Below are positions 1-32,000 of a DNA stretch of 32,000 bases, in pieces. A program made the position numbers and the translations under genes. Below the pieces are notes generated by a model. It was not told the origin of the DNA, made no database searches, and worked only from the letters and a program-made list of their open reading frames with translations. This DNA is from Nitrososphaera viennensis EN76. Lineage in GTDB: Archaea; Thermoproteota; Nitrososphaeria; Nitrososphaerales; Nitrososphaeraceae. The stretch spans positions 540,001 to 572,000 of the forward strand of contig NZ_CP007536.1 of the NCBI RefSeq assembly GCF_000698785.1, written 5' to 3'. How positions within the stretch are numbered: position 1 is the first letter of the stretch; every line of letters starts with the position of its first letter.

Positions 1-456
1 CTTCCTTTTCTCGGCCTTCATCTCCCAGAGCGCCATCACGAGGTATGCGGCAAACATGCCGGCAAAGATGAATCCGTCGATATAGTCATAGCCGTCGAGA
101 AAGAGCGCCGCGCTCACCACCGCAGTCGCAAGCAGGAATATCTTGTCCAGCTTGAACGTCGACACGTCTATGCCCTTGAGCGGCGCCTTTGACAGGCGCG
201 TGGTTGCGACGATTAGCATGATTGCAAGGCCAAGCGTCATCATGAGCAGGTTGCTGCCAAGGCCGGCGCCGATTGCCGTGCCGTACGAGCCGGCCGCGGC
301 CGCATAGACCACGATGGCTATCTCGGGGAGAGTGGTTGCGACGCTCAAGAGGGTGCGCCCGACAAACTTGGCCCCGTACCTCATGGAGAGGTGCTCTGCG
401 CCGTACGACAGGACCCAGCTGGCAAGCGTGAGCTCGCCCAGCCACAGCAGCATCAT
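1..456 (-). CDS. Ca2+/cation antiporter (CaCA, NCX/YrbG-like) membrane protein; N-terminal half only, runs off the window start
   Basis: Absent from the supplied track because it has no in-window stop. I translated minus frame 456->1 by hand and found no stop; ATG ATG lies at 456..451. Product: MMLLWLGELTLASWVLSYGAEHLSMRYGAKFVGRTLLSVATTLPEIAIVVYAAAAGSYGTAIGAGLGSNLL...LDGYDYIDGFIFAGMFAAYLVMALW. The TTLPE and GxGxGSN alpha-repeat motifs and the DG..IDG segment match NCX-type exchangers. The listed ORF 86..445(-) is in another frame and looks like a shadow. Confidence 0.75.
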   Translation of the reverse strand, partial: MMLLWLGELTLASWVLSYGAEHLSMRYGAKFVGRTLLSVATTLPEIAIVVYAAAAGSYGTAIGAGLGSNLLMMTLGLAIMLIVATTRLSKAPLKGIDVSTFKLDKIFLLATAVVSAALFLDGYDYIDGFIFAGMFAAYLVMALWEMKAEKRK

Positions 457-514
457 GAGAAGGTTATTCTCTTCGGCCAACGAACAGTTTTCCTAATGAA
501 AGACGCAATATAAA

Positions 515-1363
515 TTACAGAGCGGTTTTCGCCGTTGCAAAGGTAAAGACGTACGGCGTGTCGTGCGCCTGCTCGGCGGTCCAGTGCGTCGGAAGGGTCA
601 CGACCTCGGCTACTTCCAGCCCATAGTCGCCTATCACCTTGCCCCACCCCCATTTTGAAAGGTCCCTTGCGTACTTGCGAAGCGAGTGGCTTCCCATGAA
701 CGCAAATCCCGCCGCCTGTTTGAGCTCCGGCACGGCAAGTATCCTTGCAATCGCGCTGTTTGCAAGCATCTCGCCCATCTCTGGGAGGCCGGAGATAAAG
801 AACACCGGCCGGACGAGGCCGAGCGAATGGTAGTCAAATTTCGTCGCGTCGGCGCCCCTTGCGCAGAATTCCACGCCAGTCGCGGAGGCGATCTGCTCCT
901 GCAGCATCACGAGGTTTTCATCTATCTCTATCCCGTGAGCCCCAAGCCCGGCAATCTTGGCACAGTAGGCGATCCTGCCGTCGCCGGAGCCAATGTCCAC
1001 CACCTGCCCAAAGCCAAGCCTCCTTGAGGCAAGGGCAAGCGCGTACGCCGACAGTATCCACGTCGGGTAGAACGGCTGGTAGCCCGAGTCGTGCTTGATG
1101 CTTCCAAGCCAGTACTCGTTGATGTCGCCCTCGTACACCCTGCACGGGACGCCGAGGAATTGCGAGTCGTGCCACTTGTAGTATATCGGGTTGTTTCGTG
1201 CAAAATCATGAAGGGCGGCAAGCGCGCCTTGCTCAATAGGCAAGAATCCCGAGGTCTCAAGCGGTATCGCCTCGTGCATGGGGCTTGTGCCCTTGAAGTT
1301 CCTGGCAAAATCGGCCTTGAGCCTCACTATGCCTTCTGCAAGCGCGTCGTTGTTTGCCATCAT
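515..1363 (-). CDS. class I SAM-dependent methyltransferase
   Basis: Track ORF 515..1546(-). I trimmed the start to ATG ATG at 1363..1358 (MMANNDALAEG...). The upstream 61 codons are Arg/Gly/His-rich and overlap the upstream zinc-ribbon ORF. AdoMet motif I is VVDIGSGDGRIA, followed by the acidic HGIEID. Confidence 0.65.
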   Translation of the reverse strand: MMANNDALAEGIVRLKADFARNFKGTSPMHEAIPLETSGFLPIEQGALAALHDFARNNPIYYKWHDSQFLGVPCRVYEGDINEYWLGSIKHDSGYQPFYPTWILSAYALALASRRLGFGQVVDIGSGDGRIAYCAKIAGLGAHGIEIDENLVMLQEQIASATGVEFCARGADATKFDYHSLGLVRPVFFISGLPEMGEMLANSAIARILAVPELKQAAGFAFMGSHSLRKYARDLSKWGWGKVIGDYGLEVAEVVTLPTHWTAEQAHDTPYVFTFATAKTAL

Positions 1364-1365
1364 GA

Positions 1366-1614
1366 TCAGTACACAGACTCCGCGCTGGGCCGCAGGCCGC
1401 GCTTGAAGCTCCTGTGGCCGCATTCTCTGCACCTGTAGAGCCGCCGGCGCTTGTAGGTGTATATCGCGTCCGGCTCCTCGATGACCTCGTGTGCCGTGCG
1501 GTTCATGCACCGGTCGCAAAAGCGACGCTCTTCCTGCTGCACGCACACAGTTGCGCCCTGCTGTAATTTTAATACATACGCATGTAGGTGCGTGCGTGTG
1601 CGTGCTAACGGCAC
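1366..1614 (-). CDS. small zinc-ribbon protein (two CxxC knuckles); start uncertain
   Basis: 82-aa track ORF ending 2 nt before the methyltransferase start, so operon-like. FCDRC...YRCRECGH gives CxxC...CxxC. The N-terminal ~20 codons are doubtful. A GTG (VCVQQEE) downstream of an ATTAAAATTA TATA-like box is an alternative start. Confidence 0.4.
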   Translation of the reverse strand: MPLARTRTHLHAYVLKLQQGATVCVQQEERRFCDRCMNRTAHEVIEEPDAIYTYKRRRLYRCRECGHRSFKRGLRPSAESVY

Positions 1615-1699
1615 ATATACAAGATTTTATGCCAAAAAATAGAGACCTGGAAACGAAATAAAAAGGAAAGAGAAAGAAAGAGAGAGTGATGGGTTGTTG

Positions 1700-1906
1700 C
1701 TACTTTACCTCTTCCTTGGCCTTGTTGATACCGGCCTTGGCGGCGTCGCCGGCCTTTTGTCCCGTTTCTGCAGCCTTTTCTGTCGCCTCTTTTCCCATGT
1801 CAGCGGCCTTGTCCATTCCCTTGTTGACCGCCTCCGCGGCCTTGTCCGCACCCTCTTTGATCTTTTTCTCTGTCTCTTTCTTGGCATCCTCGATAAAACT
1901 CATCAC
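1700..1906 (-). CDS. small hydrophilic Lys/Ala/Glu-rich protein (LEA-/CsbD-like stress-protein look-alike)
   Basis: 68 aa: MMSFIEDAKKETEKKIKEGADKAAEAVNKGMDKAADMGKEATEKAAETGQKAGDAAKAGINKAKEEVK, with roughly 11-residue amphipathic periodicity. The opposite-strand ORFs (1686..1967, 1694..1933) are Leu/Ser-rich shadows. TAAAATAAT TATA-like box lies ~25 nt upstream, and a T-rich tract lies downstream on the coding strand. Confidence 0.5.
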   Translation of the reverse strand: MMSFIEDAKKETEKKIKEGADKAAEAVNKGMDKAADMGKEATEKAAETGQKAGDAAKAGINKAKEEVK

Positions 1907-2233
1907 ACAATATGCGGATGCGCATTATTTTAGAAAGCAGCCCACGAACAATCCAAGACGAGGTTAGTATGTGAGAATTTCCGCGAGAGATTTGCCGTTT
2001 ATCGCCATTACGAATCGTTGCCGAGCTATCCAGATTTTTACTGATATCTTTCATATAGCATACGGGTGGGGTGGGTGTCCCATGACCAGAAACAAGCCGG
2101 CGATGTCATGAACAATTGCTGCGCAGGTCTTGTACCCCGTCCATAGATCATGCGGCAAATCGGAATTTCGCGGCAGCTCTATATTGAAATTTTAATATGG
2201 GCATTTGGAAAAAACAAGGAAAAGAAGAATAAG

Positions 2234-2779
2234 ATGGCGACGGTATACACGGAGCTTTTCCAGAAGGAATGCGAGAACAGGTTTGGAATAACCCGCGACC
2301 TTGTACGCGACGCCATTTTGCACCCGGACAAGGAGCAGCGCCTCGCGTCGCAGGGGCTGACCCTGATCCTGTACAGCAAAAAGATCCCCGGCTCTGAAGA
2401 CTACCTCGTCGTCAGCACGCACGTGCAGGGCCAGGACCTCATGGTCGACCTTGCCTTCCGGCTGAAAAAAGGTCTGGTCGATGAGGCGAAAACCACGCTC
2501 CCCTTCCCGCTCTTGCAGGCCCTTGCGCTCCAGTTCGGCCTGCCAGTCAAGATAGGAGACAGGGAGGGCAAGTTTGTCTACAACGAGATAATACCGACGA
2601 CAAGCCGCGACATCAAAAAAGTGCTCCGCATAAGCAACCCCGACGGCAGGCCGCTCGTCTCGTCCATGTGGGTGCGGATGCTACAGAACAACATGGGCTT
2701 TCTTGCCCAGTGCGCGCTCGTCTTTTGCATCGACTCGCAGGCCTATACCTCGTGGCTTGAAGAGAAGAAGCAACAATAG
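2234..2779 (+). CDS. hypothetical protein (181 aa)
   Basis: Track ORF 2150..2779, trimmed to ATG 2234 (MATVYTELFQKECENRF...). TTTAATAT lies at 2191-2198, ~36 nt upstream. Composition is backbone-like. I recognise no motif. Confidence 0.55.
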   Translation: MATVYTELFQKECENRFGITRDLVRDAILHPDKEQRLASQGLTLILYSKKIPGSEDYLVVSTHVQGQDLMVDLAFRLKKGLVDEAKTTLPFPLLQALALQFGLPVKIGDREGKFVYNEIIPTTSRDIKKVLRISNPDGRPLVSSMWVRMLQNNMGFLAQCALVFCIDSQAYTSWLEEKKQQ

Positions 2780-2900
2780 AGAAAACAGGTAAGATAATTA
2801 CAACACTGCGCTAACTGTACAGGTTATGTACGAGTTGCAGGTAATACCAGAATAAATCCTAAAACCAAAGTTATTCGAAGACGACACGGTAAAAACTGCT

Positions 2901-3116
2901 TTGGTCGAATCCAGCAATTCAAAGGAAGAGAGAAAACGCAAGAGAAGAGCCGCATGGGCCTACATAGTCGGGCTGTTTGCAGTCGTCTTTATGTGGCGGT
3001 CGATCTGGGATTGGTCGGAGATGTACTTCTCGTCTATGGGAAGTTTTATCGTGGGCCTGGCCCTGGTAGGCATCGTCGCAGTGTTGCAGAGAGACCACGT
3101 CAAGGACCTGTTCTGA
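2901..3116 (+). CDS. small two-TM membrane protein; TTG start
   Basis: 71 aa. A basic N-terminus (KEERKRKRR) precedes two hydrophobic helices (AAWAYIVGLFAVVFMW, MGSFIVGLALVGIVAVL). The start codon at 2901 is TTG. Confidence 0.35.
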   Translation: MVESSNSKEERKRKRRAAWAYIVGLFAVVFMWRSIWDWSEMYFSSMGSFIVGLALVGIVAVLQRDHVKDLF

Positions 3117-3337
3117 CAGGTTTTTCATACACACACAAGCGCCAAAGAGAGAGAGTCTTGTTATCAGAAGGTTTGAAAAAAATAATGACAGCGTGGCTTG
3201 ATAACTCTGGAAATCCCGACCCCGGCTCAATAGGCCTTCCGTACGGAGAATTCACGGCCACGACAGCAGCCGCCGGCAAGAGCTCTTTTGCCTGCCCAAG
3301 CTGCGAATGAAGTACCTTTTTATACTACCATTGACGA

Positions 3338-3520
3338 ATGCATTGCGTGCGTGAAGCCGAGCTACTGCAGATGCACTGGGACATTGTCAAGCTTCTGTCG
3401 CTTGGCGTCGACGAAAAGTTCCTTCAGGAATCCAATATCACGCCCGAGCAGGCAAGAGACCTAGTAAAGGGGCTCCTGTATCTCCGCGAAAGGTATGCCG
3501 ACAGAATAATCAACCAATAG
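3338..3520 (+). CDS. small hypothetical protein (60 aa)
   Basis: ATG at 3338 preceded by TTTTTATAC at ~3317-3325. The product looks helical and non-repetitive. No recognisable family. Confidence 0.35.
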   Translation: MHCVREAELLQMHWDIVKLLSLGVDEKFLQESNITPEQARDLVKGLLYLRERYADRIINQ

Positions 3521-3567
3521 TAGTCAATTTTTAATTTTCAAGAAAAAAGTAAGAAAAGAAAGAGATC
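3521..3567. terminator. bidirectional T-rich terminator region between convergent genes
   Basis: The plus strand reads TCAATTTTTAATTTTC after the 3338..3520 stop. The minus strand reads CTCTTTCTTTTCTTACTTTTTTCTT after the sucD stop. Oligo-T tracts are the usual archaeal termination signal. Confidence 0.4.
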
Positions 3568-4503
3568 TTACTTGCGCATTTTTTGCGCAAGCAGTTCCGG
3601 CACTTCTCCGGGGCGCTTTGCCACAGGCACGCCTGCCTTGGCGTAGTTTGACACCTTGGAGTCGGCAGAGCCATAATTCCCGTAGACGATTGCGCCTGCG
3701 TGGCCCATCCTCTTTTCCTTCGGCGCGGCCCTTCCTGCAATGTATGCCACGACCGGCTTGGAAAATGACGTCTTGATAATATACTCGGCAAGCTGCTCCT
3801 CTGCGTCCCCGCCTATCTCGCCGACCACCACCACAGAGTCAACGTCCTGCCTGTCGCGTATCAGATCAAACGCCTCTATCAGGTTGGTGCCGTTGATTGG
3901 ATCGCCCCCGATGCCAAGCGCAAGCCTCTGCCCAAAGCCCCTGTTTGTCAGGTTGAAGGAGCACTCGTACATCAGCGTGCCGCTCCTTGAAAACACGACG
4001 GTGTTGCCCGCCTTGAACGGCTGCGCAGGCATGATGCCCACCTTCATCACCTCCGGCACGATGACGCCGGGGGTGTTCGGGCCCACCATCCTTGCGCCCT
4101 TGCTCCGGGCGTATTCGAGAACCTTTATCGAGTCGCGCACCGGGACGTGTTCGGGTATTGCGACGAGCAGCTTCACGCCTGCGTCAAGCGCCTCAATGGC
4201 GGCTCCAAGGAAGAACTGCGCCGGGACGAAGATGCCGGAGATCTTGGCGCCCGTTGCCTTGACCGCGTCGGCCATGTTGCTGTAGATGGGTATGCCCTCA
4301 AACGTCTGGCCGCCCTTGCCCGGAGTGACGCCTGCCGCCACGTTGGTGCCGTACGCCTTCATGAGGCGCGTGTGCGTTGAGCCGTAGCTTCCAGTAATCC
4401 CTTGGATCACGACCGGCTTTTTGCCATAGTCGCTGTCGCCCTTTTCGCCGACGAGTATGTCAAAGATGTTGAATTTCTTCTTATTTTCTTCCATGACTGT
4501 CAT
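3568..4503 (-). CDS. sucD: succinyl-CoA synthetase (ADP-forming), alpha subunit
   Basis: 311 aa. [35 protein letters not shown], the phosphohistidine loop MGHAGAIV and GEIGGDAEE are all characteristic. It sits 16 nt downstream of sucC. Confidence 0.95.
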
Positions 4504-4519
4504 TAACCATGATCACCTA

Positions 4520-5632
4520 CTAGTTTCCCTTGCCCACCGCCGCTACTGCGGCCTGTATGGCTTCTTCGACCGTCGGATAGAGTTTTGCCTTGCTCCCGTT
4601 GAGCATCTGCCTTGCCTTTTCCGACTCGGCCCCGGAGATCCTTGCAAACACCGGCACGGCGATGATGTTGTTCTTGTACGCGTCGAGTATTGCCTGCGCC
4701 ACAAGGTCGGTCCTGACAATACCTCCAAAGAGGTTGACAAGGATCGCCTGCACTCGCTTTATCTTGCTGATGACCGTGAGCGCCTCGTAGATCGTCTCGG
4801 TGGTGGCGCGGCCTCCAAAGTCAAGGAAGGTGCCTGCCTTTCCGCCCGCGTCAGAGACAAGGTCCAGGGTCGACATGACCAGGCCCGCGCCGTTTCCAAT
4901 GATTGCGACGTTGCCGTCAAGTTCCACGAGCGAAAAGCCATTCTCCTCCGCCTGCTTTTCAAGCTCGGAGACATGCTCGTACTTCTTTAATTCAGGGTGG
5001 CGGAACATGGCGTTGTCGTCGATTATCACCTTGGCGTCGAGCGCAAGCATCGAGCCGTCGCCAAGTATTGCGACCGGGTTTATCTCGGCAAGCTCGGCCT
5101 CTTTTTCGCCGGCCATCTTTGACAGTTTCGTTGCAAGGTCGACAAACGCGACTGCGGCGTTGCCTGCCAGTCCCAGCCTGCCGGCCGTGTCCTCTGCCAC
5201 CTGCGGGCTGATGCCCTCTATCGGGACGTCGACTACGACCTTGTTGCCGGTGCTTTCGATCTCGACCCCGCCCTCTGCGGATGCGATGAGCGAGTAGCAG
5301 CGCTTGCTCCTGTTCAGGAACAGTGATAGATACAGTTCTTTCTTGATGTCGGCCATCTCTTCAAGAAGTATCCCGCGTGGAAGCTCGCCCTTGACCTCCT
5401 TGTGCACAAGCTCTGAGAATTTCGGCTCCAGCTCGGCCTCCGTCCTGCACTTGAGGATGGCGCCGGCCTTGCCCCTGCCCCCCACCGTAAGTTGCGACTT
5501 TAGCACAAACGGATAGCCGAGTTTCTTTGCCCCCTCCTTGGCCTCGCTCAAGCTGTTTGCCAAGTGCGAACGGGGTATCCTTATCCCGTATTGATCAAAC
5601 AGCTCCTTGCCCTGATATTCCAGTAACCGCAT
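4520..5632 (-). CDS. sucC: succinyl-CoA synthetase, beta subunit (ATP-grasp)
   Basis: 370 aa. MRLLEYQGKELFDQYGIRIP, VLKSQLTVGGRGKAGAI, and C-terminal NLFGGIVRTDLVA. Confidence 0.95.
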   Translation of the reverse strand: MRLLEYQGKELFDQYGIRIPRSHLANSLSEAKEGAKKLGYPFVLKSQLTVGGRGKAGAILKCRTEAELEPKFSELVHKEVKGELPRGILLEEMADIKKELYLSLFLNRSKRCYSLIASAEGGVEIESTGNKVVVDVPIEGISPQVAEDTAGRLGLAGNAAVAFVDLATKLSKMAGEKEAELAEINPVAILGDGSMLALDAKVIIDDNAMFRHPELKKYEHVSELEKQAEENGFSLVELDGNVAIIGNGAGLVMSTLDLVSDAGGKAGTFLDFGGRATTETIYEALTVISKIKRVQAILVNLFGGIVRTDLVAQAILDAYKNNIIAVPVFARISGAESEKARQMLNGSKAKLYPTVEEAIQAAVAAVGKGN

Positions 5633-5656
5633 AGATAATGAGGTCAGCGATTTCCG

Positions 5657-5668
5657 TTATTTATAATT
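5657..5668 (-). promoter_or_regulatory. TATA-like box upstream of sucC
   Basis: The minus strand reads AATTATAAATAA, centred ~30 nt upstream of the sucC ATG (5632). This implies a very short leader. Confidence 0.35.
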
Positions 5669-5731
5669 CTACTTTGCACTTGATGTTGCAGAATAAACAC
5701 CAAAGGCAACTGTCTGCATTGTTGTGAAGAT

Positions 5732-7021
5732 CTATTTTGCCAGCTTTGCCCCGGGTCTTTGCACAATCCTGCTTATCGCAAGGTAGGCAAGCGAGGCGGC
5801 TGCAAGGCTTGGGATGGTGGCGCCTATTGCAGGCATCGACGGCACGTACAGGGGCGAAAGGGGCGACATGACAAAGTTGAGCAGCGCGCCAAGCGCCCAC
5901 GCAGCTATTGCGGGCCAGGCGACACCTTTTTTGTTGCCAAACATCATGCCCTCGGTGTATTTCTGGCGTTTGACAAGATAATAGTCGGTCAGCACCACGC
6001 CAAAGAGCGGCACGAATATTGCGCCTATCAGGAGCAGGAACGTTTCATAGTCCTGTATCGTGACGACCATTGCAAGTATGGTAGAGAACGCGGCAAACCC
6101 GATTATCAGGTGCTTTTGCGACAGGTGCGGAAAGATGTTCTGCACCGACACGGCGGCAGAGTACAGGTCGGCAAACGCGTTGTCTGCCTCGTCGACGAGC
6201 AGCAAGAGCATCAAAAACCCAAAGAATATCGCCTGCATGGCCACTATTATCGCAAGCACGTCAAACGTGCCAAGGAGCACGCCCCCAAAGTAGAACATCA
6301 TGTTTGTGAGCGCAAAGCCGGCAAGCGTGGCCCAGAACGCGGTCCTGCTCTTTTTCGCAAACCGGTTGTAGTCTGCGACAAGGGGCATCCACGATATGGG
6401 CATCGCTATCACGAGGTCAAGCGCGGTGAAAAAAGACATGCCCTTGCCCGGCGACGTGATGATGTCCTGCGCGCCAGGCGACATCAAAAGGGTTGCTATG
6501 ATTATGGCAGACGTGCCGTAGGCTATCCACACGGCAAACTTGCCAAGCCACTGCCGCGCCACGGCAAGCGGGCCGGCGATTCCAAGCAGCGCAACCACCG
6601 TCCCGAATATGGCGGCAAGCACAGGGTACGGGATTGTGTTGCCGGAAAGGAGCGCTGCTGCGCGCGCCATTATCATTATCTCAAACGTGGTCCAGCCCAC
6701 AAGCTGCATCACGTTGAGGACAGCCGGCAGGTACGAGCCTCGTATGCCAAAGGCAGGGCGCATGCTCACAAGCGACGTCACTCCGTGGTCGCTTCCGATC
6801 TTGCCGGCAAGCGCAAGCAGCATAGACCCGCCGGCAGAGCCGACGACTATGGCAAGCGTCGCGTCAAGAAAGCTTGCCTCTGACAGGAACGAGCCGGCGG
6901 AAAGCACGAGCAGGCCGACCCCAAGGCTGGACCAGAGGATGAAATAGTCAGGGCCGCCTAGCTTGCGGCCTTTTTCTGGCACAGGGGTTATGCCCCACTC
7001 CGGCGCCCTGATTATCGCCAT
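5732..7021 (-). CDS. NCS1-family (purine/cytosine/pyrimidine-type) permease; CytX-like candidate hydroxymethylpyrimidine transporter
   Basis: 429 aa, about 12 TM. The N-terminus WGITPVPEKGRKLGGPDYFILWSSLGVGLL is typical of CodB/NCS1 permeases. It lies 31 nt downstream of thiC on the same strand. The 374-aa plus-strand ORF 5759..6883 is an Arg/His-rich shadow. Confidence 0.75.
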   Translation of the reverse strand: MAIIRAPEWGITPVPEKGRKLGGPDYFILWSSLGVGLLVLSAGSFLSEASFLDATLAIVVGSAGGSMLLALAGKIGSDHGVTSLVSMRPAFGIRGSYLPAVLNVMQLVGWTTFEIMIMARAAALLSGNTIPYPVLAAIFGTVVALLGIAGPLAVARQWLGKFAVWIAYGTSAIIIATLLMSPGAQDIITSPGKGMSFFTALDLVIAMPISWMPLVADYNRFAKKSRTAFWATLAGFALTNMMFYFGGVLLGTFDVLAIIVAMQAIFFGFLMLLLLVDEADNAFADLYSAAVSVQNIFPHLSQKHLIIGFAAFSTILAMVVTIQDYETFLLLIGAIFVPLFGVVLTDYYLVKRQKYTEGMMFGNKKGVAWPAIAAWALGALLNFVMSPLSPLYVPSMPAIGATIPSLAAASLAYLAISRIVQRPGAKLAK

Positions 7022-7052
7022 GTAAATGGGTGCGTGCGGCCGGAATTAAATG

Positions 7053-8411
7053 CTATTGCATGCTGCTTGGCGTGCTTGCGGCAGCAGCAGCAGGAGCCGA
7101 TTCTTCTTCATCTGCCCGGGGCTTTCTCTGCTGCGGGAGCATTATGTACACGCACGCCGAGCCGCACATCGTGCACGGTACGTTGTTGCCTTCATGCTGC
7201 CCTCCGCGATAGTGTATGCGCTCTGCCTCCTCCGGGTTTATCGAAAGCGCGATCTGCTTTTCCCAGTTGAGCGTGCGCCTTGCCTCCGTTATTGCGGCGT
7301 CCCATTTTATAGCCCGCTCCCTTATCTTGACAAGGTCGCCGGCGTGCGCAGCTATCCTGTAGGCTATCAGGCCCTCTTTTACCTCCTCTGCCGTGGGCAG
7401 GCCGAGGTGCTCTGCTGGCGTAAGGTAGCACAAAAGGTCGACCCCTTCCGCCGCGGAAACAGCGGCGCCTATCGCGCTTGCGATGTGGTCATAGCCGGCA
7501 GCAATATCAGTCACGAGCGGACCCAGGACGTAGTACGGGATGTCGCCTATGAGCGACTTGGCAAGCCTGACGTTTGCGGCCACCTCGTTCAGGGGCACGT
7601 GGCCGGGGCCTTCGATCATGACCTGCACGTCCTTGGCGTGCGCCCTCTTGGCAAGCCTTGCCACGTTTATCATCTCTGCCACCTGGAGTTCGTCGTGCGC
7701 GTCAAGTATCGAGCCGGGCCGGAGCGCGTCGCCGAGGCTGAACGTGACATCGTACTTTCTCGCTATCTCGCAGAGGTAGTCAAAGTGCTGGAAGTAGGGG
7801 TTTTCCTTTTCGTACTTCAGCATCCACGCGGCGGTTATCGTTCCGCCCTTTGAGACGATGCCTCCGTGCCTCTGCACTTCAATGACGCGCTTGGCAAGCT
7901 CGTTTGTGATGCCAGAGTGGATGGTGGTATAGTCCACGCCGTCCCGGGCGTTCTTTTCAAAGGCGTCAAGAAAGTCGTCCTCGGTTATGTTGAGCGGGTT
8001 CTTGAATTTCTCCACTCCATGCCAGTACGCCTGGTACACGGGGACGGTGCCAAAGGTTATTGGCGCGGCTTCAAGGAGCGTCTTTCTTATCAGGTTCAGG
8101 TCGCCCCCGTCAGAGAGGTCCATTATTGTGTCTGCGCCGTGCTTGACTGCGACCTTGGCCTTGGACACCTCTTCGTCAAGGTCCTGGTGCAGCGTGGAGG
8201 TGCCGATGTTGACGTTCACCTTTGTCTTTAGGCCGCGGCCTATCCCGGCCACCTTGATCTTTTGCGGCCTTGCGTTGTTCTTTGGTATGATTATCGAGCC
8301 GCTTGCAACGCCTCTGACTATGAAATCAAGACTGACGCCCTCGTCCTGCGCCACCTGCTTCATCTCCTCGGTCGGAACGCCGCGCCGGGCACTGTTCATC
8401 TGTGTAGGCAT
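7053..8411 (-). CDS. thiC: phosphomethylpyrimidine synthase ThiC (radical SAM)
   Basis: Track ORF 7053..8438 starts at a GTG. I prefer ATG 8411 (MPTQMNSARRGVPTEEM) because the TATA-like box at 8446-8455 is too close to 8438. Conserved blocks are VNVNIGTS, GADTIMDLS, GIVSKGG and MIEGPGHVPL, plus the C-terminal CTMCGSAC Fe-S motif. The Ala-rich acidic tail is unusual but in frame. Confidence 0.95.
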   Translation of the reverse strand: MPTQMNSARRGVPTEEMKQVAQDEGVSLDFIVRGVASGSIIIPKNNARPQKIKVAGIGRGLKTKVNVNIGTSTLHQDLDEEVSKAKVAVKHGADTIMDLSDGGDLNLIRKTLLEAAPITFGTVPVYQAYWHGVEKFKNPLNITEDDFLDAFEKNARDGVDYTTIHSGITNELAKRVIEVQRHGGIVSKGGTITAAWMLKYEKENPYFQHFDYLCEIARKYDVTFSLGDALRPGSILDAHDELQVAEMINVARLAKRAHAKDVQVMIEGPGHVPLNEVAANVRLAKSLIGDIPYYVLGPLVTDIAAGYDHIASAIGAAVSAAEGVDLLCYLTPAEHLGLPTAEEVKEGLIAYRIAAHAGDLVKIRERAIKWDAAITEARRTLNWEKQIALSINPEEAERIHYRGGQHEGNNVPCTMCGSACVYIMLPQQRKPRADEEESAPAAAAASTPSSMQ

Positions 8412-8445
8412 ATTGTTAGAATCAGAAAAAATACACACAGTGACA

Positions 8446-8455
8446 GGATATAAAG
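8446..8455 (-). promoter_or_regulatory. TATA-like box upstream of thiC
   Basis: The minus strand reads CTTTATATCC, ~35-45 nt upstream of ATG 8411. Confidence 0.35.
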
Positions 8456-8564
8456 AATGTTCTACTTTTGGGAAGGCCGAGTTTGTCTAAACAAAATTTA
8501 GCTTGCTGCTCTAAACTAGCTTGCTACGTGGATTAACAGAAATCCCTGAAAATACGGCACATAC

Positions 8565-8714
8565 ATGCAGGCGACAGCAACAACAGTAGAGGAGCAGCAG
8601 CAAGAGCGGACGGTGTTTTGCGAGACCCACAGCAAGAAATGCAGGTTTGCGCCGCCAGGGGCAAAGTGCGCCTGCTGCGGCAAGCGCGTCTGCCTGTGCA
8701 ATTACGTGCTGTGA
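8565..8714 (+). CDS. candidate 49-aa Cys-rich (zinc-finger-like) small protein
   Basis: Below the track cutoff; hand translation gives MQATATTVEEQQQERTVFCETHSKKCRFAPPGAKCACCGKRVCLCNYVL. It has eight Cys plus one His in 27 residues and is divergent from thiC. No clear promoter. It overlaps the minus-strand shadow ORFs 8516..8701 and 8533..8733. Confidence 0.3.
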   Translation: MQATATTVEEQQQERTVFCETHSKKCRFAPPGAKCACCGKRVCLCNYVL

Positions 8715-9134
8715 GATAAAATATGCCGAACAAGTTTTGATGCCAGTTGCCTCTAGCGGAACGGTCGGCCGGCGACAGTTTTTCTATGCTCTGGTCAGAA
8801 ATTTACGCATCGGGGCAATACAGGACATTTATTCGGCGGCAAAGACGCCCACGCCTGGCCGCCGTCAAGGCTTCCGGCGATTGCCCCCAATGCAAGCGTC
8901 ACGCACACCGAAATTGCCATTGTTGTCATCCGTGGATGTTCTGTCACAAGGCTTGCGGTTTTTCGTGCAATCCGCGGGAACATGCGTATGGCTTAGGCAA
9001 TCGTCCGCTATTTAAGTAGGCAAGTAGTTTTGCACAAGTAGATCATTAGATTCAAAACAGGCGCCGCTTTTGGACAGCTTGGGTAGAGTAGTAGTGCGCT
9101 TAATAGCGCGTAGGAGCATATTGATAATCAGGGA

Positions 9135-9305
9135 ATGGCTACGGACCTAAAGAGCATCCCTCCAGAAAAGAAAGAAGTGGTGAGAAATCTGTATGTTTCA
9201 GGGATTCCTGAGGAATTTATTGCGATGCAACTTGATTTAGAAATCCCGCTTGTCATCGCCATCCTCAAGGAACTCGGGATCTACAGGCACGCAAACGAAC
9301 CATGA
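9135..9305 (+). CDS. candidate 56-aa small helical (HTH-like) protein
   Basis: Hand translation gives MATDLKSIPPEKKEVVRNLYVSGIPEEFIAMQLDLEIPLVIAILKELGIYRHANEP. CATATTGATAAT lies just upstream. The perfect 14-bp palindrome TTCCCGGCCGGGAA (9308-9321) follows the stop. Confidence 0.35.
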   Translation: MATDLKSIPPEKKEVVRNLYVSGIPEEFIAMQLDLEIPLVIAILKELGIYRHANEP

Positions 9306-9485
9306 CCTTCCCGGCCGGGAAAAACTGGATATCGTTTATTTCGACGATCCCCCGGTCGTGTCACTCTTCTGCCCAATCCAGCGTTTCGTTGCTAATTGCA
9401 AATTTTCCGCCATTTCAGTAGCAAGAATCCGGACTGGCCGATAGATAGACTGAATAAGTCTTCCCTGTTATTTTGGCATGAATTG

Positions 9486-10826
9486 ATGAAGGTAGCGCTT
9501 TCCATCGCAGGGAGCGACTCTGGCGCAGGCGCCGGCATACAGGCCGACCTAAAGACGTTCTCGGCACTTGGCGTCTATGGCTGCACGGCGATAACCGCGC
9601 TGACCGCGCAGAACACAAAAAAAGTAGCAGAGATACACGAAGTCCCGGCAGGAATCGTCGAGGCGCAGGTAACGTCAATCATGACAGACCTGCCGCCTGC
9701 CGCAATCAAGGTAGGCATGGTCTACAGCCGGGAGATAATAGGTGCCATTACAAAATCGCTAAAGCACGCAAGGGCGCCCATCGTGCTTGACCCGATACTT
9801 GCCGCAGGGACAGGCGCAAAACTGCTGAGAGACGACGCGCTCGACCTGTTTGTTTCAAGGTTAATCCCTCTTGCGACCCTTGTCACGCCAAACAGGATGG
9901 AGGCCGAAAAGCTGTCCGGCGTAAGGATAAGGAGCGAAGGCGACGGCGTCGAGGCTGCAAAAAAGCTGAGGGCGCTTGGAGCAAAAAACGTCATTGTCAA
10001 GGGCGGCCATTTCGGGAAAAAGACGGTGACGGACATACTATTGCTTGACAACAGCAGCAAGGTGACAGAGATAACAAACCCGCGCGTCGTCGACATCAAG
10101 GAGAGCCACGGCTCGGGCTGCAACTTTTCCGCTGCAGCCACCGCATACCTTGCGCGTGGCTTGGCGCTTGAAGAAGCGTGCAGGCTGGCAAACGAGTACG
10201 TGCACGACGCCATCAAAAACGCGGTCACGGTGGGAAAGGGCCTGCCGGTCACAAACCCGCTTTCTGCAATCTACAAAGACGCGATGCGGCATAGGGTGCT
10301 TGCAGAGCTGCAGGCGGCAGTCGACAGGCTTGTTTCGCTTGAGGGTTTTTACCGCCTGGTACCAGAAACGCAGACGAATTTCGCGTACGCGCTTCCCGAC
10401 GCTTCCAGCCATTCCGAGGTCGCGGCAGTCCGCGGGAGGATAGCGAGGGCAGGCAACGCCGCTGTGCAGGTGTCAAGGGTAGAGTTTGGCGCCTCCAGGC
10501 ACATGGCGTCTGCCGTCCTGGCGTACATGAGCATCAGGCCGTCGACAAGGGCAGTGGCCAACATCAGGCTTGACCCGGCGATCCTTGCCGCATTCAGGTC
10601 GCTGTTCGAGGTGTCAAGCTACGACAGGAGCAAGGAGCCGCAAGACGTCAAGAGAAAAGAAGGCTCCACCATATCGTGGGGCACAAAAGCCGCGCTTTCC
10701 AAAAACCCTGAGGCGGAGGTGATATACCACGAAGGCGATGTCGGCAAGGAGCCCATGATAACCGTCTTTGGCAGGAACCCCGCAGAAGTGGTATACAAGA
10801 TCGAGCAGGTATTGAAGATTTGCTGA
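9486..10826 (+). CDS. thiDN: bifunctional ThiD-ThiN (HMP/HMP-P kinase fused to archaeal-type thiamine-phosphate synthase)
   Basis: Track ORF 9396..10826, trimmed to ATG 9486 (MKVALSIAGSDSGAGAGIQADLKTF). ThiD motifs are VTPNRMEAEKL, VKGGH and HGSGCNFSAA. The extra ~190-aa C-terminal domain (VPETQTNFAYAL...AVRGRI...) is typical of ThiN fusions known in archaea. Confidence 0.85.
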   Translation: MKVALSIAGSDSGAGAGIQADLKTFSALGVYGCTAITALTAQNTKKVAEIHEVPAGIVEAQVTSIMTDLPPAAIKVGMVYSREIIGAITKSLKHARAPIVLDPILAAGTGAKLLRDDALDLFVSRLIPLATLVTPNRMEAEKLSGVRIRSEGDGVEAAKKLRALGAKNVIVKGGHFGKKTVTDILLLDNSSKVTEITNPRVVDIKESHGSGCNFSAAATAYLARGLALEEACRLANEYVHDAIKNAVTVGKGLPVTNPLSAIYKDAMRHRVLAELQAAVDRLVSLEGFYRLVPETQTNFAYALPDASSHSEVAAVRGRIARAGNAAVQVSRVEFGASRHMASAVLAYMSIRPSTRAVANIRLDPAILAAFRSLFEVSSYDRSKEPQDVKRKEGSTISWGTKAALSKNPEAEVIYHEGDVGKEPMITVFGRNPAEVVYKIEQVLKIC

Positions 10827-10890
10827 GGGTTCTTCTATAGGAAATGCGGTCTTACCTTATATAGTAGGAAATGCGACAGAAACGCCGGCG

Positions 10891-11598
10891 ATGAAAGCAG
10901 TCATACTCGCAGGCGGCCTCGGGACGAGGCTCCAGCCGTATACCTTCTTTATACCCAAGCCGATGCTCCCGCTCGGCAACAAGCCGCTCCTCGAATACAC
11001 GATAGAGTGGCTGAGAAACGCCGGCGGCATCAAAGAGATCGTGATTTGCGTCAGCTACCTCCACAGGACAATCGAGGACTATTTCGAGGACGGGAGCAGG
11101 TTCAACGTCAAGATAGACTACGCCCGCGCAGAGCGACCGCTTGCGACCGCGGGGCAGTTAAAGACCGCGGAAAAGATGCTTGCCGACGACACCTTTGTCT
11201 GCGTCTATGGCGACTCGGTCTACGAGTTTAACCTGCGCAAGATGCTGAAGATGCACAGCGAGAGCAAGGCGTTCGTTTCGATGGCGCTGATGCACTACTC
11301 TACGAAACTGAAATACGGCTTTATCGATGTTGACGGAAGCGACATAACCGGCTGGCGCGAAAAGCCCGAGATAAGCGGGCTCATCAACATCGGCTGCTAC
11401 GTCATGGAACCCGGATTCCTAAAGGCGATACCCAAGGCTGGCGCGTTTGGCATGGACGACGCCGTGAGAAACGCCCTTGCGCAGAAAAAGAAGGTCAAGG
11501 CGTTCGAGGTGGACGGCACCGGGTTCATAGACATCGGCGACAAGAAATCGTACCTTGACGCCTACAAGCAGTTTGCAAGCAGGCTGGGCAAGATATAA
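10891..11598 (+). CDS. sugar-1-phosphate nucleotidylyltransferase (NTP_transferase family)
   Basis: 235 aa. The N-terminal signature is MKAVILAGGLGTRLQPYTFFIPKPMLPL, with YGDSVY and INIGCYV further in. Sugar specificity is not determinable by eye. Confidence 0.85.
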   Translation: MKAVILAGGLGTRLQPYTFFIPKPMLPLGNKPLLEYTIEWLRNAGGIKEIVICVSYLHRTIEDYFEDGSRFNVKIDYARAERPLATAGQLKTAEKMLADDTFVCVYGDSVYEFNLRKMLKMHSESKAFVSMALMHYSTKLKYGFIDVDGSDITGWREKPEISGLINIGCYVMEPGFLKAIPKAGAFGMDDAVRNALAQKKKVKAFEVDGTGFIDIGDKKSYLDAYKQFASRLGKI

Positions 11599-11601
11599 GA
11601 T

Positions 11602-12858
11602 ATGCCGTCGATTGCGCTCTTTGAGGACCACCACTGGCGCAACTTTGCCCCGCTTACGCTGACGAGGGCGACCTTTGACCTCAAGGTGGGCGCAAGGACG
11701 TTCTTTGAAGAGTGCTCGTACGCCGGCAACGCGCCAGACGCGCTGCTCGTGCGCAGGCACCTTGAAAAGGTGACAGCAGAGCGGCATGACGGCTGCAAGA
11801 TAAATCCGGGCGCGCTTGATTCAGACGCCATATTTGTGAACGGGCTCTTGCACCCGGCGACCCTTGACCTGCCGCGCCTTTCAAACGTGAACCACACTTT
11901 TGCGATAACATCTGGAAACCGGCTGCTGGTGGCCCGCCTTTCAAAAAAGTCTGCAGAATACCTGCAAAAATGCGTCGAGGCCGGCAAGCCTGCCAGCATC
12001 AAGGCGCTTGCAGTGGAAAAATCCACGGACATGCAGGGCGCTGAAGGGCTGCTGTCAGAGCCGTGGGACCTGATAAGGGTGCTTGAAAACGCGCTTGCCA
12101 TGCAAACAATAGCAGCAGAGCAGCAGCAGTCAAGCGAAATAATGCAGGGCGCAAAGGTACTTGGAGAAAACGCGGTGGTGGCAGAAGGCGCAGCAATAGA
12201 GGACGGCACGGTGCTTGACGCAAGGAACGGCGGCATCTACATCGGCCCGGGCGCGTACATTTCCCAGAGCAGGATAGTAGGCCCGGCTTACATCGGCTCC
12301 CAGACGCAGGTAAAGCAGTTCTCTATAATAGAGAAAAGCTATGTCGGAAGGAACTGCCGCGTCGCCGGCGAGATAGAGCATTCCATAGTTTCCGATTACA
12401 CGAACAAGGCCCATGACGGGTTTTTGGGCCACTCGTACGTCGGCGAGTGGGTCAACCTCGGTGCCATGACCACCACGTCCGACCTGAAGATGACGTACGG
12501 CAACATACGGATTGAAGGTCATGATACGGGCCTTGACAAGCTGGGCTCTTTCTTTGCAGACATGAGCAAGACTTCCATAGGCACGCTCGTCTACAGCGGC
12601 CGCAGGATCGGGGTCTCGTCGCACCTCCACGGCCTCGTCGCAGGCGACGTCCCGTCGTTTACGATATACGGGAAGGGCATCGGCGCAAAAAACGTCGAGC
12701 TAGAGCTTGCGTCTGCGATAGAGACCCAGAGAAAGGTGATGCCAAGGCGCGGCCAGCAGATGAGCAAGGCGTACGAGCAGATGGTAAAGGACGTGTTCCT
12801 TTCGACCGCGCAGGAGAGGAAGAAGGCAGGCGTGCGCAGGGCCAAGTTTGTTGTTTAA
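11602..12858 (+). CDS. GlmU-like protein: degenerate nucleotidyltransferase-like N-domain plus left-handed beta-helix (hexapeptide-repeat) C-domain
   Basis: 418 aa, starting 3 nt after the previous stop. Imperfect hexapeptide repeats span about residues 170-340 (VLGENAVVAEGAAIEDGTVLDARNGGIYIGPGAYISQSRIVGPAYIGSQTQV...). Confidence 0.7.
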   Translation: MPSIALFEDHHWRNFAPLTLTRATFDLKVGARTFFEECSYAGNAPDALLVRRHLEKVTAERHDGCKINPGALDSDAIFVNGLLHPATLDLPRLSNVNHTFAITSGNRLLVARLSKKSAEYLQKCVEAGKPASIKALAVEKSTDMQGAEGLLSEPWDLIRVLENALAMQTIAAEQQQSSEIMQGAKVLGENAVVAEGAAIEDGTVLDARNGGIYIGPGAYISQSRIVGPAYIGSQTQVKQFSIIEKSYVGRNCRVAGEIEHSIVSDYTNKAHDGFLGHSYVGEWVNLGAMTTTSDLKMTYGNIRIEGHDTGLDKLGSFFADMSKTSIGTLVYSGRRIGVSSHLHGLVAGDVPSFTIYGKGIGAKNVELELASAIETQRKVMPRRGQQMSKAYEQMVKDVFLSTAQERKKAGVRRAKFVV

Positions 12859-12891
12859 TTATGTGAGAAAATCGCTCCCTTCGAGCGTCCA

Positions 12892-12911
12892 ATGCAACAA
12901 AAACGTTGCAT
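12892..12911. repeat. perfect 7-6-7 palindrome ATGCAAC-aaaaac-GTTGCAT (candidate recombinase core site)
   Basis: Read directly from the sequence. A third near-copy, GTTGCAc, follows at 12917-12923. The site is ~190 bp upstream of the integrase start. Confidence 0.5.
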
Positions 12912-13104
12912 AATCCGTTGCACAGGCGCGAAAACTCAAGCTAGCCCTGAAAATATGCAGACACTAAACTTCTGCTTGGGCATTCATCAAGTAACACTAA
13001 CAAATTTTCCGACTTTATTATCTGTTATTTGGTATATCTATCCCCCTACTACGTCACTGTCTGTCAGTTCTAGGTGCTACTATAAAGGAAGAGGTAGATG
13101 AATA

Positions 13105-14469
13105 GTGGCTCAAACGCTTGTACAAAGGAAGAGCCGCTTAAGGGTCAAGGGCTTGAAGGTAAAGGACAGAGAGAAGATCAAGGAAGCAATAGCGATCAGC
13201 ATCCAGAATGGCAATTACACAACGAGAGAAATCGGTGTTGACATAGGCAAGGATCACAGTACCATCTCACGTTATCTCTCAGAGATGGAAAGAGAGGACA
13301 AGTGGGGAATACGGCGGGATGCCAATGGTAGCATCATTATCTCGTTGCAAAAGCAGCTTGCACAGGAACACAGGCAATTAGAAAATGAACCGTTCAACCA
13401 GCTGCCTGCAATCCAGAAATGGATAACGTACCTGAAGTCAGGCGGAATCCTTCCAAGGAGGATCCAGTACCTTGTAAACGTGGTTCACGGAATGTCTGAC
13501 CAGCTGAAGGTGATGCCGGAGACTCTCGTAAGCTTTGGTGTACCCCTCGACACGATGAAGCGAAAAGAGATAGCGATAGAATACTGGCGGAACTTTCTTG
13601 CGTGGTTCAATGTCGCTTACCCACAGATGCAAAAGACAAACACCATCAACGCTTATCGAAGCTTTCTTGCAGCTCACAACATCAACTTTGCTCACGGGGA
13701 AGGCAGGCGCTATGGACTGTCAACCACGCCGGAAAGGCTTGGGGAGTACAAGGACATCATGCTCACGCCGGAACAGATAGACAGGATAAACAGACTGCTG
13801 GAGGGTGAAAGCGACTGGGAAGCTTGGAGTTTTATGAATATCGATCTCCATACCGGAGCTAGAGCCTTTGCCATGGCGTCTATGAGCTGGAATAGGGTGG
13901 CATTCTTACCGGTGTTCAGAGTTGAACAGTTTGAGCCAAAGATAAAGCGTGGAGACTGGTACCTGACAAAGGAGGGTAAGTGGTGGGTAAAGTACCCGAC
14001 AGAAGAGTGCAGGATTGTAGTCGAGACTGCACGTGATAGGTTACCAAAAGAAAGGAAATTCTTATTTTTTGACGATGCAAAAAGCGACAAGGCAAATGCG
14101 CTACAAGCTTCTTACTTTATGTCAAAAATGGCGATTAGGTTCAAGAAGATATTCTCGGGGCTGAACAAAAGCAGTTGGCTAAACGAAAAGACACGGATAT
14201 ACGCGCTAGGAGATGGGCTGTACTTTAATGGACATCCCTTGCATCTCATGAGACATACTATGGCTCAGTACTATCTGGCAGCGACAAATTGGTCACTTGC
14301 GTACGTCGCAAGCTTGGGAGGGTGGGAAAACACAGAAGTGTTGAACAAGTGCTACGGCGGAATTCCTGAACACATTAAAGCGCAGATAGCAAAGTCAATC
14401 CATGTAAGGTTTGATACTCTTGTCCTGAATACTTTTGGATCAGCTCTACATGGTTCGTTACTCACTTGA
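13105..14469 (+). CDS. int: tyrosine recombinase / integrase with N-terminal HTH
   Basis: 454 aa with a GTG start at 13105. CTATAAAGG lies at 13079-13087 and GAGGT lies 9 nt upstream. The N-terminal HTH is YTTREIGVDIGKDHSTISRYLSEME. Catalytic boxes are LHTGARAF (Arg), HLMRHT (HxxR), and LGGWENTEVLNKCYGG (Trp in the His/Trp position, plus the Tyr nucleophile). Confidence 0.85.
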   Translation: MAQTLVQRKSRLRVKGLKVKDREKIKEAIAISIQNGNYTTREIGVDIGKDHSTISRYLSEMEREDKWGIRRDANGSIIISLQKQLAQEHRQLENEPFNQLPAIQKWITYLKSGGILPRRIQYLVNVVHGMSDQLKVMPETLVSFGVPLDTMKRKEIAIEYWRNFLAWFNVAYPQMQKTNTINAYRSFLAAHNINFAHGEGRRYGLSTTPERLGEYKDIMLTPEQIDRINRLLEGESDWEAWSFMNIDLHTGARAFAMASMSWNRVAFLPVFRVEQFEPKIKRGDWYLTKEGKWWVKYPTEECRIVVETARDRLPKERKFLFFDDAKSDKANALQASYFMSKMAIRFKKIFSGLNKSSWLNEKTRIYALGDGLYFNGHPLHLMRHTMAQYYLAATNWSLAYVASLGGWENTEVLNKCYGGIPEHIKAQIAKSIHVRFDTLVLNTFGSALHGSLLT

Positions 14470-15093
14470 AAAGTCTTCCAATCCTGATTTGGGTAATTGT
14501 TTTGTTGTCCTTTTGTAATACCCCTCTTTCAAGTCAATGAGGTAATTGTAGGAAACTAGGACATCGAGAATAGCCTTGATCGGCTGTTTGTTTCCGACTA
14601 TATCTCTGCCCAGATCATACATCTCTGCTTTTGCAAATGCCCTACTGCCAAACTTTTCGTCAATCCTCGTTACTGCCTTTGCAAGCAGCGAATCCTTCTC
14701 GTAAAAAGAGCCGAGGTTGATAATGTAGATTTTCTCGCCTTCTACTGATACGTATGCCTTTATCCTTTCCGGGCCTGCTAGGCTCTTGTGGTACGTGTAT
14801 TTACCTCTCTTTCCGTTGATCACCTTGTCAGCATAGGCAGTGAGAAACGGGTTGACATCAAATTCCGGGTCAATAGAGTATTCTAAAGGCGGTCTATCTT
14901 TGACGACTGCCTGCGGGTTGGGATTCAGTAGCGCTTGCACATCTTTGAGCATGTTTGGAAAGATGGATACGTGCTCACCGTAACCCGTCCTTTTGATTTT
15001 CAAAAAGCCCCACTTTCTAAGGTCATCATATGCTTTGGTTGATTCTCCTTTTTCTGACGTGGCAGTGCCTTTCATCGAGTCTTCCTTGGACAT
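14458..15093 (-). CDS. hypothetical protein (211 aa), island-borne
   Basis: ATG at 15093..15091. Composition is island-like. The C-terminus (IKAILDVLVSYNYLIDLKEGYYKRT) is possibly wHTH-like. The 3' end overlaps the integrase 3' end by 12 nt (convergent). Confidence 0.55.
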   Translation of the reverse strand: MSKEDSMKGTATSEKGESTKAYDDLRKWGFLKIKRTGYGEHVSIFPNMLKDVQALLNPNPQAVVKDRPPLEYSIDPEFDVNPFLTAYADKVINGKRGKYTYHKSLAGPERIKAYVSVEGEKIYIINLGSFYEKDSLLAKAVTRIDEKFGSRAFAKAEMYDLGRDIVGNKQPIKAILDVLVSYNYLIDLKEGYYKRTTKQLPKSGLEDFSSE

Positions 15094-15245
15094 GTGTCGC
15101 TCCCCGATACAGTTAGAATAGTATAATTTCCTGAGTATGGCAAGATGATAACTGTTAAACGTACAAGCTTCCCCTCTGCTTGCCTATCACGCAAAGCATG
15201 GCGTGATAATACGCCATAAATGATATAAAGATTACTAAAAACGAT

Positions 15246-15668
15246 ATGTATAATACATACTCTGTGGCACAATATACTATGAACGTTAGCGAGGAATTTG
15301 GAAGCCCAAAAGGAGTTCTGGAATGGCTTGTTTCTGGAAATGCATCGGCTAGACTTCTGGATTTCTTTGTGACAAACAAAGAGTTTGACTACTCTGAAAC
15401 AGATGCCGCAGAATCATCTGGAGTATCTTTACGAACTGTATCCCGGGAATTACCAAAGTTTGAATCCGCCGGTATCATAAAGTTCACAAGAAACGTAGGA
15501 AGAGCAAAGATGTACAGATTTGACCAGAACTCAGAAATCGCCAAGTATCTAGAACAATTTGTATTTGCAGCTGCAACTAGGCGAATTGAAGCATCCATGA
15601 TGCAATCAGAGGCGCAAACCTCCTCTGTTGGGAAGAAAATAGAAACGGCTCGGTTGGCAAATAGCTAA
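15246..15668 (+). CDS. winged-helix (ArsR/TrmB-like) transcriptional regulator
   Basis: 140 aa. ETDAAESSGVSLRTVSRELPKFESAGIIKFTRNVGRAKMYRF forms an HTH plus wing. ATG 15279 (MNVSEEF) is an alternative start, better spaced from GATATAAAG at ~15222-15230. The gene is divergent from 14458..15093. Confidence 0.65.
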   Translation: MYNTYSVAQYTMNVSEEFGSPKGVLEWLVSGNASARLLDFFVTNKEFDYSETDAAESSGVSLRTVSRELPKFESAGIIKFTRNVGRAKMYRFDQNSEIAKYLEQFVFAAATRRIEASMMQSEAQTSSVGKKIETARLANS

Positions 15669-15698
15669 TTGAGTTACAAGGGGAATCGCTGAAACAAT

Positions 15699-16019
15699 TC
15701 ACAGAGGGTGCGATTCAATCTTGATCGGAACCCTCGAAACAATTTCTTCAAAGATCGAATTCAAAGATTTTTTCTTCATCGATATAGATTGTTCAGCGTT
15801 GGTTGGAGGCATTCTAATCAAACATAGTGTTTGGTTCAGATGATATCTGGCTTTTTTACCCGGTCCCGGATACTCATATTTTTCCATATTTACGGGTGGA
15901 GAAATATCTTGATATTCCTTAAGAAGTTGGTTCCAAGAGAGGTCTGCTAGACTCCTTGCCATCTTCCTTATATCATGCTCGGATTTCTCAGGATTTTGAC
16001 GAAAGAGAGCTCGGATCAT
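15699..16019 (-). CDS. hypothetical 106-aa protein, third gene of the McrBC-like operon
   Basis: The track gives 15699..16055 with a TTG start. I prefer ATG 16019..16017, which overlaps the McrC-like TGA (16018..16016) as ATGA. Product: MIRALFRQNPEKSEHDIRKMARSLADLSWNQLLKEYQDIS... No recognisable motif. Confidence 0.5.
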   Translation of the reverse strand: MIRALFRQNPEKSEHDIRKMARSLADLSWNQLLKEYQDISPPVNMEKYEYPGPGKKARYHLNQTLCLIRMPPTNAEQSISMKKKSLNSIFEEIVSRVPIKIESHPL

Positions 16020-17329
16020 AGTTTCAATTCTCTCACTCCTATTAAGATCATCCAATTCTTTGGATGATTGGGATATATCAGAGCACCAAAGTTTGCATCC
16101 AGATTCGTCATGTAGGCAAGCATCTTATCTCTAGTCTCTGAAATGGAACTCGATTTTGAATAGTTCTTCGCATCGAAGATAGCTATGATCTCATTATCAA
16201 TCATAGCAGTAAAATCTGGCTTGTGTCTTTGAATCCAAGCATTAGGGCCTCCAGCAGCAAATTCTTTTTCATACCAAAAGATTACAATATGGCCATTAAA
16301 TTCGAATTTACAATGAGGGTCATTTCCTAACTGAAAATCAACTAAAAGTCCCTTTTCAAACAAGAACTCTACAAACTCCATGAATATCCAAATTTCGTAA
16401 ATAGTATCCAAATTCTCAATAGGTTCGATGATGTGCCTTGAAGGGGTCTTCTCAGATATGCTTGACATGTTCAGCTGTCTAAATTCTTCTATCCAATTCA
16501 ACAACAATGAATAAGTCGGGTTACGTACGAGGTTTTGATTTATCCGCCGTCTTGTCTCGTCTTCCAAGTTTTTTATTCTGGTATCATTATGCGATAAATC
16601 CCAATACTTCCTTGATGCATTTAGCACAGAGGGGAGTGGGAAACGCTGAAGGATGTCTCTGGTTTTTTGAACCACTCCTTTCAATAATTGTATTTTGTAG
16701 TCGGTCAACGGTTCAAGAAACTGCGTATGAAGCAACCTGATTGATTCCCTACGCATCCATTCTGCACACAGCACCAGAAGAATATTTTCGGGTGTATCAA
16801 ACTCCCTTTTCCGGACTGATGCAGAAAATGCCAATGGAAATTCCATCGGTGACTTGGTTAGTGTTTTTGTCCAATCTATTTTACCTCTAATGCCCGGCCC
16901 ATAGTATTCTATCCGCGGATAATCAAAGTGTATTTCGTCAACAATCTTCTTATAGATTGCAAAGTATTGCATGTAGAGGATTTCTAACTTGTTTAGATCT
17001 GCGAGGGGATTTGGGATTCTAAAAACTCCAACATCGTTTTTAATTTCAAAATAGGCTTCATAAGACCTCCTGTGTTTCAGAATAAGGGAGAGTAATCTGT
17101 CATACATGTACTGCTTAGTTTCAGGTGGTTCAAGAACAACCCGAACCAACTGGTGCCATTTCCATCCATTCTCACGATACTTGCTAAGCTTGAAGGCATC
17201 CTTTAGCTCCTTGTTTTGAGGGAGATTGATAAAAACATCATCGACGCCAGCCAGAAGTGACATTGAGATATTTCCTCCATTTGGATCATTGAGCCATTTT
17301 ATTTTCTCTATAAGCTCATTTTCTTCCAT
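16016..17329 (-). CDS. mcrC: McrC-like subunit: DUF2357-type N-region plus PD-(D/E)xK nuclease
   Basis: 437 aa. Family hallmarks are GKIDWTKT, FDTPENILLVL and IYEIWIFMEFVEFL. The catalytic block is HKPDFTAMIDNEIIAIFDAKNY (PD...DxK, nt 16166-16219). Its ATG abuts the upstream TAA. Confidence 0.8.
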   Translation of the reverse strand: MEENELIEKIKWLNDPNGGNISMSLLAGVDDVFINLPQNKELKDAFKLSKYRENGWKWHQLVRVVLEPPETKQYMYDRLLSLILKHRRSYEAYFEIKNDVGVFRIPNPLADLNKLEILYMQYFAIYKKIVDEIHFDYPRIEYYGPGIRGKIDWTKTLTKSPMEFPLAFSASVRKREFDTPENILLVLCAEWMRRESIRLLHTQFLEPLTDYKIQLLKGVVQKTRDILQRFPLPSVLNASRKYWDLSHNDTRIKNLEDETRRRINQNLVRNPTYSLLLNWIEEFRQLNMSSISEKTPSRHIIEPIENLDTIYEIWIFMEFVEFLFEKGLLVDFQLGNDPHCKFEFNGHIVIFWYEKEFAAGGPNAWIQRHKPDFTAMIDNEIIAIFDAKNYSKSSSISETRDKMLAYMTNLDANFGALIYPNHPKNWMILIGVRELKL

Positions 17330-20092
17330 TTAGACCACAGCGGATCTTCTTAGGTCAGTAATTCCTTGTTTAAATTGGACTAACCCTAATTCGAAGTTTT
17401 TCTTTTTATCTTCAAAGGCAGTTTGGATCTGACTCCAAATGTTGTCATTTTCAATTTTCATGACTCCGGCCGAAAATTCTTCTGCCCGCGTTTTGTAATT
17501 GCTTATCTGTAAATACTCCAATACTTTTTCAAATGGTTCTCCATAGCTTTGACGATTTGGACTCTTGTAAGCATCCTTGAAGTATTGCACGATATTTTCA
17601 TTGTACAGAGCCTCAATCGTGCCTAGCGATGCTGAAGAAAGGTTTTCAAGCTGGGGTATTAGTGTTGAAGTCAATGCATTGTCTAATGATAATTTTGCAT
17701 CCTTTGTAATCCTAAGTGCTACCAGCATGTTCTGATAGATTAGCTGCAAAACGGCTGTTCCAAGTTTCTTAAAAACACGAACCAAATCCAGAAAATAGTA
17801 TGCTTGGAGTATACGATTGTAGAATTCTGCATTTGATCTTCCGGGGAGTACCTTCTTGCCGATATCATCGAGCAGAATAAAGTCTTCATAATCTTTTAAC
17901 CGCAACTCGGAAATTGCATTTTTCATGGCATAGTAGACCTCTTTTTCATAGTCTTCTTTCCTTGGTATATCTATCTCGATGTAAGCAAATCTGCTTTTTA
18001 GTGCATCTGATAATTGGAATAGGAAATGCTTGTCTGCAGTATTTAGCGTTCCAATTATTCTGTAGTCTTGTGGAATTCGTAGTTCTTTATAGGATGTATC
18101 TGTCTCGTTTGTTGGTATCTTGAGCAATCTTGTCCTAAGCGCCGTGAATAGCTGGCCGAATGCTTTATCGATATCTGCCCTGTTGAACTCATCGATTACA
18201 AGCCATGTTCCTCTATACTGCGGCCTTCTTGCCAGATGTACGCTAGGTATACGTAGACCACCATCTGTTCCGCGTTCCCAATTTCTTGCAACAGTCTCCG
18301 CTACACATCCATACTGAATGTCATATGCTACCCTCCCGTTTTCCATCTTTGGATATATTCCACCTATTACGTCCTGTGTATTCCAATCTGCAGTGGCAGT
18401 ATAGTATTCTGCATAGTATCCGCCAATCTTTTCCCAAAATAATTCAGGAATCAATTGGGCTAATCGAGTCTTTCCTGTTCCAATTGGGCCTGCAAGCAGC
18501 ACGTGTCTGCCACTTGCAAGGGCTGTCACTATTTCAATGACCTTTTCTTTGGGGACCAGGAGCGAGCTGCGAATTTTTTCGTAACCGTTTTCTATCTCCT
18601 CATACGTTGGAATGGATAGAGGGCTATCATCAAAAGTTTCAAGATGTGGAGTATCTTTTTCCTCTGAGGAGGATTCTGATTTTAGACAGTGGTATAAGAA
18701 CCTCCAAAAGGTTGTGTTGTCCCATCGCTGATTAAATTGACTATTAATTTCATCCTTGGCCTCAAGTAGTAACTCAGTATGTAATTCGTACTTTTCTCCG
18801 TTTGACAAGACACCATAATCCTTTCCATATTTGTCTTTAGCTTTTTCAATGTATTTCTTGCCAAGCTTAGTCGAGAATAGCTCCATGTCCTGCATACTGA
18901 ATACGGCCAGAGATCTGTCTGAATTGTAAAGGTAAATGATTTTCTTTGGAATTGCTTTTTCGCCACCGAAACCACTAATTTTCTCCCAAGGCGCATTGAC
19001 TTTTTCTAAAAGCGATTTGTTTCTATCTACAGCTATTTTGAGCAGATCCTTGAATAATTTCAGATTTTCTTCAGTGATTCCCCATACGCTAGCCTCGGCT
19101 CCGGTCTTTCCCACATTTTCAGCTATTTCACTCCAATAATAGTAAAAAGTGTCTTTGCTACCACGTTCATAAATATCACTTACTTGTAGCTCATCAATGA
19201 GATCAGGGTGTTGATGATAGGGATAGCGACTTAGGAATTTGTTAAGTGCCTCACGTGCTTTCTCGATCTTTTCATCATCATTACGAATACTCTGAAGGCA
19301 TGGTAGGATCTCTTTTGTAACCAACGAATCAGAATCCAATGATGGCGTTTCCTTTAACATCCAATAACCCGAACCTATTTCTTTTGGCTGAAATAGATCT
19401 CTTCCAGAGCCACGAGAATTAGCTTGCAAATAGTATCTGATTATGTTTTCATAATCCTTAGGTAGGATTTCGTTCTTGCTTCTTCTTATCTCTGCAAATA
19501 CCTTGTAGATATCGCTTAGGTGATAATACTTAGCTGCTCCTCCTAGTTTCATGTAGGTGTCGATAAGATCACTGATCCAAGTAGATTCTTCAGTATCAAC
19601 TAATCCCTGATTTGTTTCGTTCGTCTTTTCTTTTAAGTCACTAATTTGGTCCCATTTGTTTAGAAAATTTACCAAGGAATGTTCCTTCCCGGGAGCACGA
19701 TTTACTACTAGAGTATTATGTGAACCATTGCGTTCAATGATACTAAAATCCCATTGCAATTTACCTTGCTTGAAATTAGGCTCCACCTGACTGAAAAATG
19801 CCTCCAATGCGCTGCCGGGTATGACGAATGTGTGCTCAGGATTCTTTTCTAGCATTATAGCGTAATAGTGTCTAGGGCTTGAAACTAGCTTATTGTAATC
19901 ATCCCGCGATAAGTCATACCATCCTCTATTGTTTGGATGAATGATGGAATCATTGACATATACTACTGACTCGGATTGTAGATGCGGATCGGGTATTATC
20001 CTAAGCCATGATTTTCTTTCTGGACCGATTATTTTGATATTCTTGTATTTATTCTGGAGGTAATCTCTAAGAATTTCCGCGGCTGAGGGCAT
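17330..20092 (-). CDS. mcrB: McrB-family AAA+ GTPase with ~530-aa N-terminal and ~200-aa C-terminal uncharacterised regions
   Basis: 920 aa. Walker A is LLAGPIGTGKT (aa 531-542, nt 18467-18490 for GPIGTGKT). The Walker B/McrB signature is WLVIDEFNRADIDKAFGQLF (nt 18146-18202). IIGTLNTADK carries the NxxD motif (nt 18032-18043). A probable wHTH lies at aa ~175-247 (IIRYYLQANSRGSGRDLFQPKEIGSGYWMLK). Confidence 0.85.
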   Translation of the reverse strand: MPSAAEILRDYLQNKYKNIKIIGPERKSWLRIIPDPHLQSESVVYVNDSIIHPNNRGWYDLSRDDYNKLVSSPRHYYAIMLEKNPEHTFVIPGSALEAFFSQVEPNFKQGKLQWDFSIIERNGSHNTLVVNRAPGKEHSLVNFLNKWDQISDLKEKTNETNQGLVDTEESTWISDLIDTYMKLGGAAKYYHLSDIYKVFAEIRRSKNEILPKDYENIIRYYLQANSRGSGRDLFQPKEIGSGYWMLKETPSLDSDSLVTKEILPCLQSIRNDDEKIEKAREALNKFLSRYPYHQHPDLIDELQVSDIYERGSKDTFYYYWSEIAENVGKTGAEASVWGITEENLKLFKDLLKIAVDRNKSLLEKVNAPWEKISGFGGEKAIPKKIIYLYNSDRSLAVFSMQDMELFSTKLGKKYIEKAKDKYGKDYGVLSNGEKYELHTELLLEAKDEINSQFNQRWDNTTFWRFLYHCLKSESSSEEKDTPHLETFDDSPLSIPTYEEIENGYEKIRSSLLVPKEKVIEIVTALASGRHVLLAGPIGTGKTRLAQLIPELFWEKIGGYYAEYYTATADWNTQDVIGGIYPKMENGRVAYDIQYGCVAETVARNWERGTDGGLRIPSVHLARRPQYRGTWLVIDEFNRADIDKAFGQLFTALRTRLLKIPTNETDTSYKELRIPQDYRIIGTLNTADKHFLFQLSDALKSRFAYIEIDIPRKEDYEKEVYYAMKNAISELRLKDYEDFILLDDIGKKVLPGRSNAEFYNRILQAYYFLDLVRVFKKLGTAVLQLIYQNMLVALRITKDAKLSLDNALTSTLIPQLENLSSASLGTIEALYNENIVQYFKDAYKSPNRQSYGEPFEKVLEYLQISNYKTRAEEFSAGVMKIENDNIWSQIQTAFEDKKKNFELGLVQFKQGITDLRRSAVV

Positions 20093-20126
20093 TATAGCAG
20101 TGCTGAAAGGAGAAGGTATGTTATTA

Positions 20127-20140
20127 GCATTATGATATAT
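20127..20140 (-). promoter_or_regulatory. TATA-like box upstream of the McrBC-like operon
   Basis: The minus strand reads ATATATCATAATGC, 35-48 nt upstream of ATG 20092. It is flanked upstream by two TCAGTGT repeats. Confidence 0.3.
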
Positions 20141-20272
20141 CTCAGTGTCTTTTCAGTGTTTCCAGATGTAATGCTCACGAATAGCTTGGCTGAAAGAGCT
20201 TTCCACGATTCCATTCCTGAATTGAATTTAGTCAGCGAAGGAGGATGCTGTAGGGTTTGAGCCTGTGTACTG

Positions 20273-20322
20273 TTTGTTGCATATACTATTACTCCCGGTC
20301 TAACTGCAAATTGCTATGCAAC
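20273..20322. repeat. inverted heptamer pair GTTGCAT (20276-20282) / ATGCAAC (20316-20322) at the right island edge
   Basis: Read directly. TTTGTTGCAT (20273-20282) is the exact reverse complement of ATGCAACAAA (12892-12901) at the left edge. Confidence 0.45.
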
Positions 20323-20434
20323 GGAACCGAAAGATAATTAATTAGTTAGTTAGTTTGCGCCCGGAGTTTTGAACACCGCAAGCCCTGTCCAAGCCGCCAG
20401 AAAAATAACAGAAATAGAAACAAAAATTGATGAT

Positions 20435-20460
20435 GCCCTGCCCGTCTGTTAGAGCAGGGC
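20435..20460 (-). terminator. hairpin plus T-rich tract downstream of the SIMPL-domain gene
   Basis: GCCCTGC-12 nt-GCAGGGC is a 7-bp stem lying 9 nt past the stop (20469-20471). On the minus strand it is followed by AATTTTTGTTTCTATTTCTGTTATTTTT. Confidence 0.4.
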
Positions 20461-20468
20461 AAATGCTG

Positions 20469-21686
20469 CTACGTGTCGCCACCTTTGCCCAGTTCAAACT
20501 CGACTGTGACTGATTTCGATATCTCTCCGCTTATGTTCGGGTAATAGGGCTGGATTATGTGCACGCCCCTGTATGGGATCAAGCCGCCGTACGGATTTGG
20601 CGAGTCCGTGGCTGCCTCTATGCTCACGATTCCGTTTACCTGAAGCCCCAGCGACTGCGCCATCTCTTCTGCCCTGCTCTTTGCACTGTCAAACGCCTGC
20701 TTGCCAAGTTCCTTCCTGGCCTGGTCTATGGCGGCATCGGATGCTGACAGGTAGACGTTTTCGACGTTTGCGCCGCCCATCTTCTTGACTGCGGCGGTTA
20801 CCTTCTCTATGTCGGCGGCGTCCGTCCTGACGATTATCTGCGTGTACATGCTGTAGCCGGCATTCTGGTTTGAGCCGTAGAAGAACGGGTAGATGTTGAG
20901 GTTGTTCTGCCGTACCTGGTCTTCCGAGATTCCGGTTTCCCTCAGCACGGCCAGGAGGCTCCTGTACTTTTGCTCATACTCTGCTATCGACTTTGTCAGC
21001 ACATCCGGCTTTGTGTTCAGCGAGACGCCGACGGTTATCGGGTTGCGCTCCAAAGTCCGGGTCTGGTTTTCTGCGCCGTCACCGACCTCGACTGAAGTGC
21101 TGCCCGCCGCTGCGCTCTCGGCTTTTCTGAGTATTGCGGCCGAGTAGCTTGGGTCTATGTACACGCTTTCAAACCCAAAGCCGGCATCTGCGAGCTTGCT
21201 GACCAGCCCGGGCAGGCGGTCGATGTTTGTCTGGACGGCGACTGAAGCGTATACGTTAAACGTCACGTTGTTGGAGGCCGGCACGCCCGTGTTTGAGTAG
21301 TAAGGGTTCAGGGATTGCTGGCCGAAGGCTATTGTCGTCCTGTCGCCTGCAGCTTCCCTCACGGCCTGCGCTATTTGCTGCGTCCTTGCTTGGTGCTTGC
21401 TCAAGACGGAAGATAGTTCGCCGGGTTCTGTCTGCGCGTTTATTATTATGGTGGCCTGGTCCGGCGTGATTGTTGTTGATGCCTCCCCCGTCACCTTGAT
21501 GGTCGCAGGTTTTCCGCCAGACGGCAGCGCTGCGTAATCTTGGCTGTATGCTTTCTGGAAATCGTTTTTGAGCAACAGCGGGGTGCCTGCAACAAAAAAT
21601 GACGTGCTGGCTACCGCCGCCGACAAGACAACAGCTAACACGATAGCTATTGTCGGAAGCTTTTTTCTGGAAAAGTTATTCATCAA
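20469..21686 (-). CDS. SIMPL (DUF541) domain protein with N-terminal signal anchor
   Basis: 405 aa. The N-terminal TM is LPTIAIVLAVVLSAAVASTSFFVAG. IKVTGEASTTITPDQATIIINAQT and the C-terminal DQARKELGKQAFDSAKSRAEEMAQSLGLQVNGIVSIE match the SIMPL pattern. It is longer than usual, through either an insertion or a tandem domain. Confidence 0.6.
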   Translation of the reverse strand: MMNNFSRKKLPTIAIVLAVVLSAAVASTSFFVAGTPLLLKNDFQKAYSQDYAALPSGGKPATIKVTGEASTTITPDQATIIINAQTEPGELSSVLSKHQARTQQIAQAVREAAGDRTTIAFGQQSLNPYYSNTGVPASNNVTFNVYASVAVQTNIDRLPGLVSKLADAGFGFESVYIDPSYSAAILRKAESAAAGSTSVEVGDGAENQTRTLERNPITVGVSLNTKPDVLTKSIAEYEQKYRSLLAVLRETGISEDQVRQNNLNIYPFFYGSNQNAGYSMYTQIIVRTDAADIEKVTAAVKKMGGANVENVYLSASDAAIDQARKELGKQAFDSAKSRAEEMAQSLGLQVNGIVSIEAATDSPNPYGGLIPYRGVHIIQPYYPNISGEISKSVTVEFELGKGGDT

Positions 21687-21824
21687 AAGCCGGTTTTGCG
21701 CCGCGTTTATTTAAGAAATTATCCAAACGAAATAGACTTTGAAAAATCTGTTGTTTAACGGGGCAATAACCTGCTGACAAGATGATTATTGGCCGGTGCA
21801 CGGACAACATATACTCTGCTACTG

Positions 21825-23285
21825 CTACATGTAGCTGATGCTCTGCTTTTCCTTCCACAGCCCCAGGCGCTGGTGGAGCCACGGGTAAAAGTTGGCGTCG
21901 CCGTTTTCAAACTCTTTTTTGATTATCCGGATTATCTTCTTTGACACCTGCCCCGGCCGGCCGTAGATCTGCTTTTTATTTCGCAGCTGCATGCCAAGGC
22001 CCTCTCCCCTTTCGTGCGCCTCTCTTGCCATCATAGATATCCATGCGCGGTTGAGCGGCGGGACAAGGATGTTGCTCTTGGCGTCAAACACCGTCTCTGG
22101 CCTGTCAGTGTTCAGCCGGACAGTGAGCGACGTCACCTTTGGGAAATAGAGCAGCTCTTCCTGCATCGAGCCCGAGTCCGTCATCTCGGCCCAGCAGCGG
22201 CCGCTGTCAAGAAATTCTATCACGTGCGCGTACTCTTTCCACAGAGGCGTCATCAGGAATTTATCTTTGTGATCCTCTGCAAGGTCCTGCAGTTTCTTTT
22301 CAAGGCCGTACTGCTTTAGCGCAGAAACCGTCGCGTTGAGCATCACAAGGACGACCTTGCTGTCCGTGCGCTCAATGATGTCTACAAGACCGCCGATTAT
22401 GGACGTGAAACGGCGCTCTGTCAGGTTCTCCCGCCTGTGTATATCCATCCTTATCCACTCGCCCTTTTCAAGCTGCGGGTACGCGTCAAAGATGCTCTGG
22501 CTTGGGCGCTCCTTGCGCTTTTGGTGTATCGCGTCGACGACAGAGTTTCCCACCACGTGCACAAACTCTTCAGGGTACCCCTCCCTGACCAGGTGGTCCT
22601 TGTTGAGCTGCGTCGGCGCAAAAAAGAACTGCGTGCCGGCAGAGCATATCCAGGTGTCTATCTGCTCTGGAAACGGCTCTTCCCTTGCAAGGAACCACCT
22701 TCTGCCCTCAAACTGGCTGTGCACAAGGTCGCGTATTGTCTTTTTCGTCGGCTCTTTTGCCGGCGACAGGTGCTTCATCATCTCCGGCCCCATGGAGCGC
22801 AGGCCTGCCTCGTTCTGGCCCACCTTCTGGCCCATCCCAAACACCCACGCAAGCGGGGCGATGCCTGCCACGAGCGTGTCGCCGTGCACTATGGGAAGCA
22901 TCGACTCGTTATGGTGAAAGTTCTTGCGGCAGTACCGGCCAAAGTAGCCGAATTTCAGTATCAGTTCGCTTGCCTTTTCCATCAGGTCGCCCCGGATCTG
23001 CAAGTTGCAGCCTACAAAGTCGTTCAGGCTGAACTCGTGCATCCCAAAGCCGAGCACGTCGTCAAAGTGCTGTCCCGTGTTTATCACAAAGGAAGGCACG
23101 TTTTCCCTTGCGGCCTCCACCATCAATGGGGCCTGCTTGTAAAAGTCCGGCTTTGTTCCCGTCACGACGGCAAGTATCGGGCTTTTCTGCTTTTTCGCAT
23201 GCTCAAACACCGAGGACAGGCCCCCGGAAACCTTTATCGGGAGCAGGTCCCGCGACACGTCAAGCTCGACGCCTTTGTCTTTCAA
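21825..23285 (-). CDS. UDP-N-acetylglucosamine 2-epimerase-like protein (Epimerase_2 family); TTG start
   Basis: 486 aa. Motifs are ILAVVTGTKPDFYKQAPL, INTGQHFD, VHGDTLVAG and QNEAGLRS. The TTG start (23285..23283) overlaps the upstream TGA as TTGA. It is longer than typical family members. Confidence 0.7.
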   Translation of the reverse strand: MKDKGVELDVSRDLLPIKVSGGLSSVFEHAKKQKSPILAVVTGTKPDFYKQAPLMVEAARENVPSFVINTGQHFDDVLGFGMHEFSLNDFVGCNLQIRGDLMEKASELILKFGYFGRYCRKNFHHNESMLPIVHGDTLVAGIAPLAWVFGMGQKVGQNEAGLRSMGPEMMKHLSPAKEPTKKTIRDLVHSQFEGRRWFLAREEPFPEQIDTWICSAGTQFFFAPTQLNKDHLVREGYPEEFVHVVGNSVVDAIHQKRKERPSQSIFDAYPQLEKGEWIRMDIHRRENLTERRFTSIIGGLVDIIERTDSKVVLVMLNATVSALKQYGLEKKLQDLAEDHKDKFLMTPLWKEYAHVIEFLDSGRCWAEMTDSGSMQEELLYFPKVTSLTVRLNTDRPETVFDAKSNILVPPLNRAWISMMAREAHERGEGLGMQLRNKKQIYGRPGQVSKKIIRIIKKEFENGDANFYPWLHQRLGLWKEKQSISYM

Positions 23286-23728
23286 CGGAGATCATCCAGG
23301 TTGCCGGCAGACCGGCTCCTCTTTGACACGGCCGCCAGGTAGCCGCCGATTCCGGCCACGCCTGCTCCAGCGGCTATGAATATGTACGGCACTATGCTGA
23401 TTCCGCCCAGCATGTACCTTGAGGAGATCTGCGGAAGCATGCCCAGCGCGGCTATCATGCCAGCCAGCATTATCGCGCCGGCAGCCACAAGCAGCAGGCC
23501 CGCAGGCTTGTTGCCGGTCGTCCGGGACATGGCAAACACGACGCCGGCGAGTATGACTCCCGGCGCGGCCGATATAGAGACCTGCTGTATGAGCAGCCCC
23601 GCAGGGTCGATTATGCGGCTTGGGTTCTCCCCCTGGCTTATGAGAAAGTTGTAGAACGAAAGTAGAAGCGCCACAAACATAGCCGACAGCCCGACGGACG
23701 CCAGCGCGATCCAGGTCTCCAGCTTCAT
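23282..23728 (-). CDS. small integral membrane protein (4 TM)
   Basis: 148 aa with four hydrophobic segments. It is translationally coupled to the epimerase-like gene. Confidence 0.6.
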   Translation of the reverse strand: MKLETWIALASVGLSAMFVALLLSFYNFLISQGENPSRIIDPAGLLIQQVSISAAPGVILAGVVFAMSRTTGNKPAGLLLVAAGAIMLAGMIAALGMLPQISSRYMLGGISIVPYIFIAAGAGVAGIGGYLAAVSKRSRSAGNLDDLR

Positions 23729-23780
23729 ATACGGCGGTTTATTTTCAGAGGTTGGTAATTAAATGATTGGTTTTTAGCAG

Positions 23781-24824
23781 CTATGTGATGCCGACCAGGC
23801 CGGCAAGCTCCTTCCGGCACGCAGAGCCAAGGATTTCTGCTGCTTTTTCCGGCTTGACATTGTTGACATAGACGCCAAAGCCCCGCTCAAGGCCCGACCA
23901 CGTCGTTAATTGTGGATAGACTTCAATGTGCCAGTGGATCTGCCGGCTGTTCTTTTTCTCCGGCGACAGGTGGAAGACCATGTTGAACGGCGCGTCCTTC
24001 AACGCCTTTGACATGCCGCCCAGGGTCGCGCGCATCATAAGCGCAAGGTCGTTTATCTCCTTTTGCGTTATCTTTGAAAAGGACGTGATGTGCCTCTTTG
24101 GGTATATCCAGAACTCGTACGGGTACGTCGGCGCCCACGGGCAGAAGGCAAGGAAGCTGTCCGTGGCAAGTATCTGGCGCGGCCCGCTGGACTCGACTGA
24201 TATCATGTTGCACGCGGGGCAGCTGCCGTTTTCGTTCATGAACCTGTGCGAGCCTTCTGCTTCAAGCTCTATCGCAGGCGGGATTGATGAGAAGGTGACG
24301 ATGTTAAGGTGCGGGTGCGGCACCTGTGCGCCTGCGCCGGCCCCGCTGTTGACATATATCGAGACGTATGTCACGCTTTTTTGCGTGTACAGCCACCTGA
24401 CGCGGTCCTGGATGACGACAAGCACGTTGCCCCACTGCTCGACTGACATCTGCGGCAGGCTCTGCTTGTGGTCCGGCGTCGCAACGACCACCTGGTGGTA
24501 GCCGTAGGCCGGCTCGCTGTAGAGCGGCTTGTCGCTATAGCTTGCAGCGGCGGTTGTGGTGACTACAGGGTTCTTGCTTTCAAACACCCTGACCGACCAG
24601 TCGTCGATTATGCTGTCCTCGCTGTCAGAAAGGCGCTGGAGCATGCCGTCCTTTACGACAAGCGCAAGGAGCGCCGGCGAGGTCATTGACTCGTTGCCGG
24701 GGCAATAGGGGCACCGGTCGTACCTTTCATTCTGTTCTGCTGTCGCCGCAGCAGCAGAAGAAGAAGAAGAGTCCGGAACAAGGACAAACCTGTCCAGAAC
24801 GTAATCTTTGCGCAGCTCCCTCAT
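23781..24824 (-). CDS. galT: galactose-1-phosphate uridylyltransferase family (GalT/HIT-like) nucleotidyltransferase
   Basis: 347 aa. It has the zinc knuckle RCPYCPGNE, the active-site HxH motif VPHPHLNIV, and a second half-domain with IHWHIEVYP. Confidence 0.8.
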   Translation of the reverse strand: MRELRKDYVLDRFVLVPDSSSSSAAAATAEQNERYDRCPYCPGNESMTSPALLALVVKDGMLQRLSDSEDSIIDDWSVRVFESKNPVVTTTAAASYSDKPLYSEPAYGYHQVVVATPDHKQSLPQMSVEQWGNVLVVIQDRVRWLYTQKSVTYVSIYVNSGAGAGAQVPHPHLNIVTFSSIPPAIELEAEGSHRFMNENGSCPACNMISVESSGPRQILATDSFLAFCPWAPTYPYEFWIYPKRHITSFSKITQKEINDLALMMRATLGGMSKALKDAPFNMVFHLSPEKKNSRQIHWHIEVYPQLTTWSGLERGFGVYVNNVKPEKAAEILGSACRKELAGLVGIT

Positions 24825-24869
24825 GCCCGGAAAATGCTCCCCACACTTTTAATTAAAGGTTCTGCACCG

Positions 24870-25010
24870 CTAGTCGCCCAGCGCAAATTCAAGTGCCTTT
24901 GTGCAGCGTGCGCAAACGTATGTCCCGCGCTGCACTATCCCGAAATCTTCGGTCCTGGTGCCCGCGTCGTCCACGACTGTCTTGCCGCAGAACCTGCACA
25001 GCAGTTCCAA
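24870..25010 (-). CDS. candidate 46-aa zinc-ribbon protein; TTG start
   Basis: Below the track cutoff; hand translation gives (L)ELLCRFCGKTVVDDAGTRTEDFGIVQRGTYVCARCTKALEFALGD. It has CxxC...CxxC spacing. No in-frame ATG exists, only TTG at 25010..25008 or 25013..25011. It lies 45 nt upstream of galT on the same strand. Confidence 0.3.
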   Translation of the reverse strand: MELLCRFCGKTVVDDAGTRTEDFGIVQRGTYVCARCTKALEFALGD

Positions 25011-25088
25011 CAAGGAATGTATGTGCAGCTTGCTAATAAAAGAAGCAGCAGTAACGCTTTTTTTCCGCAGCCATCACAAGCAAGAGGC

Positions 25089-25409
25089 ATGCCACTTGAC
25101 GGCGACATCAAGAGCATGATAGAGGCGGTCATTGAAAGCGACCTGCAGGCGCCCAAGGTCCCAAAGAGCAGGGTGCCAAAGCTGAAAAAGGTGTGGAAGT
25201 GCACCAGCGCGTACGACTTTCTCTACGGCCAGAGGGCAGGCTATTACACCGGCCTTGCAGAAGGCATCATGCTTGAAAGGCACAAGCGCCAGCTGACGCA
25301 GGAAGAGCAGGACGAGGTATTTGCAACAATCGAGCCGTACACAAAGGGCCTTCGCAGGTATTTTTCCTACTACAAAAAGCCTGCAAAGCGAGAGAAGAAG
25401 AAAAAATAA
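25089..25409 (+). CDS. hypothetical basic protein (106 aa)
   Basis: Track ORF 24834..25409, trimmed to ATG 25089 (MPLDGDIKSMIEAVIESDL...). It has a Lys-rich tail, KKPAKREKKKK. The upstream part of the track ORF is antisense to the zinc-ribbon candidate. Confidence 0.45.
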   Translation: MPLDGDIKSMIEAVIESDLQAPKVPKSRVPKLKKVWKCTSAYDFLYGQRAGYYTGLAEGIMLERHKRQLTQEEQDEVFATIEPYTKGLRRYFSYYKKPAKREKKKK

Positions 25410-25434
25410 ATTGACGCGACATGCTCTTGCCAGC

Positions 25435-26739
25435 ATGAGAAAAGACGGCGTTAAAATTGTCTATGTGCTTCTGGACGGCGTCGGCGACCTGCCGCACCCG
25501 GCGCTAAACGACCTTACACCGCTTGAAGCCGCCTACACTCCAAACCTTGACGCCCTTGCAAGGAACGGCGCGATGGGCCGCGTGATAACCGTCGGAAAGG
25601 GCATCGCGCCGCAGTCAGACATCGCCGTCTTTAACATGCTTGGCTACAGTTTCCGCCAGGGGGGCTACGTCGGCCGCGGCGTGATAGAGTCGATAGGCTG
25701 CAACATCGACTTTCGCGACGGCGACCTTGCGCTGCGCGGCAACTTTGCAACCGTCAACGATAACAACAACAAGATAACCGACAGGCGCGCCGGCAGGGTC
25801 ATCTCCAAAGAGGAGGCGGCAGCCGTCTGCAAGTCTCTCGCAGACGGCATCAAGTTCAGCGACAAGGACGCATCGATTGCGCTTGTCCCGACCGTCGCGC
25901 ACCGCGTGGTGATCAGGATACGCCACAGCAAGATGAAGCTGTCAGACAAGATAACCAACACCGACCCGGCCTATGACAAGGTCGAGGGGATGGGAGTCGC
26001 CAAGGCAACGTCCGACGACGACATCTATGTCTTGGAGGCCAAGCCGCAGGACGACAGCAAGGAGGCCAAGATGGCGGCGATGCTTGTAAACGAGTTTACA
26101 GAGCAGACCATCAAGATACTGCGCGACCACCCCGTCAACGTTGCCAGAAAGGCGGCAGGCAGAAACCCGATGAACTGCATACTTGCCCGGGACTCGGGCA
26201 ACAGGTTCCCGGAGGTCCAGCCCATCAACAAGAAATACGGCATCTCAATCGGCTGCATCGTAGAGATGCCTGTCGAAGTCGGCATCTCCAAGGTCCTCGG
26301 CATGAAGATGTACGAGGCCGGCTCGCTTGACGACTATGAGCTCAAGGCAAGAGTAGCCGCAAAGAGCCTGAAAAACAACAGCGGCGGCGGCGACGCGGTG
26401 TACGTCCACCTGAAGGGCCCCGACGAGTTTGGCCACGACGGCGACGCCAAGGGCAAAAAGCGCAACCTCGAAGAAATCGACAGGCGCTTTTTCGGGGTCC
26501 TTGCCAAAGAGCTGGCAGGCGTGAAAAACCCGGTGATCGTGGTGTCCGGCGACCACTCTACCCCGTGCATCAAAAAGGCGCACAGCGACGACCCGGTCCC
26601 GCTGCTCGTGTCTGGAAACGGCATCAAGCAGGATGCAAGCGCACGCTTTACAGAAGGCTACGGCAGAAAGGGAAGCCTTGGCCTCCTCATGGGAGCAGAC
26701 GTCATATCGACGGCGCTAAAGCTGGCGTCTGACAGATAG
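25435..26739 (+). CDS. apgM: 2,3-bisphosphoglycerate-independent phosphoglycerate mutase, archaeal type
   Basis: Track ORF 25321..26739, trimmed to ATG 25435 (MRKDGVKIVYVLLDGVGD). Motifs are TPNLDALA, TDRRAGR, HLKGPDEFGHDGD and VVSGDHSTP. Confidence 0.9.
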   Translation: MRKDGVKIVYVLLDGVGDLPHPALNDLTPLEAAYTPNLDALARNGAMGRVITVGKGIAPQSDIAVFNMLGYSFRQGGYVGRGVIESIGCNIDFRDGDLALRGNFATVNDNNNKITDRRAGRVISKEEAAAVCKSLADGIKFSDKDASIALVPTVAHRVVIRIRHSKMKLSDKITNTDPAYDKVEGMGVAKATSDDDIYVLEAKPQDDSKEAKMAAMLVNEFTEQTIKILRDHPVNVARKAAGRNPMNCILARDSGNRFPEVQPINKKYGISIGCIVEMPVEVGISKVLGMKMYEAGSLDDYELKARVAAKSLKNNSGGGDAVYVHLKGPDEFGHDGDAKGKKRNLEEIDRRFFGVLAKELAGVKNPVIVVSGDHSTPCIKKAHSDDPVPLLVSGNGIKQDASARFTEGYGRKGSLGLLMGADVISTALKLASDR

Positions 26740-26794
26740 ACGCATATACGCAAATGAATAAAAGGCCAGAGCGGCCTAGTCGTTATTGATTATT

Positions 26795-26962
26795 ATGCTG
26801 GGCGGGCTTGTTTTTGCGGCAGCATTTGCGATACTACCAGAAGGAAGCGTCAAGGACGAGGCCACGTTTTTCGTGCTCATCGGCATACTTGCAGCCCTCA
26901 TCGGAGTCGCACTGTACATGCGCCACAAGAGAAACAGCGAGCCGGACTACCCTACAGAGTAA
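26795..26962 (+). CDS. candidate 55-aa two-TM membrane protein
   Basis: Hand translation gives MLGGLVFAAAFAILPEGSVKDEATFFVLIGILAALIGVALYMRHKRNSEPDYPTE. The 103-aa antisense ORF 26834..27145 looks like a shadow. Confidence 0.3.
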   Translation: MLGGLVFAAAFAILPEGSVKDEATFFVLIGILAALIGVALYMRHKRNSEPDYPTE

Positions 26963-27176
26963 TGGCAACGCCCATGCCTGACACCATCGTGAGTATCGTA
27001 CCCACGACTGATGCGGCCCTTGAAGGAGGAGCGCCTTCGCTTTCCACGTGATGGTAGGTGTGTATCGACTTGTCGTTTTCTCGGTCGCAGGACGAGCACC
27101 TCCAGAGGACCGCCTCGTTGCATTCGGGGCAGAACTCTGCAGCATTCATCTCGCTACCGCAGGCTCGACATAACAT
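26952..27176 (-). CDS. small zinc-ribbon protein with C-terminal hydrophobic anchor
   Basis: 74 aa. MLCRACGSEMNAAEFCPECNEAVLWRCSSCDRE contains three CxxC knuckles. The C-terminus is AASVVGTILTMVSGMGVAITL. It lies 61 nt downstream of tfb. Confidence 0.45.
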   Translation of the reverse strand: MLCRACGSEMNAAEFCPECNEAVLWRCSSCDRENDKSIHTYHHVESEGAPPSRAASVVGTILTMVSGMGVAITL

Positions 27177-27237
27177 TTGCCTTTTTATGGAACTCCTTTC
27201 TAATAAAGGATGCCGTAAAGAGTTCCGGAAGACTCAC

Positions 27238-28266
27238 TCAGGCAAGGTGGTTTGGCCTTGCCTGCGGCTTGACCGTGACTGTCAGCTTGAACCCGGTCAG
27301 CATGTCCTTGCAGCGGTTGCGTATAGTCACTTCCGTCACGCCCGAAAGGCTCGACACGTCGCGCTGGAGTATGTTTATGCCAAGCAGTATCGACGAGACA
27401 TAGATGTACGCCGCCGCAAGCCCGTTTGGAGCCTTGCCGTCTGCAAGCATGCGGTCGTTGGTCTTGTGCGCAATGTCTATTGCGAGGCGCTCTACCTTGG
27501 TGTCTATCTTGGCCATGTTTGAAAGCTTTGAGATATAGTGGTCGATGGCCATCGCGACCGGCGCCTGTTGTTGCTGTTGCGGTGTTGCTGTTGTTGTTTC
27601 CTGCGCTGCTGACGCCTCTTCCGAGAACGCGCTCATCTCCATCACCATCATGCGGTAGTATTTCGATGCAAGTTTCACGCTTGACCTGTCCTGCTCGGTG
27701 ACGCCTGTCGCCGCCACTATCTCATCGAGCGAGCGCACCACGCGGCATTTCTTGCACGCAAGGTAGATTGTCGCAGCCGCCATGCACGCAATTGATTTTC
27801 CTTTTGCCTCCTGCATGTTCTCATAGTTGCGGTACAGCATAGCCGCGGTTTCAACAAGCAGTTTTGGCAGGGACATTGCCGCGCACGTCTCGTTTATCTT
27901 TGTCAGGACGTTTGAAAGGCGGCGCTCCTGGGGCGACACTATCCTGCTGCGTATGTGCCACTTGCGGATGTTGTTCATCTGCTCGGCCATCTGGTAGTCT
28001 ATTGATTTGCCCGCATAGTCCTTCGAGCCAGAGGCAATCTCTGTCCTCAGGCCGTAATCGTGAAGCGCAAGGCTAGTCGAGCCAGACGCCCTCGTGTTTT
28101 TGGATTTTTCCTCAAAGTCGGTCGCGTTTGACTCGCGGCCAAAGTCGTAGACGCCGTCCATCGCGACGTACCCGCAGCGCTCGCAGATGAACTCGCCCTT
28201 TGAATAGTCCTGGATGAGGTTTGCGCTGCATTCCGGGCACTGGGTGCAGTATTCGCTAGTGGTCAA
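27238..28266 (-). CDS. tfb: transcription initiation factor TFB (TFIIB homologue)
   Basis: 342 aa. The N-terminal zinc ribbon is CTQCPECSANLIQDYSKGEFICERCG, followed by a B-reader/linker and two cyclin-fold repeats (AAMLYRNYEN..., LAIDIAHKTN...). The TTG start (28266..28264) overlaps the gar1 TGA. Confidence 0.92.
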   Translation of the reverse strand: MTTSEYCTQCPECSANLIQDYSKGEFICERCGYVAMDGVYDFGRESNATDFEEKSKNTRASGSTSLALHDYGLRTEIASGSKDYAGKSIDYQMAEQMNNIRKWHIRSRIVSPQERRLSNVLTKINETCAAMSLPKLLVETAAMLYRNYENMQEAKGKSIACMAAATIYLACKKCRVVRSLDEIVAATGVTEQDRSSVKLASKYYRMMVMEMSAFSEEASAAQETTTATPQQQQQAPVAMAIDHYISKLSNMAKIDTKVERLAIDIAHKTNDRMLADGKAPNGLAAAYIYVSSILLGINILQRDVSSLSGVTEVTIRNRCKDMLTGFKLTVTVKPQARPNHLA

Positions 28267-28625
28267 TTCTGGCGCCTCCTTTCCTTTCCATGCTGCTGTT
28301 GTCGCCGTTGCTCTCTGCGCGCATGCGACGGCCTTGCAGGTTGCTGCCGCCCGCCGGCAAACACCTTTGCCCCGGTCAGCCTTGCCGTCTTGTCGGTCAT
28401 TGGAATGACCGAGGCGTACGGCGCACTCACGGGCCCTATCAGCTCGGCTATCTTCCCTACCCGCCTGCCGGCAGAGTCGATAAGCATCTCACCCGGTCTG
28501 ATGCTTGCCGCCCCTGTCGTGTTTAGTTTTACGATTAACCTGCCGCTCTTTGCTAGATGCATAACTTCCCCGATCTCCCCCACTTCCACAATCAGCTCTT
28601 GCTTGCTATCATAAGCTTCGGTCAA
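28263..28625 (-). CDS. gar1: H/ACA RNP protein Gar1 with an Arg/Gln-rich C-terminal tail; start uncertain
   Basis: The core GEVMHLAKSGRLIVKL...GKIAELIGPVSAPYASVIP matches the archaeal Gar1 barrel. The track start at 28625 is TTG, and an internal GTG is possible. The tail is GGRQQPARPSHARREQRRQQQHGKERRRQN. Confidence 0.75.
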   Translation of the reverse strand: MTEAYDSKQELIVEVGEIGEVMHLAKSGRLIVKLNTTGAASIRPGEMLIDSAGRRVGKIAELIGPVSAPYASVIPMTDKTARLTGAKVFAGGRQQPARPSHARREQRRQQQHGKERRRQN

Positions 28626-28682
28626 ATTTGTTATGTTTGTTGATGAACAATATTATTGCGGCCGCTGTTAAATCTCAGCCTG

Positions 28683-29003
28683 CTACTTTTTTCCGGATTT
28701 TTGCCTCGCGCGCTTTTGCAAAAGCTTTTCCGCGACGCTTGCAATGACCTTTGATTTTTTCACGCCTTCCTTCTTGGCAAGCATGACATAGCCGGACTTG
28801 ACAAAAGACCGGCGCGGAAACCTGGCGGTATCGTTTACCGCGTCATCTTCAACCTGGTAGCCGGCGGTCTTGGCCGCTTCCAAAAGTTCCTGTACGGTAG
28901 GGTCAAAGACGGCCTGGTCGCGCTTGACCTTCCTTCCCTGGCGGCGTTTCAAGTTCTTGTTGAAATAGTCCAGCCAGAGTATGACGTGGTCGTAGTCCTT
29001 CAA
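28683..29003 (-). CDS. srp19: signal recognition particle protein SRP19
   Basis: 106 aa. VILWLDYFNKNLKRRQGRKVKRDQAVFDPTVQELLEAAKTAGY...RFPRRSFVKSGYVML follows the SRP19 pattern. Confidence 0.85.
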   Translation of the reverse strand: MKDYDHVILWLDYFNKNLKRRQGRKVKRDQAVFDPTVQELLEAAKTAGYQVEDDAVNDTARFPRRSFVKSGYVMLAKKEGVKKSKVIASVAEKLLQKRARQKSGKK

Positions 29004-29060
29004 GGCTCTAGATATTGGGAAAAGATCTTATTAATAAATGAAAGTGAGAGAGGAAAGTCT

Positions 29061-29453
29061 CTACTGCTTGGCCTTTATCAGGACAGCATTTACCACGCCG
29101 TTCTGGCCCGGCCTCGAGGTGACCAGCGCAGAGCCTGCCTCTGTCTCGATGATCGCGCCCTTGCTCACCACGCCCCTTCTCTCATAGTCGCGGTTTGCAG
29201 GGTTCTTGGTCACATTGAGGATCTTGGACTTGGTCGCCTTTTTGGCTTCAGGGTCCATGACGTTTGCAAACTCGACGGTCTTGAAGGCTGCCTTGACGTT
29301 TGCGCCCCTTACCCTTCTCGTGACAATGTCGGTCGTGCCGACGGTAGCTTCATTTGGATACCTGTCAATCTCGGACTTTCTCCTGATCCTGTTGGCGAGC
29401 TTGCGTCCGCCAGTCAGCTTGCGGCCCGCAAGATTCTCTATCGACTTGCGCAT
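29061..29453 (-). CDS. rps8e: 30S ribosomal protein S8e
   Basis: 130 aa. GRKLTGGRK...RRKSEIDRYPNEATVG...RRVRGANVKAAFK...NPANRDYERRGVVSKGAIIET follows the S8e pattern. Confidence 0.9.
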   Translation of the reverse strand: MRKSIENLAGRKLTGGRKLANRIRRKSEIDRYPNEATVGTTDIVTRRVRGANVKAAFKTVEFANVMDPEAKKATKSKILNVTKNPANRDYERRGVVSKGAIIETEAGSALVTSRPGQNGVVNAVLIKAKQ

Positions 29454-29484
29454 ATTGCGTTTTCTAGTGTATCAAATACTCTAA

Positions 29485-30042
29485 TTAAGACTTTTCTGGG
29501 CTTGTTGGCTGCTTGGGGTTTTCCTTGTTCGTCTCGGCCACCAGCTTGCTCTTCATCGAGTCGAGGTCGGTTATGCCGAAATATTCCTGGAACTTTTTAG
29601 TCGTCCGGTACACCTTGAGCCGGCCCAGGCTCTCGTGCTCGACAAACTGCATCTGCTCCAATTCCTTGACGTGCTGGTACACCTGGCTCCCCCGTATCTG
29701 CACCAGGCGCTTTGAGGTGACCGGCTGCTCGTAGGCGATGTAGGTGAGGGTCTTTAGCGCGGCGGCAGGCACGAGCGGGTGCCGGGCAAACCGGCGTATC
29801 AGGGGGGTATAGGCAGGCTTTAGCTGAAAGACGTACGAGCCGTCCTCAAGCTGGACCACCTCGATCGCCTTGAACACCGTCTTGGTCTTTTTGACAAGGT
29901 CGTTTACGACGCGCAGGGTCTTTTCCTTCGAGTTTGTCCCGGACGCGCGTACCAGCTCGTCGACCGTGAGGGGCCTGCCTGCCGAATAAAGAGCCGCCTC
30001 TATCCTTGCGGCAACCTCGTCTTCTGGAAGCGACTCGCGCAT
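29485..30042 (-). CDS. scpB: segregation and condensation protein B
   Basis: 185 aa. ARIEAALYSAGRPLTVDELV plus a second wHTH (AALKTLTYIAYEQPVTSKRLVQIRG). It lies downstream of scpA. Confidence 0.85.
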   Translation of the reverse strand: MRESLPEDEVAARIEAALYSAGRPLTVDELVRASGTNSKEKTLRVVNDLVKKTKTVFKAIEVVQLEDGSYVFQLKPAYTPLIRRFARHPLVPAAALKTLTYIAYEQPVTSKRLVQIRGSQVYQHVKELEQMQFVEHESLGRLKVYRTTKKFQEYFGITDLDSMKSKLVAETNKENPKQPTSPEKS

Positions 30043-30081
30043 CTTGCTCTTTGGAAAAGCCGTGGAATTACTTTACTGTTG

Positions 30082-30825
30082 CTATTGCTGTTGCTGCTGC
30101 GACGGTTCTGGAAGTTTCAGGGTTATCCGGATGTCGTCAGAGTCGTCCTGCTGCTCGAGGTCCACCTTGCCCTTCATTGCGAGGTACAGCAGGGCGATAA
30201 AGCAGCGCGCCATCTCGACCGGTTCCATCTTGGCCACAAGCGCCTTGAACATGGTCGGGCCGTCGGCGCTTACGATGTCAAATATCATGTCCTCGTAGCC
30301 CTGGATTATCTGCTCGAATTTCACAAGGTACTGGTCAAAGTTGAACGTCTGTACCGGCTCCAGCTCCACCTGTTTTTTGCGCGGCCTTGGGCTTGCAAGC
30401 TCCATTATCATGTTCTCAAGCACCTTGAGCAGGTCCTCGACAGATACGGGGTACGTGGACTCGACCCTGAAGGGAAGGTCAAGCGTGTTCAACTGCGGTA
30501 TAGGGAGCTGCTGTTGCGGGTCATCGACGCCCTTTTTCTGCATCGCTATCTTCTCGAGCAAAAAGATGCTTTCCACCTTGAGCCGGTATATCATCGAGGA
30601 CGAGACAGCCGCAATGCCGCATATCCTCAAATCCTTGTTGCCAGTCGCGTTTATCAGCTGCAAGAACAGTTCCAAAAGGCGGACAATGTCGACGTTCCAG
30701 ACATCCTTGCGTATCACGGCAGAAGGGTTGAACAGGATGTTGAGAGGAGGCTGCGCTATCGTCTTTTTAGTATCCGGGACCTCGGACGGCGCTGGTGCTG
30801 GTGTTGGCGCTCCCGCTTCCGACAT
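30082..30825 (-). CDS. scpA: segregation and condensation protein A (kleisin)
   Basis: 247 aa. VWNVDIVRLLELFLQLI, AAVSSSMIYRLKVESIFLLE, and the C-terminal winged helix CFIALLYLAMKGKVDLEQ. It ends in QQQQQ. The 298-aa antisense ORF 30079..30975 is a shadow. Confidence 0.8.
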   Translation of the reverse strand: MSEAGAPTPAPAPSEVPDTKKTIAQPPLNILFNPSAVIRKDVWNVDIVRLLELFLQLINATGNKDLRICGIAAVSSSMIYRLKVESIFLLEKIAMQKKGVDDPQQQLPIPQLNTLDLPFRVESTYPVSVEDLLKVLENMIMELASPRPRKKQVELEPVQTFNFDQYLVKFEQIIQGYEDMIFDIVSADGPTMFKALVAKMEPVEMARCFIALLYLAMKGKVDLEQQDDSDDIRITLKLPEPSQQQQQ

Positions 30826-30908
30826 ATGTTCTCCTCTCCTCGCGGGTTGAGAGCGAAAAGTGCCTATAATACGTTATGGGTGAAGAAAAATTTGATTTTG
30901 CGTCATCA

Positions 30909-31778
30909 TCATGCGGTCAGCCCGAGGTCTGCCCTGGCTTTTTCCAGGTCGCCTTCCCATACCCACAACCTGTAAGGGGGCGGGACTTTGTAGAAATCGT
31001 ACTTGCCGACAATCTTCAGGGCGGCAAGGTCAACGCAATGCCTCTGGAACGCTTCTTTGACGCCTTCCTCCGGACTTGCCGCATTTGCCAGTTTTATGCA
31101 CATCCTGTATTCGTATGCCAGAAGCAGGTCCTTGCCATATTGCGCCCACATGCCTTTTTTGCCGTTCCACGCGTCCTCGGCGCCGGCTATGAGCCTGTTC
31201 ATGTCGTCGTTGCCCGGCAACGAAGGATATATCGGAAAAGACGCGGCCCACCCAGTTTCAACCATCTCCAGGTTGAACGTCTTTCTCCGGGGATCGTCTT
31301 TTGGCGGCAGGGGGTCCCCTTCTTTTTCGCCGGCAAACCACGGAGAAATGTACGCAAGCATCCTGCCGTACCTGTCTATTATTTCCCCGGTGGGGATGAC
31401 TGCGGTCTTGCGCCTTTTCCCGTCAGGCAGGGCAAGGCGCTCTTCCAGCATGCGCTCAAACTCTCTTGATGCATCGTATCCTGCGCCTATGTGCCTTTGC
31501 GCGGCATCAGGCGTTATCCTTGACGCAAGATAGTCGCGCAATCCTGCGGCAAGATGCCCGTTGTAATATTCTCCCACTAGCCGCTGCCTGCATTTTTCCA
31601 GCTTTGGCTGGCTTGTTTCGGGCTTGCCCGCATATCCCGCTTTTTCCGGCGTATCGCAGGAGACCATCCTGACGGGCTGCTCGACGACGGGCGTGTCCCC
31701 GTCCGAGACTCTGTACAATTTAAGAGGGTTCGCTTTCCGGATTTGCCGATCGTAATCGAAATTGACAGTAACAGACAA
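30909..31778 (-). CDS. staphylococcal-nuclease (SNase/thermonuclease)-like protein with an insertion and a C-terminal extension; TTG start
   Basis: 289 aa. RVSDGDTPVV, VRMVSCDTPEK (Arg...Asp-Thr-Pro-Glu as in the SNase active site), DRYGRMLAYIS and NLEMVETGWA. The only start that keeps the DGDT motif is TTG at 31778. Confidence 0.75.
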   Translation of the reverse strand: MSVTVNFDYDRQIRKANPLKLYRVSDGDTPVVEQPVRMVSCDTPEKAGYAGKPETSQPKLEKCRQRLVGEYYNGHLAAGLRDYLASRITPDAAQRHIGAGYDASREFERMLEERLALPDGKRRKTAVIPTGEIIDRYGRMLAYISPWFAGEKEGDPLPPKDDPRRKTFNLEMVETGWAASFPIYPSLPGNDDMNRLIAGAEDAWNGKKGMWAQYGKDLLLAYEYRMCIKLANAASPEEGVKEAFQRHCVDLAALKIVGKYDFYKVPPPYRLWVWEGDLEKARADLGLTA

Positions 31779-32000
31779 GGTAGTGAGAATACTATTCCAG
31801 TTTTGTAACCTTAAAGATTACCGAAGGAGATCGCATAGGCAAAGCCTCCGGACTGCAACCTGGGCAGGATCATTTTTTACAGTTGACTGTCACGTAGATG
31901 AAAAAAGATCTGATAACCGGCGTCGCTTAGTTTATTTTCCACTTTGCAGTGCCTGTTCTTGCAGAAGAAGGGATGGTCAAGAAAAGGCAGGCGTCAAGGG

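What the first reader, a model, noticed from the sequence alone, without database searches (positions are those of the whole stretch)
12859..20355. A ~7.5-kb low-GC integrated element whose only recognisable cargo is a restriction-like module
Seen: GC content and codon usage drop abruptly between the stop of the LbH gene (12858) and ~20355, where TTAATTAGTTAGTTAG gives stops in all three frames before GC rises. Hand counts of sampled 60-nt lines give 35-45% inside and 55-68% outside. Gene content is a tyrosine integrase (R...HxxR...W...Y boxes), a 211-aa unknown, a wHTH regulator and the three-gene McrBC-like operon. I recognise no replication, capsid or conjugation genes. No tRNA is visible at either border. 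Inference: this is a minimal integrase-mobilised defence cassette in an archaeon, either a decayed larger element or a compact hitcher.
Basis: partly seen in the sequence, partly recalled or inferred. Interest (0 to 1): 0.65.

Follow-up and report, generated by a model that had tools for sequence, protein, structure and literature searches.

The report
Small integrase-borne McrBC island, already catalogued
The low-GC stretch is a real 7.5-kb mobile element in the soil archaeon Nitrososphaera viennensis that carries its own integrase and a McrBC-type restriction module; it was already published in 2019 as NitVie-E2, though the ends found here differ from the published ones.

Summary
GC is 0.41 across 12859-20355 and 0.55 in both flanks. 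GC3 and tetranucleotide usage shift at the same points, and there is no tRNA gene. The window is Nitrososphaera viennensis EN76, CP007536 540001-572000.

The element is already catalogued as the cryptic integrated element NitVie-E2 (Krupovic et al. 2019, PMC6563490). That paper gives 8910 bp and att TGTTGTTTAA, which is window 12849-21758.

The same six-ORF element lies in a different chromosomal context in a forest-soil Nitrososphaera scaffold (L120). The homology is 88.6% over 7.5 kb and stops exactly at window 12855 and 20341. Related integrase elements share conserved arms that end at the same points, at a 6-bp core TAATTA. Reconstructed target sites read TTAATTAA. The host-like SIMPL gene (20469-21686) lies outside the element.

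The cargo is a McrB-type AAA+ GTPase with a private, partly hypervariable 480-aa N-terminal region, plus a weakly supported PD-(D/E)xK McrC-like partner.

Verdict: real, correctly read, mostly known. Interest is modest.

The parts
12856..12861 (.). Left core (attL) TAATTA. Its first three bases are the TAA stop codon of the LbH (glucosamine-1-P N-acetyltransferase-like) gene.
   Evidence: Homology with L120 begins at 12855. Conservation across the family begins at TAATTAT.
12856..13104 (+). Conserved non-coding left arm upstream of int, about 250 bp. It holds ATGCAAC / GTTGCAT / GTTGCAC motifs at 12893-12922, which are probably integrase-binding sites, and presumably the int promoter.
   Evidence: Alignment A1 of 8 or more related elements. 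Motif enrichment.
13105..14469 (+). Integrase, 454 aa, intact. It has an N-terminal HTH and a divergent tyrosine-recombinase catalytic domain (R253, H380, R383, W407, Y417).
   Evidence: dN/dS against L120 is 0.06.
14458..15093 (-). 211-aa protein of unknown function with a C-terminal winged helix. It travels with the element.
   Evidence: 91% identical in L120. dN/dS 0.05. Five homologues only. AF2 and Foldseek match only winged-helix domains.
15246..15668 (+). wHTH regulator, 140 aa.
   Evidence: Sub-threshold HTH_Crp_2 match in Pfam and Csa3-like / PDC-M05A matches in PADLOC. 96% identical in L120, dN/dS 0.04.
15699..16019 (-). C-terminal 106-aa piece of the McrC-like protein. Its start overlaps the upstream stop in an ATGA.
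   Evidence: In L120 it is fused in frame to McrC, giving a 543-aa protein.
16052..16053 (-). Frameshift site: GG here against GGG in L120, a 1-nt deletion that truncates McrC.
   Evidence: The sequence is identical in independent assemblies.
16016..17329 (-). McrC-like PD-(D/E)xK nuclease subunit, truncated to 437 aa. The P371-D372 ... D386-A-K388 motif is retained.
   Evidence: Sub-threshold Pfam matches to McrBC and PDDEXK_7. Motif invariant against a homologue only 25% identical. Assigned to arCOG05102 McrC in PMC6563490.
17330..20092 (-). McrB-like AAA+ GTPase, 920 aa. The motor module is roughly aa 480-920 (GPIGTGKT, IDEFNRAD, NTADK). The N-terminal 480 aa match no known family.
18600..19335 (-). 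Hypervariable stretch within the McrB N-terminal region. It is 58-78% identical in nucleotides to L120, while the neighbouring sequence is 89-96% identical.
20273..20340 (+). Conserved right arm containing GTTGCAT ... ATGCAAC.
   Evidence: Conserved in L110, L111, L112/L118, L115, L120 and L121.
20335..20340 (.). Right core (attR) TAATTA.
   Evidence: Homology with L120 and L121 ends at 20341. Family conservation stops after TAATTA(A).

Best explanation
Window 12856-20340 is a 7.5-kb site-specific integrative element of Nitrososphaera. It is the core of the published NitVie-E2.

Shown: a divergent tyrosine recombinase is encoded at one end, just inside a conserved arm of about 250 bp. A conserved arm of about 70 bp lies at the other end. 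Both arms carry GTTGCA-type repeats and both end in the palindromic core TAATTA.

Inferred: the excised circle would carry attP ATAATTAT. The integrase exchanges strands within TAATTA against a chromosomal TTAATTAA. Here that site overlaps the TAA stop codon of the LbH gene, so the stop codon is kept in both the occupied and the empty state.

The only recognisable cargo is a type IV (modification-dependent) McrBC-like restriction module. It consists of a McrB-type GTPase motor with a private N-terminal region, presumably for DNA recognition, and a PD-(D/E)xK McrC-like nuclease. By analogy with E. coli and T. gammatolerans McrBC, the motor would load on modified foreign DNA, hydrolyse GTP and deliver the nuclease.

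In this copy McrC is split by a 1-nt deletion, so the module may be weakened or inactive. The element has no transfer or replication genes, so it must rely on other routes to move between cells.
For: 1. The same element lies in a different context. L120 9800-17289 aligns with window 20341-12855 at 88.6% over 7513 bp, with unrelated flanking genes. The junctions are |TTAATTATGTGAG and GATAATTAA| in both.

2. The integrase has 78 homologues, all from Nitrososphaera-type archaea where a source names the organism. Their upstream arms align from TAATTAT onward. Their distal arms end at TAATTA. Reconstructed attB is TTAATTAA in four independent insertions.

3. GTTGCA/TGCAAC occurs five times within about 100 nt of the two ends, against 0.075 per 100 nt across the window.

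4. The catalytic residues R253, H380, R383, W407 and Y417 are invariant in 15 family members.

5. Purifying selection acts on int, the 211-aa gene and the wHTH gene: dN/dS 0.04-0.06.

6. McrB: PDB matches to T. gammatolerans McrB (3e-13) and E. coli McrB (2.4e-8), with the IDExNR and NTAD motifs aligned. NCBIfam matches McrB. There are 293 representatives at E<=1e-30 that share the C-terminal motor behind N-termini of very different length.

7. McrC: the PD...DAK motif is conserved and the gene lies next to McrB.

8. At least 18 related genomes lack the island.

9. The element is catalogued as NitVie-E2.
Against: No empty site from the same species and no excised circle was found, so the activity of this copy is unproven.

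The core is only 6 bp, so the att assignment rests on comparison between elements and not on repeat statistics.

The published att (TGTTGTTTAA, 21749) gives a different right end.

The integrase scores below Pfam's threshold and has no PDB sequence match.

McrC evidence is sub-threshold, and a three-sequence profile found nothing in the PDB. No PADLOC model matches the McrBC pair.

McrC is frameshifted here. In L120, McrB has an internal stop and the integrase reads in three pieces, which implies frameshifts. Neither known copy therefore has an intact set of genes.
Confidence: 0.85

Rival explanations
1. The published reading. NitVie-E2 is one 8.9-kb element (12849-21758) bounded by the 10-bp direct repeat TGTTGTTTAA, with the SIMPL/DUF541 gene as part of its cargo.
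For: The 10-bp repeat lies at the LbH stop codon and again at 21749. Related genomes lack both the island and SIMPL between LbH and the epimerase gene.
Against: Homology with L120 and L121 stops at 20341, 1.4 kb short of that site. The family-conserved right arm ends at 20340. SIMPL has host-like GC (0.55) and GC3 (0.69). A 10-mer repeat was expected about 0.7 times by chance in the space I searched (my estimate). Another Nitrososphaera genome (L012) has unrelated genes, CorA-like plus a 186-aa ORF, at the same junction, so this junction varies on its own.
Confidence: 0.08
2. Nested history. An older insertion brought in SIMPL, leaving the TGTTGTTTAA duplication. The 7.5-kb integrase element later entered a TTAATTAA created at or next to that junction.
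For: After removal of the element, the site reads TGTTGTTTAA|TTAATTAG..., so the TTAATTAA target spans the older junction. The two segments differ in composition.
Against: No mobility gene or recognisable end accompanies the SIMPL segment. The 10-bp repeat may be chance. No intermediate genome with SIMPL but without the element was found.
Confidence: 0.3
3. The island is an immobile relic. It was acquired once and is now fixed, and the integrase and cargo are decaying.
For: McrC is frameshifted here. In L120, McrB has an internal stop and the integrase is fragmented. No circle or empty site was found.
Against: The integrase here is full length, with invariant catalytic residues and dN/dS 0.06. 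The element occurs at two unrelated sites. A contig from run SRR30543911 (L004) has a 100% identical flank followed by an integrase region only about 80% identical, which suggests recent exchange at this very site.
Confidence: 0.2

Closest known systems
NitVie-E2, a cryptic integrated element of N. viennensis EN76 (Krupovic et al. 2019, PMC6563490, Table S2 and Appendix S1)
   Same: Same locus, same left end at the 3' end of the N-acetyltransferase-like gene, same genes. The integrase is listed as XerC/XerD-like and NVIE_RS03325 as McrC, arCOG05102.
   Different: The published right end is 21758, with att TGTTGTTTAA and SIMPL included. My comparison gives 20340 with core TAATTA. The paper lists the 920-aa protein as hypothetical, whereas here it is McrB-like. 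RefSeq shows only a 65-aa integrase fragment, whereas the ORF is an intact 454 aa.
McrBC type IV restriction systems (E. coli McrBC, PDB 6HZ4; Thermococcus gammatolerans McrBC, PDB 6UT3-6UT8)
   Same: An AAA+ GTPase with Walker A, the IDExNR Walker B region and the NTAD motif. A PD-(D/E)xK partner is encoded immediately downstream. The N-terminal DNA-reader region is variable.
   Different: The N-terminal 480 aa are unrelated to any Pfam domain and to the known McrB readers. The McrC-like protein is longer (543 aa when intact), matches Pfam McrBC only below threshold, and is frameshifted here. No biochemical data exist.
Archaeal integrases whose gene stays intact on integration (pNOB8-type, as opposed to SSV-type). 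This comparison rests on my own knowledge.
   Same: The att site lies outside the int gene, so int remains whole in the integrated state.
   Different: The core is a 6-bp A/T palindrome at a gene end or between genes, not a tRNA gene segment of 29-69 bp. The family is restricted to Nitrososphaera and has no PDB sequence match.
Integrase-borne defence islands in bacteria, such as P4-like satellites with variable defence cargo. This comparison rests on my own knowledge.
   Same: A small integrase-bounded unit whose cargo position varies between relatives.
   Different: There is no sign of a helper relationship. Most relatives of this integrase carry non-defence cargo: matrixin, BsuPI, PepSY, cupredoxin.

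Membership tests
Tyrosine recombinase / integrase | Catalytic residues R...(K)...HxxR...[H/W]...Y | tested here: met
   R253, H380, R383, W407 and Y417 are invariant in 15 family members. The beta-hairpin lysine was not assigned.
Tyrosine recombinase / integrase | Significant match to the family profile (Pfam PF00589) | tested here: inconclusive
   18.6 bits against a cut-off of 27.1. Thirteen of 15 members match at E<=0.01, with a best E-value of 1.4e-4. No PDB sequence match.
Site-specific integrative element | The same unit with the same ends at different chromosomal sites, flanked by a short direct repeat | tested here: met
   L120 against the window. TAATTA lies at both ends in the window, L120, L110 and L112.
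Site-specific integrative element | An empty site or excised circle in the same species | tested here: not met
   All contigs carrying the identical flanking proteins also carry the element or break off beside it. No attP or attB junction was found in the fetched loci, and no attP junction in viral contigs. The absence may only reflect limited sampling.
McrB (AAA+ GTPase of type IV restriction) | Walker A, the IDExNR Walker B region and the NTAD GTP-specificity motif, with homology to solved McrB structures | tested here: met
   GPIGTGKT, IDEFNRAD and NTADK are present. 6UT3 matches at 3e-13 and 6HZ4 at 2.4e-8. NCBIfam McrB matches at 6.3e-8, far below the equivalog cut-off.
McrB (AAA+ GTPase of type IV restriction) | GTP-dependent, modification-dependent DNA cleavage together with McrC | not testable with these tools
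   Requires biochemistry.
McrC | PD-(D/E)xK nuclease motif, with the gene adjacent to McrB | tested here: met
   P371-D372 ... D386-A-K388 is invariant against a homologue only 25% identical. The gene lies directly downstream of McrB.
McrC | Significant match to the McrC profile or to a solved structure | tested here: inconclusive
   PF10117 scores 21.3-21.8 bits against a cut-off of 23.9. No PDB match with the single sequence or the profile. The arCOG05102 assignment comes from the literature.
NitVie-E2 as published | Coordinates 552849-561758 and att TGTTGTTTAA | tested here: not met
   The left end agrees. The right end is not supported by the L120 homology or by the family arms.
Virus, plasmid or ICE | Capsid, terminase, replication-initiator or conjugation genes | tested here: not met
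   None was found with Pfam, PHROGs, NCBIfam or PADLOC. The 211-aa protein remains unassigned.

The most novel reading that the evidence does not exclude
A Nitrososphaera-specific family of minimal elements, each an integrase plus two conserved arms, that inserts at the 8-bp palindrome TTAATTAA. That sequence contains a stop codon in two of three frames on each strand and is rare in a 55% GC genome. It would therefore act as a built-in safe harbour at gene ends.

The family swaps cargo modules by recombination. Here the integrase module is 77-85% identical to L120, while the McrBC module is 94-99% identical.

In this member the cargo is a McrBC variant with a new, rapidly diverging reader region. 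Its McrC may have been disabled because the same genome carries a 5mC methyltransferase (DISARM DrmMII) next to a paralogous integrase.
Probability: 0.4. Interest if true: 0.5.

Novelty: already known. Interest (0 to 1): 0.3.

Why it matters
The finding adds little that is new in kind. Integrase-borne restriction cargo is common, and this element is in the 2019 catalogue of thaumarchaeal mobile elements.

Three points are useful.

1. The element's ends and att core are corrected, which changes what counts as its cargo: SIMPL is out.
2. The analysis defines a coherent integrase family of ammonia-oxidising soil archaea, with recognisable arms and a very short palindromic target. This gives a concrete substrate for a first in-vitro recombination test in this hard-to-manipulate group.
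3. A McrB-type motor with an uncharacterised, fast-evolving N-terminal region is flagged. It sits beside a co-resident 5mC methylase system in the same genome.

Tried and rejected
The real core is only 6 bp and emerged only from cross-element alignment.
- I first accepted the 10-bp TGTTGTTTAA repeat and the published 8.9-kb limits. I dropped them after the L120 and family-arm comparisons.
- I tested whether the variant contig L004 came from mis-assembly with a paralogue in the same genome. Its integrase piece is at most 87% identical to any of the 78 cluster representatives, including the two N. viennensis paralogues. It therefore is not one of those sequences.
- Paralogue P0038 could not be retrieved.
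- The attP junction search found nothing in fetched loci or in IMG/VR. The attB search in fetched loci also found nothing.
- The AlphaFold model of the McrB N-terminal 500 aa had pLDDT 42.8 and was not used.
- The 211-aa model (pLDDT 67.6) matched only generic winged helices at E>0.09.
- PADLOC gave no hit for the McrBC-like pair.
- PDB profile searches for the McrC and integrase families were empty.
Full report
**Observation.** The sliding-window profile shows GC falling from 0.53-0.57 to 0.37-0.46 between about 12750 and 20500. GC3 of the six island ORFs is 0.36-0.55. For twelve flanking genes it is 0.68-0.78. Tetranucleotide distance from the flanks is two to three times higher inside the island. 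ARAGORN finds no tRNA gene in the window. Pfam gives weak HTH_38 and Phage_integrase matches for the 454-aa ORF. It gives nothing for the 211-aa ORF and an HTH match for the 140-aa ORF. It gives sub-threshold McrBC and PDDEXK_7 matches for the 437-aa ORF, and AAA_5 for the 920-aa ORF.

**Source and prior knowledge.** The flanking LbH protein occurs on CP103305.1 and on mock-community assemblies. Relatives are all Nitrososphaera. Table S2 of Krupovic et al. 2019 (PMC6563490) lists NitVie-E2 in N. viennensis EN76 (CP007536) at 552849-561758. It is given as 8910 bp, class 'IE', att TGTTGTTTAA, target 'intragenic'. I had found the same 10-mer independently at window 12849 and 21749. The window is therefore CP007536 540001-572000. 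Appendix S1 of the paper lists the following genes:
- an integrase, present only as a 65-aa RefSeq fragment;
- a hypothetical 211-aa protein;
- an arCOG01210 HTH protein;
- a 106-aa hypothetical protein;
- McrC (arCOG05102);
- the 920-aa protein, listed as hypothetical;
- the gene at 560469-561683.

The element is therefore already known, and McrC was already annotated.

**Relatives without the island.** In 18 or more Nitrososphaera genomes the LbH gene is followed within 6-80 bp by the convergent UDP-GlcNAc 2-epimerase gene. Neither the low-GC block nor the SIMPL/DUF541 gene (window 20469-21686) is present there. One genome (L012) has a CorA-like gene and a 186-aa gene at that junction instead. 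This junction is therefore variable in its own right.

**Where the element really ends.**
- The integrase has 78 homologues at 68-88% identity. All that carry an organism name come from Nitrososphaera-type archaea, and two are paralogues in N. viennensis itself.
- A metagenome scan returned 11 loci. None shares the cargo, the 211-aa gene or the wHTH gene.
- Aligning the regions upstream of these integrases shows about 250 bp of conservation. It begins abruptly at TAATTAT, which is window 12856, the LbH stop codon.
- The window segment 20273-20348 is conserved, in the same orientation, 4-6.5 kb downstream of the integrase in L110, L111, L112/L118 and L115. That conservation stops right after TAATTA(A).
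- The decisive case is L120, a 118.8-kb forest-soil scaffold found through a 78%-identical McrB homologue. It carries the same six ORFs in the same order between unrelated genes: a CoA ligase and a 231-aa ORF on one side, an ABC transporter on the other. blastn aligns L120 9800-17289 with window 20341-12855 at 88.6% over 7513 bp, and nothing beyond aligns.
- The junctions read flank|TTAATTATGTGAG... and ...GATAATTAA|flank in both copies. The reconstructed target is TTAATTAA in the window, L120, L110 and L112, and the reconstructed attP is ATAATTAT.
- TTAATTAA occurs only once elsewhere in the 32-kb window.
- GTTGCA/TGCAAC motifs cluster at both ends: 5 of the 24 copies in the window lie within about 100 nt of the termini.

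The mobile unit is therefore 12856-20340, with a 6-bp core repeat. SIMPL lies outside it and has host-like GC3 of 0.69. The published 10-mer repeat may be chance; I estimate about 0.7 such matches were expected in the space I searched. It could also be the scar of an older, separate insertion. I cannot decide between these.

**Integrase.** The ORF is intact at 454 aa. Its N-terminus is conserved across the family from residue 2, which supports the GTG start at 13105. R253, H380, R383, W407 and Y417 are invariant in 15 members. Pfam PF00589 matches 13 of 15 members, but with best E-value only 1.4e-4; the window's own copy scores 18.6 bits against a cut-off of 27.1. The family profile has no PDB sequence match. 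It is a divergent tyrosine recombinase. Because the att site lies outside the gene, int stays whole on integration.

**Cargo.**
- The 920-aa protein matches T. gammatolerans McrB (6UT3, 3e-13) and E. coli McrB (2.4e-8), with the IDExNR and NTAD motifs aligned. It also matches the NCBIfam McrB model weakly.
- An exhaustive HMMER search found 293 representatives at E<=1e-30. They share residues about 480-920 behind N-termini of very different length, which is the usual McrB layout. Residues 1-480 are matched over most of their length only by the L120 copy, with partial matches in two other proteins.
- The McrC-like protein keeps a PD...DAK motif that is invariant against a relative only 25% identical. 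It reaches only sub-threshold Pfam scores and no PDB match.
- In L120 this protein is 543 aa long. The window has GG where L120 has GGG, at 16052-16053. An ATGA overlap at 16016-19 could allow the C-terminal piece to restart. The same sequence is present in several independent assemblies, so the deletion is not a sequencing error.
- L120 in turn has an internal stop in McrB and a fragmented integrase.

**Selection and mosaicism (window against L120).** dN/dS is 0.06 for int, 0.05 for the 211-aa gene, 0.04 for wHTH, 0.12 for McrC and 0.24 for McrB. Nucleotide identity is 77-85% across the integrase and most of the 211-aa gene. It is 94-99% from wHTH through McrC to the C-terminal half of McrB. 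It is only 58-78% in 18600-19335, within the McrB N-terminal region. This pattern points to module exchange and to a fast-evolving region, presumably the one that reads the target.

**The 211-aa protein.** It has five homologues and no family assignment. The AlphaFold model is of moderate quality (pLDDT 67.6), and only its C-terminal winged helix finds structural matches. Its function is unknown. A role as a DNA-binding accessory factor, for example in recombination directionality, is a guess.

**Mobility of this copy.** No empty site or circle was found. One contig from run SRR30543911 (L004) is 100% identical to the window for 3.7 kb of flank and the first 47 nt of the element. It then drops to about 80% through the integrase. 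It is not one of the known paralogues. Another contig from the same run matches the window exactly from the right flank, across the element's right end, into McrB. This suggests that variants of the integrase module occur at this same site, although a mixed-strain assembly cannot be excluded.

**Verdict.** The element is already published. What this analysis adds:
- corrected ends and att core;
- definition of the integrase family and its arms;
- assignment of the 920-aa protein to McrB;
- the McrC frameshift.

Noticed in passing
window 20341-21824: The SIMPL/DUF541 gene (20469-21686) and its spacers are absent from the LbH/epimerase junction in 18 or more other Nitrososphaera genomes. Even so it has host-like GC (0.55) and GC3 (0.69), and it lies outside the element's conserved ends. 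The published 10-bp repeat TGTTGTTTAA (21749-21758) sits 63 bp upstream of its start. Its origin is unresolved.
   Followed up: partly
L004 3658-4407 (run SRR30543911), equivalent to window 12859-13628: This contig is 100% identical to the window through 3.7 kb of flank and the first 47 nt of the element. Identity then falls to about 80% in the integrase region. It may be a variant integrase module at the same site in a near-identical strain, or a mixed-strain assembly.
   Followed up: partly
L003, L007 and L008 contig ends, equivalent to window 12885: Three Logan (k=31) contigs from different runs all stop exactly 27 nt past the LbH stop codon. That is what a repeat of 31 nt or more starting at the TAA would produce. 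It suggests that another copy of the element's left end exists in the same genome or sample, for example at integrase paralogue P0038, which I could not retrieve.
   Followed up: partly
L108 (CP103305.1 97372-118781), genes at 10001-21410: A paralogous integrase (P0049, 80% identical) in the same genome sits next to a class 2 DISARM system: DrmMII 5mC methyltransferase, DrmA, DrmB and a PLD-domain protein, plus a type II nicking-endonuclease-like (HhH-GPD) gene. No element with this position or gene content appears among the NitVie entries I saw in the 2019 catalogue, though I did not map the CP103305 coordinates onto CP007536. Its upstream region does not share the arms described here. A 5mC methylase co-resident with a McrBC-like module could explain why McrC is disabled.
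   Followed up: partly
window 13105-14469: Appendix S1 of the 2019 paper, following RefSeq, shows only a 65-aa integrase fragment (554275-554469). The ORF is in fact uninterrupted for 454 aa, with a family-conserved N-terminus.
   Followed up: yes
L122 2720-7909: A distant McrBC-like pair (McrB 47% identical, McrC 25% identical) is preceded by an overlapping 466-aa gene with a weak Ribosomal_L13e match. No integrase is nearby. It may be a three-gene variant of the system.
   Followed up: no
L012 4299-5872: A CorA-like transporter gene and a 186-aa gene lie between LbH and the epimerase gene in another Nitrososphaera genome. The tail-to-tail junction of these two genes is therefore a recurrent site for lineage-specific genes.
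   Followed up: partly
window 1500-2250, 2750-3250, 8250-9500 and 21500-22000: These are shorter dips in GC to 0.46-0.50, mostly around intergenic stretches. They are much weaker than the island.
   Followed up: no

What the first reader, a model, noticed from the sequence alone, without database searches (positions are those of the whole stretch)
15699..20092. Translationally coupled three-gene McrBC-like module with an atypical 920-aa GTPase subunit: candidate undescribed archaeal defence system
Seen: the three minus-strand genes have zero or negative spacing (TAAATG at 17327-17332; ATGA at 16016-16019). The 920-aa protein carries the McrB-clade signatures rather than generic AAA+ ones. These are GPIGTGKT (18467-18490), VIDEFNRADIDKAFGQLF (18146-18202) and LNTAD with the NxxD motif (18032-18043). 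The 437-aa protein carries McrC/DUF2357 hallmarks (GKIDWTKT, FDTPEN, IYEIWIF) and a PD...DAK nuclease core (16166-16219). Established: McrB hexamers with McrC form a GTP-dependent, modification-dependent type IV restriction enzyme. Unusual features: only ~190 of 920 residues are the GTPase core; ~530 N-terminal and ~200 C-terminal residues match nothing I recognise; there is a third coupled gene; and the module is the sole cargo of an integrase element in a thaumarchaeon-like host. Caveat: the enzymatic core is a known family. The novelty claim concerns the architecture, sensor and third subunit.
Basis: partly seen in the sequence, partly recalled or inferred. Interest (0 to 1): 0.8.

Follow-up and report, generated by a model that had tools for sequence, protein, structure and literature searches.

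The report
Frameshifted two-gene McrBC restriction module
This is a two-gene McrBC-type (modification-dependent) restriction module on a known integrated element of the archaeon Nitrososphaera viennensis, and the supposed third gene is only the tail of the nuclease gene, cut off by a one-base deletion.

Summary
The window is Nitrososphaera viennensis EN76 (genome coordinate = window + 540000). The island is the published integrated element NitVie-E2, where the 437-aa protein was already annotated as McrC. The 920-aa protein is a McrB-clade AAA+ GTPase. The 437-aa protein is a McrC homologue: its structure model matches solved McrC chains and its PD..DxK residues are invariant.

The "third coupled gene" is not a gene. 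In close relatives and in more than 150 homologues, McrC is a single protein of about 540 aa. EN76 lost one G from a GGG run at 16052-16053, which splits off the conserved C-terminal domain. The family layout is two genes in every locus examined.

The "unrecognisable" 530 N-terminal residues are three modules that recur in other McrB-like proteins. They are swapped between near-identical copies of this element. The C-terminal 200 residues belong to the conserved core.

A sister element has a nonsense codon in mcrB, and a third copy shows no lesion as far as its contig reaches.

Verdict: a divergent member of a known kind, and damaged in this strain. The remaining novelty is the set of uncharacterised sensor modules.

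The parts
12849..12858 (+). Left attachment-site repeat TGTTGTTTAA. It overlaps the stop codon of the 418-aa sugar-nucleotidyltransferase gene (11602-12858), which is the integration target.
   Evidence: The repeat occurs exactly twice in the window, against 0.06 expected. Krupovic et al. give the same att for NitVie-E2. ORF end, Pfam.
13105..14469 (+). Tyrosine integrase (454 aa) of the element, with an N-terminal HTH.
   Evidence: Weak Pfam hits to Phage_integrase and HTH_38. Listed as a XerC/XerD-like integrase in PMC6563490. 83% identical to the L001 copy, which is broken into three reading frames.
14458..15093 (-). Conserved element gene (211 aa) of unknown function.
   Evidence: No family hit. 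91% identical in L001 with dN/dS 0.05. Also present in L032.
15246..15668 (+). Winged-HTH regulator (140 aa), convergent with the mcrBC operon.
   Evidence: Sub-threshold hits to HTH_Crp_2, Fur and ArsR. 96% identical in L001.
15699..16052 (-). The 'gene 3' of the finding. It is the codons for residues 427-543 of the ancestral 543-aa McrC plus the stop codon, now out of frame with the upstream part. An in-frame ATG at 16019-16017 overlaps the new stop codon.
   Evidence: L001 encodes one 543-aa ORF that is 94% identical over this stretch. 53 family members continue through it, and R506, P509, K519 and I530 are nearly invariant. It is a well-folded domain in the AF2 model, with pLDDT mostly 84-97.
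16052..16053 (-). Frameshift site. The run is GG here and GGG in L001 (AAT TGG GAT), so there is a 1-nt deletion after codon 426.
   Evidence: DNA alignment. The same 437-aa product appears on at least 24 contigs from independent assemblies and runs, including a second complete genome, CP103305.1.
16016..17329 (-). Truncated McrC homologue (437 aa). It has the DUF2357-like N-terminal part and the PD-(D/E)xK core (D372, D386, K388), and it ends in 11 out-of-frame residues.
   Evidence: Sub-threshold Pfam hits to McrBC and PDDEXK_7. The AF2 model of the intact 543-aa homologue P0004 (L001) has pLDDT 87.9. Its top Foldseek hits in the PDB are the McrC chains 6hz4_M, 6ut6_G and 6ut7_G, with probability 1.00. 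Invariant residues.
17333..17977 (-). McrB residues 706-920. This is the C-terminal helical part, conserved together with the GTPase core within the subclade.
   Evidence: 95% identical to L001 and 97% to L032. Part of the 480-920 block that is 65-70% identical to L016 and L018. The profile match to T. gammatolerans McrB runs on past the core, to profile position 263 of 358. More distant relatives end earlier than this subclade in the A3 alignment.
17978..18652 (-). McrB residues 481-705, the AAA+ GTPase core. It carries Walker A GPIGTGKT, Walker B DEFNR and the NxxD signature LNTAD. Relative to more distant homologues there is an insertion of about 35 aa between Walker A and Walker B.
   Evidence: Pfam AAA_5 at 1.3e-15. 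PDB McrB 6ut3 at 3e-13, with the NTAD and DExNR motifs aligned. Profile against PDB McrB at about 1e-28. Invariant columns.
18653..19318 (-). McrB residues 259-480, 'module C'. It is an all-alpha domain of about 210 aa from an unannotated family. The family also occurs as stand-alone proteins of 200-350 aa and in other McrB-like proteins.
   Evidence: More than 100 relatives. pLDDT above 90. No Pfam or PDB sequence match. Weak Foldseek similarity to HhH-GPD glycosylases. Only 60% identical to L001 but 94% to L032 and 77% to P0002, so it has been swapped as a cassette.
19319..19597 (-). McrB residues 166-258, 'module B'. It is a short helical module, about three helices over residues 168-226.
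   Evidence: Seven relatives, all in or next to AAA_5 proteins. pLDDT about 80-94 over residues 168-226. Apparently absent from the L032 copy.
19598..20092 (-). McrB residues 1-165, 'module A'. It is an alpha/beta module from an unannotated family.
   Evidence: 29 relatives, most at the N-terminus of AAA_5 proteins; one (P0234) is fused to an HNH_2 nuclease. It is duplicated in the 1277-aa L018 McrB. The L032 copy carries a version only about 25-29% identical. It is not EVE by hhalign. The model has low confidence here.
20342..21758 (.). Right-hand variable segment of the element. It holds a 405-aa SIMPL/DUF541 gene (20469-21686, minus strand, host-like GC) and the right att repeat at 21749-21758.
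   Evidence: Homology with L001 stops at 20341. L001 has its own 11-bp direct repeat 1.3 kb beyond the shared part. Pfam SIMPL at 2e-35. att.

Best explanation
The locus is a canonical (NxxD-clade) McrBC type IV restriction module. It is carried as cargo by NitVie-E2, an integrase-bearing integrated element of Nitrososphaera viennensis EN76.

Shown: the homology, the motifs and the two-gene operon. Inferred from the solved E. coli and T. gammatolerans complexes: the 920-aa McrB forms a hexameric AAA+ GTPase ring. Its three N-terminal modules (A, B, C) would select the DNA to be attacked, most likely DNA carrying a foreign base modification. The N-terminal part of McrC would plug into the ring and stimulate GTP hydrolysis, and its PD-(D/E)xK domain (D372/D386/K388) would cut the DNA.

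The ancestral operon has two genes, mcrB and a 543-aa mcrC. In EN76 a single G was lost from a GGG run after codon 426 of mcrC. McrC now ends 11 residues later, and its conserved C-terminal domain of about 115 aa is left as an orphan ORF, which is the 'third gene'. The system in this strain is therefore most likely crippled. At best it works as a split protein, if translation restarts at the ATG that overlaps the new stop codon.

A sister element (L001) carries an independent nonsense mutation in mcrB. A third copy (L032) has an intact 543-aa mcrC and an mcrB that is open over the 825 codons its contig holds, so the family itself is a live system.
For: McrB identity. Pfam AAA_5 at 1.3e-15. The best solved relatives are the McrB GTPases 6ut3 and 6hz4, with DExNR and NTAD aligned. 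By profile, McrB scores about 1e-28 against about 1e-7 for the next single-domain AAA+ proteins. The Walker A glycines and lysine, the D, E, N and R of the DExNR Walker B, and the N and D of NxxD are invariant in the subfamily alignment.

McrC identity. The AF2 model has pLDDT 87.9. The Foldseek top three PDB hits are McrC chains, E 3e-8 to 9e-7, probability 1.00. Pfam hits to McrBC and PDDEXK_7 are just below threshold. P371, D372, D386, A387 and K388 are invariant in 53 homologues. The protein is listed as arCOG05102 McrC in PMC6563490.

Two-gene layout. mcrB lies immediately upstream of mcrC, with 0-4 nt spacing or overlap in most loci, in every related locus complete enough to judge.

Frameshift. 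L001 has one 543-aa ORF, and the window lacks one G. At least 155 homologues were found, typically 536-543 aa long and covering 99% of the 543-aa query. The family consensus reads through the break...NWDDL.... The lesion is reproducible in at least 24 contigs.

Sister lesions. TAG replaces CAG at codon 609 of the L001 mcrB, and the same change is seen in the independent sample L002. In L032, mcrC is intact at 543 aa and mcrB is open for the 825 codons on the contig.

Selection. dN/dS is 0.11-0.29 across mcrB and 0.12 for mcrC codons 1-426.

Defence context elsewhere. One homologous pair sits next to a gasdermin and S8 protease pair and DUF4062 on an MCM/PriX element.
Against: There is no biochemical or genetic evidence for GTPase activity, nuclease activity or restriction. 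The PADLOC models gave no hit on any of the three proteins beyond P-loop noise. McrC has no significant sequence match to solved McrC chains, even with a 53-sequence profile, so membership rests on structure prediction, weak Pfam hits and gene context. Global TM-scores to the McrC structures are low (0.2-0.34), as expected for an elongated multidomain protein, but this is not proof of a shared fold. The ligand of modules A-C is unknown. The orphan C-terminal ORF shows no further decay: there are no internal stops, and many family-consensus residues are retained. The frameshift is therefore recent, and loss of function is not proven.
Confidence: 0.85

Rival explanations
1. Split but functional McrC. 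After the frameshift, translation terminates at the TGA and restarts at the overlapping ATG (ATGA, 16016-16019). The 437-aa nuclease part and the 106-aa C-terminal domain are then both made and reassemble, so the strain effectively has a working three-polypeptide system.
For: The stop and start codons overlap. The PD-(D/E)xK core elements up to strand 414-419 lie upstream of the break. The orphan ORF has no internal stops and keeps family-consensus residues. The 106-aa ORF is called as a gene in many assemblies.
Against: The ATG is an ordinary internal Met codon of the 543-aa protein, and no Met reaches consensus at that position. Residues 427-437 are lost and replaced by 11 unrelated residues. 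dN/dS of the orphan part is 0.61 against 0.12 upstream, although this rests on only about 10 substitutions. None of the homologous loci examined is split at this point. There are no expression data, and a literature search for the locus tags found nothing.
Confidence: 0.12
2. One reading: a real three-gene system in which the 106/118-aa protein is a dedicated third subunit, defining an undescribed archaeal defence system.
For: The gene spacing in this genome is zero or negative, and the small ORF has no annotated family.
Against: The small ORF is collinear and 94% identical with the C-terminus of a single 543-aa ORF in the sister element, differing by one deleted G. In at least 155 homologues the same sequence is the C-terminal domain of McrC. 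No locus with an intact McrC of this family carries a separate homologue of it.
Confidence: 0.02
3. Sequencing or assembly artefact: the missing G is a homopolymer error, and the strain really has an intact 543-aa McrC.
For: The lesion lies in a short G run.
Against: The identical 437-aa product is found on at least 24 contigs. These come from a second complete genome (CP103305.1), an ENA synthetic-metagenome assembly and many independent short-read run assemblies. A run of two or three G is not error-prone on short-read platforms (general knowledge).
Confidence: 0.02
4. Not a restriction system. The AAA_5 protein would be a MoxR/GvpN-like remodelling ATPase, with an unrelated nuclease-fold partner used for element maintenance or another cellular task.
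For: NCBIfam gives equally weak hits to McrB and GvpN, both far below their cut-offs. Midasin AAA_5 modules also match the profile.
Against: Per-domain scores strongly favour McrB, about 104 bits against about 27 bits for any single midasin module. The NxxD signature is present and invariant. The partner's best structural matches are McrC chains. The N-terminal modules co-occur with EVE, MrcB_N and HNH in relatives, which is typical of type IV restriction enzymes. There is no VWA partner.
Confidence: 0.03

Closest known systems
Thermococcus gammatolerans McrBC (PDB 6ut3-6ut8) and E. coli K-12 McrBC (6hz4, 6ut6)
   Same: The McrB AAA+ core has Walker A, DExNR and NTAD motifs that align residue for residue. 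McrC has a DUF2357-like N-terminal part plus a PD-(D/E)xK domain, and these McrC chains are the best structural matches. It is a two-gene operon with mcrB first. An N-terminal specificity region is fused to the GTPase.
   Different: The N-terminal region is 480 aa in three modules, none of which is the DUF3578/ADAM domain of E. coli. The DUF3578/MrcB_N and EVE models that hit relatives did not hit this protein, and hhalign of module A against EVE regions was negative. The GTPase core has an insertion of about 35 aa, and the C-terminus runs further than in more distant relatives. The motif reads NTADK rather than NTADRS. McrC is about 540 aa, with an extra conserved C-terminal domain of about 115 aa. 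In this strain mcrC is frameshifted.
McrBC pairs on other thaumarchaeal integrated elements (NitKor_MY1-E2, NitAQ6f-E5; arCOG03779/arCOG05102) and element NitVie-E2 itself (Krupovic et al. 2019, PMC6563490)
   Same: This is the same kind of cargo on the same kind of integrase element, and NitVie-E2 is this very locus (552849-561758 of CP007536). Its 437-aa protein is already listed there as McrC.
   Different: In that catalogue the 920-aa protein and the 106-aa ORF are listed as 'hypothetical'. The frameshift, the McrB identity and the module structure were not noted in the parts I read.
Canonical NxxD branch of the McrBC census (Bell, Makarova, Wolf, Koonin 2024, PMC11090510)
   Same: It has the NxxD motif, small modular N-terminal specificity domains, and McrC with a DUF2357-like part plus PD-DxK.
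   Different: It is not a CoCoNuT or NxD-branch system: the motif is NxxD and the partner keeps an invariant PD..DxK nuclease core, which many CoCoNuT McrC homologues lack. No methyltransferase or helicase family was hit by any element gene scanned. Whether this thaumarchaeal subclade appears in their tree was not checked.
Single-chain type IV enzymes that fuse a reader domain to HNH (ScoMcrA-like architectures)
   Same: A relative of module A is fused to an HNH_2 nuclease (P0234). Relatives of the McrB partner carry precomputed ScoMcrA_N/DUF8426 hits.
   Different: Here the effector is the McrB and McrC pair, not HNH. The window protein itself has no ScoMcrA_N hit.

Membership tests
McrBC type IV restriction system (NxxD clade) | McrB-type AAA+ domain with Walker A GxxGxGK[ST] and Walker B DExNR | tested here: met
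   GPIGTGKT is at aa 535-542 and VIDEFNR at 632-638. Both motifs are covered by the alignments to T. gammatolerans McrB 6ut3. The glycines and lysine of Walker A and the D, E, N and R of DExNR are invariant in 11 subfamily members.
McrBC type IV restriction system (NxxD clade) | NxxD signature motif of McrB GTPases | tested here: met
   LNTAD at aa 683-687 aligns with MNTAD of 6ut3. The N and D are invariant in the subfamily. The definition of the motif comes from PMC11090510.
McrBC type IV restriction system (NxxD clade) | Closer to McrB than to other AAA+/AAA_5 clades | tested here: met
   phmmer against the PDB gives McrB at 3e-13 and the next family (Lon) at 0.037. The profile gives McrB at about 1e-28 (about 104 bits in one domain), against about 27 bits for any single midasin module and about 1e-7 for VCP and RuvB. 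The NCBIfam McrB equivalog hit is far below its cut-off (31.8 against 637 bits), so this is not an equivalog of E. coli McrB.
McrBC type IV restriction system (NxxD clade) | Partner McrC with a DUF2357-type N-terminal part | tested here: inconclusive
McrBC type IV restriction system (NxxD clade) | PD-(D/E)xK nuclease domain with catalytic residues in McrC | tested here: met
   P371, D372, D386, A387 and K388 are invariant in 53 homologues. PDDEXK_7 matches 26 of 53 members, best E 5.5e-6. The secondary-structure order in the model fits the fold.
McrBC type IV restriction system (NxxD clade) | Two adjacent co-oriented genes with mcrB upstream | tested here: met
   TAA and ATG abut at 17327-17332. 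The same order, with 0-4 nt spacing or overlap in most loci, holds in every related locus that was complete enough to judge.
McrBC type IV restriction system (NxxD clade) | N-terminal domain of McrB that recognises modified DNA | tested here: inconclusive
   Modules A, B and C match no annotated reader family. In relatives they sit beside EVE and MrcB_N domains or are fused to HNH, and they are exchanged as cassettes. This is the behaviour of specificity domains, but binding was not and cannot be tested here.
McrBC type IV restriction system (NxxD clade) | GTP-dependent, McrC-stimulated, modification-dependent DNA cleavage | not testable with these tools
   This needs biochemistry or genetics.
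McrBC type IV restriction system (NxxD clade) | Both genes intact in this genome (i.e. a working copy) | tested here: not met
   mcrC carries a 1-nt deletion after codon 426. This bears on function in EN76, not on family membership.
   The third ORF is the C-terminal domain of McrC in L001, in L032 and in the family as a whole, which has at least 155 homologues. No separate copy exists in any locus.
CoCoNuT / NxD-branch McrBC | NxD motif, coiled-coil fusion, McrC often without a nuclease, helicase and RNA-binding partners | tested here: not met
   The motif is NxxD. The nuclease is present. No helicase family was hit by any element gene scanned. The criteria are taken from PMC11090510.
LlaJI-type McrBC relatives with cognate methyltransferases | Adjacent DNA methyltransferase genes | tested here: not met
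   None of the six element genes scanned matched a methyltransferase family, and the 405-aa gene matched only SIMPL/DUF541.

The most novel reading that the evidence does not exclude
The N-terminal 480 residues hold three unannotated, independently mobile specificity modules. Module C is an all-alpha domain of about 210 aa with a conserved GFGGDKxIAKKII hairpin-like motif, and has more than 100 relatives, many of them stand-alone. It could be a catalytically dead descendant of the HhH-GPD DNA-glycosylase fold, recruited as a base-flipping reader of modified DNA. That would be a new class of type IV restriction sensor. Near-identical copies of one small archaeal element would then swap such sensors as cassettes (A1-B-C1, A1-B-C2 and A2-C1) in an arms race with thaumarchaeal viruses.
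Probability: 0.2. Interest if true: 0.55.

Novelty: new member of a known kind. Interest (0 to 1): 0.3.

Why it matters
Defence systems of ammonia-oxidising archaea are almost unstudied, and N. viennensis is one of the few cultivated soil representatives. Knowing that its only McrBC-type module is a two-gene system with a frameshifted nuclease prevents a false 'new three-gene system' from entering catalogues. It also warns anyone who would clone the operon to repair the G run first.

The comparative data show an McrBC subclade found mainly in Nitrososphaeria, with a few bacterial members, whose McrC is about 540 aa. Its sensor modules are exchanged between elements that are otherwise about 95% identical. 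These unannotated modules are reasonable candidates for new readers of modified DNA. Such readers would be of practical interest as epigenetic tools, but this is only a lead.

Tried and rejected
- PADLOC models on all six element proteins gave nothing relevant.
- NCBIfam gave only far-sub-threshold McrB and GvpN hits.
- phmmer and a 53-sequence profile of McrC against PDB sequences found no McrC.
- A profile of module C against PDB sequences gave no hit even at E<=10.
- Pfam scans of stand-alone proteins related to modules A and C gave no family, apart from one HNH_2 fusion and some AAA_5 fragments.
- hhalign of module A against the EVE regions of three relatives gave probability 0.2%, so 'A is an EVE domain' is rejected.
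- hhalign of module C against an endonuclease III alignment, whose E. coli sequence was verified against PDB 2abk, gave probability 0.3%. The HhH-GPD idea therefore rests only on weak Foldseek hits to 3n0u, 1orn and 7ulc (E 0.28-2.7).
- BFVD viral structures gave nothing.
- The word-index homologue search with the 920-aa protein, or with its N-terminus, found only three relatives because P-loop words swamped it. The exhaustive search was needed.
- Polarising the substitutions in the orphan C-terminal ORF against outgroups gave no clear sign of decay.
- A literature search for the locus tags NVIE_006850/60/70 found nothing.
- No tRNA gene lies in the window. The element targets the 3' end of a protein-coding gene.

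Full report
**What is in the sequence**

The three minus-strand ORFs exist as described. They are 17330-20092 (920 aa), 16016-17329 (437 aa) and 15699-16055 (118 aa from a TTG, or 106 aa from the ATG at 16019). The junction sequences and all quoted motifs are at the stated positions, give or take a codon. The ORFs lie in a stretch of about 7.5 kb with GC 0.38-0.47, inside DNA of GC about 0.55. There is no tRNA gene in the window.

**Where it comes from**

The 437-aa protein is identical to 'hypothetical protein [Nitrososphaera viennensis]' on contigs of 2.52-2.53 Mb. The supplement of Krupovic et al. 2019 (PMC6563490) gives gene coordinates that equal window coordinates plus 540000, for example NVIE_RS03325 at 556016..557329. 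It names the island NitVie-E2 (552849..561758 of CP007536, att TGTTGTTTAA, integrated in a gene). That 10-mer occurs exactly twice in the window, at 12849 and 21749. The left copy contains the stop codon of a 418-aa sugar-nucleotidyltransferase gene. In that catalogue the 437-aa protein is already called McrC (arCOG05102). The 920-aa and 106-aa proteins are listed as 'hypothetical', and NCBI calls the 920-aa protein 'AAA family ATPase'.

**The large protein is a McrB**

- Pfam finds AAA_5 at residues 530-702.
- The best solved relatives are the McrB GTPases of Thermococcus gammatolerans and E. coli. VIDEFNRADIDKAFGQLF aligns to IIDEINRGNISKIFGELI, and TLNTADKH aligns to TMNTADRS.
- A profile of the C-terminal half scores McrB at about 1e-28 in a single domain. 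Other AAA+ proteins reach only about 1e-7, and individual midasin modules about 27 bits.
- The Walker A glycines and lysine, the D, E, N and R of the DExNR Walker B, and the N and D of NxxD are invariant in the subfamily.

These are the defining features of McrB GTPases as summarised by Bell et al. 2024 (PMC11090510), and the motif places the protein in the canonical NxxD branch.

**The 437-aa protein is a McrC homologue**

Sequence evidence is weak. Pfam McrBC scores 21.3 bits against a cut-off of 23.9, PDDEXK_7 scores 20.1 against 22.1, and there is no PDB sequence hit even with a profile. I therefore modelled the intact 543-aa homologue with a 53-sequence alignment (pLDDT 87.9, pTM 0.79). 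Foldseek against the PDB returned McrC chains of the E. coli and T. gammatolerans McrBC complexes as hits 1, 2, 3 and 5, with probability 0.99-1.00. Global TM-scores are low, as expected for an elongated two-domain protein. P371, D372, D386, A387 and K388 are invariant.

**The third gene is an artefact of a frameshift**

A forest-soil scaffold (L001) carries the same element at 88.6% nucleotide identity over window 12855-20341, with unrelated flanks. There, McrC and 'gene 3' are one 543-aa ORF. Residues 1-426 are 97.7% identical to the 437-aa protein, and residues 427-543 are 94% identical to the small ORF.

The DNA alignment shows a single difference that matters: GAATTGGGATG in L001 against GAATTGGATG in the window. 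Searching with the 543-aa protein found at least 155 homologues. Most are from Nitrososphaeria, typically 536-543 aa long, and cover 99% of the query. Their consensus reads straight through the break (...PNHPxNWDDL...) and has nearly invariant residues in the C-terminal part. That part is confidently folded in the model.

The frameshifted form is on at least 24 contigs from independent assemblies, including a second complete genome. It is therefore a real mutation of the strain and not a sequencing error.

The ATGA overlap arises because the shifted frame happens to stop on an ordinary internal Met codon. In the twelve GTDB loci and the other loci I fetched, every locus complete enough to judge has two genes. 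A McrB of 606-1277 aa, with Walker A, DExNR and NxxD[KR], is followed directly by a McrC of about 440-560 aa. A few of these loci are bacterial (Patescibacteria, Chloroflexota, Acidobacteriota).

**The 'unrecognisable' parts of McrB**

Residues 480-920 are 65-70% identical to the McrB partners of this McrC family in Nitrosarchaeum limnium and other thaumarchaea, whose N-termini are different. The 200 C-terminal residues therefore belong to the conserved core. The match to T. gammatolerans McrB extends into them, and this subclade runs further at the C-terminus than more distant relatives do.

An exhaustive search with residues 1-515 found 179 relatives, which resolve into three modules: A (5-165), B (165-255) and C (260-475).

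- All three recur at the N-termini of other AAA_5/McrB-like proteins, next to EVE or MrcB_N domains.
- A relative of module A is fused to an HNH nuclease.
- Module C is often a stand-alone protein.
- None of the three has a Pfam family.
- In the AF2 model, module C is a confident all-alpha domain, module B a small helical unit, and module A poorly predicted.

Foldseek gave only weak hits for module C. Three of them are HhH-GPD-fold enzymes: Tm1821 Ogg, endonuclease III and DUF2419. Profile tests did not support this: PDB sequences gave nothing, and hhalign against endonuclease III gave probability 0.3%. It remains a lead only. Module A is not EVE by hhalign.

**Cassette exchange and decay**

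Between the window and L001, most of McrB is 90-95% identical. Module C is only 60% identical, with saturated dS. The window's module C is 77% identical to that of P0002, a McrB whose core is only 37% identical and whose McrC is of another lineage.

A third copy of the element (L032) is 96% identical from residue 249 onwards. It carries a version of module A that is 24-29% identical and apparently has no module B. The sensor region is therefore exchanged module by module between otherwise near-identical elements.

L001 has a TAG where the window has CAG (Q593), and the same change is seen in an independent sample. Its integrase is also broken. In L032, mcrC is intact at 543 aa and mcrB is open for the 825 codons on the contig. 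dN/dS is 0.11-0.29 in mcrB and 0.12 in mcrC 1-426. It is 0.61 in the orphan part, but on only about 10 changes and without clear polarity.

**Mechanism and verdict**

By homology, this is a GTP-driven McrB hexamer whose N-terminal modules select target DNA. A McrC plugs into the ring and cuts with a PD-(D/E)xK site. This is inferred and not shown. In EN76 the nuclease subunit is truncated after its catalytic core and its conserved C-terminal domain is orphaned. The system is probably impaired, with a minority chance of working as a split protein.

The three-gene architecture and the 'undescribed system' claim are not. The remaining novelty is the unannotated sensor modules and their cassette-like exchange.

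Noticed in passing
window 12855-20341 versus 12849-21758: There are two candidate right-hand boundaries for the element. Homology with the sister element L001 ends at 20341, and the shared 7.5 kb is bounded by an 8-bp terminal inverted repeat (TTAATTAT...ATAATTAA). The published 10-bp direct repeat lies 1.4 kb further on and encloses a host-GC 405-aa SIMPL/DUF541 gene. L001 likewise has an 11-bp direct repeat (TGCGTCTGACT) 1.3 kb beyond its shared part, enclosing a different gene (a 231-aa zinc-ribbon protein). The element seems to have a variable right-end slot.
   Followed up: partly
L001 15675-17034 (integrase) and 10001-12811 (mcrB): In the forest-soil copy of the element the integrase is broken into three reading frames. 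mcrB has a TAG nonsense codon at codon 609, while mcrC is intact. This is a different, independent route to inactivation from the one in N. viennensis.
   Followed up: partly
L003 2720-7909 (also L004, L005): A more distant McrBC shares modules B and C with the window protein; its McrB is 831 aa and its McrC 438 aa. It really does have a third, overlapping gene, but upstream: a 466-aa ORF whose stop overlaps the mcrB start. That ORF has no family except an odd Ribosomal_L13e-like stretch at its C-terminus (31.7 bits). It is unrelated to the window's 'gene 3'.
   Followed up: no
L016 9673-17501 (Nitrosarchaeum limnium-like contig): Next to the homologous McrBC pair lie a DUF87 (HerA-like) ATPase, a DUF6884 protein and QueC and PTPS (QueD) genes. 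This set is reminiscent of 7-deazaguanine DNA-modification clusters, so a modification system and a modification-dependent nuclease sit side by side.
   Followed up: no
L033 291-16714: Another homologous pair (McrB 1134 aa, with precomputed ScoMcrA_N/DUF8426 hits) sits beside a bacterial-type gasdermin plus S8 peptidase and a DUF4062 protein. The element also carries MCM and PriX genes, so this is a defence island on a replicating mobile element in a thaumarchaeon.
   Followed up: no
window 12885-12915 and 20272-20292: TTGCAT/ATGCAA-containing repeats sit just inside both ends of the element, for example ATGCAACAAAAACGTTGCAT on the left and its inverted match TTTGTTGCAT on the right. They are possible integrase arm or end-binding sites.
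   Followed up: no
window 18170-18270 (McrB aa about 600-630): The thaumarchaeal subclade has an insertion of about 35 residues (ERGTDGGLRIPSVHLARRPQYRGT...) between Walker A and Walker B that is absent from more distant McrB relatives. The signature reads NTADK, with an invariant Lys, instead of NTADRS.
   Followed up: no
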